From Planctomycetota bacterium (GTDB lineage Bacteria > Planctomycetota > SZUA-567 > H5-PLA8), in the NCBI GenBank assembly GCA_026692735.1, contig JAPLOD010000717.1:2794-54291 (forward strand): a DNA stretch of 51,498 bases, given 5' to 3'. Under the pieces are notes generated by a model that made no database searches, was not told the DNA's origin, and was given only the letters and a program-made list of their open reading frames with translations. This document shows positions 1 to 51,498 of the stretch, piece by piece. The first letter of the stretch is position 1. Each line of letters starts with the position of its first letter. A program made the position numbers and the translations under genes.

Positions 1-764
1 TTGTTGGCGACGGCATGGTAGATCCCAATGGCCTCCATGAGCTTGCCGTCGGTCTCCAGGCCCTCAGCCTGAGCCATCTCAACGTAGCCGGCGACCTCCG
101 GCTTGCTCTTGAGCGTGATCAGGCGCCGGAGCGCGACTTCCCGCGTCTTGGTCAGCGCGAACTCTTTGTTGACCAGCGAGAGCTCCTCGACCTCCTTGAC
201 GTACTCGCGTTTGAAGTCGCAATCCTCGGCGGCCTTCAGATGCGTCTTCGCCAGGTCTTCCATTTCCACAAGGCGGCCCCGCGAGGTCTCCACCATTTCT
301 TCCGAGCCTGGTACTGTGGCGCCGGAAACGGAGCTGTACAGAGCGCCCGCCTCGCCGAACTTCTGGTTCTTCCAGGAGTCTTCGGCCTTGGCGAACTGCT
401 CTTTGACCGCGCCCAGATTGTCCAGGACAATCTGTTTGTAGTTGGCGTCGTTCTGCTTCTTCTCCAGCGCCGTGTTGGTTTGCGTCATCTTATCGCGGAG
501 TGCCTTCTTCTGCTCAGGGGTCAGGGCGCGCTGAGCGTCGCTTAACAGTTCGGCCCTGGCGCGGTCGGCCTTAAGGCGGTCGTCGAGTTCCTTCGCCTTG
601 GCCCTCGCCGGATCCTCTTCGCCCCAGACGCGGCTCGACAGAAAACCGGCCAACAGTGCCAACACGGCCAGCCAGAGCGCCATATGCAGCGTAGCCCGGT
701 CACAGGCGACGGCTTGAGGTCGAGACGCCGCGACCACAGCGAGAGGACGCCGGAAATTTTCCAT
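1..764 (-). CDS. Exported alpha-helical (TPR-like/coiled-coil) hypothetical protein, 3' end outside window
   Basis: Manual translation from ATG at 764 (GGGGGTGA RBS-like upstream) gives MENFRRPLAV...ALWLAVLALLAGFLSSRVWGEEDPARAKAKELDDRLK..., open to the window edge. Hydrophobic signal-like segment, then Lys/Glu-rich helices. Absent from the ORF track because there is no stop in the window. Confidence 0.8.
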   Translation of the reverse strand, partial: MENFRRPLAVVAASRPQAVACDRATLHMALWLAVLALLAGFLSSRVWGEEDPARAKAKELDDRLKADRARAELLSDAQRALTPEQKKALRDKMTQTNTALEKKQNDANYKQIVLDNLGAVKEQFAKAEDSWKNQKFGEAGALYSSVSGATVPGSEEMVETSRGRLVEMEDLAKTHLKAAEDCDFKREYVKEVEELSLVNKEFALTKTREVALRRLITLKSKPEVAGYVEMAQAEGLETDGKLMEAIGIYHAVAN

Positions 765-847
765 TCGAGTCACCCCCTGGAAAGGTGTGGTTAAACTGCA
801 CCTTAACCTTGTGACGAGCGAGCTCCTTTATTTGCTGCAAGAAAACT

Positions 848-2530
848 CTAAATCATTATTCGGATGACAGTTGCATGTGTTCCACCGCTCTCTGTATCGC
901 CCTTCTGGCAGAAAGTCAAGGGCGGCGTTCGGCGCGCCAGCAGGCTCCCGCCCAACACCAGCAGGAACACGACTCCCATCCCGAGGTCGCCAAGCCACAG
1001 CGCCACCGTGTGGGGCGATCCGGCGGATCGCGCCGCTTCGTCGGCAGCGATTCGCTGCAGGCGCACACAGGCTGTCCCGACCGTCTCCGCGGGGATGAGC
1101 GTCTCGATTCGCCCCAAGGGGTCAACGGCCACAGTTCTCCCCGTATTGGTCACGCGCAGCAGGGGCCGGCGCACTTCGATGGCGCGCCACGCCGCGGCCA
1201 CCATGTGCGACCGGGGACCGAACGTGTGGTAGAACCAGCCGTCGTTGGTCAGGTTGACCAGCGTGTCGGCGCCGGCCAGCACGGCTTCACGGGCAAGGTC
1301 CGGGTGGATGTCCTCGACGCAGATATTGACCGCAATCCGGTAGCCGGTCGTGCCCGGTGCGGCCGTCTGCGGAACGGTACACACAGGCGACGGCGCAGCT
1401 CCGGGCGCGTACTGATCGCGCGTGATCGAACGGAGGCACTTGAGCACCGGGAAGCGCTCCGCCAGCGGAATGTACTCGCCGAACGGCACCAGGCGCCGCT
1501 TGAAGTAGCGCAGAAGCTCATTGCCGCCGCCATCGAACAGATACGCCGCATTGTAGCAGCGCGGCTCCGCTCCCGGCACGGCGGCATCAGCGAACACCCA
1601 GAGATTCGACCCCGCCAGCGTCGGCACTCCGCTCGCCGCTACTTCCCGCTTGAACGCGGCGCCCCACTCGTCCACGTTCAATGAGCCTGGCACCATGGTC
1701 TCAGCCCAGCAGACCAGCGCCGGCGGATCACCCGTTGCTTGCCTGGCGGCGGCGATAACCTGGCGGTGCAGTTCCAGGTGTCCGCGCAACTGGGCGCCCA
1801 GTTCCTCATCGCTGCGGCCCAGCTTCTGCGCGATGTCCCCCTGGATAACGCCGATGAGCGGACCGGCTTGCAGCCGCGGTCTGAGCGCCGAGATGCGGGC
1901 TGCGCCATACACGAAGGCCGACAGCAGCAAGGCTGCGGTCAGGACGCTCACCGGCCAGGGGCGCTTGCGGTCCGCGTGCGGCACCGCCTGCCAGCGTTGC
2001 GGCAGCCACGCCGGCAGAGCGAACGCCAGCCAGGCATTCACGGCAGCGATGAGGAAGCTCAGCCCGTACACGCCGAGGAGGTCCGCGCCTTGCCGGAGGT
2101 GCTCGGCGTGCAGCAGCGTGTGCCCCAGCAGCAACCACGGGAAGCCTAGAATGGGAACCGTGGCGCGCAGCAGCTCGACCAGCGCCCAGACAGCCGCTGT
2201 GCCGAACACCGCAGGGACAACCCCGCAGCGCGCCAGGCGCCGGACAGCCAGCAGCGCCCCAACGTAGAACAGGGAAGTGTAGATCGCCAATGCCACCGTG
2301 CCCGGCGCGGTCAGGTGCCACAGGAACGTGAACGAGGGAACGGTCCAGGCGAGCGCGAAGACAAAAGCGCACAGCACGGCGCAGCGCGTTTTCTCGAGGC
2401 GCGCCGTCAGCCAAAACATCGGCGCAAGTGCAACCCAGGCCGGCAGCGAACCATCGTAGCTGCGAAAGGGCAGCATGAGGGCGAGGCCGCACATGGCAGA
2501 GAGAAGCAAGGGCGCCAGCTTACAGGCCAT
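848..2530 (-). CDS. lnt: Apolipoprotein N-acyltransferase
   Basis: Multiple N-terminal TM helices with GFPW..LGH; nitrilase-fold triad motifs WAET (E), YFKRRLVPFGEY (K), ICVED (C); also NDGWF, RAIE.RR and NTG. Confidence 0.95.
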   Translation of the reverse strand: MACKLAPLLLSAMCGLALMLPFRSYDGSLPAWVALAPMFWLTARLEKTRCAVLCAFVFALAWTVPSFTFLWHLTAPGTVALAIYTSLFYVGALLAVRRLARCGVVPAVFGTAAVWALVELLRATVPILGFPWLLLGHTLLHAEHLRQGADLLGVYGLSFLIAAVNAWLAFALPAWLPQRWQAVPHADRKRPWPVSVLTAALLLSAFVYGAARISALRPRLQAGPLIGVIQGDIAQKLGRSDEELGAQLRGHLELHRQVIAAARQATGDPPALVCWAETMVPGSLNVDEWGAAFKREVAASGVPTLAGSNLWVFADAAVPGAEPRCYNAAYLFDGGGNELLRYFKRRLVPFGEYIPLAERFPVLKCLRSITRDQYAPGAAPSPVCTVPQTAAPGTTGYRIAVNICVEDIHPDLAREAVLAGADTLVNLTNDGWFYHTFGPRSHMVAAAWRAIEVRRPLLRVTNTGRTVAVDPLGRIETLIPAETVGTACVRLQRIAADEAARSAGSPHTVALWLGDLGMGVVFLLVLGGSLLARRTPPLTFCQKGDTESGGTHATVIRIMI

Positions 2531-2789
2531 CGTGCGGATTCCAGCGTTTCGGACTTTGGACCACCTTTTGCTGCCTCTGCATCGAGCTTACCGGGCGCAT
2601 GTGCAATTTGCCATGACAGGTACTCGTTCGGCCAACGCATCGCGAGGTTAACTTTCGTGGTCGCCGAAAGATGCGATGAAAAACGGAAAATGCGGAATTT
2701 TGTGGGAACATTTCTTGCACACGTGCGTCTACATACCGGGAAGAGGAGAGATGAGCGGCGCAAGACGGTCGCGATTGAGGGGTGGGGCC

Positions 2790-3023
2790 ATGAGTATCAT
2801 CACTTACTGCGATACCTGCGGTGTTCTGGTGCGCTACGCGGAACTGGACGGGCGGATCCAGTGCCCGGATTGCAGGGCCGGCCGTCAGCCTGGGCGTCGT
2901 GCGAGCCGCGATAGCGGCCGGATTCCCTATAGCCAGAGGCCGTCATCCGGCACCGTCCTCGCGGCCATCCGAGCTACCGTCGCGCAGACTCCGCAACCCG
3001 TTGCGGCGCCCTGCTCGATGTAA
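2790..3023 (+). CDS. Small zinc-ribbon protein (77 aa)
   Basis: ATG at 2790 after GAGGGGTGG; YCDTCG...CPDC zinc knuckles followed by a low-complexity Arg/Ser tail. Confidence 0.65.
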   Translation: MSIITYCDTCGVLVRYAELDGRIQCPDCRAGRQPGRRASRDSGRIPYSQRPSSGTVLAAIRATVAQTPQPVAAPCSM

Positions 3024-3199
3024 CGGTCTTCGACGAACCGAGCGCCCGGGAGGTTGCGACGGGGGCTCAAGCGCAGGAAGCACGCCGACCGATAGCCCAG
3101 AACCTGTAACGTCGCCTCCTTATCTCCTTAAAACACTTGACCACTGCCCTGCGGCAGTAGAATCACGTCTGCGGCGGATATGGCCGGGAGGAGTACCCC

Positions 3200-4126
3200 A
3201 TGGCGATTGTCGTTTCCTGCCAATGCGGTCGGAAGTTCCAGACCAAGGACGAGTATGCCGGGCGGCAAGCACGGTGTCCGGCGTGCGGCAAGGTCCTCAT
3301 GATCCCCGAGTCCGACGTCGAGGTGATGACCGGTGACGAACCCGCGGAGTCCGGGGAGGACGAGGGTGGCGCGTACGAACAGGAGGCCGCTCCAGCACCG
3401 AGGCGCCGCCAGCGCGAGCAACCGAAGCTGCTCAGCAAGGGCAACCTGATCGCGGCCGGCTCGCTGCTCCTCATGGTAGCGATAGCCAGCAGCGTGTATC
3501 TTGTCACGCGGCACGAAGAACCGACCGCGCCGCCTCCTGGTCTGCCGTCCGGCCCGATCTCTGATCCCACGCCGCAGAAGCAGAACACGCCCCCGCCGGA
3601 AGCCCGACCACTTTCGCTGCCGCCGCCTCCCACCGGCGACATGGATGACGTCGAACGGTACATCCAGTGGGCCATTCAGACCAAGGACTCCGCGCTCAAA
3701 GCCAACGCTCTGGCCTTCAAACCCGACGATCCGCGCCTGCAGTTCGACTCCATCTGGCGCAAGCCGAGCCCGGCGCAGCAGGCGGCCTTCAAGGCGAAGA
3801 CCGCCATGCTCGCCGGCGTCGTGGACCTGGAGCTCGGCCCCAAGCCCGCTCCCGCAACCGACGCGATCGAGGCGCGCATGCTCATGGACCCGGACCTCGT
3901 GGGCAGTGCTATCTGCGTCAACACCATCGGCGGAAGGTCCATACTCTACGTCTTCGTGGACCCGTGCAATGCCACGATAGCCGACGTGGTCAAGAAGTAC
4001 GGCGCGGCAGCGGCGCCCCCCATGCCCTCCGGGGATAGCAAGATCCACTTCTACGGTCGCGTGGCGGTCGTTGAGGGCGAGGGCGGCAAGGTCCTCTTCA
4101 TCGCGCGAAGGCATCCGAAGGACTAG
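3200..4126 (+). CDS. Zinc-ribbon membrane protein (N-terminal CxC...CPxCG, one TM, Pro-rich linker, C-terminal domain)
   Basis: GGAGGAG RBS; MAIVVSCQCGRKFQTKDEYAGRQARCPACG is the zinc-ribbon start common in planctomycete proteins; TM LIAAGSLLLMVAIASSVYLV. Confidence 0.85.
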   Translation: MAIVVSCQCGRKFQTKDEYAGRQARCPACGKVLMIPESDVEVMTGDEPAESGEDEGGAYEQEAAPAPRRRQREQPKLLSKGNLIAAGSLLLMVAIASSVYLVTRHEEPTAPPPGLPSGPISDPTPQKQNTPPPEARPLSLPPPPTGDMDDVERYIQWAIQTKDSALKANALAFKPDDPRLQFDSIWRKPSPAQQAAFKAKTAMLAGVVDLELGPKPAPATDAIEARMLMDPDLVGSAICVNTIGGRSILYVFVDPCNATIADVVKKYGAAAAPPMPSGDSKIHFYGRVAVVEGEGGKVLFIARRHPKD

Positions 4127-4186
4127 CCGGGAGTGTGCTGCGGGCTGCCGCAGGCTGCCCGTCCAGTGTAGGGGGGAGAGTGTACT

Positions 4187-4453
4187 ATGGCCGATCCGGC
4201 TCCGACGACGCCCCAGCAGCCCATTGCGCCGCAGGAACTCAAGCGCGCCCTCAAGGCCTTCAAGAAGCGCCTCGAAGTCCTGCGCCTTGACAAGGAGTCC
4301 CGCCAGATCGCCGGCCCGCTGAGCAAGGGCACGCAGTCCGGCATCGTGGCCATCACGCCGCCCCGCCAGTTCCCCCAGGAAGTCTGGGACGAACTGGCCA
4401 AGCTCGGCCGCCTTAGATACGCCGGCGACGGCCTCTACGAACTCCCCACCTAG
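4187..4453 (+). CDS. Conserved small hypothetical protein (88 aa)
   Basis: GGGGGAGAG RBS; host-like codon use; ELKRALKAFKKRL...GIVAITPP..FP.EVWDEL...G.LRY.G.GLYEL recalled as a planctomycete-type small protein. Confidence 0.85.
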   Translation: MADPAPTTPQQPIAPQELKRALKAFKKRLEVLRLDKESRQIAGPLSKGTQSGIVAITPPRQFPQEVWDELAKLGRLRYAGDGLYELPT

Positions 4454-4476
4454 CCAGCCTCTTCGCAGCTCTTCCC

Positions 4477-4639
4477 GTGTCCAGAACTGCACGGTGCGCA
4501 GCGCGCCTACCATCCAGCCGCTTTCTCGTGTCCAAGACTGCACCTTGTGTGAAGACTTCGCCGCCGCGACCCTCTGCCGCTTGGCCCCCTACCCCCCAAC
4601 CCCGCACGGTCGGGCCTGCGTCTTTGTCCAGAACTGCAC
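4477..4639 (+). repeat. Three dispersed copies of a 15-16-bp motif (TGTCCAGAACTGCAC)
   Basis: GTGTCCAGAACTGCAC at 4477-4492, GTGTCCAAGACTGCAC at 4528-4543, TGTCCAGAACTGCAC at 4625-4639. Confidence 0.8.
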
Positions 4640-4891
4640 TAGGTGCATATCATATATCGTTTCTTGGCGTGGCCAGCCAGGACGGCATGGGTGCCGCAGG
4701 CACAAGAAGCCGCTCCCATGGGCCTTGCGCGGGGTGTCACTCGGCGCTATCTTCCTGCACATGCTCCTGTGGTGTAAGCAGAAGCGAGGGGCGGGCACCA
4801 ATTTCACAGACCTCGGTCAAGTCGGAAACTACTGCCGGTCCCTAGTGCTCGATACGTCGGGGGAATACGGCGGGTGAAAGGACTTTGACTT

Positions 4892-5758
4892 GTGAGTAAG
4901 GCCCCCTCCGCAAAACATCTGCGAGGCGCCATTCTCCGGTCTCTGCGGAAGCAGGGATACTCGGTGAAGCGCGGCCTTATTCGCATGCCTAGGAACCCGT
5001 CGAAGGACGACTATCGTGCTCTGAATGCGATGGCCGTCAGGAAGAAGCACGAGAAGTGTGGACCGGGCGTGCAACCTTATGAGGACGACCTCCTCACGAA
5101 GTACATCGCCAACGGGTGGGATGTGGAGCCACGGGGGATCACCCCAAAACTCGTTCTCGTCCAACGGGAATCCGAACATGAACGGCTGTTCCGTTACGCA
5201 TGTCTCCATTGGAGCATCCCCGTCTCCGCCGGATACGGGAGAAGGCTGCGGTTCCTCGTGCTCGACGAGAGCAACGGCAAACTGATTGGCCTCTTTGGGC
5301 TGGGCGACCCGGTCTATGCCATGCAGGCGCGTGACCAGTGGATCGGCTGGAATAAAGAGGCCAAGGCCAACCGCCTTTACCACGTCATGGACGCCTATGT
5401 CCTCGGTGCAGTTCCCCCCTATTCGTTCCTGCTGGGTGGAAAACTTGTGGCGATGATGGTCTGCAGCAACGAGGTCAGGAACGCCTTCCACCGGAAATAC
5501 GACGGGCACGAGTCGCTCATCAGGAAGGAGACACGGCCGCCGCATCTGGTGTTGGTAACGACGACCTCTGCGCTCGGACGCTCCTCCATCTACAATCGAA
5601 TCCGCGTGAACGGCCAGCAGTACTGGACCAGCGTTGGTTTCACGCAGGGGTCGGGTGATTTCCAGTTTTCCAACGGCGTGTACGACCAGATTCGAGCGTA
5701 CGTGGAGAGACACTGCGAGCCGACGGCAATACATGAGTATCGGCGAGTCCGAAGTTGA
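4892..5758 (+). CDS. druA: DUF4338 / Druantia DruA-like protein, probably C-terminally truncated
   Basis: Motifs WSIPVSAGYGRRLRFLVLDESNGKLIGLFGLGDPV, RDQWIGW, MDAYVLGAVPPYSFLLGGKLVA and TTTSALGRSSIYNR match DUF4338/DruA. At 288 aa it is shorter than the ~400-aa reference DruA. GTG start. Confidence 0.8.
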   Translation: MSKAPSAKHLRGAILRSLRKQGYSVKRGLIRMPRNPSKDDYRALNAMAVRKKHEKCGPGVQPYEDDLLTKYIANGWDVEPRGITPKLVLVQRESEHERLFRYACLHWSIPVSAGYGRRLRFLVLDESNGKLIGLFGLGDPVYAMQARDQWIGWNKEAKANRLYHVMDAYVLGAVPPYSFLLGGKLVAMMVCSNEVRNAFHRKYDGHESLIRKETRPPHLVLVTTTSALGRSSIYNRIRVNGQQYWTSVGFTQGSGDFQFSNGVYDQIRAYVERHCEPTAIHEYRRVRS

Positions 5759-5792
5759 TGATGTTCCGCCGACTTGAAGGGAGTCGGATTCC

Positions 5793-6686
5793 ATGGACCT
5801 CTTGGCGTACTGGCGAATTGACAATTATCGACGGGACCTCGACGAAGGCGCAGGATTCCATTTCAACAGCAAACAACCCAGGCTGCATAGTGCCATTAAC
5901 ACTGGTCAAACGCTCTGGCTTTTTACGCGCATTGTCGGTGGCTCTGGTCTGTCTGAGTATCGCATTCTCGCCAAGCTCATCGTCTGCGCGAAAACCATTA
6001 ATCCCCCGTCCTATAAATACGGACCGTTCCGCGTCTGGGCGGACCTGAGCCTTTCGGAATACTACCGGGCCACGGTGGACCCGAAACACGACGCTTATGA
6101 ATTGCTCCGGCTGATTCCACTGGCCTCCGGCAGTTTCAGGGAATGTGATCGCACCAGCTTAGCTCGTGCCGCACAGTCCATCCGTGCGCTACACCCAAAA
6201 GCCTCGATCCTGTTGCAGGCTTTTTGCCAGCAGATTCCCATCGAGACTCGTGCTCACGCGGTGCTGGACGAGCGCCAACTCGAAACGGCGTACCAATCGA
6301 CGCAAGCAGAGTTGAAGTTGCTTCTCAAGGATGAGGCTCTGGCCTACTCGCCTGAGCGTCGTGCGGGACTACTCAGTTCCTACCCTCGCAACCGACAGCT
6401 CGTCGCGGATGTCAATCAACTCTATTGTGGCCGCTGCCAGCTCTGCGGTTTCGATAGCCCTACAATCTACGGCGTCGAGGCGGCCCAAGCTCACCACATC
6501 ATATACCGGTCGCGCGGCGGCCCAGACTCCTTGGAAAATCTTGTACTGGCGTGTCCCAACCACCACACGGTCATCCACCAGACTGAGGCGAAGTTCGACT
6601 ACGCCAGGCTCCATTTCATCTTCCCCAACGGCCGTGTGGAGCCCCTTTGCATCAACGAGCACCTGACGCCGGCATCCGCGACTTAG
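5793..6686 (+). CDS. HNH endonuclease with an uncharacterised N-terminal domain
   Basis: AAGGGAG RBS; C-terminal RN..LV...CQLCG...AHHI....GG.DSLENL...CPNHH..IH is a zinc-binding HNH motif. Confidence 0.9.
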   Translation: MDLLAYWRIDNYRRDLDEGAGFHFNSKQPRLHSAINTGQTLWLFTRIVGGSGLSEYRILAKLIVCAKTINPPSYKYGPFRVWADLSLSEYYRATVDPKHDAYELLRLIPLASGSFRECDRTSLARAAQSIRALHPKASILLQAFCQQIPIETRAHAVLDERQLETAYQSTQAELKLLLKDEALAYSPERRAGLLSSYPRNRQLVADVNQLYCGRCQLCGFDSPTIYGVEAAQAHHIIYRSRGGPDSLENLVLACPNHHTVIHQTEAKFDYARLHFIFPNGRVEPLCINEHLTPASAT

Positions 6687-6890
6687 CAGCTACATATTGG
6701 TCGTTTGAGCCCTTCCAAGCCTATGTCAGGCGTCCGTGGGTGGCACCGATAGCTCTGCTATCGGTGTCGCGCGCAGCGCGATTTCAACGCGGGCTGGCAC
6801 CGCGCCTGAACGCCACGCTCAGGCCGCCGTTGCTTTTCTGCGCCCGTGCGGATAGCATGTATCGGACAACGGGCGTACAGGAGGGAACCC

Positions 6891-7151
6891 ATGATTGACC
6901 CGAACACCATCACCAAAGGCCGCTACACGGCAACCTACAAAGGGTCCAGCAAGGATCTCGCGTTATACAAGAACGGCGTGTGGATCGTCGAAGTCTACAA
7001 GGAGGCCGGCTGCCTGAAGGTGCATACTATGTTCCCGGAGAACCCATCGCCCATTATTGCGGACGTACCTCTTGCTGACTTCATCGGCTCGCAGGACTGG
7101 ACGTTCCTCGACCGCCTCGCCGACAAGCCTTCTCGTCCCGTTCGTCAATGA
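6891..7151 (+). CDS. Small hypothetical protein (86 aa)
   Basis: Strong RBS CAGGAGGG before ATG at 6891; globular composition (MIDPNTITKGRYTATYKG...). Confidence 0.7.
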   Translation: MIDPNTITKGRYTATYKGSSKDLALYKNGVWIVEVYKEAGCLKVHTMFPENPSPIIADVPLADFIGSQDWTFLDRLADKPSRPVRQ

Positions 7152-7240
7152 CCCTCGCACGAGCGGCGTGTGCCGCTCCTCAACTTGAAACTTGAAACGT
7201 CGTAACCGTTCAGTCGTTTCGTCCTACGCGCCCCCCGCAC

Positions 7241-7296
<56 letters not shown>

Positions 7297-7346
7297 TCCT
7301 GTGTCTTGCATTTCCGCGCGGCGTGTCCGCAACAGCCGCCCCGCCG

Positions 7347-8909
7347 TCATTTCGCCACGCCCGCCCGGCTCTTCTCAGCGCGGTACATGACGGTCCGAGT
7401 GCTGCTGCGGGTCTCGTTGTTGAAGATGAGTGTCACCGGAATATCCACGGGCGTTGCGGGAAGCGTCGCGTCTCGTAGCCCGTGGTCTGCGAGCTTCGCC
7501 GCGAAGCTGCCGCGCAGGAGCTTGACGTCGAACGTGCCCAGTTGCACCTGCCCTTGCTTGCCCGGCCGCAGGACGAATGTGCCGGTGTTGCTCTTGGGCG
7601 TGGATCGTCCCTTGGCGTTGAGTGTGAAGGCGTGCACGACGCCGCCCACGTCAACGATCGCCGTCTGTCCGCCGGCGGCGAAGTCAACCGGCAGCGGCAC
7701 TGTGCCGCTCACGGCAATGCTGTCCGCGTTGCCCTTTGTGAAATTCAGCTTCACGGTCATAATCCCGACGGACAGCGCACCGGAAGGTGTCGCTTGCGGC
7801 TGGTTGAACGGCCGGCTGGCGGGGTCTTGAGGATCCGATCCGAGCGCCGCTTCGATCTGGTCCGGGAACCCGTCGCTATCCGAGTCGGCGAGCTGCGGGC
7901 TCCCTCCTCCCGCACTGGCGCCGATCAGTCCGGCTTCCTGCGCGAGCGTCGCCACGGCGGCCTTCACGACCTTGGTCGCAAAGCCGTAGTCGTAGTGTTT
8001 CCCGGCCGCCATGTCGCTGGCGTCTTGTGCGGTGTGGTTATACGAATTGGCCAGCCCCGCCTCGACCGCCGGATCTTCCGACGCCGTAAAGCCGGGGTAG
8101 CTCTTGGCCGTGAACCACTGCGGGTTGCTGGGGTCATTGGGGTAGGGGCTGTCGGCGTCCACCGCCAAATCGGGAACGAACTTCTTCGTGGCCGCGATGA
8201 ACGTGGTGGCCCAGTCGCGGCTGGGGCGGTAGTCTCCCGCCACGGACACGCCCATGACGAACGGCTCGCGCGGCATGTCGTCGTGGTAGGGATGCACGAT
8301 CATGTCGAGGTTGATGAAGCCGAGCACGTTCTGCTGCCCGAGCCTGACCACGTTCCGCACGTAGTCGGTGCTGCCCAGGAAGGCGCGCTGCTCGGCATTG
8401 AAGCACACGAAGCGGATGGTGCTCTCGAAGCTGTACTGGCTCAGTACCCGGGCGGCCTCCAGCACGCCGGCCGTGCCCGAGGCGTCGTCGTCGCCCCCGG
8501 GGATGCGCTGGTTGCCCGTGTCGTAATGCGCGCAGAGCACGTAGATCCTGTCGGGCGTGGTGGTGCCGGGCAGTTCCGCCGCCACGTTCAGGTACTGTCC
8601 CTGCACGGTGACGGCCAGTCCCATGGCCGTGAGCTTCTCTTCGAGGTACTTGCGGGCCTCCTGGTTGCCGGGCTCGCCCGAGGTCCCTGTCCAGGCGCGT
8701 CCGCGCTTCCCCTGGTCGTAGGCCGGACCGCCGTACGCCCCCACGCCCATGGATTCGATGGCGTGCTGATACGTCGTGTACTGCGCCTCCGACACCGTAT
8801 CCGTCACGGCCTGGATATCCGCGTCCGACGCCGCCGCGCTCGCCGCGGCAACTGCCAGAACCGGCACGAACAGCCGGTGCCATCGTCGTTCCCTTGGCCT
8901 GTCGGTCAT
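7347..8909 (-). CDS. Secreted M28-family metallopeptidase-like protein with a Ca-binding DxDxDG repeat and a beta-rich C-terminal domain
   Basis: Signal peptide (LFVPVLAVAAASAAASDA); M28 motifs AHYDT, GDDDASG, FNAEQ, INLDMI, NHTAQD; then DSDSDGFPDQIEAALGSDP and a ~140-aa beta-rich tail. Start placed at ATG 8909. Confidence 0.85.
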   Translation of the reverse strand: MTDRPRERRWHRLFVPVLAVAAASAAASDADIQAVTDTVSEAQYTTYQHAIESMGVGAYGGPAYDQGKRGRAWTGTSGEPGNQEARKYLEEKLTAMGLAVTVQGQYLNVAAELPGTTTPDRIYVLCAHYDTGNQRIPGGDDDASGTAGVLEAARVLSQYSFESTIRFVCFNAEQRAFLGSTDYVRNVVRLGQQNVLGFINLDMIVHPYHDDMPREPFVMGVSVAGDYRPSRDWATTFIAATKKFVPDLAVDADSPYPNDPSNPQWFTAKSYPGFTASEDPAVEAGLANSYNHTAQDASDMAAGKHYDYGFATKVVKAAVATLAQEAGLIGASAGGGSPQLADSDSDGFPDQIEAALGSDPQDPASRPFNQPQATPSGALSVGIMTVKLNFTKGNADSIAVSGTVPLPVDFAAGGQTAIVDVGGVVHAFTLNAKGRSTPKSNTGTFVLRPGKQGQVQLGTFDVKLLRGSFAAKLADHGLRDATLPATPVDIPVTLIFNNETRSSTRTVMYRAEKSRAGVAK

Positions 8910-8997
8910 CGTGAGCGCCCTTCCCCTTCCCCGTAGTATCGGCCATCCGGATTGTGCGGCTGGCAGACCGCTCTCCAGCCTGTCACGGCAACCCCGC

Positions 8998-11505
8998 TCA
9001 CGGAAACACCCGCATCTCATACAGTGAATACCCGAACTCCGTCCCGCGTTTCTTGCCCATCATCCGCACCCAGCGCGCCGCCGTCGGCGCGAACTTGATG
9101 CTGTCCGTCCCGGCCTTGCCTTTGTCCGTCGTGTAGACTTCCTTCCAGTTCTCGCCGTCCGCCGATACTTCGATCGCGTACTCCTTCCCGTACGCCCCCT
9201 CCCACAGCAGCTCCACGCGCGAGATCGTCTCCGTCTTGCCCAGGTCCACGGCCAGCCATTGCGGATCGGAGAACTCCGACGACCACCGCGTCGCCGGGTT
9301 GCCGTCCACGGCGGCCTCCGGGTTCGCCGCGCCGTCCTTCGCGATGCTCGATGACGCCTTGACCGGTTTGCCGACGGCGATCCCCTGGCGCGCTTTCTTC
9401 TCCTCGGCGCCCATGACCTGGAAGTCGCGCAGGCTGAGCACCGGAGGAGCATCGCCTTTGATGAGCGCCGCTTCGAACTGGTACGAACCGGTCTCGGCGG
9501 GCACGGCGCAGGCGAACGTGATGCGCTTGTCGCCCAGAGCGGGCACGGTCGCGTTCTCGACTTTCTCCTGCACGGCTTTGCCGTCCTTCAGCATGCGGAA
9601 GCGCACCTGTCCCTGCCAGTCCTGGTACAGATCGTTGATGACGACGACGGGCACCTGCCGCTCCTCGCCGCCGTTCGGTTCGTCGGTCCAGAAGTCAATC
9701 ATCAGTCCCACGGGCGCGAACGCGTCGCCCACGTACTTCCGAAACTCCGGCTCGATAGTCAGCTTTTCGAGATCAATGTAGTCGTCGCACGTCTGGCCGC
9801 CGGCGCGCGAATAACTCAGGCTGCAGAAATGGAGCACGCCCGCGCATTTGCGGTGGCAGCGCCAGAATTCCGTGAGCGCCGCGACGTACCGCGCGTGCAG
9901 CGTGCGGCACTGTCCGGGCGTGGCGTTGTCGCCGAGCAGGTTCTTGTAGACCTGTTTGGTGAGCGTTGTCGGCGTGCCATCGCGGTTGAGCCACAGCCAG
10001 CAGTATTCGTTGATGATGATGGCATTGTTGCCCTTGTTGGGGCGGGCGTTGCCGCCCGGCGTCGGGTTCACGCCGGCAAGCTGCCGCAGCTTGAAGTTGG
10101 CGTTGGAGAACAGATATGGGTGCGATTCGAAGCTGTCGCCGGGCTGGTCCTCTGTGCCGTAGCCGTTGTCCCACGGCCGATTGGAGAGATCGAGGCCGCG
10201 TACTTCGTGGATCGCCGGGCCGGTTTCCTGCGTCGAGGTCTCGTTCTGCGCGTCCCAGATCACGACGCACGGATGGTTCCAGCGCTCCTGCATCCAGTCC
10301 GCGTAATCCCCGGCAATCTGTTCGTGTTTGAGCCCCGCCCGCGCCTTGGCCCAACCCGCGCCGCCGTACCAGATGGGATACTCGTCCTGTACCAGCAGCC
10401 CTTCCTCGTCCGCGACGCGATACCACACTTCCGGCGGGAAGCCGATACAGTAGCGCGCCGAGTTCCAGTGCATGCTCTTCCACGAACGGATCACGTTGCG
10501 GACCCAGTCTTCGCGCCACGGCAGGCCGCCGCGGGCGGGGTCTTCGGCGAAGCGGAAGAAGCAGGTGTTCGTGCCGCGCAGGAAGTACGTTTTGCCGTTC
10601 AGCTCCGCGCGCTTGGTCTCCGTGTTAAAGCGGAAGCTGCGCATGCCGAAGCGCGTGGTGTAAACGTCTCCGCCGGTGTTCACCTCAAGCTCATAGAGGA
10701 ACGGATCCTCCGGCGACCATAGATGGCAGTCCTTGATCGGAATGCGGACGTCTGGCGTCGCAATGCCGTCCTTCGACACGAGCTGGCCCGAGTTTGCCGT
10801 GCCAACCTCCTTTTTCGACTTCGCTTCGCGAACGGTGAATGCAGCGGAGACCCGCGCGTCCTGTAAACCGTCCCAACGAACGACAGCCTGCACGCGCGCT
10901 TCCTTCTTCTCGATGTCCGGCGCGACCTGCACGCGGACGATGTGCGGCGTGCCGGAAAGGATGAGTTCGACCGAATCGTAGATGCCCGGGATGTAGCGGA
11001 CCTTCTCGAAATCAAAGCCGTCGGGCAGGTCCGGCGGGACCTGCTTGCGCGACGCGCCGACGCGGATAACCAGCTCGTTCTTCTCGTCACCGGGCTTCAG
11101 GTGCGGCTTGAGGTCGAAGTAGCCAGGCGTGAAGGACGATAGATGCTCGCCAACGAGCTGCCCGTTGAGATACACGCGCGTTGTGTATTCGGCCTTGTGG
11201 ACCTTGAGCAGCGCCACCGCCGGGATCGGCCCGCCGACGCTGAACGTCCTGCGATACCAGAAGGCTTCGCGCAGCGGGTCGGCGTCTTTCACGCCGACGT
11301 TCTTGAACGCCGGCTGCGCCATGTCGGCGAAGCCGGGCACGGGGACCTTGCTCTCGAACTTGTCCGGCGCCTTGTCCATCGCGCCTTCGCCGATCTCCCA
11401 CGGGCCGTCGAGGCTGATGACCTTGCGTGGTTCCTCGCCGCCCGTCGCGCCAGGCGCCACGAGCAACGCCGCCAGCACAAGCACAACTTCATGGTATCGC
11501 ATCAT
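8998..11505 (-). CDS. Glycoside hydrolase family 2 with C-terminal F5/8 type C (CBM32) domain
   Basis: GAAGGAG RBS; signal peptide; SLDGPW, VPVPG, WYRRTF, LWSPEDPFLY, FGMR, NHPCVVIWDAQNE (acid/base), INEY (nucleophile); C-terminal AVDGN..TRWSS...QWL.VDLG. Confidence 0.93.
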   Translation of the reverse strand: MMRYHEVVLVLAALLVAPGATGGEEPRKVISLDGPWEIGEGAMDKAPDKFESKVPVPGFADMAQPAFKNVGVKDADPLREAFWYRRTFSVGGPIPAVALLKVHKAEYTTRVYLNGQLVGEHLSSFTPGYFDLKPHLKPGDEKNELVIRVGASRKQVPPDLPDGFDFEKVRYIPGIYDSVELILSGTPHIVRVQVAPDIEKKEARVQAVVRWDGLQDARVSAAFTVREAKSKKEVGTANSGQLVSKDGIATPDVRIPIKDCHLWSPEDPFLYELEVNTGGDVYTTRFGMRSFRFNTETKRAELNGKTYFLRGTNTCFFRFAEDPARGGLPWREDWVRNVIRSWKSMHWNSARYCIGFPPEVWYRVADEEGLLVQDEYPIWYGGAGWAKARAGLKHEQIAGDYADWMQERWNHPCVVIWDAQNETSTQETGPAIHEVRGLDLSNRPWDNGYGTEDQPGDSFESHPYLFSNANFKLRQLAGVNPTPGGNARPNKGNNAIIINEYCWLWLNRDGTPTTLTKQVYKNLLGDNATPGQCRTLHARYVAALTEFWRCHRKCAGVLHFCSLSYSRAGGQTCDDYIDLEKLTIEPEFRKYVGDAFAPVGLMIDFWTDEPNGGEERQVPVVVINDLYQDWQGQVRFRMLKDGKAVQEKVENATVPALGDKRITFACAVPAETGSYQFEAALIKGDAPPVLSLRDFQVMGAEEKKARQGIAVGKPVKASSSIAKDGAANPEAAVDGNPATRWSSEFSDPQWLAVDLGKTETISRVELLWEGAYGKEYAIEVSADGENWKEVYTTDKGKAGTDSIKFAPTAARWVRMMGKKRGTEFGYSLYEMRVFP

Positions 11506-11517
11506 CTCGAGAACTCC

Positions 11518-11545
11518 TTCATCGTTCATCCTTCATCGTTCATCG
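11518..11545. repeat. Heptamer tandem repeat (TTCATCS)x4
   Basis: ttcatcg ttcatcc ttcatcg ttcatcg, abutting the GH2 RBS. Confidence 0.85.
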
Positions 11546-11656
11546 TTATCTGCTCATCATTGTCCTGTATACCCCGTCCGCTGCCGATACTCTTTCCGCT
11601 CTTGCGCAACACGGCGTCCCTGCGCATCCTTGTCTCCTATCAGCGGGGGGGAGATT

Positions 11657-14600
11657 ATGACCGCGACGCGTTTCCGCACAACGTTGTGCCAGGCCGCTGT
11701 GCTCGTCCTCGCCATAAGGGCATGCGCCCAGGAGGCCGGAACCGTGGGCCAGCGGCCGTATGAACTGGAATGGGCCAACCGCACGCAGGATGACCACCCG
11801 CCGCTCGTTGACTTTGAGGACCTCACCGGCTGGCGCGTCGAATGCAAGGACGCCGAAGCGAAGTTCGAGCGCACCCGCGAACAGCAGATCTGGGGGACGT
11901 TCGTCGGCAAGCTGACCTATCGCGCCGCCGGAAAGGAACCGTCCGTCCGCGTCGCGCCGCCCGCGCCCGTCAAGATCGAGAAACCCTTCGATGCCGTGAC
12001 CTGCTGGATCTACGGCAACAACTGGGGCTGGACCACCGACCCGGAAACGCCCCAGGTGGCCGTGACCGCCCTCTTTGCCGACGCCGCCGGCCAGGAGTTC
12101 ACCGTCCCGCTCGCCCACGTGAACTGGACGGAGTGGTTTCTCTGCCACCGCCGCCTGCAGCCGGACCAGATCAAGCGCGTGGCAGGAGGCGCAGCGTTCA
12201 AGGGCTTCGTGATCGCCAACGGCCGCAACACCAAGGACCGCGCGCTCTACTTCGACAACCTCGCTGTCTTCCTCGAAGAGTTCAAGCCGCTCACGTTCCA
12301 GCCGCGCCCCGAACGCGGCATTCCGATGCTCCCCGGCCAGGGAGTTGGCACGAACACGGGACCGGGCAAGCTTCCTTTTCCGACGCGGCCCGAAACCATC
12401 CTCCCCGACAACCTGACCGAAAAGTTCAAGACCGCCGTCGCCGCCGACGGTGCCGCCTTCGTCTTCAGGTACGATGGCGAGGACGGCAGGCTCAGCTATC
12501 GCCTCGAACCGAAGACCGGCACGCTTTCCGACCTGAGCGCGCAGTGGGAAGGGCGCGGCGGCGTGGTCCGCCCGTGCGTGGGCGGTGGAGTCTGCCTGCA
12601 GACGCCCCGCGGGCCGGTGCCGCCCGAGACTGCCGAGCACCTCGGCACGGCGCAAAAGGGCGACGCCGTCGAATCCCGCTGGCGGCTGAAGGCCGGCGAC
12701 GTGAGTGCCGAGGCGACGTACACCTATCGCCTCTGGAAGAAATCGCTCGTCGTGGATGTCGTCGCGCTCGGCGGCAACGTCGCCGAAGTGCGCTACGGCC
12801 GTGCCCTTGGCCTGGAAAACCCCCGGCTCGTCACCTTGCCGTTCTACCTCTATGGCAGCACGCGCCCGGCCATCGCCGTCTCAGGTCCGCCGGACAGGCC
12901 GCTCTTCCTGGCGGGCCACACCGACTGGTGCCTCACCAATTCGTCCGAACCGTGGGCGGCCAATCTGATCGGCGCCGATGGCGTGGCGTTCAACGGCGGC
13001 ACGCGCTACATCCCCAAGACCGACGGCAAGCGCAACGACTGCTTCGAGCGGCTCTTCATCACGCTCTCGCCGCGCTTCGAAGAAGTCCTGCCCACCATCC
13101 CGAACCCCGTCTCGCCGTGGAAGCACATCACCGGCACGCGCGTCTGGCGCGCGCATGGCGCCAGCCCGAACCGTGCGCATGACGTGAGCTTCTGGACCGA
13201 ATGCCACCGCTACGGCATGACCCAGGTGATCGTCACCGACCATGAGACCATGTGGCGCGACGGCGGCGAGAGCTTCACTTTCCGCACGCGCGCCGCGCCG
13301 AAAAAAGGCGGCGACGAAGGAGAACGCGAGTACTCCCGGTTCATGCAGGACAAGCTCGGCTTCGTCTACGGCCCGTACAACAACTTCACCGACTTCGCGC
13401 CCGTCAACGAGTATTGGACGCCGGACCTCATCAGCCGTGCGCCGGACAACCAGCTCCAGCAGGCCTGGATGCGCTGCTACGCGCCCAAGCCCGCGCGCGC
13501 GGTGGAATTCTGCGCGCTGCTCGCGCCGAAGATCCAGGAGAAGTTCAAGTTCAGCACCGCGTACTGCGACGTGCACACGGCGGTCGCGCCGTGGCACCGC
13601 ACCGACTACGACGCGCGCGTGCCGGGCGCCGGAACGTGCGCGGCGGTCTTCTATTCCTTCGGCGAAATCATGCTGCACCAGAAAGCGGCGTGGAACGGCC
13701 CGGTGTACTCCGAAGGCAACAACCACTTTCCCTATTGCGGCCTGACTGACGGCAACTATGGACAGGACCAGAACTACCGGCCCGCGGTGCAGCCGTGGCT
13801 GGTGGACTTCGATCTGCGCAAGCTGCACGACCTGTGCTGCAACTTCGGCATGGGCAACCCGGAGATGTTCTTCGCGGGCCAGAAGACCCACGAGCCGCTC
13901 GACCGCTTCTTCGCGGCGACGGTCGCCTTCGGCCACCCGGGGTTCCTGACCTACGAAGGCGGCCTGCCCACGGCGCTGCGCAGTTACTTCCTGCTGCAGC
14001 CGCTGCATGCGCGCTACGCTCTGTCGAGCGCGAAAGAGATCCGCTACGTGGACGCGGACGGCAAGTTGCTCGACACCACGGCGGCGGTCGCGACGGGTGT
14101 GTACGCGCGCTCGCAGGTTGTCACGCGCTACGCCGACGGCACCATTACCGCGGCCAACGGACATCCGCAGGAGCGGCTTGTCGTTGAGGCCTACGGCCGC
14201 AAGCTGGACCTGCCGCCGAACGGCTATGCCGGCTGGACTGAGGACGGCGCGGTGAATGTCTTCAGCGGCGATGTGGGCGGACACCGTTGCGACTATGCCG
14301 TGGCGCCGGCGCAGCTCTTCGTTGACGGCCGCGGCCGATTCGTGCGCTTCGAGAAAGCCGCGGGCAACGGCATCGGCATCTACCGCCTTTCCCCCGGCGG
14401 CTGCGAAATTACCCCGTTCCAGGGCGCGGAGTGCGGCTTTGCCATTCGAGAGGGCACTGCCGTGGCGCTGGACAAAGAAGGCAAAGTGATCGGCCCGGCG
14501 AAGCTGCGCGTGTCGCGCGGACTGACGTATGTTGAGCCTGTTGCGAACGCATTCAGCTACAGACTCAGTGACGAAACGATAGCGGCGGTCGTGGAGCTGA

Positions 14601-16021
14601 CGTGCGCGCGTGACGAGGTTGTGCCGGGCGAGACAGTCATCGTTCGTGGCAAAGAGGAACACACGCTGCAGGTTCCGGCGGATGCGAAACCGGGCGCGCG
14701 GCTGTGGCGCGAGTTCGAAGGCGGCTGGATTGACTTCACGGTTATGCCTCTGGCCGACGCCGCGTGGGCGCTTGACGGCAACTCGCTGCGGCTGACGCTG
14801 GCCAGCCACCTCGCCAGGGCCGGGGACTTCGTGCTGCTGCTGGCCGGGCAGGAGCAGACGCTGCGCCTCGAACCCGGCAAGCCCTCCGCGGCGGCGTTCG
14901 ATCTTGGCGCGCCGGCTGCCGAGAACGAGGAAGTGCTGGCCCTGACGCTGCGTGCCGGCGGGCCGCAGGTGCGCCTTGAGCGCGGTCTGAAGACGGAACT
15001 CGGCACGCGCCGCCTCGCGGCCTTGCCGGAGAAATGGCGCGCGGGCATGCGCTTGCGCAAGCAGGACGAACGTTTCGACTTTGGCGAGACGCGCGCCAGC
15101 GTGGACCCGCGCGCTTCCGCCTGCGGCGGCGTGGAACGCAGCGGCATCTTCATGCATCCGCCGTGGATGGGCGGCACGGGATACTCGTTCGCGCTCTACG
15201 ATGCGGTGTCGTTGCCTGCTCAACCGGCGGCCGCGTTCCGCGCGCTAGTCGGGAAGGGCGACGGCAGCGACCTCGGCGACGGCATCCTCTACAAGGTCGC
15301 CGTGGTGGACGCGAACGGCACGGAGACGATGGTGGCCGAACAAACGGTGGCGAGACACGAGTGGCTGCCGATTGAGGCCGACCTCACGCCGTGGGCGGGA
15401 AAGCCGGTGCAGCTCAAGCTGCTCACGGATGTGGGGCCGAAAGACGATTCCAGCGGCGATTGGGGCTGCTGGGCCGAGATGCGCATCGAGAGCCGGCAGC
15501 CCGGCTTGTTCAGAACGCTCGACGAGAACGTGGAGGCGTATCGCCGCGAGGCTGCTCCGTTCCCGGTGGCCGGCGTCACTGTCGAGCAGCTCAGGAGCGC
15601 CAGGCGCGGCTGGCTGCGCTACGACGGCATGGGCCTCGAAGGCGGTGTCGGAGACTATGCCTCGTTCGCCGTGCTGAACGGCGTCGAGCTTGGCGGGATG
15701 GCTGGGGCGGGCGGCGACGCGGTGAAGGGCGTATGGGCGGAAAAGGTCGGCGTGCCGCTCACCCCCGTTGCCCTCAAGACGCTGGGTTTCTTCAACCGCT
15801 TCGCGCTGCGCAATCCGAAGCAGGACTGCTTCAAGGTGCGGCGGTTCTGGATCGAGCTCGAACTGGCCGATGGCCGGAAGTGCTCGTCGCTGATTACGCC
15901 CGCGGTCTTCACTCAGCCGCCCGGCTGGAAATATGCGGAAGGGATCAAGGTGCCGCCCGGTGAGGATATCCGTGTCGGCATCTCGTTCCGTTCTTCAGCA
16001 GCAACAGATGATCGTAGATAG
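11657..16021 (+). CDS. Large secreted putative glycoside hydrolase (1454 aa) with an NPCBM/NEW2-like module
   Basis: GGGGGGAG RBS; signal peptide ending ACA-Q; central barrel-like region with AYCDVH and YSEG; late GIFMHPPW...FRALVGKGDGSDLGDG resembles NPCBM. The ORF-track start at 11129 overlaps the GH2 gene and was rejected. Confidence 0.8.
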   Translation: MTATRFRTTLCQAAVLVLAIRACAQEAGTVGQRPYELEWANRTQDDHPPLVDFEDLTGWRVECKDAEAKFERTREQQIWGTFVGKLTYRAAGKEPSVRVAPPAPVKIEKPFDAVTCWIYGNNWGWTTDPETPQVAVTALFADAAGQEFTVPLAHVNWTEWFLCHRRLQPDQIKRVAGGAAFKGFVIANGRNTKDRALYFDNLAVFLEEFKPLTFQPRPERGIPMLPGQGVGTNTGPGKLPFPTRPETILPDNLTEKFKTAVAADGAAFVFRYDGEDGRLSYRLEPKTGTLSDLSAQWEGRGGVVRPCVGGGVCLQTPRGPVPPETAEHLGTAQKGDAVESRWRLKAGDVSAEATYTYRLWKKSLVVDVVALGGNVAEVRYGRALGLENPRLVTLPFYLYGSTRPAIAVSGPPDRPLFLAGHTDWCLTNSSEPWAANLIGADGVAFNGGTRYIPKTDGKRNDCFERLFITLSPRFEEVLPTIPNPVSPWKHITGTRVWRAHGASPNRAHDVSFWTECHRYGMTQVIVTDHETMWRDGGESFTFRTRAAPKKGGDEGEREYSRFMQDKLGFVYGPYNNFTDFAPVNEYWTPDLISRAPDNQLQQAWMRCYAPKPARAVEFCALLAPKIQEKFKFSTAYCDVHTAVAPWHRTDYDARVPGAGTCAAVFYSFGEIMLHQKAAWNGPVYSEGNNHFPYCGLTDGNYGQDQNYRPAVQPWLVDFDLRKLHDLCCNFGMGNPEMFFAGQKTHEPLDRFFAATVAFGHPGFLTYEGGLPTALRSYFLLQPLHARYALSSAKEIRYVDADGKLLDTTAAVATGVYARSQVVTRYADGTITAANGHPQERLVVEAYGRKLDLPPNGYAGWTEDGAVNVFSGDVGGHRCDYAVAPAQLFVDGRGRFVRFEKAAGNGIGIYRLSPGGCEITPFQGAECGFAIREGTAVALDKEGKVIGPAKLRVSRGLTYVEPVANAFSYRLSDETIAAVVELTCARDEVVPGETVIVRGKEEHTLQVPADAKPGARLWREFEGGWIDFTVMPLADAAWALDGNSLRLTLASHLARAGDFVLLLAGQEQTLRLEPGKPSAAAFDLGAPAAENEEVLALTLRAGGPQVRLERGLKTELGTRRLAALPEKWRAGMRLRKQDERFDFGETRASVDPRASACGGVERSGIFMHPPWMGGTGYSFALYDAVSLPAQPAAAFRALVGKGDGSDLGDGILYKVAVVDANGTETMVAEQTVARHEWLPIEADLTPWAGKPVQLKLLTDVGPKDDSSGDWGCWAEMRIESRQPGLFRTLDENVEAYRREAAPFPVAGVTVEQLRSARRGWLRYDGMGLEGGVGDYASFAVLNGVELGGMAGAGGDAVKGVWAEKVGVPLTPVALKTLGFFNRFALRNPKQDCFKVRRFWIELELADGRKCSSLITPAVFTQPPGWKYAEGIKVPPGEDIRVGISFRSSAATDDRR

Positions 16022-16106
16022 GCGCGGGCCAGCCCCACCCAACCATAGACCATAAACCAGAAGCCCCTCTCCCCCTATCTGTGTCCATCTGTGTTCATCT
16101 GTGGTT
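16002..16106. repeat. Degenerate inverted-repeat element built of 10-bp units (ATCTGTGTYC)
   Basis: Right arm ATCTGTGTCC ATCTGTGTTC ATCTGTGGTT (16077-16106); weaker complementary left arm CAACAGATGATCGTAGATA (16002-16020). Confidence 0.65.
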
Positions 16107-17316
16107 CCGTATCTCCGTGTTGTTCGTACACGCGCGCCAGGCCGCCGCCGGCGGTCTCACGGTAGAGGCTCGGCAGGTCCTTGCCCGTCGCCTTCATCGC
16201 TGACACGACCTGGTCGAACGTGATCCGGTGGCGGCCGTCCGACAACAGCGCGAAATCGGCACAGTCCAGCGCCCTCGTCGCCGCCATCGCGTTGCGCTCG
16301 ATGCACGGAATCTGCACCAGCCCGGCGACCGGATCGCAGGTCAGCCCCAGGTGGTGCTCCAGGCCCATCTCCGCGGCGTACTCGATCTGCATCGGTGTGC
16401 CGCCCAGCAACTGTGTCGCCGCCGCCGCGGCCATGGCGCAGGCCGCCCCGATCTCGCCCTGGCAGCCGACCTCCGCCCCCGAGATGGACGCGTTCTGCTT
16501 GATGACGTTCCCGAACAGCCCCGCGCAGGCCAGCCCGTGCAGAATCTCCTGCTCCTCGCAGCGCGACTGCTCCTGCAGATACCGCAGCACCGCCGGCAGC
16601 ACGCCGCACGAACCGCACGTCGGCGCTGTGGCCACCACGCCGCCCGCGGCGTTCTCTTCCGCCGCGGCCAGCGCGTACGCCGAGACCATGCCCGTGCTGC
16701 GGAAGGGCTCCACCATGCGTTGCGCCTTGCGCAGATACGACGCCGCTTTCCGCGAAAGGCGCAGCGACCCCGGCAGCGCGCCGTCGGCGTGCAGGCCGCG
16801 GTCGAGCGCCGCCTGCATGGCATGCCAGACTTCCGTCAGGTATCCCCAGATGGCCTGTCCTTCCTTTGCCTCGACGTGCGCCCACAGCGGCTGGCCGTTC
16901 TGCAAAGCCCAGTCCACGATGGCCGCCATCGTCGTCAGGTCGTAGACTTGTACGGCGGACTGCGCCGTCTCGCCTTCGGCGCGCAGCGCTCCGCCGCCGA
17001 TGCTGTAGACGCGCCAGCGCTCAAGCACCTCGCCGCTTGCGCCCAGCGCCTCGAACTCCATGCCGTTGGGATGCTCGGGCAGTGTCTGCTCCGCCCGCCA
17101 GATCAGCTCGGTGATGCGCGGGGTCAGCACCTCGCGGATCACCTGTTCCGTCAGGTGTCCCTTGCCCGTCGCGGCCAGGCTGCCGTACAGCGTCACGCGG
17201 TAGCTCGCCGCCTGTGGCGTCCGCTTGGCGAACCGCTCCGCTGCCAGGCGTGGTCCCAGCGTGTGGCTGGAGGAAGGCCCTGCGCCAACCCGGTACAGCT
17301 CCTTCAACGACTCCAT
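16075..17316 (-). CDS. sdaA: Iron-sulfur-dependent L-serine ammonia-lyase (single chain)
   Basis: GPSSSHT.GP, LYGSLAATGKGH, EENAAGG.V.TAPT.GSCG, SISGAEVGCQGE, HHLGLTCDPV.GLVQIPCIERN, YRETAGGGLA. Confidence 0.96.
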   Translation of the reverse strand: MESLKELYRVGAGPSSSHTLGPRLAAERFAKRTPQAASYRVTLYGSLAATGKGHLTEQVIREVLTPRITELIWRAEQTLPEHPNGMEFEALGASGEVLERWRVYSIGGGALRAEGETAQSAVQVYDLTTMAAIVDWALQNGQPLWAHVEAKEGQAIWGYLTEVWHAMQAALDRGLHADGALPGSLRLSRKAASYLRKAQRMVEPFRSTGMVSAYALAAAEENAAGGVVATAPTCGSCGVLPAVLRYLQEQSRCEEQEILHGLACAGLFGNVIKQNASISGAEVGCQGEIGAACAMAAAAATQLLGGTPMQIEYAAEMGLEHHLGLTCDPVAGLVQIPCIERNAMAATRALDCADFALLSDGRHRITFDQVVSAMKATGKDLPSLYRETAGGGLARVYEQHGDTEPQMNTDGHR

Positions 17317-17414
17317 CGTGCCCCTCCATCCCGTACGCAATCCTCACGGATTGCGTCAGCCGACACCGCGCAACGATACGCCTTTCCAGGGCGCATTACA
17401 AGACTAGAAATAGA

Positions 17415-17450
17415 TTGACAATTATGCACAATGAACTATAATTAACGTTA
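17415..17450 (+). promoter_or_regulatory. Consensus sigma70 promoter with an adjacent palindromic putative operator
   Basis: TTGACA (17415-17420), 16 nt, TATAAT (17437-17442), immediately followed by palindrome TAACGTTA (17443-17450), upstream of the TA operon. Confidence 0.85.
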
Positions 17451-17469
17451 GTTAGTGGAGGAAGCTGAG

Positions 17470-17760
17470 ATGGACTTTCTTAGCAGTGAACAGGTACAGG
17501 GCGCGCTGCACATCAGCCGACCGACGCTCTACCTGTGGGTGCGTCAGGGCAAACTGAAAGCTCAGCGGGCCGGACGCGCGCTGCTGTTCCGCGAGGAGGA
17601 CGTGCGGGCGTTGGTGCGGCCCGCTGGCGCCGCCAAGGAGCAGCCACGCATGAGCCGTGAGGAAGCCCTCGCCCTGCTGCGGAACCGCCAGGGCACCGGC
17701 ACGGTGTTGCTGCCGTATACCCGTGAGGAGCTCTATGAGCGGCATCCTCCTGGACAGTAA
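17470..17760 (+). CDS. Excisionase-type (HTH_17/MerR-like) DNA-binding protein, putative antitoxin
   Basis: LSSEQVQGALHISRPTLYLWVRQGKLKAQRAGRALLFREEDV; C-terminal YTREELYER typical of antitoxins paired with PIN toxins; overlaps the toxin start. Confidence 0.85.
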   Translation: MDFLSSEQVQGALHISRPTLYLWVRQGKLKAQRAGRALLFREEDVRALVRPAGAAKEQPRMSREEALALLRNRQGTGTVLLPYTREELYERHPPGQ

Positions 17761-18160
17761 CATTCTGGTCTATGCCTACATCCCCGACCCCTCTGAACTC
17801 AAGGTCAGTCGGGCGATAGAAGCGGTGCGGCGTGCGGCGGAAATGGGGACCGGCTGCGTAACGGTGCAGAACCTCGCTGAGTTCAGCGCGGTTGCACTGC
17901 ACAAAGCCAAGCCGCCCAGGACCCCGGCCGAAACCCGCGGCAGGATCCGCCAGATCGAGGCGCTTTTCGCCGTTCTCTCCCCCGCCGCGCGCCACGTCCA
18001 CATGGCCCTCGACGCTGTCGCGCGTCACCGGCTTTCCTTCTGGGATGCGCTCTTGTGGGCCGTCGCCAAGGACAACGGCATCGCTGAGATCTGGACTGAA
18101 GACTTCGAGGACGGACGTGCCATCGAAGGCGTATTGTTCAAGAACCCGCTGAAGGAGTAG
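17735..18160 (+). CDS. vapC: PIN-domain (VapC) ribonuclease toxin
   Basis: LLDSNILVYA, QNLAEF, LSFWDALLWA.A, WTEDF, NP; GAGGAG RBS before ATG 17735. Confidence 0.93.
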   Translation: MSGILLDSNILVYAYIPDPSELKVSRAIEAVRRAAEMGTGCVTVQNLAEFSAVALHKAKPPRTPAETRGRIRQIEALFAVLSPAARHVHMALDAVARHRLSFWDALLWAVAKDNGIAEIWTEDFEDGRAIEGVLFKNPLKE

Positions 18161-18259
18161 CCGCGCCCTCAGCGAAAGCGTTTGTGGAAACAGCACTCGT
18201 CATTCGCCGTGCATCGTCCATAATCCATGCTTCACGATTGCCTGCAGGGGGAGCTGACG

Positions 18260-19276
18260 ATGACACAACGCGGATACGTGCAGTGCCTGGCGTGGACTCT
18301 TGCCCTGGCCGCGGGCGCGATGTTGCTGCCCGGCTGCGGCTCTGGAGGCGGCGCCGGCGCGCCCGCCGCGAAGAAGAGCGGTCGCATCCGGCTCGCCGGG
18401 ATCATCTTTCAGGAAGACGACTTCTACAGGCTGGTGCAGTTCGGCATGCGTGACGCCGCGAAGGCGGCCGACGTGGAACTGCTTGAAGGCGCCAGCGGCA
18501 ACAAGCTGGACAAGGAGATTGACCTGATCAACACCTATATCGCCCGTGGCGTGGACGCGATCCTGGTGCCGCCGGTCAGCAGAAAAGGCTCGGTCGCCGC
18601 GCTGAAGCAGGCTCACGACAAGGGCATCACGCTCATCGTCCACAACACGCCCATAGACGCCGACTTCGCCGCCGCCCATATCGAATGCTCGCCCGCCGAC
18701 CTGGGCGAACAGACAGGCAAGGCCGCGCGCAAGTACATCGAAGAGAAGCTCGGCGGCAAGGCCAAGATCGCCATCCTGGCGTTCAAGTCCCAGTTGTCCG
18801 AACAGAGCGACGCCCGCACCGGCGGCTTCAAGAAGGAAGTCATGCAACTGCCCGGCGTCGAGGTCGTGGCGGAGCAGGACGCGTGGCTGCCCGAGCTGGC
18901 CGTCAGCAAGGCCGGCGACATCCTCACCGCCCATCCCGAAGTGGACGTCATCTACGCGGCCAACGAAGGCGGCACCATCGGCTCCGTCCTGGCCGTCAAG
19001 AACGCGGGCAAGACTGGCAAGGTGGTCGTCTTCGGGACTGACGTCAACGAGCAGCTTCTTACCTTCCTCCTGTCGCCGGACAACATCCTCCAGGCCATCA
19101 CCGCGCAGCGCCCCGTGGAAGTGGGCAGGCTGGCCGTCGAGTATGCGCTCAAGGCGCTCAGGAAGGAACCGATCGAGACGCCCAAGTACCTGAAGGGCAT
19201 CCTCCTCTCGCGCACCGATCCGGAAGGCGTGAAGGACTACGAGAAGCAGTTGAAGCAGTGGATGTCGAAAGGGTAG
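18260..19276 (+). CDS. Sugar ABC transporter substrate-binding lipoprotein (RbsB-like)
   Basis: Lipobox LLPGC; periplasmic binding fold motifs (I...I.RGVDAI, R..GF, IYAANE, VFGTD). Confidence 0.93.
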   Translation: MTQRGYVQCLAWTLALAAGAMLLPGCGSGGGAGAPAAKKSGRIRLAGIIFQEDDFYRLVQFGMRDAAKAADVELLEGASGNKLDKEIDLINTYIARGVDAILVPPVSRKGSVAALKQAHDKGITLIVHNTPIDADFAAAHIECSPADLGEQTGKAARKYIEEKLGGKAKIAILAFKSQLSEQSDARTGGFKKEVMQLPGVEVVAEQDAWLPELAVSKAGDILTAHPEVDVIYAANEGGTIGSVLAVKNAGKTGKVVVFGTDVNEQLLTFLLSPDNILQAITAQRPVEVGRLAVEYALKALRKEPIETPKYLKGILLSRTDPEGVKDYEKQLKQWMSKG

Positions 19277-19282
19277 GCCGCC

Positions 19283-21193
19283 ATGCACAACGCTTTGTTC
19301 TGCGGAAGCCTCGTGGCGGGCGTCGCGGCCCTTCTCGCTGTCGCACCCGAGATCGCTGCCGCCAAGGAGAGCCTTGATCCCGAGCGCGTCAAGGCCGTGG
19401 CGGCCATGCTTGCGGAGCGCCCCGCGGGCCTGGGCTCTCCGATCGGCGACCGCGCAGCCTGGGAACGCCTTGCCGACACGTACAAGAAGCAGATCCCGAA
19501 GGCTGCGGAGATCATGGCCCAGCCGCTGCCGGACCAGCCCGACGACCTGTTCCTCGATTTCTCCAAGACCGGAACGCGCGTCAACTGGGAGCGCGTCGCC
19601 GGCAAGCGGCGCGGCCGTCTCACCCCGCTGGTCCTGGCCGAATGCGTCGAGAACAAAGGACGCTTCCTGCCCGCCATCGAACAGCTCGTCGAAGCGCTGT
19701 GCGCCGAGAAAACCTGGGTCATGCCCGCCCACGACCGCGACTTGTCCAACTTCAAGGGCACGGCCGTGGACATTGACCTGGCCTCGTCCGCGCTGGCGTG
19801 GAACCTCGCCACCGCCGACTCCCTCCTCGGCGAGAAGCTCAAGCCGCCCATCCGGCAGACGCTGCGCGAGAACGTCGGCCGCCGCGTCCTGGAACCGTTC
19901 CGCGCCATGTACAACGGCGAGCGCAAACCCAACTGGTGGATGCTGGGCACCAACAACTGGAACGCCGTCTGCCTGGCGTGCACCGTCGGCGCGGGCCTGG
20001 CGCAGGTCGAGCAGAAGGAACAGCGCGCGCAGTTCATCGTCGCCGCGGAGAAATACTCCCGCAACTTCCTCGCCGGCTTCACGCCCGACGGCTACTGCAG
20101 CGAAGGCCTCGGCTACTGGAATTACGGCTTCGGGCACTACCTGATGCTGGCTGAGACCGTCCGCCAGGCCACGCGCGGCGGCGTGGACCTGCTTTCGCTG
20201 CCGGACGCCAAGGCGCCCGCGTCCTTCGGCGCGCGGATTCAGATCATCGGCGGCGTGGCGCCGGCGTTCGCCGACTGCGGCGTGAAAGCCAAGCCCGCGG
20301 AAGACACCATGTACTTTCTCAACCGCCGCTTCTCTCTGGGGCTGAAGGCCTACGAGCCGCTCGACCTGTTGAGCGTCGTGGGCAGCCTCTTCCAGGCCAT
20401 GCTCTATGCGTTCCCGAACGCCGTGACGGAGATGAAACCCGCGGCGGAAGGAGCGCCTCGCGCCGCCGGCGGCCCGGAGTTGCGCACGTGGTTCGATAAG
20501 GCCGGCATCCTGATCTGCCGCCCCGCCCCCGACTCGCCCTGTCGCATGGGTGTGGCGTTGAAAGGCGGCCACAACGCCGAGAACCACAATCACAACGATG
20601 TCGGCTCATTCGTCGTCGTTGTCGGCGACAAACCCGTCCTGCTCGACCCGGGCGCCGAAACCTACACCGCGCGGACGTTCAGCAACAAGCGCTACGACAG
20701 CAAGCTGCTGAACTCCTTCGGCCACCCCGTGCCCGTGATCGCCGGCAGACTGCAGCGTGAAGGACGCGAAGCCCAGGGCAAGGTGCTCCGCACCGACTTC
20801 ACGGACAACGCCGACACCGTGCAGTTTGACATCAGCTCGGCGTATCCGGTCCCGGAACTCAAGACGTTGGAGCGGACGTTCGTTTTCTCGCGCGAAAAGG
20901 CCGGTTCCGTGACGGTGACCGACCGCGTCGAGTTCAAGAACCCGCAGACGTTCGGCACCGCGCTGCTCACGCTGGGCAAGTGGGAACAGCTTCCGGACCG
21001 CAGCCTGATCGTTCGCGATGACAAGGCGGCTGTGAAAGTGGAGGTTGACGCGGGCGGCGCCGAGTGGACCGTCCAGGCCGAGGAGATCCAGGAGAACGCG
21101 CCCGTCAAGCCGACCCGCCTGGGCATTAACCTCTCCAAGCCCGTGACCGCCGCCACCGTCACCCTCAAGATCACGCCGCAGGGCGTGCCGTAG
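19283..21193 (+). CDS. Heparinase II/III-family polysaccharide lyase-like protein
   Basis: Signal peptide; NNWNAVC, DG.CSEG.GYW.YG, FADC, KGGHN.E.HNHND.GSF, DPG...Y, NS.GH.VP. Confidence 0.88.
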   Translation: MHNALFCGSLVAGVAALLAVAPEIAAAKESLDPERVKAVAAMLAERPAGLGSPIGDRAAWERLADTYKKQIPKAAEIMAQPLPDQPDDLFLDFSKTGTRVNWERVAGKRRGRLTPLVLAECVENKGRFLPAIEQLVEALCAEKTWVMPAHDRDLSNFKGTAVDIDLASSALAWNLATADSLLGEKLKPPIRQTLRENVGRRVLEPFRAMYNGERKPNWWMLGTNNWNAVCLACTVGAGLAQVEQKEQRAQFIVAAEKYSRNFLAGFTPDGYCSEGLGYWNYGFGHYLMLAETVRQATRGGVDLLSLPDAKAPASFGARIQIIGGVAPAFADCGVKAKPAEDTMYFLNRRFSLGLKAYEPLDLLSVVGSLFQAMLYAFPNAVTEMKPAAEGAPRAAGGPELRTWFDKAGILICRPAPDSPCRMGVALKGGHNAENHNHNDVGSFVVVVGDKPVLLDPGAETYTARTFSNKRYDSKLLNSFGHPVPVIAGRLQREGREAQGKVLRTDFTDNADTVQFDISSAYPVPELKTLERTFVFSREKAGSVTVTDRVEFKNPQTFGTALLTLGKWEQLPDRSLIVRDDKAAVKVEVDAGGAEWTVQAEEIQENAPVKPTRLGINLSKPVTAATVTLKITPQGVP

Positions 21194-21297
21194 TGCACGC
21201 TTCTCGCGCCGCCGGCCCCCCGGCTCAGGTTTTCGTTGGCAGTGTTGGGATAAGGCGGTAGCCTCCTGCGCGTGCAGCTTTGAGAAGGGGAAAACAC

Positions 21298-21876
21298 ATG
21301 GACAACGTACCTCCCGCCACCACGCCTCCCGCCGCCCCCCGCGTTCCCGGTCAGCCGCCCGAGAAGAAGGGCCTGCATCCCCTCGCGTGGGTCGGTATCG
21401 GGTGCGCCGTTTTGGCCGTCCTGGGCGTTGTGCTCTTCCTGGTTCTGGGCGTTTTCTTTTTCAAAGGAGTGAAACGGAACGTTCGGATGCAGGGCGGCAA
21501 GGCCGTCATCACCGCTCCTGATGGGGAAGTAACCGTCAACGGTGCCAAGAACGAGCTGCCCGCGTGGCTCCCGGCGTACCCTGGCGCGGCCGTCACGGGC
21601 AATGTCTCCTTGAAGAACCCCAAGGGCGAGACCGTGACCGTGAGTTTCGAGACTGCCGATCCAGCCGAGAAGGTCCTCAGCTACTACGAGCAGGCCTTCC
21701 AGAAGGCGGGGTTCGAGCTCAGCACGTTCAAGGACGGCAAAGGCGCCATAATCAACGGCACTGACAAGCCCCGCGCGCGCTCGGCCATGGTAATTGTCTC
21801 GGCCGGCAAGGGGAAGACGTCAATCACGGTCACCTGCGAGAAGAAGAGCGCAATCGAACCCGTCGAGCAGCAGTAG
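21298..21876 (+). CDS. Single-pass membrane protein with a periplasmic LPxWLPxYPG domain
   Basis: GAAGGGG RBS; TM segment WVGIGCAVLAVLGVVLFLVLGVFFF; LPAWLPAYPGA...VLSYYEQAF. Confidence 0.85.
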   Translation: MDNVPPATTPPAAPRVPGQPPEKKGLHPLAWVGIGCAVLAVLGVVLFLVLGVFFFKGVKRNVRMQGGKAVITAPDGEVTVNGAKNELPAWLPAYPGAAVTGNVSLKNPKGETVTVSFETADPAEKVLSYYEQAFQKAGFELSTFKDGKGAIINGTDKPRARSAMVIVSAGKGKTSITVTCEKKSAIEPVEQQ

Positions 21877-21890
21877 CGCGAGAGGGTTAA

Positions 21891-21951
21891 CCACGAAGAT
21901 CACGAAGAATACGAAGGAGGCTGTTCGTCGTGGCCTTCGTGTGCTTCGTGG
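21891..21951. repeat. Inverted repeat of 9-bp units (CACGAAGAW...CTTCGTG)
   Basis: CCACGAAGATCACGAAGAATACGAAG ... TTCGTCGTGGCCTTCGTGTGCTTCGTGG. Confidence 0.8.
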
Positions 21952-22063
21952 CGAAAAAGGGTCCCCGTTGGTGACGCAGCCGGCTCGCCTTCCGCATCTT
22001 GGCTGGAAGCCCGGCCGACGGTCGTATACGGTATCACACATCAGACAACCAGGGGTGCCGAGC

Positions 22064-23107
22064 ATGACTGGACGAGAACGTGTCCGCGCCGCGTTGACCT
22101 TCTCCAGCCCCGACCGCGCGCCGCGCGACATCTGGGCGCTGCCGGCGATCACGCGCTTACGAAAGAAGGAGTTCGACGCGCTCTGCCGCAAGTATCCCAT
22201 GGATATCCAAGGCGCGCCCGGCACTCCCGCGGCGGTGAAGAGCGAGCCCGATAACCCGTCCGGTATCGGCAGGTACACCGACGACTGGGGCAGTATGTGG
22301 CAGGTGGCCGAACTGGGCGTCGTCGGCGAAGTCAAGGCGCCGGTGCTCGCCGACTGGTCCAGACTCGCCGGCTTCAGGCCGCCCTGGCACCTGATCCAGA
22401 GCCGCAGCGCGGCCGACGTCAACCGCGTGTATGCCGGGTCCGACCGCTTCGTGGTCTCCGAATGCACCGCGCGGCCCTTCGAGCGCCTCCAGGTCCTCTG
22501 CGGCACCGAGAAGGTCTTCCTCGATCTGGCCTACGGCACGCGCGAGCTGCTCAAGCTGCTGGAGATCGTGCACGACTATTACCTGAAGGACATCGAGTGG
22601 TGGTGCAGGACCGATGTGGACGCCGTCACGACGATGGACGACTGGGGCACGAACAAGGCCCTGCTCATCTCGCCGGCCACGTGGCGCGCCGTCTTCAAGC
22701 CCTTGTACCGCGACTACTGCCGCATGATCCACCGCGCGGGCAAGTTCGCGTTCTTCCACACCGACGGCCACACCGCCGCGATTTACGGGGACCTGATCGA
22801 GGTCGGCATGGACGCCATCAACTCGCAGCTCTTCTGCATGGACATCGAAGAGCTGGCGCGCCGGTACAAAGGCCAGGTGACCTTCTGGGGCGAGATTGAC
22901 CGCCAGCACGTGCTGCCCTTCGGCACGCCGGCGGAAGTGCGGCAGGCGGTCATGCGCGTGCGGCGCGCGCTGGATGACGGCCGCGGCGGCGTGATCGCGC
23001 AGTGCGAATGGGGCAAGAACAACCCGCGCCGCAACATTGACGCGCTGTACAAGGCGTGGCTTGAGCCGGGGCCGCCCAGGTCCGGAACCCAGAATCGAAA
23101 ATCGTGA
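22064..23107 (+). CDS. Uroporphyrinogen decarboxylase (URO-D/MtaA-like) superfamily protein
   Basis: MT.RERV..AL...PDR.P, DDWG..W, DDWG..ALLISP..WR..FKP.Y, FHTDG, FWGEIDRQ.VLPFGT..EVR. Confidence 0.88.
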   Translation: MTGRERVRAALTFSSPDRAPRDIWALPAITRLRKKEFDALCRKYPMDIQGAPGTPAAVKSEPDNPSGIGRYTDDWGSMWQVAELGVVGEVKAPVLADWSRLAGFRPPWHLIQSRSAADVNRVYAGSDRFVVSECTARPFERLQVLCGTEKVFLDLAYGTRELLKLLEIVHDYYLKDIEWWCRTDVDAVTTMDDWGTNKALLISPATWRAVFKPLYRDYCRMIHRAGKFAFFHTDGHTAAIYGDLIEVGMDAINSQLFCMDIEELARRYKGQVTFWGEIDRQHVLPFGTPAEVRQAVMRVRRALDDGRGGVIAQCEWGKNNPRRNIDALYKAWLEPGPPRSGTQNRKS

Positions 23108-23110
23108 GCC

Positions 23111-24607
23111 ATGGCGTGCCAGCTTCAGACCGAGAACATACGCAAGGAATATCCCGGCACGGTGGCGCTGGACAACGTCTCCGTCAGCTTTGACGGCGGC
23201 AAGGTCCACGCCCTGATCGGCAAGAACGGCGCGGGCAAGAGCACGCTGGTCAAAATCTTCGCCGGCGCCGTCCAGCCCACCAGCGGCCGGATTCTCGTGG
23301 ACGGCCAGCCGGTCGTCCTGCGCTCGCCCCGCGACGCCTTCGCCCAGGGCATCGCCACCGTGTACCAGGAGATGAGCCTCGTGCCCGGCTTGAGTGTCGC
23401 CGAGAACATCCTGCTGGGCCGCCTCCCTCACAAGAAAGTCCTGGGCGCCTCCGTGATTGACTGGCCCGCGGTCTTCGCCCGGGCCAGGGCGGTGCTGGAC
23501 GGCATGCAGGTAAGCCTCGACGTGCGCCGGCAGGTGGGCGACCTGGGCATGGCCCAGCAGCAGATCGTCGAGATCGCCAAGGCCATGTCCTTCAACCCGT
23601 CGGTGATCATGTTCGACGAACCTACCTCGGCCCTGGCGCAGCACGAAACGCAGACCCTCTTCGGCCTCATCCGCACGCTCGCCGCCAAGGGCGTGGTGAT
23701 CGTCTATATTACCCATCGCCTGCAGGAGCTGCCGCTGATCGCCGACACGGTGACCGTCGTCCGGGACGGCAGGTACATCGGCACCGCCGCCATGGCGCAG
23801 GCGACGCCGCAGACCATCGTGCAGATGATGTTCGGCGAGGTCGTGCAGAAGGAGCGGCCCGCCGATCTGAAGGCCGGCACCGAGCCGGTGCTGCAGGTCC
23901 GCGGCCTCGGACAGAAAGGCAAGTTCCACGACGTCAACTTCACGCTCTACCGCGGCGAAGTCCTGGGCATCGCCGGAATGCTGGGGTCCGGCCGCACGGA
24001 ACTGCTGCGGGCTCTCTTCGGCGCGGAAGCCTTCGATGCGGGCGAGATCGTCATTGGCGGGCGCTCCGTCCGCACCGTCACGCCCTCGCTCATGAAGGAC
24101 CTCGGCGTCGCCTTCACGCCGGAGAACCGGAAGGAGCAGGCCCTGGTGCAGATCCTCAGCACCCGCGCGAACCTCTGCCTCGCCAGCCTCGACCGCATTT
24201 CAACCCTGGGCTTCACGACGCGCCGGCGCGAACGGTCCGTCGTGAACAGGCTCGTGGCACGGCTCTCGGTCCGCATGCCCGACACCGAACAGCCGGTCTC
24301 GTCGCTTAGCGGCGGCAACCAGCAGAAGGTGGTCGTGGGCAAGTGGCTCAACACGGAACCGCGCGTCATCCTGTTTGATGAGCCGACCCGCGGGATTGAC
24401 GTGCAGGCCAAGCAGCAGATCTTTCAGATCATGTGGGACTTGAGCCGCCAGGGGATCAGTAGCCTCTTCGTCTCCAGCGAACTCGAGGAGCTGCTCGAGG
24501 TCTGCCATCGCATTCTCATTATGAAGAAAGGCACGCTCCGCGGCGAAGTCCAGCCCGGCACGCTGAGCGTGGACGAACTGTTCGTGCGCTGCATGACGGA
24601 CGAGTGA
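23111..24607 (+). CDS. Sugar ABC transporter ATP-binding protein (RbsA/MglA type)
   Basis: GKNGAGKST Walker A, DEPTSAL, second NBD with LSGGNQQKV and DEPTRGIDV. Confidence 0.96.
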   Translation: MACQLQTENIRKEYPGTVALDNVSVSFDGGKVHALIGKNGAGKSTLVKIFAGAVQPTSGRILVDGQPVVLRSPRDAFAQGIATVYQEMSLVPGLSVAENILLGRLPHKKVLGASVIDWPAVFARARAVLDGMQVSLDVRRQVGDLGMAQQQIVEIAKAMSFNPSVIMFDEPTSALAQHETQTLFGLIRTLAAKGVVIVYITHRLQELPLIADTVTVVRDGRYIGTAAMAQATPQTIVQMMFGEVVQKERPADLKAGTEPVLQVRGLGQKGKFHDVNFTLYRGEVLGIAGMLGSGRTELLRALFGAEAFDAGEIVIGGRSVRTVTPSLMKDLGVAFTPENRKEQALVQILSTRANLCLASLDRISTLGFTTRRRERSVVNRLVARLSVRMPDTEQPVSSLSGGNQQKVVVGKWLNTEPRVILFDEPTRGIDVQAKQQIFQIMWDLSRQGISSLFVSSELEELLEVCHRILIMKKGTLRGEVQPGTLSVDELFVRCMTDE

Positions 24608-24629
24608 GACAGTCTCCAAGGAGTTCAGA

Positions 24630-25613
24630 ATGCCGCCACTGGAATCCGGCTCCCGCGTTCGCGCCCTGCTGAGAAACTCGGTCATGGAGATCGTGCTCCT
24701 GGCGCTGTGCATCTTCCTGGCGTTCAGGGCCGACGGCTTCCTCTCCATGCAGAACTTCCTCAACGTCCTCCGCACCGCCTCGTTCCGCGGCATGATTGCC
24801 CTCGGCATGACCATGGTCATCATCGCCGGCGAGATTGACCTGAGCGTCGGCTCGATGGTCGCCTTCTCCGGTTGCCTGGCGGCCTGGCTGACGGGATACC
24901 TGGCCGGCCCGGCCTGCGGCATGTCCCTGGGCTCTGCGGTCACGTTGTCCATCGTGGCCAGCGTGCTGGCCGCTCTGGGCATCGGCTGCATCACGGGCTT
25001 TCTCCGCGTGCGCTTCGAGGTGCCCACGTTCATCACCACGCTCGCGTGGATGAGCGTGCTGCGGGGCTCCGCCTCGCTCATCACCAAGGGCTTTCCCCTC
25101 ACGCCCTTCCCCGAATGGTACAACTTCATCGGCGGCGGCTATCTGCTCGGCATTCCGTTCCCCGCCATCATCTTCATCGCCAGCTTCGCCATCATTCAGG
25201 TCCTGATGAGTTACACGTCCTTCGGCCGCGCCGTCTACGCCGTGGGCGGCAACGCCGAAGCCGCGCGCTTGAGCGGCATCAAGGTCTACCAGGTGAAGGT
25301 CCTTGTCATGGCCATCGTCGCCGGGCTGGCGGCGTTGAGCGGCATCATGCAGTCCGCGCAGATCATGTCGGGCTCGCACAAGACCGCCGAGGGCTGGGAA
25401 CTGGAGGTGATCTCCGCCGTGATCATCGGCGGCACCAGTTTGATGGGCGGCGTGGGGCGGGTCTGGGGCACGCTGATCGGCGTCGTCTTCCTCGGCGTGC
25501 TCGTCAACGGCATGACCTTGATGAGCATTGACGAATACTGGCAGCCTGTGGTCCGCGGCGCGCTGATCCTCGGGGCCGTGCTGATCAACCTGGCGCCGTC
25601 GTCCAGGAAGTAA
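24630..25613 (+). CDS. Sugar ABC transporter permease (RbsC type)
   Basis: GEIDLSVGS, P.FI.TL, FGR.VYAVGGN.EAARLSGI, EL.VI.AVIIGGTSL.GG.G. Confidence 0.96.
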   Translation: MPPLESGSRVRALLRNSVMEIVLLALCIFLAFRADGFLSMQNFLNVLRTASFRGMIALGMTMVIIAGEIDLSVGSMVAFSGCLAAWLTGYLAGPACGMSLGSAVTLSIVASVLAALGIGCITGFLRVRFEVPTFITTLAWMSVLRGSASLITKGFPLTPFPEWYNFIGGGYLLGIPFPAIIFIASFAIIQVLMSYTSFGRAVYAVGGNAEAARLSGIKVYQVKVLVMAIVAGLAALSGIMQSAQIMSGSHKTAEGWELEVISAVIIGGTSLMGGVGRVWGTLIGVVFLGVLVNGMTLMSIDEYWQPVVRGALILGAVLINLAPSSRK

Positions 25614-25620
25614 CAGCGCT

Positions 25621-25644
25621 AGGCGGGACACTCTTGTCCCGCCT
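25621..25644. repeat. REP-like palindrome / possible bidirectional terminator
   Basis: AGGCGGGACA-CTCT-TGTCCCGCCT, a perfect 10-bp stem between convergent genes. Confidence 0.75.
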
Positions 25645-25677
25645 GAGCGCGTCCGCAGCATGGGCGCCAGGGCGCTA

Positions 25678-25995
25678 TCAGATCCACGCCTCAAACGCTC
25701 GCGCCAGTTCGCCCTCCAGCCTCCCAAGTCGCTTGCGCAGTTCCTCCACCCTTATCTCATGGATCTCGTCACCGGCCGCAAAGCTCGACCGGTCAAGTCC
25801 TGTCGCGGGGAAATCCGGATACGACTCCTCAATGAGGAAATGCGCCACGGGCCTATACAGCGCCATTTGGCTGGACAAGAGGCAGATGGTCACCTTGCTC
25901 GCCAGCGGCGCGGTCAGCAGTATGCAGGGACGGATATCGTGACTCCGCCCGTACCGATAGCGAACCGTGTAGACGTCGCGCACGGCGGGCGTCAT
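25678..25995 (-). CDS. Divergent PemK/MazF-like toxin
   Basis: 105 aa; DVY.V...RPCIL (MazF RP motif), LSSQ, TGL.RSS (PemK GL...S), RLGRL near the C-terminus. Confidence 0.7.
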   Translation of the reverse strand: MTPAVRDVYTVRYRYGRSHDIRPCILLTAPLASKVTICLLSSQMALYRPVAHFLIEESYPDFPATGLDRSSFAAGDEIHEIRVEELRKRLGRLEGELARAFEAWI

Positions 25996-26240
25996 GACTT
26001 GGCGCCACCAGCGCCCTTTGCGCGTCGTTCAGCCGCTGCTTCCAGCGTTACGACCCACTCCGGCTCCGGCGGGTAGGGGCAGTCTTTATGCTTGCGATCG
26101 TCCTCCGTGTAGATGGGGCGCCCTTTGAAGTGCCTGCGTTGCCGCTCGGCAATGACCTTCGCGCACCGCGCGCCTCCCCGTCTCCTCGGCTCGTGTTGCA
26201 CGCGCCTCGAATCCACCGCGTCCTCAGCTTTTGTCTTCAT
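25992..26240 (-). CDS. Small basic hypothetical protein, putative antitoxin
   Basis: 82 aa, upstream of the MazF-like gene with ATGA stop/start overlap; GAGGA RBS. Confidence 0.6.
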   Translation of the reverse strand: MKTKAEDAVDSRRVQHEPRRRGGARCAKVIAERQRRHFKGRPIYTEDDRKHKDCPYPPEPEWVVTLEAAAERRAKGAGGAKS

Positions 26241-26311
26241 GAGTGATTCCTCTGCGACTCATTATACCATCCCGCGCCGGCACATCATGCGCATTTGCGG
26301 GGCATCCGCGG

Positions 26312-26989
26312 TTACGCCGTTCCTTCCCGCAGCCACGGTTCCGCCACGCTCAGATGGGATTGGTCGCCGTTCAGCTCAAGCCCCCATGCCGTCCCGTTCC
26401 ACACCACCTTGGCCAGGCTGCACAAGCCGCAGTTGATCGCGGGGAAACCCTCGACCAGTCCGTAGATCAGCCCCGTCATCGAGGCGCCGTGGCACACGCA
26501 CAGCATATCGCCCGCGAATTCCGTGGCCAGCAGGCGCGCCGCGCGGCCGGCGCGCGGCCAGCAATCCTTCTGCTCATCGTTCTCGGGGTAGTGGGCCCCG
26601 ACGCGTGACGAGTACGTCGTGTCCACGCGCGCGAAAGGTGCGGCCAGTTCCTGCGCGCTCAGGAACTCCGGCGCCGTCTTGAACCACGTCGGGTTCAGCC
26701 ACTCGCAGAGTCCGTGCTCGACGTTGACGCTCAGCCCGAGCGCTTCCGCCACGTACGCCGCCGTCTCGACTGTGCGCAGGAACGGCGAGGCGAAGATGTG
26801 CTCGATGCCTTCGCCGGCCAGGCGCCGCCCCAGTTGCCGCGCCTGGGCCACGCCGTCGGGGGACAAGCCCGGGTCGTGAGGCCGCGCGGCGGTCTCCGCC
26901 CAGGCCGGGTCCACGAAGTCTGCGCGGTTGCCGTGGCGCGCAATCCAGATTGTCCTGCCGAGACGATATGTCGGCTGTTGCGCGTGCAT
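26312..26989 (-). CDS. Histidine phosphatase (phosphoglycerate mutase) family protein
   Basis: WIARHG, DP.LS..G..QA, IFASPFLRTVETA, GLCE, VCHG. Start uncertain (ATG 26989 chosen). Confidence 0.9.
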   Translation of the reverse strand: MHAQQPTYRLGRTIWIARHGNRADFVDPAWAETAARPHDPGLSPDGVAQARQLGRRLAGEGIEHIFASPFLRTVETAAYVAEALGLSVNVEHGLCEWLNPTWFKTAPEFLSAQELAAPFARVDTTYSSRVGAHYPENDEQKDCWPRAGRAARLLATEFAGDMLCVCHGASMTGLIYGLVEGFPAINCGLCSLAKVVWNGTAWGLELNGDQSHLSVAEPWLREGTA

Positions 26990-27220
26990 TCGTGGGTGCT
27001 CCGCCCGTCGGGCCATCATCCCCATTATAATAAAGGCCGCTGCATTGGTAGCCCGTATTTCGGTCCGCGACCCAAGCATGCGCATGTGGCCACTGCACGA
27101 GTGGGCGGAGCGCCCCCCGCCGCATGGAACAGTCTCTAAGACATCAGTCCTGCCAACCACGCTCCCGTACATAGCCCTAATACATATCCGGAAAATTGAG
27201 CAATAGTTAAGAGGTGGAGC

Positions 27221-27248
27221 TTGACGGGGGGAAAAAAAAACATACAGT
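27221..27248 (+). promoter_or_regulatory. Putative sigma70 promoter with a G6A9 homopolymer in the -35/-10 spacer
   Basis: TTGACG (27221-27226), GGGGG AAAAAAAAA CA (16 nt), TACAGT (27243-27248), upstream of the secretin pair. Confidence 0.65.
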
Positions 27249-27491
27249 CAGTGGTTGCTAGCCTTTGACCTGACGTACTACCGGAGCCCGCATCCGGGTG
27301 GGCTCCGTGCAATGCGGTGTTACGCCGTTCGCAACAGGCGCCTGCGTCTTGGTGTCTGTGTTCAGAGGGGTGGGGGCAAGACACGTTCGACGTGTTGTGT
27401 ATCGTTTGGCAGTACCGCCCACGGGGCGGTGTGTGCCCGGCGCGATGCCGGCATGACAACCGGGCTCGAACAGAAAGGACGGCCGCGGCCG

Positions 27492-30443
27492 ATGACCAGA
27501 CTCCGTACACTCGCGCAGGTAGCCTTGGCGGCGTTGCTCTTCGCCGGGCTGACGGGCTGTGCCAACAGACCAGGCGACTTGGGGGCTGCGCGCGAAGAAG
27601 AAGCGCCAGTCGTGAAGACCGCTCCAAAGGATGGCGGACCTGCGGCCGAAGTTGTGGACGTGGACAAGCCGGCCGCCAAGGAAGCGGTCGCGCAGACCGT
27701 CCCGCCGGCCGACAGCAAAGAAGCCCCTGCTGAGCTGGTTTCGCTGCAGCCCGCGCCCCTGGTCGAAGTCACGCCCGCTACGGCCGCCAGGCCCGGAGAA
27801 CTCGCCGCCGGTGAGACCAAGGCCGACGAGACCAAGCCCAAGGAGGGCGAAACGCCGCCCCCGGGCGAGACACCGCAGCAGCGCGCCGCCCGCCTCCTCA
27901 AAGACGCCGAACGCCTCGCGGGCGTCAAAGTCCAGGAGACGATGCAGGAATCGGAGGCCGCCTACCAGGCCGGACTGAAGCTCTTCACCGACCTCGAATA
28001 CGAGCAGGCCCGCAGGTATTTTGAGAAGGCCGTGCTCTTGAACGCGGCCAACGATGCTGCGCAACAGAAGCTGCGCACCTGTAACGCCCTGCTGGGCGTG
28101 CACATCAACATCATGCGCGAGAAGATCAAGGAGCTCGAGGAGGCCGAGCGCGTCAAGGCGCAGGAAACCATGGCCGAGATGGCCCGCGCGCTTGAAGAGG
28201 CCCGCATTCTCGAGGAACGCGGCACCGGCGCGGCGCTCGAACCCGACGTGGCGGACAAGGAACGCGTGCTGGCCGAACAGATGGACGCCCTCCGCCGGGC
28301 CCAGGACCGCTATCGCCGGGTGCGGGCCATCATCAACTGGCTGCCGCCCAGCATTGAGCTACCCGCCCTCCGCACCCAGGTTGACACCGCCCTCGGCCGC
28401 ATCCGCCAGAAGCTGACCGACAAGGACGACGAGATGAGCTTCCTCAGAAGGCAGGAAGCCGCCAAGCTCGCCGCCGACGCGCGTGAACGCGAGACCGACC
28501 AGTTCAAGCAGCGCGTGAAGAAGCTGTTGGAGCAGGTCAAGGACTTGTGCGACCGCCTCGACTACAGGGGGGCGGAGCGGCTGGCCATTCGCGTCCTGCA
28601 GATGGACCCCCTCAACACCGAAGCCGAGGGTTGGAAGAGCAAGGCCCGCTCGGCCTACCACGCGAACGAGGACGCGGCGATCGGCGACCTCAAGACCGAG
28701 GAATACAAGAAGAGCTGGGAGGCCGTGGACGAGGCCGCGATCAGCTATGCGCGCGATATCCAGTATCCCGCCAACTGGGACCAGATCACCGCCCGCCGCA
28801 CTGAGGCTACCGCGATCGGCAGGCAGGTGAAGGAAGAGGCCTGGAAGGCCGACATCAAGAAGAAGCTGCAGCGCAAAGTCACGTTCGAGTTCGTGGACAC
28901 GCCCCTCGATGAGGCCATCAGCTTCCTCCGCCAGTTGGCCAACGTGACGATGATTGTGGACCCCAAGGTCCTTGCCGGCGGCGCCCCCACGATCAACCTG
29001 CGCGTCACCGACATGGGCCTCGACCTGGCCCTCGAATGGATCCTGAAGCTCGCCGATCTCGAGTACGCGTTGCGCGACAATGCCATCTTCATAAGCAAAC
29101 CGGCCAACCTGACCGAATCTGTCGAGCTGCGCATCTACGACGTCAGCGACCTTACCCAGAATATCCAGGACTTCCCCGGCCCCGATATCCAGGTCGCCGT
29201 CGTGGGCGATGCTACCGGCGGCGGCGGCGGCGGCGGCGCGGGCGGCGCGGGTGGCGCGGGCGGCTTCCAGCCGGTGCCCAAGGTCGCGCCGACGCTGACC
29301 AACATCGCCGACATGATCCGCAACCGCGTGCGCCCCGAAAGCTGGGACGCGGCGCTCGGCACCTCGATTGAGGAGCGCGCCGGCCGCCTCGTCGTGATGC
29401 AGCGGCCCGAAGTCCACGCCCTGATTGATCAGTTGCTCTCCAATTTCCGCGCCACGCAGAAGATGATGGTCAATATCGAGGCGCGCTTCCTGACCATTCG
29501 CGAAGCGTATCTCGAAGACATTGGCGTGGAGTTCCAGGGACTCGACCCCAACGTCCTCTACGGCGACTTCGGCGATATCCGCCGCCTTGGCGCGCCCACC
29601 GGGCTGGTGCAGCCGCGCGTCCCCGCCGGCAGCGATGCCACCCCGCCCAATGCGCCCTTCCCCGGCATTGTCAACCCCTATAACCGCACGCTGGGCGGCA
29701 CGATCTCCGAGGTGGGGTCCATCGTCAACCACGCAGTCAACTTCTTCCCCAACGACCCCGATACCATCTCCGGCAACGACACGGCCAACACGGTCCGGCA
29801 GGGCGGCCTTTCCGCCCAGATGACCATCCTCAATAACGCCCAGGTCCAGGCGTTCGTCCGCGCGCTGGCGGTGCGCGAGAACACCAGCACCCTCGTCGCC
29901 CCGCGCCTGACCGTCTTCAACACGCAGCGCGCCCACATGTTCGTGGCCCGCCAGCAGTCCTACGTGTCGGACTACGAAATCTCCGGCGACAGTTATGACC
30001 CGGTGATCCGCCAGTTCCTCGTCGGCGTCGTCCTGGATGTGAAGCCGATCGTCTCCAGCGACCGCCGCTACGTCACGCTTGAAATGCGCCCGACCGTCAC
30101 CGAACTCGTCAACTTCCAGACCCGCCAGATCAACACCTATTCCGTCAACAGCGGCGCCAACGTCAACGTCTTCGTGCAGTTGGCCTTCCCGATCCAGTTC
30201 CCGGAACTCTCGATCCGCCGCGTCCGCACGACGGCGACCGTCCCGGACGGCGGCATCCTGATGCTCGGCGGCCTCTACCGCAACGTGCAGTTCCACTCCG
30301 AGAACGGCGTGCCGTTCCTCAGCGACTTGCCTGTGGTCGGACGGCTGTTCCGCTGGAATACAGTGGATAATGCCAAGAGCAACCTGGCGATCCTGGTCAG
30401 CCCGCGCATCATCCTCTTTAGTGAGGAAGAAGAAAAGCTGTAG
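27492..30443 (+). CDS. Secretin (GspD/PilQ superfamily) 1: lipoprotein with TPR/coiled-coil N-terminus, STN- and N3-like domains
   Basis: Lipobox LTGC; TPR-like helices; VTFEFVDTPLDEAISFL (STN); LRIYDVSDL...LVVMQRPEVH.LI.QLL (N3); secretin motifs VNIEARFL, APRLTVFN.QRA, GVVLDVKP.VS.DRRY, TTATVPDGG, VPFLSDLPVVGRLFR, LAILVSPRII. Alternative start at 27453. Confidence 0.93.
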   Translation: MTRLRTLAQVALAALLFAGLTGCANRPGDLGAAREEEAPVVKTAPKDGGPAAEVVDVDKPAAKEAVAQTVPPADSKEAPAELVSLQPAPLVEVTPATAARPGELAAGETKADETKPKEGETPPPGETPQQRAARLLKDAERLAGVKVQETMQESEAAYQAGLKLFTDLEYEQARRYFEKAVLLNAANDAAQQKLRTCNALLGVHINIMREKIKELEEAERVKAQETMAEMARALEEARILEERGTGAALEPDVADKERVLAEQMDALRRAQDRYRRVRAIINWLPPSIELPALRTQVDTALGRIRQKLTDKDDEMSFLRRQEAAKLAADARERETDQFKQRVKKLLEQVKDLCDRLDYRGAERLAIRVLQMDPLNTEAEGWKSKARSAYHANEDAAIGDLKTEEYKKSWEAVDEAAISYARDIQYPANWDQITARRTEATAIGRQVKEEAWKADIKKKLQRKVTFEFVDTPLDEAISFLRQLANVTMIVDPKVLAGGAPTINLRVTDMGLDLALEWILKLADLEYALRDNAIFISKPANLTESVELRIYDVSDLTQNIQDFPGPDIQVAVVGDATGGGGGGGAGGAGGAGGFQPVPKVAPTLTNIADMIRNRVRPESWDAALGTSIEERAGRLVVMQRPEVHALIDQLLSNFRATQKMMVNIEARFLTIREAYLEDIGVEFQGLDPNVLYGDFGDIRRLGAPTGLVQPRVPAGSDATPPNAPFPGIVNPYNRTLGGTISEVGSIVNHAVNFFPNDPDTISGNDTANTVRQGGLSAQMTILNNAQVQAFVRALAVRENTSTLVAPRLTVFNTQRAHMFVARQQSYVSDYEISGDSYDPVIRQFLVGVVLDVKPIVSSDRRYVTLEMRPTVTELVNFQTRQINTYSVNSGANVNVFVQLAFPIQFPELSIRRVRTTATVPDGGILMLGGLYRNVQFHSENGVPFLSDLPVVGRLFRWNTVDNAKSNLAILVSPRIILFSEEEEKL

Positions 30444-30499
30444 CCCGATGAAGAGGTGGCAACACTCGGCGTTGTACTGGCAGAAGCTTCAGTGAGGGA

Positions 30500-33313
30500 A
30501 TGTCAATGAATGCTGGCTTCAAACAGTGGGTCTGCTGCAGCGTACTGAGTGCCGCGCTGGCGCTCGGCATCTCGAACAGGGGCCCCGTCCATGCGGGTGA
30601 AGCCCCGCCTCCGCCGCCCCCGCCGCCGCCCCCGGCTGCCAATGCCGAGGCGCAGCGTCTGCTGGAAAAGCAGGCTGAGGACGACAAGAAGCTCCGTGAG
30701 GAGATTGCGGCCCAGGCCGCCGCCAAGCTCGACGCGGCCAAGCGCCTGTATGCGGCCTTCAACTATGAGGACGCCCGGCAGGAAGCCGAAGCGGCCGTCC
30801 GTCTCGATCCCACCCACGAGGAAGCCCGTAAGCTGCTCCTGCGCATCAACGATATCCTCAACGTCCGCCGCGACCGCATCCGCGCCGCCGTGGCACAGTT
30901 GCACGGCGAGTACAAGGTCTCGGTTCAGGAGAAGCTCGTCGAACTCGACAACCGCGTTGACCTCGCCAAGCGCGCCATCGAGGATGCCAAGACCGCCCCC
31001 GATCTGTCCCTCGCCGACCGCATCCGGCGCGACGAGGAGGCGCTGGCCACGCTCGAGCGCGCCAAGGAACTGCTCAAATGGCTGCCGGTGGAGGCCAACG
31101 TCGAGGAGCAGACCAACGAGGTCAACCGCCTTGTGTCCGAGACGCAGAAGGCCGTCAAGTTCGCCCAGGCGCGCCTCCAGGAAGTTGACCGCGAGGAAGC
31201 CGCGCGCCTCGCCGGCGAACAGCGCGCCAACCAGAAGCGTTTCCTCGAAAAGAAGATCAACACGCTCGTGGACCAGGGCAAGGCGCTCTTCGAGACCGGC
31301 AAGTACGATGCCGCGCTGGATTTGGCCAACAAGATCCTGGAGATGGACCCGACCAACGCCGAGGCCCACACCATCATCGCCACCGCCCGCGACCGCTACC
31401 ACGCCGAAAAACGCAAGTGGATTGACATTGAGTATAAGGAACAGTTCACACTCAACCGCGAGCGCGCCGAGCGGTTCAACGTCCCCCACAGCGACTACCT
31501 GGTCTACCCGGACAACTGGCACGAGATCGCCCAGCGCTCCGGCGAGCAGGTCAAGACCAAGACGGAAGAGCCCTGGAAACAGGACATCCGCAAAAAGCTC
31601 GCCCGCCACGTTTCCTTCGAGTTCGTAGACACCCCGCTCGAAGAGGCCATCAACTTCCTCAACTCCCTGACCAAGGTCAATATCATCCTCGACCCCAAGG
31701 TCGCCGCCGAGGGCGCCAACAAGACCCCCATCACGCTCCGCGTCCAGGACATGGAGATGGAGCTGGCGCTCAAGTGGATCCTCAAGCTCGCCGAGCTGGA
31801 ATACGACCTGCGCAACCAGGCGGTCTTCATCACCAAGAAAGCCAACCTCGCGGCCAACGTCGAGCTCCAGATCTACGACATCCGCGACCTCACCACCACC
31901 GTCGCCGATTTCCCCGGCCCGCGCATTGACCTCGGTACCGCCGGCGCCCAGGGCGTCGTGGACCCGTTCGCGCAGGCGGCCGTGCAGCCTACGCTGGCCC
32001 CCGCCGACCTCGCCACCCTCATTAAGGACAAGCTGCTCCCGGCCGAGTTCGCCGATCCCGCCACCTCCATCGAGGAATCGGGCGGCAAGCTCGTCGTCAT
32101 GCAGCGCCCCGAGATCCACGAGCGCATCAACCAACTGCTGCGCAGCTTCCGCGAAACCCAGACCGTCCAGGTCCTGACCCAGGTCCGCTTCGTGGACGTC
32201 ACCGATGGCTTCCTCGAAACCATCGGCATCCATTTCACCGGCCTGGATGCCGCCCCCAGCGACAGCGGCTTGCCCAATGCCAGAGTGAACCCGCTGCAGC
32301 AGCCCTCCCCCCAGGGCCTCTTCCCGGCCGGCGGCGGTCCCGGCCTCACCCCGCCGTTGCCCTCGGACATCCAGGCCTCGCCGGCCTATCAGTTCAGCCA
32401 GTTCAACCCTAACCCGCCGTACTATTACGACTACGGGTTCCCGTCCAGCCGGCCGGGGCCCGCCCCGATAACTCTCCTGCGCCCGCGCCTGGACCCGAAC
32501 TTCCCCACGCGCGGCAACGCGACGGTCGGCCCCGCCCTGGCGCCCGCCGGCTTCCGCCGCCAGTGGTATGAGAAGGCGTTCGGCTCACCGACGCTCATCC
32601 AGGGCCAGACCTTGAACCTCCTGCGCATCAATCCCCTCGCCTCGGCCATGGGCGAGTCCATCACGAGCGCCCCGCAGCAGGGCGCGTTGTTCCAGTTCCG
32701 GTTCCTGCAGAGCGTGCAGGCCAACGCCATCCTGCAGGCGGTGCGCAAGGACCAGACGGCCGACACGCTCCTGGCCCCCAAGCTCATGCAGTTCAACAAT
32801 CAGCGCGCCCACATCCTCGCCGCCCAGCAGCGCTCGTACATCCGCGACTACGACGTCTCCGGCGCGGTCTATGACCCCGTGCTGAGCGCCTTCCTGATCG
32901 GCGTCGTCCTCGAGGCCAAGCCCACCGTCTCGAACGACAAGCGCTACATTACTCTCGATATCCGCGCCGGCACCGCCGTCGAGATCACCCCGCCGCAGAT
33001 CGTCTACATCACCAACGCGGGCGGCGACGTCAACGTCGGCGGCGGCGCCATCAACCTGCCCATCGAGCTGCCCAACCTGGAGTTGCGCTCGATCAATACG
33101 ACCATCACCCTGCCCGACAACGGCACCATCCTCTACTCCGGCCTGATCAGCGACCGGAAGATTGACGCCAAGTCGGGCGTGCCGTTCTTCTCCGACCTGC
33201 CCATCATCGGCCGCTTCTTCTCGACGAATAACAAAGAGCGCGTGCGCCGCAACCTGCTGGTGCTCGTCACCGCGCGCGTGGTGCTCTTCGACGAGGAGGA
33301 GGCCAGGCTGTAG
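30500..33313 (+). CDS. Secretin (GspD/PilQ superfamily) 2 with TPR/coiled-coil N-terminus
   Basis: Sec signal ending VHA; poly-Pro; TPR helices; VSFEFVDTPLEEAINFL; LQIYDIRDL; APKLMQFNNQRA; GVVLEAKP.VSNDKRY; TTITLPDNG; VPFFSDLPIIGRFFS; LLVLVTARVV. Confidence 0.93.
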   Translation: MSMNAGFKQWVCCSVLSAALALGISNRGPVHAGEAPPPPPPPPPPAANAEAQRLLEKQAEDDKKLREEIAAQAAAKLDAAKRLYAAFNYEDARQEAEAAVRLDPTHEEARKLLLRINDILNVRRDRIRAAVAQLHGEYKVSVQEKLVELDNRVDLAKRAIEDAKTAPDLSLADRIRRDEEALATLERAKELLKWLPVEANVEEQTNEVNRLVSETQKAVKFAQARLQEVDREEAARLAGEQRANQKRFLEKKINTLVDQGKALFETGKYDAALDLANKILEMDPTNAEAHTIIATARDRYHAEKRKWIDIEYKEQFTLNRERAERFNVPHSDYLVYPDNWHEIAQRSGEQVKTKTEEPWKQDIRKKLARHVSFEFVDTPLEEAINFLNSLTKVNIILDPKVAAEGANKTPITLRVQDMEMELALKWILKLAELEYDLRNQAVFITKKANLAANVELQIYDIRDLTTTVADFPGPRIDLGTAGAQGVVDPFAQAAVQPTLAPADLATLIKDKLLPAEFADPATSIEESGGKLVVMQRPEIHERINQLLRSFRETQTVQVLTQVRFVDVTDGFLETIGIHFTGLDAAPSDSGLPNARVNPLQQPSPQGLFPAGGGPGLTPPLPSDIQASPAYQFSQFNPNPPYYYDYGFPSSRPGPAPITLLRPRLDPNFPTRGNATVGPALAPAGFRRQWYEKAFGSPTLIQGQTLNLLRINPLASAMGESITSAPQQGALFQFRFLQSVQANAILQAVRKDQTADTLLAPKLMQFNNQRAHILAAQQRSYIRDYDVSGAVYDPVLSAFLIGVVLEAKPTVSNDKRYITLDIRAGTAVEITPPQIVYITNAGGDVNVGGGAINLPIELPNLELRSINTTITLPDNGTILYSGLISDRKIDAKSGVPFFSDLPIIGRFFSTNNKERVRRNLLVLVTARVVLFDEEEARL

Positions 33314-33336
33314 CGCCCTCCCCATGCGGACTCACG

Positions 33337-33367
33337 GCCCGGGGCTTTCCCTGCCCCGGGCTTTTTT
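33337..33367 (+). terminator. Rho-independent terminator after the secretin pair
   Basis: GCCCGGGGC-TTTCCCT-GCCCCGGGC followed by TTTTTT. Confidence 0.9.
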
Positions 33368-33395
33368 GTGCCCCAGGCCTTCCCGCCGGAGCAGG

Positions 33396-33608
33396 CCACG
33401 GGCGGGACGCCCGTGGTACCACGAACGTCTCGTTCGTGGCATAGGCATCGTCCACGGGCGGGACGCCCGTGGTACCACGAACGTCTCGTTCGTGGCATGG
33501 GAATCGTCCACGGGCGGGACGCCCGTGGTACCACGAACGTCTCGTTCGTGGCATGGGCATCGTCCACGGGCGGGACGCCCGTGGTACCACGAACGTCTCG
33601 TTCGTGGC
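33396..33608. repeat. Tandem array of ~3.8 x 56-bp double-hairpin (REP/BIME-like) units
   Basis: Units start at 33396, 33452, 33508 and 33564. Unit: CCACGGGCG-GGA-CGCCCGTGG TA CCACGAACG-TCT-CGTTCGTGG C + ATRGGMATCGT. Confidence 0.95.
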
Positions 33609-33806
33609 GCGGCACGCGGCCTTTTTCCCGGATTATTCGCGGAATCGCTTTTTGCGCATGAGGAAGTGCTTATAATCGCGGCGTGGGATCATGGTGGAAA
33701 AATCGTGCAAGGTCTGAGCACGTCATTCGTTAAGATACGGGGTAGTGTGTGCAGGTGTCGAAAGGGGCAGTGCGACAGATTGCCCTACAGTGGAGGATCG
33801 CTCCAG

Positions 33807-36800
33807 ATGATCGTCACAGGTCACAGGTCGTTCGTCTTCCCTTATGCCTCGCTCGTCATCGGGTTGGTGCTGGCCGCCTGCGTGGCGTCGTCGGCCCGCG
33901 CCGAGCTGGACTATGAGTTCGCCAAGATGCTCATGGACCGCGACGAGCCCAGTTTCGAAACTGACGACCTGGTCGAGCGCATGGCCGCACAGCTCGAGGC
34001 GCAGCCCGCCACCAAGATGGACGCCAGGCTCATCCGCGCCACGCTCTTCTGCAAGCAGGCCGTCAGGGCCGGCGTGGAGAAGCGCAAGGCCCTGCTCGAT
34101 GAAGCCGAGAAGCTGTACCGGGAAATCCTGGCCGGCGACAAGAACTACCGGCTCTACGCCACCGCCGAGAAGGAAGCGGGCACGATCAACTCCAGGCGCG
34201 CCACCACCATGATGAAGGCCGCCATGGACCTCGAAAAGACCAACCCCGGCGAAGCCAAGCGCATGCGGGCTGAGGCCGTCGCCACGATGGGCAAGATCGC
34301 CGACGGTCACAAGGCCGAGGCCGACCAGTTGATAGCCAAGTTCAAGGCCGTGTACGACAAGTACAAGAAATGGGGCGACGAGGTCAACAAGAAGGGAGAG
34401 CTGCCGGTTCCCCCCGACATGCAGAAGCAGCTCCTGGGCACCTTCAACCCCTGGCTGTTCGCCGACAAGCGCTACATCGCCACGAAGATCGAGCAGATCG
34501 AATGCCGCGACGACAGCGATCCGGCCAAGAAGAAGGAAGGCGAGGAGCTCGCCAAGCTGTGTGAGACACGCACGAACCAGGATGACATCATGGAGTTCCC
34601 CACCATCGTCGCCTGGTACAACTATATGCGCGGCCGCGCCTTCGCCGCCACCCAGAACGAGGCTGATGCCGCCAAGGCCTGGAAGGACGCGCTGGACGTC
34701 CGCGATGAGGATATGGCGCCCGAGCAGAAGAAGACGGTCCTCGCTCTCAAAAAGCTCATCCTCCACGACCTCGTCAAGATGAAGATGCACGCCAAGAAGT
34801 ACGGCGACGTGGAGCAGGTCATTGTCGAGGCCAAAGTGGACCCCGCGCTGCGCACCCTCTTCGACGAGGACGCGGGCAAAGAACTGATGGTTGACTACGC
34901 CAAGGCGCTGACGCTCCCGCCCGATGCCGGATCGGCCGAGTACGAGAAAGCCATCAAGGAGCTGCGCGTCCAGATCCAGAAGGAGACCAAGGGCGGCGCG
35001 GTGACGCGCTGGGCCAACGACTTCTCGCGCACCATCGCCGAAATGCTCGAGGACGCGCGGACCAATAAGCCCGCGGCGCGGCCCAAGCTCTCCGCCGCGG
35101 AATGGTACTAGGCGGCGCACGGCTTCTTCCTCATGGGCCAGCAGGAGTACCAGAAGTTCACCGACCTTGAGAAGGACAAGTCTCCCAAGGCCAAGGAACA
35201 GTTCGAGAAAGCCTACGACGAGTACCAGGACGCCGTGGACTACTACCGGCGCGCCATCGCCGAGGCGCGGAGCGACCGGACGGACCTGCCGACGCGCGTC
35301 GAGGTGGAGTCCAAGTCCTGGTTCGAGATGGGCCTCGCCTACCTCAAGATGCGGCACTACTACGAATCCATCATCACCTACCAGGCGATGCGCGGCGCGT
35401 TCCTGCCCGAGAACCGGAAGAAGTGGCTGGGCGACCTCACTGTCCCGACAAAGGTCAAGCCCGTTGTGGCCAAACAGGTGGAGGCTCTCCTTGCCGACCT
35501 CGACAAACCCAAGGAGGGCCTGCTCTACAAGAGCGGCCAGAACATCGCCTTCGCCCTCGACAGGAACCAGGAAACGCACCGCAACCCCAAGGACCTCTGG
35601 AACCAGAGGCTCAAGTCCACGATCAGGGGCTCGGACCCAGGCACCGTTGCCGACGGCGAGGTCACCGACAACGACTACCTCGCCGCCAAGGCCGACATGG
35701 AAGAGGCCAAGCAGCTCTCCGCCGCCGGCACGGAGGCGCTGAAAGAGGACCCGAAGCTGGCCGAAGAGAGCTACACCTCGGCGGCGAAGAAATACGCCAG
35801 CGCAGGCGACAAGTTCCTCAAGGTGAAGCCTTCTTCGCCGGCTTACGAGATTGCGCTCTATCAGTCCGGCACGTCGTTCACCATGGCCCAGGCGCTCTGG
35901 GTCACCGGCAAGGCGCGCGCCAAGCCGCCGGCGGACACCGCGGCGCAGTGCAAGGAGCTCGGCCTGAAAGCCCTGGCTGCCTTCGACAAGTACGACGACT
36001 TCATCGCCAAGGCCCCCGTCACCAAGGACGAGGACAAGAAGCGCCGCCAGGGCCTGGCGGGCATGGTCCTGCTGGCCCGCAACGCCCTCTACAGCGGCGC
36101 CGAGGAATGGCGGAATGTCGTCAAGTCCTCGGACCAGTACCTCAACTGGGAAGAGCAGGTCCCTCAGGAGAAATCGTCCGCCGACGTCGCGTACCTCAAT
36201 AAGTTCCGCGCCCTGATCGAGCTGGGAGCGACCAACCTGGCGCCCGACTGCGATGAGGACCTGATCCAGGCCGAGAAAACGATGCGGCAATGGCGCAAGC
36301 TCCGCGAGAAGGACAACAAGGTCTTCGTCTTCATGCTCAATGCCGTCTCGCGCCGCTACAACCTCGCCGCGTTCCAGGTCGAGGACTTCATGAAGAAGGG
36401 CAAGAAAGAAGCCAAGACCAAGGACGGTAAGACGGTCGAGCTCACCACGGACATGGTCGAGGTCTACGAGAGGAAGGTGGCTGAACTGCAGCGTGAGCGC
36501 GTCAAGATGGTCGAGGAGGCCGAAGGCGAGGCGCCGCCGACCCTCGAAGACTACAGCCGCCTCGTCTACCTCTTCACCAAGACACGCATGGACCGCGAGG
36601 CCGCCGACACCGCCAGAAAACTCCTGGAGAGGTTCGACTCCGACAATAAGAGCTGCATCATCCCGCCCGACGATGAGAAGACCTGGCAGGCCATGCTGAC
36701 CAAGATGCAGGCCATCATCCGCTACAACGACCTCAATAAATGGGACCGCTGCAAGAAGGACCATATGACCCTCGTGGACTACATGTACGACACCCGCCAG

Positions 36801-37562
36801 GGACTGGCTCAGGAAAAGCAGGAGCAGCGGCCGGAGTTCGACAGGTTCAACGCGGACATGGATAACGCCCGCAAGCAGCTCGAGAGCATCCGCAAGAACT
36901 ACCCCGATTGCCAGACCTGGGACCCCAAGCTCGGCGAAGGCGGCAAGTCGTACCTTGGCCGCATCGAGGAAGAGATTGATTTCCGGCGCAAGATTGAGGC
37001 CACCCGCGACCTCCTCTTCAACAAGGCCCTCCTCGTCGCCAAGAAGCTCGACGAGGACAAGCAGCCGGAGGAGGCAAAGAGATACCGCGAGGTCGCCAAC
37101 GCGCAGCTCGAGGTCCTGCGCAAGATCCGCATGGACACGCCGGACATGCAGATCAAGCAGGCGACCATCTCGATCTCTATCGGCGAGTACGCTAAGGCGC
37201 TGGAGACTCTGAACAACGTGAAGCTCGACGCGCCCGAGGACTCCCCCCTCTTCTTCGATGCCTCGCGCATGCAGTCGGAGACCTACGCCCTGCAGAAGAA
37301 GTGGAAGGAGGCGGCCGAGTATCCGGAGTTCACGGCGCTGGTGGCGGGCTTCGATGCTCCGCTCGTCAAGAACCGCTGGCCGGAGATGAAGGAGTTCCTC
37401 AGAGAGTGCTATGCCAGCGGCGCGCCCTGCCCCGAGGCGCTGAAGAAGCTGCTGAAACCCAAGGAGGACGGCGCCAAGACTGAGGAACCCAAGAAGGAGG
37501 AAGGCAAGACCGAACCACCGAAGAAAGAAGAGCCCAAGGCCGATGAGAAGAAGAACCCGTAG
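33807..37562 (+). pseudogene. Large exported TPR/alpha-solenoid protein (~1250 aa) interrupted by one in-frame TAG at 35109-35111
   Basis: GGAGGA RBS, signal peptide ending SARA-E. Track ORFs 33162..35111 and 35133..37562 are in the same frame and read AAEWY*AAHGFFLMGQQEY, with no RBS before ATG 35133. Confidence 0.8.
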
Positions 37563-37648
37563 TTGATACGCGCGTTGGCCGATTGCCCTCGGGCTTCTGC
37601 CGGGGCGGGCCGCGCGCTGGCATGCCGTTCAGTGCAGGGAGAGACAAC

Positions 37649-38971
37649 ATGATTGCGAACCGGATCATCACCGTGGTGCTGTGCCTCGCCGCGACGTCGG
37701 CGACCGCGGCCAACGTCCAGAACCAGGATGAGGAGCTGGACATCATCGTCCGCGCCGACAAGATCCCGGTGCCGCCCACGATCATCAGCCAGGACAATTA
37801 CCTCCAGGTGATCGGCAAGAAGGCCGGCGAGGTGAAGGTGCCGTCGTACGCGGTCAAGGAGGTCATCTACGCCAACCGCGATGCGAACTACAGCGCCGCC
37901 CTCGAGAAGCGCGATGAAGGCCGCTACAGGCTGGCCGCGCTCTATTTCCGGAAGGCACTGGAGAACATGAGCGCCCAGAAATGGGCCGCGGAGTACTGCA
38001 ACTACGGCATCGGCGACGCCCTGTACCAGAGCGGCGACTTCAAGGGCTACAAGGGCAAGTCGGGGACCGAGTACGCGCCGCCGTCCCAGTACTTCCAGAA
38101 GGTGCTGGCCGCTAACCCCAAGTCCCGCTTCCTGCCCGATATCCTGGTGAAGCTGCCGGTGTGCCTGGCCGAGGAAGACAAGCTCGACGAGGCGGAGGCG
38201 AAACTCAAAGAGGCCGAAACGCGCATCAAGGCCTACCGCGATGAGACGATCAAGGTCCACACGGGCTTCGGCGAGATCGCCGACCGCGCCACCGCCCAAC
38301 TGGCCATCGCCGACGCGCGCCTGGCGAAGCGTAAGGCGAAGGACGGCAAGGCAAAATGGGACGAAGTCCGCGACAAGTGGAGCGCCGCCCGCTCCAAGTG
38401 CCTCAAGTTCCCCGAACCCCTCGCGGAGGCCGTGGACGGCGTCCTCGAAGCACTCTTGATGATGAAGGACTACAACGGCGCCCAGGCCGAGGCGGAGAGC
38501 GTCATCAGCAGGTACAAGACGGAAGGCGACACCAAGCTGCTGCCGATGCTCCCGGGCGCGTATACCGCGCTCGGCAAGGCCCATCTCGCCCAGGCCGTCG
38601 AGTTCAAGGGCCGCGGCGCGCAGATCCCCTCACGCACCAAGTTTTCTGAAGCGCGCTGGGCCTTCCTGCATGTGGTGGGGCAGTTCTTCGACAACGATGA
38701 GTATGTCGCTGGGGCGCACTACTTCGCCGGAATCTGCTGCGATGATCTTCGCGAGGTGGAGAGCGATGCCGGGGAACGGGCCATACGGCACTGGAAGCTG
38801 ATCGTCAGAAACTTCCCCAAGAGCGATTATCGGGCGCCTGCCGAGAAGGAACTGGCTCGCGTCGGCACGGCCGCCCCGGCGGCCCAACCGCAGCCGCCAG
38901 CGGAGGCTAAAGCCGAACCCAAGGCCGAACCCAAGCCTGAACCCAAGCCCGCCCCCAAGGCAAAGAAGTAA
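37649..38971 (+). CDS. Exported TPR protein with C-terminal (P/A)K(A/P)E repeats
   Basis: GGGAGAG RBS; signal peptide MIANRIITVVLCLAATSATAA; TPR-like YGIGDALYQSGDF, NPKSRF, AYTALGKAHL, AHYFAG, FPKSDY. Confidence 0.88.
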   Translation: MIANRIITVVLCLAATSATAANVQNQDEELDIIVRADKIPVPPTIISQDNYLQVIGKKAGEVKVPSYAVKEVIYANRDANYSAALEKRDEGRYRLAALYFRKALENMSAQKWAAEYCNYGIGDALYQSGDFKGYKGKSGTEYAPPSQYFQKVLAANPKSRFLPDILVKLPVCLAEEDKLDEAEAKLKEAETRIKAYRDETIKVHTGFGEIADRATAQLAIADARLAKRKAKDGKAKWDEVRDKWSAARSKCLKFPEPLAEAVDGVLEALLMMKDYNGAQAEAESVISRYKTEGDTKLLPMLPGAYTALGKAHLAQAVEFKGRGAQIPSRTKFSEARWAFLHVVGQFFDNDEYVAGAHYFAGICCDDLREVESDAGERAIRHWKLIVRNFPKSDYRAPAEKELARVGTAAPAAQPQPPAEAKAEPKAEPKPEPKPAPKAKK

Positions 38972-39005
38972 CAGCAACGTCGGTTGGTAGTCTCGCCCCT
39001 GCCTG

Positions 39006-39029
39006 CCCCTCTCCCGACCGGGAGAGGGG
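39006..39029. repeat. CCCCTCTCCC...GGGAGAGGGG REP-like hairpin between convergent genes
   Basis: CCCCTCTCCCG-AC-CGGGAGAGGGG. Confidence 0.8.
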
Positions 39030-39038
39030 AATTTGCTT

Positions 39039-40277
39039 CTACCCCCGCGCCAGCACCACCGCGGCGTTCGTGCCGCCGAAGCCATACGACGTCTTCAGCA
39101 CCGTTCTGAAGACGCCCTCCAGCGGCTTGCCGGTGGGAGTGCACAGGTCGCACGCGGGGTCTTTTTCGGCGGGGTCCAGCCCCAGGACCGGCGGCACCTT
39201 GCCGTCACGCATCGTCAGCACGGCGGCAGCCGCCTCGAGGATTCCGGCCGCCCCCATGCAGTGGCCGATCGAGCTCTTCACGCTGCACACCGGGATCTCC
39301 CGCCCCCGTGCGCCGAACACCGCGTGCACGGCTTTGGTCTCGATGGCGTCGTTATAGGGCGTGCCTGTGGCGTGCAGGTTGAGGTGCGCGATCTGGTCGG
39401 GCGGCACGCCCGCGTCCGCCAGCGCGGCACGCATCAGGGCCTGGATGCCGTGCCCTTCCTGTTCGGGTGCAGTCATATGATAGGCGTCGTTGTTCATCGC
39501 CCGGCCCAGCACCCGCGCGTACACTCGCGGCGCCTTCCGCGCGGCGGCGTGCGCGGCGCTCTCCAGCACCATCACGCCCGCGCCTTCGGAGAACAGCGTG
39601 CCCTTGCGGCGCCTGTCGAACGGACGGATGGTCTCCGGCGTGATGGCCCTCAGCGCCGAAAGCCCGGCATAGATGTACAGTGACAGCTCATCATAGCCGC
39701 CCGCCAGCGCGACCGCCGCCCGCCCGCGGCGGATTGCATCGCACGCCAGGCCGATCGCCGCCGTGCCCGAGGCGCACGAGAGCGAATGGCTGACGTGCGG
39801 GCCGACAAGGCCGAAGCGGCCCGCCAGCGCCTCCCCGGCCACTCCGAAAAGGTAGCCGTCCAGGCTCGCCTTCGAGATATCCCCGCGGCCCTCGACCAAA
39901 GCCGTTTCCGCGACGGACATGCCGCCGAAGTTCGTCCCCGTCACGATGAACGCGCCGCGCATGCCCTCGTCGCCCGCCACTCGCGCCGCGATGTCGTCGG
40001 CGCCGCTCTCAGGCGGCAGGTCCAGGGCGTCGCGGAGCGCTTCATCGGCGGCATCCAGCAGCATCCGCACAGCGCGACTGGGCACGGCGGGAGCGGAGGC
40101 TGGCGGGTATCCGGCAACGGTCCCCGCGAGCGGATTGCGGAACATCGAGGCGTCAAACAGGTCCACCGGCCTGAACGCGGACCGGCCCTCCAGAAGACCG
40201 GCCCACAGCGCCGCCGTCCCGCGGCCGTGCGGCGAGATACAGCCCAGCCCGGTGATCACGACCTCAGGAAGTGCCAT
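39039..40277 (-). CDS. fabF: Beta-ketoacyl-ACP synthase II-like protein
   Basis: VVITGLG..SP.G, SCASG (Cys), RPFD.RR.G...EGAG, DAYHMTAP, HATGT..ND (His), KSSIGH (His), SYGFGGTNA. Confidence 0.88.
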   Translation of the reverse strand: MALPEVVITGLGCISPHGRGTAALWAGLLEGRSAFRPVDLFDASMFRNPLAGTVAGYPPASAPAVPSRAVRMLLDAADEALRDALDLPPESGADDIAARVAGDEGMRGAFIVTGTNFGGMSVAETALVEGRGDISKASLDGYLFGVAGEALAGRFGLVGPHVSHSLSCASGTAAIGLACDAIRRGRAAVALAGGYDELSLYIYAGLSALRAITPETIRPFDRRRKGTLFSEGAGVMVLESAAHAAARKAPRVYARVLGRAMNNDAYHMTAPEQEGHGIQALMRAALADAGVPPDQIAHLNLHATGTPYNDAIETKAVHAVFGARGREIPVCSVKSSIGHCMGAAGILEAAAAVLTMRDGKVPPVLGLDPAEKDPACDLCTPTGKPLEGVFRTVLKTSYGFGGTNAAVVLARG

Positions 40278-40286
40278 CTGACCGGC

Positions 40287-42104
40287 TTACTCCACATCCT
40301 TCACGCAGCGGAAGCCCAGGTAGGAGGCGCTGGTTTCCGGAGGAAGGTATTGCACGCTGGTGCAACGCGCCAGTTCCGCGGCGCTGTCCAGGTAACACGA
40401 GCCTTTCACCGCGCGGCACAAGCGTTCGCCCGCCCGTCGCGCGCTCGAAGTCCACTGGAGCACGTTCCCGACCATGTCGCGCACGCCGTAGGGACTCGCG
40501 CTCTGCGGATGGCTGCCAACCGGCGCGGTGCCCGGCACGTCGCGCGGCTTTCTCTTCGTGCTCTCGCCGCCGGTGCGCAGGCGCACACGGCCCGGCTTGA
40601 AGGTGTTGCCGAAGGGGAACTTGCGGCCGTCCGCGCCGCGCGCCGCTTTCTCCCATTCGTACATCGTGGGCAGCCGCTTGCCGTGGAACTCGGCGTACTC
40701 GTTGGCCTCGTACCACGTGACCTGTGTCACCGGATGGCGGTCATACTGCGGATCTCTGGAACCGGGACCGCCCCGCCGCGGCGCCCGGCAGACCGCGCTC
40801 AGAAACGCCTTGTACTCGCCCTCGGTCACCGGGCAGGTGTCAACCGCGAACGCGCGCAGAGTGCGCGGCACCTTATGCTCACCCGACAGGAAACTCCCCG
40901 CCGCAACCAGGACCATGTTCTCAAGCTGGACCGCGGTACGCCCGCCTGACGCGCCCGCGCCGGGCCCGCGTGTCGTACGGCCGCCCCCCGCCCTCACCGC
41001 GGAAGCAACCGAGCCCAATGCCAGGCCCGCGGACTCCGCCGGCGCGGCGCTGTGTTCCCCGCAACAGGGACACGCCGCGCCGCCCTGGTCCGGCACAAGC
41101 ACAAAGCCGCATCCCGGACACGGCGCGCCCGCCTGCGCCCAGGGCAGTGCGCGCAGCGCCTCCAACGAGTCCCGCAGTGCCGCCGCGGACAAACGCTGCG
41201 CGGGCGTCTTGTTCAGGCAGGCGGCGACGATGCTGCGCAGTTCGGCCGGCACCCGCGCCGACGCCGGGTCGTCCAGGAACTCGCGCGCGGGGTCACGCCT
41301 GCCGGCGGCCCATTCGGCCGCCGCTGCCCATCCCACTTGCGCTGACTCCGCGCCCCCGACGCCGACCCCCAGGAGGAATGCGGCCAGGCGCCCGGCGCTG
41401 AAGACGCACGCGGCTGGAGTGGCCTCCTCGTCACCGTACAGTTCCGGCGCCAGGAAGTCGGCCCACGGGAGCGGCTGGTACGGAGACGGCGGGTCCGGCA
41501 AACCGGGGCAGAGCGCCAGTTGCGCGTTGTCGCAGCGAAGCCCGATCATCTCCGGGTTGAGGTTCCGCGCGAGCGCTCGCCACACGCCGCTCAGGAGCGG
41601 GCTGGCCTGGAGCGGGCCCTCCAGGACCTCCAGCAGTTCATGCAGCGCGGCGGCGAAGTGCGCCAGGACAGGGACAGCCGCGGGCGCGGCCAGCGGCCCT
41701 GTCGCGGGCACGAATTCCGCCAGCGTCAACGCCGCGGGCACGGCCACGATCGCCATCCCATCCCGGACAGGGTCGCCAACCCATGACAGGTGTCCCAGCG
41801 CCGGCAGCTCCCGGAATGTCTCCAGCGGCGCCGCAGCGCCGCGGGCCGCGCGCCGCCGGCTTGTGGGCGCGGGAGTATGGGTTGCGCGCAGACGGATGGC
41901 CGCCCCCAACGCGGCAAGCAGCTCCGTCACCGGCGCAGCGTGCAACCGCCTTTCGAGCGGCACCAGCAGGAAACGGGAGGCTTCGCCGCGCGCGCCGGCG
42001 GGTGGCCCGTGGAGTGGCACCAGCCATGCTCCCCCCACGCCGCCCGCCACACTCTCAACGCGGTAGCGGTTCCACAAGCGGTCGCCGGGAAGCAGGTTCA
42101 GCAT
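40287..42104 (-). CDS. Degenerate protein-kinase-fold domain + zinc ribbon + FGE-sulfatase (SUMF1/EgtB) domain
   Basis: N-terminal RYRVESV, RNLNPEMI, FLAPE, VFSAG, ACLNKTPAQR; CPGCG...CPCCG; C-terminal HPVTQVTWYEA..YA...GKRLPT..EWEKAARG.DGR.FP.G, SPYGV.DM.GNV.QW, GFRC. Confidence 0.88.
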   Translation of the reverse strand: MLNLLPGDRLWNRYRVESVAGGVGGAWLVPLHGPPAGARGEASRFLLVPLERRLHAAPVTELLAALGAAIRLRATHTPAPTSRRRAARGAAAPLETFRELPALGHLSWVGDPVRDGMAIVAVPAALTLAEFVPATGPLAAPAAVPVLAHFAAALHELLEVLEGPLQASPLLSGVWRALARNLNPEMIGLRCDNAQLALCPGLPDPPSPYQPLPWADFLAPELYGDEEATPAACVFSAGRLAAFLLGVGVGGAESAQVGWAAAAEWAAGRRDPAREFLDDPASARVPAELRSIVAACLNKTPAQRLSAAALRDSLEALRALPWAQAGAPCPGCGFVLVPDQGGAACPCCGEHSAAPAESAGLALGSVASAVRAGGGRTTRGPGAGASGGRTAVQLENMVLVAAGSFLSGEHKVPRTLRAFAVDTCPVTEGEYKAFLSAVCRAPRRGGPGSRDPQYDRHPVTQVTWYEANEYAEFHGKRLPTMYEWEKAARGADGRKFPFGNTFKPGRVRLRTGGESTKRKPRDVPGTAPVGSHPQSASPYGVRDMVGNVLQWTSSARRAGERLCRAVKGSCYLDSAAELARCTSVQYLPPETSASYLGFRCVKDVE

Positions 42105-42119
42105 AGGCGCAAGCCGGTC

Positions 42120-43016
42120 TCAAGGCACAACTTCGATATCGGCAAACTTCTTGGCGGCAAGCTCGCGGACAGCGGCCAGGCTGTCGGCCAGGCGCGTGTA
42201 GAAATCCGCCTCCTGGCCAGCCCGCAACGCAACGTCCACATACGACATAACCAGGGCCTTCTGCTCGTTCACATCCAGTGTGCCGTCGGCGTCCTTGTCA
42301 AAGCCCTTGATCCGGTAGCCCCTTCCCTCCGTGGCCCCGCGGCCCCCGCGGATCGCCGTCGCGGCGTTCGGCGGCAGGTTGCCGGCCTGCTCCAGTTCCT
42401 CGGCGGTGATGAACCCGTCTCCATTGGCATCCAGGTCCTGGAAGAGGCGCTGCGCGGCACTCACTATCGCTGCGACATCGTGGTATCTCTCCCCGCTCAG
42501 CTTGCCGTGGACATCACGCTCAATGCGCGCCAGTGTCTCCGAGATGTCGGTGGCCAGAGCTTGCTGCGTGCGGCGGACATCGGCAGCCACGCGGAAGGTC
42601 ACGATCTCCGGAACCTGGAAGTCCAGCTTGACGTGCACCGGCGCGCGCGCTTCGGCTGCGCCTGCCCCCTCGCCCACGGTGCCCCAACTCCGGTTGAAAC
42701 GCGACTCGCGCCGCGCCCGGTCCTCTTCGGCCGTGAGCCGTTCCTGCTCGTCCTTCTTGACCTGCTTCTTGATGTCCTCCAGCTCCGCCACGGCCCTCTT
42801 CTCCTTGCTCTCCATCAACGCCTGGATCCACTGGCTGATCCTGGCCGCCTCAGTAGCGCCGTCCTTGAGGATGACGGTGCGCGACGGCACGCGCGGCAGG
42901 CCCGCCAGGGCCGCCCTCCTGTCGCTGTCGGCATCGGCTGGCTCGGCCCCGCGCAGAGCGGAGTGGGCGAGCAGTGCGCCAACGGTCACACACACGAGGA
43001 AACGGATGGAGCGCAT
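42120..43016 (-). CDS. Exported EF-hand protein
   Basis: Signal peptide ending LRG-A; EF-hand loops DANGDGFITAEE and DKDADGTLDVNE; coiled-coil segment. Confidence 0.8.
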   Translation of the reverse strand: MRSIRFLVCVTVGALLAHSALRGAEPADADSDRRAALAGLPRVPSRTVILKDGATEAARISQWIQALMESKEKRAVAELEDIKKQVKKDEQERLTAEEDRARRESRFNRSWGTVGEGAGAAEARAPVHVKLDFQVPEIVTFRVAADVRRTQQALATDISETLARIERDVHGKLSGERYHDVAAIVSAAQRLFQDLDANGDGFITAEELEQAGNLPPNAATAIRGGRGATEGRGYRIKGFDKDADGTLDVNEQKALVMSYVDVALRAGQEADFYTRLADSLAAVRELAAKKFADIEVVP

Positions 43017-43099
43017 GTTGGTTGTCCCCAAGCCAAGGACGTGCCTAGTGTCGTGTATCTTGCCGGGATGTCAATGTGTTTCACCCACAAGTGGCCCCG

Positions 43100-43951
43100 T
43101 TACTGGTTCTCACGAGACGGTGCGTCGGCATCGGACGAATACGGGAACGACGGCTCGGTGTCCCATCCGAGCGCGCGGTCGGGCGCCAGGCGGTTGGCCC
43201 CGCAGGCGCGCAGCACGTACTTGATCATGGTGTTGCTGTTCTGCGCCGGCTTATATGCCGGGCCGCCAAGGCCGACGTTGTGCGTGCCCGTCCCACCCGT
43301 TCCCGGATCGCCGGGCTTCGCGTTCTTGGCGCCGTACTTCCGTATCTGCGCCTCGACTTCGCGGTAGTCGCACGGGACTCTCTCGTCCACGGCAACCACG
43401 ATCGGTTGCCCCTTGTTGTCCTTGTCGCGCGGAACCCGCCCTGGAACGATGAAGATGCCGTACGCTTCATACGCCGTGCCCGGGAACTCGCCGCCGCCCA
43501 CACGGTACGCCTCCGCCTTGGGCGCAAAGTACCTGGAGCGCAGTTCTCCGTGGAACCATTCGCCGTTCTCGGTCCGCCATTCAAGCGCGCAGTGCACCGA
43601 GTCCTCGTGGTCGCGGAACCACTGGCGCCAGCCGGCGAAGGGCGGGAACGGCAGCGGCGGCACGATGGGCCGGTATCGTCTGGCGACATCCGTCTTGACT
43701 GCGACCAGACGCACTTGCGGCTTCCCGTCGTCGGGCTCGATGAACACGGCTGACAACGCAGCCGAGTCGCCCGCCGCCTGAGTTGCCGCTTGTTTCTGCG
43801 ACACGTCGGCCGGCGGCGTGCCCGACCCCTTGCCCTCCGCCGGGCCGTTGGGGGCAGGTTCCGGCGCCGCCGCCAAGGCGTCCTTGTCCTGGGCCTTAGC
43901 TGCTGACAACACCACGCAGCATGCGGCAAGGAGCCCGCAGGCGACGCTCAT
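43100..43951 (-). CDS. Exported hypothetical protein resembling DUF3750/permuted papain-like fold
   Basis: Signal peptide ending AKA-Q; GW...VHCAL, Y.P.QNSNT.I.YVLR and P..ALGWD recall DUF3750-type NSNT proteins. Start uncertain (44014 or 43951). Confidence 0.65.
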   Translation of the reverse strand: MSVACGLLAACCVVLSAAKAQDKDALAAAPEPAPNGPAEGKGSGTPPADVSQKQAATQAAGDSAALSAVFIEPDDGKPQVRLVAVKTDVARRYRPIVPPLPFPPFAGWRQWFRDHEDSVHCALEWRTENGEWFHGELRSRYFAPKAEAYRVGGGEFPGTAYEAYGIFIVPGRVPRDKDNKGQPIVVAVDERVPCDYREVEAQIRKYGAKNAKPGDPGTGGTGTHNVGLGGPAYKPAQNSNTMIKYVLRACGANRLAPDRALGWDTEPSFPYSSDADAPSRENQ

Positions 43952-44099
43952 GACAGTGCGCTTCCCAGACCGACCGAAGCCCAAAAACAGTAACCCCGCA
44001 AACAGAGGATTCACATAGTGATTATATCGCCAAAACCACCGTCAATTTCCAGCGGAATTAGGGCTTGCGGGAAAGTAAACCCTTAAGCGGGGTCGCGGC

Positions 44100-44229
44100 C
44101 TAGCCTGGACTATTCACCGCAGAGGCACAGAGGACGCAGAGTGAAATGATGAACACAGGGCTGTTTCCCATGTACTTCCCTGCTGTTCTCTGCGCTCTCC
44201 GCGTCTCCGCGGTGAATAATGCGGGCTAG
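44100..44229. mobile_element. 130-bp MITE-like element bounded by CTAG with ~42-bp imperfect terminal inverted repeats
   Basis: Left CTAGCCTGGACTATTCACCGCAGAGGCACAGAGGACGCAGAG; reverse complement of the right end CTAGCCCGCATTATTCACCGCGGAGACGCGGAGAGCGCAGAG. Confidence 0.8.
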
Positions 44230-45590
44230 AAGTCAAGCTCCCCCGGCCGGGCCTCGGCGCGGGGCTTATGCTTGTTCTGTTCTTCCTTGTTCAGGTAGAG
44301 GTCCAGCATCTTCCGGGCAATTTTACGTTTGCCGGACGGCGCATCCGGAAACTTCGATAGATAGGCCGCCCAGGCGTCCGCGCCCGCCGCCGGAGCGGCG
44401 CGGAATGCGTCCTCCATTTCCAGCAGCCTGGTGAATTCGGCCGCCTCGGCGCCATCAACGGTGACGGGCCCGCTTGGCGTCGCCGCCGCCGGCGCTTTGC
44501 CCGGCGCGGGTGCCGCAGCCGGCTTGAAGCCCGCGAACCACGTGACCACATGCAGCAGCACGAACACCAGCAGCGCCGTCGCCGCAGCGGAAGCAAGCGC
44601 CACGACCAGCGCGCGGCGCAGGGGCGCCAACCTTCCACGCCGGCGTCCCGCCTCCTGGCTCCCGACCGCGAATGCCCGGCTCGCGGAAGACGGCAGCATC
44701 CGCGGAACATCCGGCGCGCCTGGCACCTGCCGCTTCTCCAGCGCCTCCGCCACCTCGAACGCCGCTTTTGCGGACTGAAACCTGTGCTCGGGCTCCCGCG
44801 CCATGAGCGTCTCGACGAAACTGACAAATTCCTCCGAGAGATCGGGCCTGCACTTGGCCAACGGGACGGCCGCTTCGGTCAGATGCCGCGACATCACCGC
44901 CAGCGGACTGCCTTTCTCAAACGGCGTCTGCCCCGTCGTGGCCACGTACAGAGTCACGCCCAGCGAGTAGAGATCGGAACGCGGATCGGCGTAACAGCCG
45001 CGGATCATCTCCGGCGCCATGAAGTGCGGAGTGCCGATGGGCCGCGAATCCAGATGCGGCGAGAAGAACGCGGTCTGGCAACTGGCCAACCCCAGACCGA
45101 TGACGCGCACGCCTCCGTTGGTCTCCAGGAGGATATTCTTCGGCTTCAGGTTGCGGTGGCAGATGTCCCGCGCGTGCAAGGCGGCCAGCGCGCGCAGCAC
45201 CTGCGTGGCCAGGCGGGTGGCGAATCGCTCGTCGCTCGCGCCGACTTCTGCCAGGTGCTGCTGCAGCGTCTGCCCCGTGACGTATTCCAGCGACGCGAAA
45301 TGAAAACCGTCCACGGTGCCGGTGTCGTAGAGCGTCAGGAGATTGGGATGCGACACTTGCGCGTACACGTACGACGCGCGGTTGAACCGCTCCAGTGCCA
45401 CGTCCGTGGGCGGCGGCCACTCAGGCAGGATCTTCAGGGCGACGATGCGACCGAGACGATCCTGCCGTGCTCGGTAGATCGAGCCGCAGGAGCCGTCGTG
45501 GATGAGCTCCAGCATGGTGAAACCGGCCACGCGCGGCGGCTTGATGTGCAGCCCCGAGTCGCTGGAAAGGTTGGGGTGGATGCTAGGCAT
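44226..45590 (-). CDS. Membrane Ser/Thr kinase-fold protein, probable pseudokinase
   Basis: VALK, HPNL, GTPHFMAPE and SDLYSLG are present, but HRD reads HRN and DFG reads GLG; C-terminal TM helix. Confidence 0.9.
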   Translation of the reverse strand: MPSIHPNLSSDSGLHIKPPRVAGFTMLELIHDGSCGSIYRARQDRLGRIVALKILPEWPPPTDVALERFNRASYVYAQVSHPNLLTLYDTGTVDGFHFASLEYVTGQTLQQHLAEVGASDERFATRLATQVLRALAALHARDICHRNLKPKNILLETNGGVRVIGLGLASCQTAFFSPHLDSRPIGTPHFMAPEMIRGCYADPRSDLYSLGVTLYVATTGQTPFEKGSPLAVMSRHLTEAAVPLAKCRPDLSEEFVSFVETLMAREPEHRFQSAKAAFEVAEALEKRQVPGAPDVPRMLPSSASRAFAVGSQEAGRRRGRLAPLRRALVVALASAAATALLVFVLLHVVTWFAGFKPAAAPAPGKAPAAATPSGPVTVDGAEAAEFTRLLEMEDAFRAAPAAGADAWAAYLSKFPDAPSGKRKIARKMLDLYLNKEEQNKHKPRAEARPGELDF

Positions 45591-45782
45591 CAGGGCTTAT
45601 CCCCACCACGTAGCCCGGTTAACCTGCCTTGCGGCTCGCACTTCGGGCATCGCGCCCGCTGACGACCCGCTGCTACTACAAGTCTACCCGCAAGAACCTT
45701 ATGAAGCAAGGTTTTATGTGAACTGAGAATCTGCCATCTTCGCCCTTGGCAAGGGGGCGCTGAAATGGTAAAAGACACGGAC

Positions 45783-46094
45783 ATGAGCATTTGTGTGAAC
45801 CATACCAACCGCGCGGCGACTGCCCGCTGTGTCACCTGTCACAAACCCCTTTGCGCTGAATGTATCGTCAAAGTCAAGGGGTCCACGTACTGTTCCCAGA
45901 CATGCGCGGACAACGCCGCCAGGTTCAACGCCGGCTTCCGCCCTGAACGCGGGCCGGGCTTGTTCGCGAGCATCAAGAACCTGATCGTCTCCCTGGTCGG
46001 CCTGGCGATCGGGCTGGCCGTTCTCGTGGGCATCGGCGCCTACGTGCTGAACATCGGGTTCTGCCAGAAAATCATCAAGATGCTTGGTCTGTGA
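45783..46094 (+). CDS. B-box-type zinc finger membrane protein
   Basis: CVNH...A.ARCVTCHKPLCAEC......YCS..C, then a TM helix. Confidence 0.88.
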   Translation: MSICVNHTNRAATARCVTCHKPLCAECIVKVKGSTYCSQTCADNAARFNAGFRPERGPGLFASIKNLIVSLVGLAIGLAVLVGIGAYVLNIGFCQKIIKMLGL

Positions 46095-46108
46095 ACGCGA
46101 GGCACACG

Positions 46109-46139
46109 GTGTAACTCATAATTTGTAAAGAGGTTACAC
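46109..46139. promoter_or_regulatory. AT-rich spaced palindrome (GTGTAAC-N17-GTTACAC)
   Basis: GTGTAACTCATAATTTGTAAAGAGGTTACAC between convergent genes; function unknown. Confidence 0.5.
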
Positions 46140-46189
46140 GTTCTACCTCAAGCCGTATGCTTCGCGTGTTACGCGATGCATCGTACGTG

Positions 46190-48319
46190 CTACTGCTTCG
46201 AGGACAGCCCTTCGCGTATCTCGCCGTCCGCGTAGAGCACCTTGGAGCCTGGTTTGACCGAGAACAAGACCGGCCGCGTCGTATCCCCGGGCTCCCACCT
46301 GCACAGATACCCCAGGCGCTCCTTGGTCTCCGGGCAGATCAGTTTGCCGGCTTCGTCCAGGCAGGAATCCTCCGCCTTCACGTAGCCGCCTTTGACCAGG
46401 TCAGGCAATGTCGGCGGGTTCTCTTTCTTATCTGCGCGGTACCGCGAGATCGCGGCATAGTACATTTTGTAGAGCGCTTCCCGTGTCTTGACGGAGCCCG
46501 CAGCCTTGGCCGCCGGGGCTTGAGGCTCCGGTATCCGGTCCTGCGCAGCAGCGGCTGCCTTCGCGGGCTCCACCGGCGCCACCGGTGCTGGCACCTCGGA
46601 AGCTGCGATGCCGGCCGCCTTAAGAGCCACGGCAATGGCGGCTGGCACGGCCGGGTCCAGCGCCTTCCTGGGCGCCGCTGTCTTGGCGAGCTCGGCCTGT
46701 TCCTTGGTGTACACCTGCAGGTCCAGCAGCCGATTGCGCTCGCGGGCGAACGGCGTGAGTTGCGGTTCTTTGCCGGGCAAAACCACGGGCGTGGGTTCCG
46801 CCGGCGGGCTGGCCTTTTCCGCGGCATCCACCACCACGATGCCTTTGGCGATGATCTGCTCGGCTGCGGCAAACCAGGCGACGGCCGAATCCTGGTCGCC
46901 GGCGCGGCGCAGCATTTCGCCCACCAGGTAACTGGCGGGCGCGGCATCCCATTCCTTGCCAGACCGTTCCGCCGGCTTGAACGTCGCGCAATCCCTGAAC
47001 TTGATCTCATTGCTGCGAATCGCCGCCATATTCCGCCACGCGGCTCTGAACAAGCACTCCCGCTCACGCTTCAGGCACGCCTGCCGTTCCTCGACAACGC
47101 CCCGCAGCGCCTTGAGCTGGCGGACGACACGCTCCTCGAGCGTCTTGTTCTCCAATGCCAGGGGCGGCCGCTCGGGGACGTAGGAGAGCGCCTTGGCCAA
47201 AGCCTTCTCCGCCTCTTCAGCCCTGCCCAGGCGGTCCAGCGCGCCGGCGTCGGTCAGGTAGAGCACAAACATGTCGGCGTTCGTGAAATACGTGAGTCCC
47301 TCGCTTGTCGCAATGGGCCGGCGCTGGTTCGCCGCCTCGGTGCTCACCTGGATGATCCGCGCGGCCGCCTGGACGATGAGGTCCGCGTCCGTTTCCGCTC
47401 TGGTCGGGTCCACCAGCGGCTCGCCGCGCGCCCGGCGCGCCGCCAGGCATTCAGCCCGCAGGAACCTGTTCATGCGCTCGATCGAACGGCTCAGGCTTTG
47501 GAGCAGCGTGCCATCGAGGTACGGCGCCGAAATCTCGCTGCAGACTTCGCGCCGGCAGGCGTGCGCGGCTTCGAGGTACAGCTTGGCCAGCAGCGTGTGC
47601 GGCGGCTTGAGCCGTTCGTAAATCTGCAGCGCGTGATCGTACTTCATCCAGTCGGGAATCTGCGTCTGCAACACGTACTTGGAGAACTGCAGCAACTCCG
47701 GCGGCGGGTTCTCTTCCTTCAGCGCCGCCTCCTTGATCATCCGCTTGCGCGTCGCTGCGGAGAGCTTCTGGCGCACGAACTCCTTGGTCCCCTCGTCAAC
47801 GGGCTTGCCGTCCAGGCCCAGCAGAAAGCCCGCCGCTTTCTTGTCCAGCGGGGTCAGCGCCGCATAACCGCAGTCCGGACACATCCACACGTTGCTGTGC
47901 ACACTGAACTTCCCGATGCTGTGCGCGCAGAAATCCCGGTCCCGCCCGCCGCGGTCGTTGACATTGCCCGGAAACGCGCCGTTGAACTGCGCCTGGCACA
48001 CCGGGCACTGCACCGGCGTGCTCTCGATCCCCGGCAAGCGCTTGCCCGGCGGGACGCAGCCCGGGAAATCGGGGTCGGCGTGCCTGTACAGCGGCTGCAG
48101 GCAGATAGGGCACAGCTTCGCCTGCGCCTCGGGGACCGTCCCAATGCCCCTCGCGGAGACCACCGGCTTCCTGCTCTGAAACTCATCGAGGAGATCCTTG
48201 AGAATGCTCTCATCGGCCGTCGGGTTGGGATTGGTCGAGACCAGCGGCGGCGTTCCCTGCCCGGCCACGAGAGGGAATGCCAACACTACCAACACCATGC
48301 CAAGCGCGGTACGCGTCAT
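46190..48319 (-). CDS. Exported DUF2225-like zinc-binding/TPR protein with a C-terminal pilin-like domain
   Basis: Signal peptide; CPVC...RDRDFC...VWMCPDCGYAA (DUF2225-like); YLVGEMLRRAGD...A..WF; C-terminal AISRYRAD....PPTLPDLVKGGY...LICP...VLYADG. Confidence 0.75.
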   Translation of the reverse strand: MTRTALGMVLVVLAFPLVAGQGTPPLVSTNPNPTADESILKDLLDEFQSRKPVVSARGIGTVPEAQAKLCPICLQPLYRHADPDFPGCVPPGKRLPGIESTPVQCPVCQAQFNGAFPGNVNDRGGRDRDFCAHSIGKFSVHSNVWMCPDCGYAALTPLDKKAAGFLLGLDGKPVDEGTKEFVRQKLSAATRKRMIKEAALKEENPPPELLQFSKYVLQTQIPDWMKYDHALQIYERLKPPHTLLAKLYLEAAHACRREVCSEISAPYLDGTLLQSLSRSIERMNRFLRAECLAARRARGEPLVDPTRAETDADLIVQAAARIIQVSTEAANQRRPIATSEGLTYFTNADMFVLYLTDAGALDRLGRAEEAEKALAKALSYVPERPPLALENKTLEERVVRQLKALRGVVEERQACLKRERECLFRAAWRNMAAIRSNEIKFRDCATFKPAERSGKEWDAAPASYLVGEMLRRAGDQDSAVAWFAAAEQIIAKGIVVVDAAEKASPPAEPTPVVLPGKEPQLTPFARERNRLLDLQVYTKEQAELAKTAAPRKALDPAVPAAIAVALKAAGIAASEVPAPVAPVEPAKAAAAAQDRIPEPQAPAAKAAGSVKTREALYKMYYAAISRYRADKKENPPTLPDLVKGGYVKAEDSCLDEAGKLICPETKERLGYLCRWEPGDTTRPVLFSVKPGSKVLYADGEIREGLSSKQ

Positions 48320-48411
48320 GCTCGGTTCCTCAGCACGTTGACGCTGTTTACTCTAACAGGTCCGGACGGAGAATCCAGAGACCCTCTCCGATTGCGGGAA
48401 ACACCGCGCCC

Positions 48412-51400
48412 TCACCGGAAATCCCGCGAACGCCACCGCAGTTCGGGCAGGCTCTCCGAGAGGTCGCGAAGCCGTTTGACCACGACGTGCGTCACGTCGC
48501 CCTCCCGCTGCCATGTTCCCTCGACAATCAGCGCCGTGGACATGCGCGCCGCTTTCCGGTGCCGCTCATACACGGACGGCCAGACGATCAGGTTCGCGGT
48601 GCCGGTCTCGTCCTCAATGGTCACGAAGATCACGCCCGACGCCGTATCCGGCCGCTGCCGCACCAGGACCAGGCCGGCCACGCGCGCCCATGCACCGTCC
48701 TTGAGCGCCCGCAACTGCGCGCACGTCATGAGCCCCGCCGCCTCCAGGTCCGCGCGCAGCAGGGCCAGCGGATGGGCCTTCAGCGACAGGCCCGTCGTCT
48801 CGTAGTCCTGCGTCACCTCGTCCTCCGGCGGCGCCGCGGAAAGCTGCGGCGCCGGCTCTTCGGCCTCCAACGCCTGGAAGAGCGGCAGTTCCTCATGCAG
48901 CGCCAGCACCTGCCACAATGCCGTGCGCCGGTCCACCCCCAGCCCTTGGAACGCGTCCGCCGCCGCGACGCGCGAGAGCACTGCCTTGGTCAAGCCCGTG
49001 CGGCGCGCAAACTCCGCGATCGAGCCGAACAATGTGCCACCAGTGCGCGCCCGCACGATCGCCTCCACATGCTTTTCCCGCGACAGCCCCTTCACCATCC
49101 GGAAGCCCAGGCGGATCTCGTTCTCCCCTTCAAGCGTGCAGTCCCAGAGGCTGTGGTTCACATCCACCGGCTTGACCGTGACGCCGTGCGCTTGAGCGTC
49201 GCGCACGAGCTGCGCGGGCGCGTAGAAGCCCATCGGCTGGCTGTTCAGCAACGCGCACGTGAACGCGGCCTGGTGGTAGCACTTCAGCCACGCGGACGCG
49301 TAGACCAGCAGCGCGAAACTCGCCGCATGGCTCTCCGGAAAGCCGTACTCGCCGAACCCGCGAATCTGCTCAAAGACCCTCTCCGCATACTCCAGCGGCA
49401 AGCCGTTCCGGAGCATGCCCGCGAGCATCCTCTCGCGAAGCTGCTCTATCAGCCCTGGACGCCGCCACGAACCCATCGCACGCCGCAGCTTGTCCGCCTC
49501 CCCCGGCGTGAAACCGGCCGCGACCATCGCCAGGCGCATGACCTGTTCCTGAAAGAGCGGGATGCCCAGCGTCTTCTCCAGCACTCCCTTGATCGCGGCG
49601 TTGGGGTAGGTGACCTGCTCTTCGCCCGCACGCCGCCTCAGGTACGGGTGCACCATCCCGCCCTGAATCGGCCCCGGACGCACGATCGAGACCTCAACGA
49701 CCAGGTCGTAGAAACAGCGCGGCTTCAGGCGCGGCAGCATGGCCATCTGCGCCCGGCTCTCGATCTGGAACACGCCCACGGTGTCCGCGCGGCAGCACCT
49801 GTCGTAGACCCTGGGGTCCTCGGGCGGGATCGTCGCCAGCGTCAGTCCTTCTCCCCCGTAGCGCATTCTGCCAGATTGCGATACGTGGGGAGAAGGTGGC
49901 GCTTGACTCGCCGGTGAGGGGGCCACGTGGGGCGGGGTCCGGGCGCGGCGCGCGTTCACCAGCTCCAGGCATTTGTGCAGCGCGGTCAGCATCCCCAGCG
50001 CCAGGCAGTCCACCTTCAGGATGCCGAGCGCGTCAATGTCGTCTTTGTCCCATTCGATGACCGTCCGGTCCGCCATGGACGCGTTCTCGATCGGCACGAG
50101 CTCGCACAGCGGCCCGGCCGTGATCACGAAGCCGCCCACGTGCTGCGACAGATGGCGCGGGAAACCGAGCAGCTCGCGGCACAAGGCCACCAACTGCCGC
50201 ATCGTCCTGTCCTCCGGGTCCAGCCCCGCCTCCCGGATGCGGGCCGTGATGTGGCCGGCGTCCTCGAAATGGTCCAGCGTCCCGGCGAGCAGGTCCACGC
50301 GGTCGAGCGACAGGCCCAGCGCTTTGCCGACATCGCGCACCGCGGACTTCGGCCGGTACGTGATGACCTCGGCCGTGATGCCGGCCCGCTCGCGCCCGTA
50401 CTTCTCGTAGACGTACTGCATGACCTCCTCGCGCCGCTCGTGCTCGAAGTCCACGTCAATGTCCGGCGCCTCGGCCCTCTCGCGGCTCATGAACCGCTCG
50501 AACAGCACGTCCGCCCGCGCAGGGCCCACCGCCGTGATCCCCAGGCAGAAACAGACGGCGGAGTTGGCCGCGGAACCGCGGCCCTGGCAGAGGATGTTCC
50601 GGGAGCGCGCGAATGCCACCAGGTCCCACACGGTCAGGAAGTACGCTTCGTAGTGCAGCTCCTCGATCAACTGCAGCTCGTGCTCGATCTGCCGCCGCAC
50701 CTTCTCCGGAACGCCGTTCGGCCAGCAGCGTTTCGCGCCGGCCCAGGTGAGCTCGCTGAGCCAGCGCAGCGGCGTGGTGCCCCGCGGCGTGAGTTCCTGG
50801 GGATATTCGTAGCGCAGTTCGTCCAGCGAGAACCGGCACGCCGACACGATCTCGACGCTCCGGGAGAGGAACTGCTCAACCTCCTTGCGGCTGCCGCGCG
50901 CCGGAAGAAGCGCGGTGAGCAGCGCCTGCATCTCCGTCGCGGACTTCAGCCGCCGTTCCGCGTTCGGGAAAAGGCGCGAGCCCGCTGCCTGGAGCGTGCA
51001 GCCATGACGAATGCACGCGAGAACGTCCTGCAGGAACCGGCGGCCGGAATCGTGGTAGTACACGTCGTTCGCGGCGACGAGCGGCACGCTGCAGCGGCGC
51101 GCGAGTTCGCGCAGCCGCGCGAACTTCGCCTTGTCGTCCGCCCCAAGATGGAACTCGGCAGCCAGGTACAGGCGTGCGCCGAAAGCGTCCTTAAGAGCGG
51201 AGAGTGCCGCCGCTGCGTCCGCGGAGGTCTGCGGAACCACGATCCCGATCAGGCCGGCCGCGTGCTCGCACACCTCCTTCACTGCAAGATCGCATGCGCC
51301 CTTCTCAGCGCGGCGCCGGCCGACGGTGATCAGGCGCGACAGCCGGCCGTACGCCGCGCGGTCGGTCGCGTACAGAAGCACCGCCGGGCCGTCGCGCGGC

Positions 51401-51498
51401 GTGATCTCGGCGCCGGCCAGCAATCTGAGTTTGGCTTCCTTTGCCGCCACGTGCGCCTGCACCACGCCGCACAGGCTGTTGCGGTCGGTGACGGCCAG
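48412..51498 (-). CDS. dnaE2: Error-prone DNA polymerase (DnaE2/ImuC), 5' end outside window
   Basis: PHP LAVTDRNSL.GVV.AH; GRGSAANS; PDIDVDFEH.RREEV; FPRHLSQHVGG; KVD.LALGML; YGFPESHAASFA; C-terminal SRDFR diagnostic of DnaE2. Confidence 0.97.
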   Translation of the reverse strand: MAVTDRNSLCGVVQAHVAAKEAKLRLLAGAEITPRDGPAVLLYATDRAAYGRLSRLITVGRRRAEKGACDLAVKEVCEHAAGLIGIVVPQTSADAAAALSALKDAFGARLYLAAEFHLGADDKAKFARLRELARRCSVPLVAANDVYYHDSGRRFLQDVLACIRHGCTLQAAGSRLFPNAERRLKSATEMQALLTALLPARGSRKEVEQFLSRSVEIVSACRFSLDELRYEYPQELTPRGTTPLRWLSELTWAGAKRCWPNGVPEKVRRQIEHELQLIEELHYEAYFLTVWDLVAFARSRNILCQGRGSAANSAVCFCLGITAVGPARADVLFERFMSRERAEAPDIDVDFEHERREEVMQYVYEKYGRERAGITAEVITYRPKSAVRDVGKALGLSLDRVDLLAGTLDHFEDAGHITARIREAGLDPEDRTMRQLVALCRELLGFPRHLSQHVGGFVITAGPLCELVPIENASMADRTVIEWDKDDIDALGILKVDCLALGMLTALHKCLELVNARRARTPPHVAPSPASQAPPSPHVSQSGRMRYGGEGLTLATIPPEDPRVYDRCCRADTVGVFQIESRAQMAMLPRLKPRCFYDLVVEVSIVRPGPIQGGMVHPYLRRRAGEEQVTYPNAAIKGVLEKTLGIPLFQEQVMRLAMVAAGFTPGEADKLRRAMGSWRRPGLIEQLRERMLAGMLRNGLPLEYAERVFEQIRGFGEYGFPESHAASFALLVYASAWLKCYHQAAFTCALLNSQPMGFYAPAQLVRDAQAHGVTVKPVDVNHSLWDCTLEGENEIRLGFRMVKGLSREKHVEAIVRARTGGTLFGSIAEFARRTGLTKAVLSRVAAADAFQGLGVDRRTALWQVLALHEELPLFQALEAEEPAPQLSAAPPEDEVTQDYETTGLSLKAHPLALLRADLEAAGLMTCAQLRALKDGAWARVAGLVLVRQRPDTASGVIFVTIEDETGTANLIVWPSVYERHRKAARMSTALIVEGTWQREGDVTHVVVKRLRDLSESLPELRWRSRDFR
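49847..49923. repeat. Palindromic element inserted in frame inside dnaE2
   Basis: CCTTCTCCCC CGTA G CGCA T TCTG C CAGA T TGCG A TACG T GGGGAGAAGG (49847-49896), then GGTGAGGGGG; coincides with a ~30-aa Pro-rich insertion. Confidence 0.8.

Follow-up and report, generated by a model that had tools for sequence, protein, structure and literature searches.

Paralogous TPR-secretins and linked TPR proteins of Planctomycetota: a candidate PVC-type secretin machine

Gene organisation of the locus

We analysed a stretch of 51,498 nucleotides from the genome of a Planctomycetota bacterium, in the following called the window, in which two co-oriented secretin genes on the + strand, SecA (27492-30443; 983 aa counted from the Met preceding the lipobox, the longest ORF beginning at 27255) and SecB (30500-33313; 937 aa), lie 56 nt apart according to the ORF reading. 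This gap contains no terminator, suggesting that both genes are co-transcribed. Position 27221, the start coordinate in the original prediction, is not a gene start but belongs to a sigma-70 promoter-like hexamer pair upstream of SecA (27221..27248, + strand; 9/12 matches), being weak evidence for a promoter as two such pairs occur in the region and 1.2 are expected from shuffles. Directly 3' of the SecB stop codon we found a terminator-like hairpin with a T run behind its 10-pair stem, in which nine pairs are G-C (33336..33362, + strand), and further downstream a tandem array in which a 56-bp unit built from two palindromes is repeated 3.8 times (33396..33608, no strand assigned). This unit is a genome-dispersed REP-like element and no part of the machine, the window's own genome containing 110 blastn-short matches to it on 84 contigs. 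The array is followed by the gene for a large exported TPR-type solenoid (33807-37562, + strand), which has a length of 1,251 codons and starts with a signal peptide, and the gene for a 440-aa exported TPR protein (37649-38971, + strand). A second terminator-like hairpin (39006..39029, + strand) 3' of the latter marks the end of the cluster, beyond which a convergent beta-ketoacyl synthase gene is located; the genes flanking the cluster encode a histidine phosphatase and this ketoacyl synthase. SecA and SecB appear to be organised in one transcription unit, the large solenoid and the small CpoB/BamD-like TPR protein in a second one. As originally predicted, the 30 window ORFs scanned contain no domain indicative of a secretion ATPase, a platform protein, a prepilin peptidase or a T3SS, and a profile search for T2SSE and T2SSF yielded no match on the window's contig.

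The two large exported TPR proteins expected downstream of the secretins were found, with ~1,251 and 440 aa, the larger one being split by a TAG. Separate tblastn matches had given it as two genes, a reading we rejected on the basis of the junctions in relatives and of another assembly. The ORFs 33807-35111 and 35133-37562 are one gene divided by the in-frame TAG at 35109-35111: a continuous ORF runs over the corresponding junction in G009 and G007, and position 35109 is a G, resulting in GAG (Glu), in a near-identical contig (run X1) and in the contig of a relative (run X4). As the other assembly has GAG, the TAG in the large TPR gene is probably an assembly error. The solenoid is homologous to sister-family proteins of 1,255-1,308 aa (hhalign probability 99.95%, E 1e-38), while homology to the positionally equivalent ~1,000-aa TPR proteins of G222, G063 and G126 was undetectable by hhalign (probability 7%). 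The 440-aa protein is composed of CpoB/YbgF-like TPRs (residues 78-189), BamD-like TPRs (346-404) and a Lys/Pro/Ala/Glu-rich tail, scoring 43.4 bits with TIGR02795 and 30.3 bits with TIGR03302, both under the cut-offs. A CpoB/YbgF match, again under the family cut-offs, was obtained for all seven proteins scanned, i.e. the 440-aa protein and its equivalents by gene position. A link to Akkermansia MUL1, indicated by a Mul1B_fam match (E 0.0024) in one of these equivalents, was discarded as the match was absent in six further proteins.

SecA and SecB among the secretins

SecA and SecB are paralogues with 34% identity over 911 aa (BLASTP, E 2e-151) sharing, as originally claimed, one architecture of TPR/helical region, YPxNW motif, STN/N0-like domain, N-domain, secretin domain and acidic C-terminal tail, one being equipped with a lipobox and the other with a Sec signal. 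In SecA, the lipobox LTGC with Cys22 precedes a Pro/Glu/Ala/Lys-rich linker reaching until approximately residue 140, followed by the TPR/helical region, the YPANW motif (425-429), the STN/N0-like domain (494-536), the N-domain, the secretin domain (792-974) and a tail ending in LFSEEEEKL. SecB starts with a hydrophobic N-terminus without lipobox Cys, judged by eye to be a Sec signal, and contains a TPR_2 motif (256-286), YPDNW, the STN/N0-like domain, the N-domain, a Pro-rich insert, the secretin domain (748-928) and a tail ending in LFDEEEARL. Pfam Secretin (PF00263) is matched over these secretin domains with 100.9 bits by SecA and 91 bits by SecB, above the cut-off of 27.5, and TPR_2 in SecB exceeds its Pfam cut-off as well (28.5 bits, cut-off 27). 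The STN match in SecA (20.2 bits) is under the Pfam cut-off of 28.4, and neither Pfam Secretin_N nor AMIN domains were detected in the two proteins. Family alignments show the secretin domain being fully conserved including its C-terminal part. The Y, P and W of the YPxNW motif are invariant in 12/12 aligned family members and the W in 78/78, and in the tail two Glu are invariant in 10/10 aligned sequences; across 78 sequences, one Glu is conserved in at least 90%. Searching with a profile of 78 family members returned PilQ (6w6m) as top solved match with 113 bits (profile positions 525-855), in addition to the 128-residue PilQ fragment 4ar0 covering the STN region and consensus TPR proteins (profile positions 84-129).

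The curated secretin models are matched by SecA and SecB at scores far from their cut-offs. We obtained 89.6 and 87.1 bits, respectively, for GspD (TIGR02517; cut-off 351.35), for which the C-terminal part alone was matched, 92.9 and 94 bits for PilQ (TIGR02515; cut-off 284.35), 109.8 and 90.6 bits for MshL (TIGR02519; cut-off 250.2) and 56.2 and 45.3 bits for the T3SS protein SctC (TIGR02516; cut-off 238.45). The Amuc_1098 family (NF042912; cut-off 750) gave 103.9 and 89 bits, the best stretch covering model positions 664-796 of 805 and hence the C-terminal domain only, and both proteins score on it no better than on the MshL, PilQ or GspD models. The Amuc_1098-type architecture, in which an N-terminal TPR region is fused to a secretin in a protein of ~800-1,000 aa, is present in SecA and SecB. 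Neither of them occupies the PilQ-type position at the end of a pilMNOP operon; the canonical pilMNOPQ of this genome is encoded on contig C238 and a GspD-like gene on contig C220. SecA shares merely 25% identity over 138 aa with the canonical PilQ and 23% over 205 aa with the GspD-like protein of its own genome. A quick LG+G4 tree search including 32 TPR-secretins and the genome's own PilQ and GspD-like proteins grouped all 32 together and apart from the latter (SH-aLRT 99), in support of the original prediction. In the ESM-Atlas, Secretin+TPR proteins from Planctomycetota and Verrucomicrobiota make up the nearest clusters.

Long TPR extensions on secretins are not new. The earlier statement that characterised secretins lack them is contradicted by the closest described relative, Amuc_1098 ('PilQ') of Akkermansia muciniphila, which is described as a 907-aa secretin with a three-TPR N-terminal domain (TPRs 71-239, secretin 650-876; PMC4960237), the TPR part being interpreted there by Ottman et al. 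as pilotin-like. Citing papers report that the Akkermansia MUL2 genes are required for mucin transport/use but not for viability (PMC13174399, PMC12418764); the macromolecule uptake proposed originally for the window's genes is an analogy drawn from these reports.

Distribution, partner genes and comparison with known systems

The secretin pair is no orphan oddity but widespread in Planctomycetota. Of the 301 Planctomycetota genomes sampled, 168 matched a 561-aa N-terminal query at E<=1e-30, frequently with two matches, as did 86/190 high-quality genomes; two copies were present in 5/5 near-complete genomes checked, and the family profile retrieved 3,020 representatives at E<=1e-30. Among related genomes, 30/31 contain a TPR-secretin match, including 16/16 of the window's own family, in which SecA and SecB are adjacent in 15 genomes (coordinates counted by hand), the 16th being fragmentary. 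The order SecA, SecB, large TPR, small TPR was seen in each of the three own-family genomes examined, and conservation of the tandem pair and of its linkage to TPR genes, on which the original prediction depends, extends over the window's family and sister families. The genes standing first in the pairs form one clade over three families (SH-aLRT 100, 7 rows), and a lipobox-like Cys is found at the N-terminus of 6/7 of these but of 0/7 second genes. Outside the window's class the quick tree clusters the paralogues by lineage, so that duplication may have occurred repeatedly instead of going back to one ancient A/B split. One full-length copy is present in G031 and G070, whereas G185 and G247 have three (three being the number in family f18), and two paralogues are thus no fixed requirement of the family. 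The related-locus search returned uncultured-MAG records alone and no cultured organism with a close homologue, the cluster members are throughout named 'hypothetical protein' of MAGs, and our literature searches found no publication on the Planctomycetota system. The four genes are, as had been proposed, part of a conserved and largely uncharacterised envelope system.

Sister families revealed further components. In these, a single array encodes a fusion of a PilM domain with a TM helix (PilM-fusion), two bitopic proteins (u1 and u2), the secretin(s), the large TPR protein, the CpoB/BamD-like TPR protein and, after the TPR genes, one TolQ/ExbB-like and two ExbD/TolR-like proteins. Examining the neighbourhoods in 12 non-family genomes, we found PilM-fusion, u1 and u2 directly upstream of a secretin in 7 and ExbB/ExbD genes in the same array in 6, and a u2-profile match lies within 10 kb of a TPR-secretin match in 15/23 non-family genomes. 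The idea that partner genes are missing is not supported, an Amuc_1101-like PilM-fusion operon being the probable partner. Other families have it next to the secretin, whereas linkage is lost in the window's family: there, the PilM-type operon is 0.5-1.45 Mb distant from the secretin pair with no ExbBD gene adjacent, and in the window's own genome it is found on contigs C322 and C669, with u2 at C669:7018-8688. The PilM-fusions have a GspL-like layout of actin-like domain, TM helix and periplasmic domain with weak T2SSL/GspL matches, and score 95-250 bits on the Amuc_1101 family (NF045709) compared to 79-157 bits on generic PilM, the former being the best family for 4/4 scanned though under its cut-off of 650. 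For u1, 3/10 orthologues match Amuc_1100_fam and no other kind of family (best E 2.9e-7, 30 bits, cut-off 180), while 0/10 u2 orthologues match any family; neither profile has meaningful solved relatives, u2 giving no solved-structure match. TolQ is the best-scoring model for the linked ExbB (78.5 bits) and TolR for the ExbD proteins, all scores being under the cut-offs. ExbB-ExbD-ExbD clusters accompanied by giant TPR proteins occur at least three times in the window's genome (C36, C620, C675), so that no stator is assignable to the secretin locus. Pilin, ATPase or platform genes were not linked in any neighbourhood examined, TolA/TonB, TolB and Pal were not seen in the arrays, and next to the PilM-fusion we noticed no pilin gene of Amuc_1102 type. 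A conserved lipoprotein gene divergent beside the PilM-fusion in the own family has no NCBIfam match. As phylum-wide markers we rejected both the u2 profile, being too divergent with matches in 30/301 genomes, and NF045709, matching 286/301 genomes at E<=1e-25, to which canonical PilM may contribute.

These features resemble the Akkermansia Amuc_1098-1102 genes (MUL2; NF042912, NF038287, NF045709), likewise from the PVC superphylum, in the long secretin with N-terminal TPR part, in the order of PilM-type gene, two small membrane proteins and secretin seen in relatives of the window's locus, in Amuc_1101 being the best family of the PilM-fusion and in u1 being weakly Amuc_1100-like. In contrast to MUL2, the Planctomycetota proteins do not reach any curated family cut-off, there are two secretin genes here and three in family f18 where the available text on Akkermansia names one, the Planctomycetota link a giant TPR solenoid, a CpoB-like TPR protein and TolQR-like genes to them, and the window's genome scatters the parts over several loci. 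With PilQ/PilMNOP of type IVa pili they share the best solved relative, the N0/STN-like domain and a PilM-domain partner, but have as partner a PilM-TM fusion with genes for two long bitopic proteins behind it, no pilin or ATPase gene being linked and the canonical pilMNOPQ being separate. Compared to type II secretion (GspD/GspL/GspM/GspC), the secretin domain and the GspL-like layout of the PilM-fusion are similar, whereas TIGR02517 scores of 87-90 vs 351 bits, the undetected Secretin_N and the separate GspD-like gene are different. The TolQ/ExbB-like and two ExbD/TolR-like genes of sister lineages and the CpoB/YbgF-like TPRs of the 440-aa protein recall Tol-Pal and ExbB-ExbD/TonB; unlike Tol-Pal, the set of TolQ-TolR-TolA-TolB-Pal-CpoB is not assembled, the TolQ/TolR-like genes being present in relatives and none in the window. 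The N-terminal lipid anchor and long linker of SecA are also features of the lipoprotein secretins of type IVb pili, BfpB and TcpC, which are not known to need a pilotin; these are not known to have a TPR region or a paralogous partner and differ in their other partner genes, the sequence comparison being a PDB search only. The Agl-Glt gliding complex of Myxococcus (AglRQS stator, GltA-K) may be comparable in its large TPR proteins and TolQR-like stator.

A model for the machine and its alternatives

Our data favour, with a probability of about 60%, a model according to which the region encodes the outer-membrane/periplasmic module of a PVC-type secretin machine, being the Planctomycetota counterpart of the 'pili-like' Amuc_1098-1101 system of Akkermansia. 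The secretins would form a gated pore in the outer membrane. Their extended helical/TPR N-termini would, jointly with the TPR proteins, span the wide periplasm to an inner-membrane platform, and the TolQR-like stator may provide proton-motive energy. The machine may carry large molecules over the outer membrane, the cargo possibly being a fibre or a large polymer.

Whether both secretins act together is the point at which a second reading has to be weighed, i.e. two separate homo-oligomeric channels differing in cargo, timing or location, the pair reflecting duplication and divergence instead of co-assembly. We regard this as possible, though less probable. In its favour, the solved secretins found by sequence are all deposited as homo-oligomers of 12-15 identical chains per entry, the paralogues are merely 34% identical, single-copy and triple-copy lineages exist, and in G038 and G199 the two copies are ~3 Mb apart. 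Against separate channels argue the single strong PilM-fusion orthologue in each of the five own-family genomes searched, the two secretin genes bracketing one TPR-ExbBD block in several families (G222, G063), the lipidated/non-lipidated split being consistent over three families and the suggested co-transcription across the 56-nt gap. To us it appears somewhat more likely that lipidated SecA and SecB co-assemble in one pore or machine than that they constitute two unrelated channels.

Two further explanations concern the function as such. SecA and SecB scoring at 45-110 bits on GspD, PilQ, MshL and SctC models with cut-offs of 238-351 bits, the separation of their clade from both the PilQ and the GspD-like protein of this genome, the absence of linked ATPase, platform or pilin genes in the neighbourhoods examined and the conserved neighbourhood of Amuc_1101-like fusion, u1, u2, TPR proteins and TolQR-like genes make it improbable that they are ordinary T2SS/T4P secretins serving orphan GspE/GspF-type clusters with the TPR part being just a fused pilotin, even though the genome has 19 T2SSE and 21 T2SSF vs 4 secretin matches, PilQ is the top solved relative and the pilotin-like reading of the Amuc_1098 TPR part by Ottman et al. 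(PMC4960237) would fit. A Tol-Pal-like role in envelope integrity or cell division, in which FtsA/PilM-like protein, TolQR-like stator, CpoB-like TPR protein and outer-membrane anchor tether or constrict the outer membrane of an FtsZ-less phylum without any transport pore, appears very improbable. It would account for the preference of the linked ExbB for TolQ and of ExbD for TolR, for the CpoB/YbgF matches in all small TPR proteins scanned and for the PilM-fusion count near housekeeping frequency, a count that may include canonical PilM; however, the TolQ, TolR and CpoB scores are all far under the family cut-offs, TolA, TolB and Pal are unseen in the arrays, the fully conserved secretin domain fits a working pore, and citing papers describe the Akkermansia relatives as dispensable for viability but required for mucin use (PMC12418764, PMC13174399).

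Extending the favoured model of a PVC-type secretin machine, TPR-secretins, PilM-fusion, TPR solenoids and TolQR-like stator might together form a machine shared by PVC bacteria which is based on secretins, coupled to the PMF and used for import or capture. Such a machine would be the missing route for whole polysaccharides or glycoproteins into the enlarged periplasm without SusC/D in Planctomycetota and Verrucomicrobiota, might underlie crateriform structures and would have a pore of two paralogous secretins in lineages like this one. We put this forward as a speculation which is, as a whole, unlikely.

Secretins are the widest known gated pores of bacterial outer membranes. The TPR-secretin family is set apart by paralogous pairs or triplets kept in much of the phylum, by long TPR arms and by its linkage, seen in many lineages, to a proton motor of TolQR type instead of a secretion ATPase, pointing to a different way of building or powering such pores. 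According to a comparative-genomics paper, polysaccharide import by some Planctomycetota proceeds "via an unknown mechanism" (PMC11131199). Together with the role in mucin transport/use that citing papers describe for the Akkermansia relatives of the partner genes (PMC13174399, PMC12418764), this makes the gene set a concrete and testable candidate for such an uptake route.

Paralogous secretins and their exported TPR partners

Two adjacent secretin genes are located on the plus strand of the window, SecA at 27492-30443 (983 aa) and SecB at 30500-33313 (937 aa), sharing 34% identity across 911 aa (BLASTP, E 2e-151). Compared with proteins of its own genome, SecA is just 25% identical to the canonical PilQ (over 138 aa) and just 23% identical to the GspD-like protein (over 205 aa). 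Pfam detects the Secretin domain in both (SecA 100.9 bits, SecB 91 bits; cut-off 27.5) and a TPR_2 motif in SecB, the STN domain of SecA being sub-threshold (20.2 bits vs a cut-off of 28.4), and neither protein reaches any of the curated secretin family cut-offs. Comparison of a profile built from 78 family members with solved structures revealed similarity of positions 84-129 to consensus TPR proteins, of positions 372-453 to a PilQ fragment of 128 residues (4ar0), which we take to be the PilQ N0 region, and of positions 525-855 to Vibrio PilQ (6w6m). In the family alignments, complete or nearly complete conservation is seen for the YPxNW motif, for the acidic tail at the C-terminus and for many positions of the N0/STN region. 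The N-terminal lipobox of SecA, LTGC, precedes a linker of ~115 residues rich in Pro/Glu/Ala/Lys; the N-terminus of SecB is signal-like and has no lipobox Cys. Copies of the STN/N0-like module found in SecA at residues about 400-560 are also present, with 53-62% identity, in large non-secretin TPR proteins, several times per protein in those of the own genome (contigs C378, C323 and C499:11862-15716, the latter encoding the 1,284-aa protein P0041) and in 5-7 copies in the representatives P0054, P0077 and P0083.

Directly after SecB follows a strong terminator-like hairpin (33336-33362), and 3.8 copies of a 56-bp palindromic repeat (33396-33608) lie between this operon and the next. The repeat unit consists of two perfect palindromes and is a dispersed REP-like element, since its 110 matches are spread over 84 contigs of the own genome (blastn-short). 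The second transcription unit encodes a large TPR-type protein with a signal peptide (33807-37562) and a 440-aa TPR protein with CpoB/YbgF-like and BamD-like stretches (37649-38971), and closes with another terminator-like hairpin. ORFs, Pfam and BLASTP thereby confirm the original prediction of paired, co-oriented paralogous secretins with TPR-type genes downstream. The genes flanking the cluster are on the opposite strand and unrelated, and T2SSE and T2SSF gave no match on the window's contig. Elsewhere in the window, an ORF at 4889-5758 strongly matches the Druantia defence domain DruA (E 1.9e-103), and an ORF of 1,632 aa at 11123-16021 has coding-like composition and no Pfam match.

The large TPR gene is interrupted by a TAG at 35109-35111. 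The same junction lies within one uninterrupted ORF in the relatives G009 and G007; in the relative G014 the reading frame shifts a few codons before it (locus L042, about 4600-4700). A near-identical contig from the sequencing-run assembly X1, with one difference in 1,001 positions, has G at 35109 resulting in GAG (Glu), as does a relative's contig in X4, assembled from another study's run. As X1 and the window may share a sample, X1 counts as a second assembly and not as a second sample. The T at 35109 is probably a consensus error in the MAG, and we read the sequence as one intact gene of 1,251 codons; with the ORFs split by the TAG read as one gene, the predicted number of two exported TPR proteins is right.

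Conservation of the pair and distribution across Planctomycetota

SecA matches are present in 30 of 31 related genomes and in 16 of 16 within the window's own family, in which the secretin pair is adjacent in 15 genomes by hand count of coordinates, the 16th being fragmentary. The order SecA, SecB, large TPR, small TPR is held in all three own-family genomes examined further. Two sister families (f5, f6) retain the pair together with a TPR protein of 1,255-1,308 aa homologous to that of the window (hhalign probability 99.95%, E 1e-38). The unpublished genome G017, to be published only if its depositors agree, likewise has an adjacent pair; no other statement depends on it. Tree inference by a quick maximum-likelihood search over 34 rows splits every TPR-secretin from the PilQ and GspD-like proteins of the own genome (SH-aLRT 99) and places the first genes of the pairs from three families in a single clade (SH-aLRT 100), of which 6/7 have a lipobox-like Cys vs 0/7 second genes. 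Outside the window's class paralogues cluster by lineage with the deep forks of this tree unresolved, consistent with either repeated duplications or a single ancient duplication.

When 301 evenly sampled genomes of the Planctomycetota were searched with a 561-aa query comprising only the N-terminal half of SecA, 168 matched at E<=1e-30 (86/190 among high-quality genomes). At least two matches were counted by hand in 93 of the 168; scoring was limited to four candidates in each genome, and the matches include a few non-secretin proteins sharing the STN-like module. Exactly two copies were found in all five near-complete genomes checked (E<=1e-15); in family f18 the tandem genes number three, not two (L071/G185, L072/G247). 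In five complete genomes, drawn from families that lack a strong match to this query, the pattern differs: two have one full-length copy, two have a diverged form of 1,500-1,700 aa, and one has a shorter form of 740 aa whose similarity is confined to the later profile positions. The family profile identified 3,020 representatives among 1.84 billion proteins (E<=1e-30), and the close homologues bearing names are all from uncultured Planctomycetota, mostly as 'hypothetical protein'.

Inner-membrane partners and TolQR-like genes

Sister lineages reveal candidate partners. In G022, G024 and G021 the array reads PilM-fusion (630-670 aa), u1 (355-430 aa), u2 (457-596 aa), secretin, secretin, large TPR, small TPR, ExbB, ExbD, ExbD, u1 and u2 being bitopic inner-membrane proteins; G022 has a third ExbD, and ExbB is confirmed with Pfam in G021 and assigned by position in G022 and G024. 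In G222 the order is PilM-fusion, u1, u2, secretin, TPR, TPR, ExbB, ExbD, ExbD, secretin, and in G063 two lipoprotein secretins bracket TPR-TPR-ExbB-ExbD-ExbD and a sulfatase-like gene. Among twelve non-family genomes with neighbourhoods read, the PilM-fusion operon is directly upstream of a secretin in seven and ExbB/ExbD is within the array in six; u2-profile matches lie <=10 kb from a TPR-secretin match in 15/23 non-family genomes. The PilM-fusion has a GspL-like layout, comprising a PilM domain, a single TM helix around residues 360-385 and ~270 periplasmic residues. No secretion ATPase or pilin gene is linked in any neighbourhood read. A sulfatase/phosphodiesterase-like gene adjoins the second secretin in three families (L068:2670-4676, L063:13428-15389, L065:8941-10428). 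In G063 it is placed between ExbBD block and secretin, and its product also carries a TPR part; in G126 it directly precedes the secretin, and in G222 it directly follows it.

Within the window's family the PilM-fusion operon is unlinked to the secretins, 0.5 Mb off in G014 and 1.45 Mb in G007, and the window's own genome has it divided between an end of contig C322 and an end of contig C669. This genome also encodes a canonical pilMNOPQ (C238), a GspD-like gene (C220) and at least three ExbB-ExbD-ExbD clusters with giant TPR proteins (C36, C620, C675; L073, L075, L076), none assignable to the SecA/SecB locus. These giant TPR proteins reach 2,768 aa, one having a PA14 domain. C36 and C620 encode membrane proteins of 570-585 aa with a weak squalene-cyclase/prenyltransferase-like toroid match, none being seen on C675, and G002 has such a gene (L062:15648-17351) downstream of its PilM-fusion operon, at a distance of a few genes. 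A lipoprotein gene (about 390-400 aa, no family match), divergent from the adjoining PilM-fusion gene, is conserved in the window's family (C322:1932-3104; L061:16346-17548; L062:2456-3637). The f9 complete genomes (G122, G289; L121, L124) keep the PilM-fusion-u1-u2 operon with no adjoining secretin, and the diverged 1,500-1,700-aa protein, matching the TPR-secretin profile piecewise, is encoded away from it (G122:C1:1877687-1880338).

Proposed assembly and relation to Amuc_1098-type systems

The observed gene content, domain order, conservation and linkage are compatible with a model according to which the secretins would form a gated outer-membrane pore and contribute their TPR/helical arms to a periplasmic scaffold, together with the 1,251-aa solenoid and the CpoB/BamD-like protein; this scaffold would reach an inner-membrane platform of PilM-fusion, u1 and u2, and a TolQR-like stator may energise or gate the assembly. 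The conserved acidic tail, encoded next to TPR-protein genes, suggests a putative contact between secretin tail and TPR proteins. SecA and SecB may co-assemble, as judged from each genome having a single platform operon, from the conserved division into lipidated and non-lipidated secretins, and from arrays with one motor block between two secretins; however, one-copy and three-copy lineages, and copies being unlinked in some genomes, argue against this.

The best family of the PilM-fusions is NF045709 (Amuc_1101 of Akkermansia; 95-250 bits vs 79-157 for generic PilM). Three of ten u1 orthologues match the Amuc_1100 family, the sole other match being marginal (Amuc_1101_fam), and u2 orthologues have no family match. 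Array-linked ExbB scores best on TolQ, ExbD on TolR and the small TPR proteins on CpoB/YbgF, all sub-cut-off. In the ESM-Atlas, SecB falls closest to clusters of Secretin+TPR proteins from Planctomycetota and Verrucomicrobiota. Amuc_1098 'PilQ' (907 aa) is described as the most abundant outer-membrane protein, with three N-terminal TPRs, a C-terminal secretin domain and homologues in other Verrucomicrobia and Lentisphaera (Ottman et al. 2016, PMC4960237). The locus MUL2 is given as amuc_1099-1102 (ISME J 2026, PMC13174399), and MUL genes are stated to be required for mucin products to accumulate in internal compartments (review, PMC12418764). Our literature searches found no description of the Planctomycetota system.

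The original interpretation as an uncharacterised envelope machine with a paired or hetero-oligomeric channel is supported in part: the system is a variant within the known, barely studied PVC TPR-secretin/Amuc_1098-type systems, and co-assembly is a candidate reading. Novel in the Planctomycetota variant are the paralogous pairs, the giant TPR partners and the links to a TolQR-like motor.
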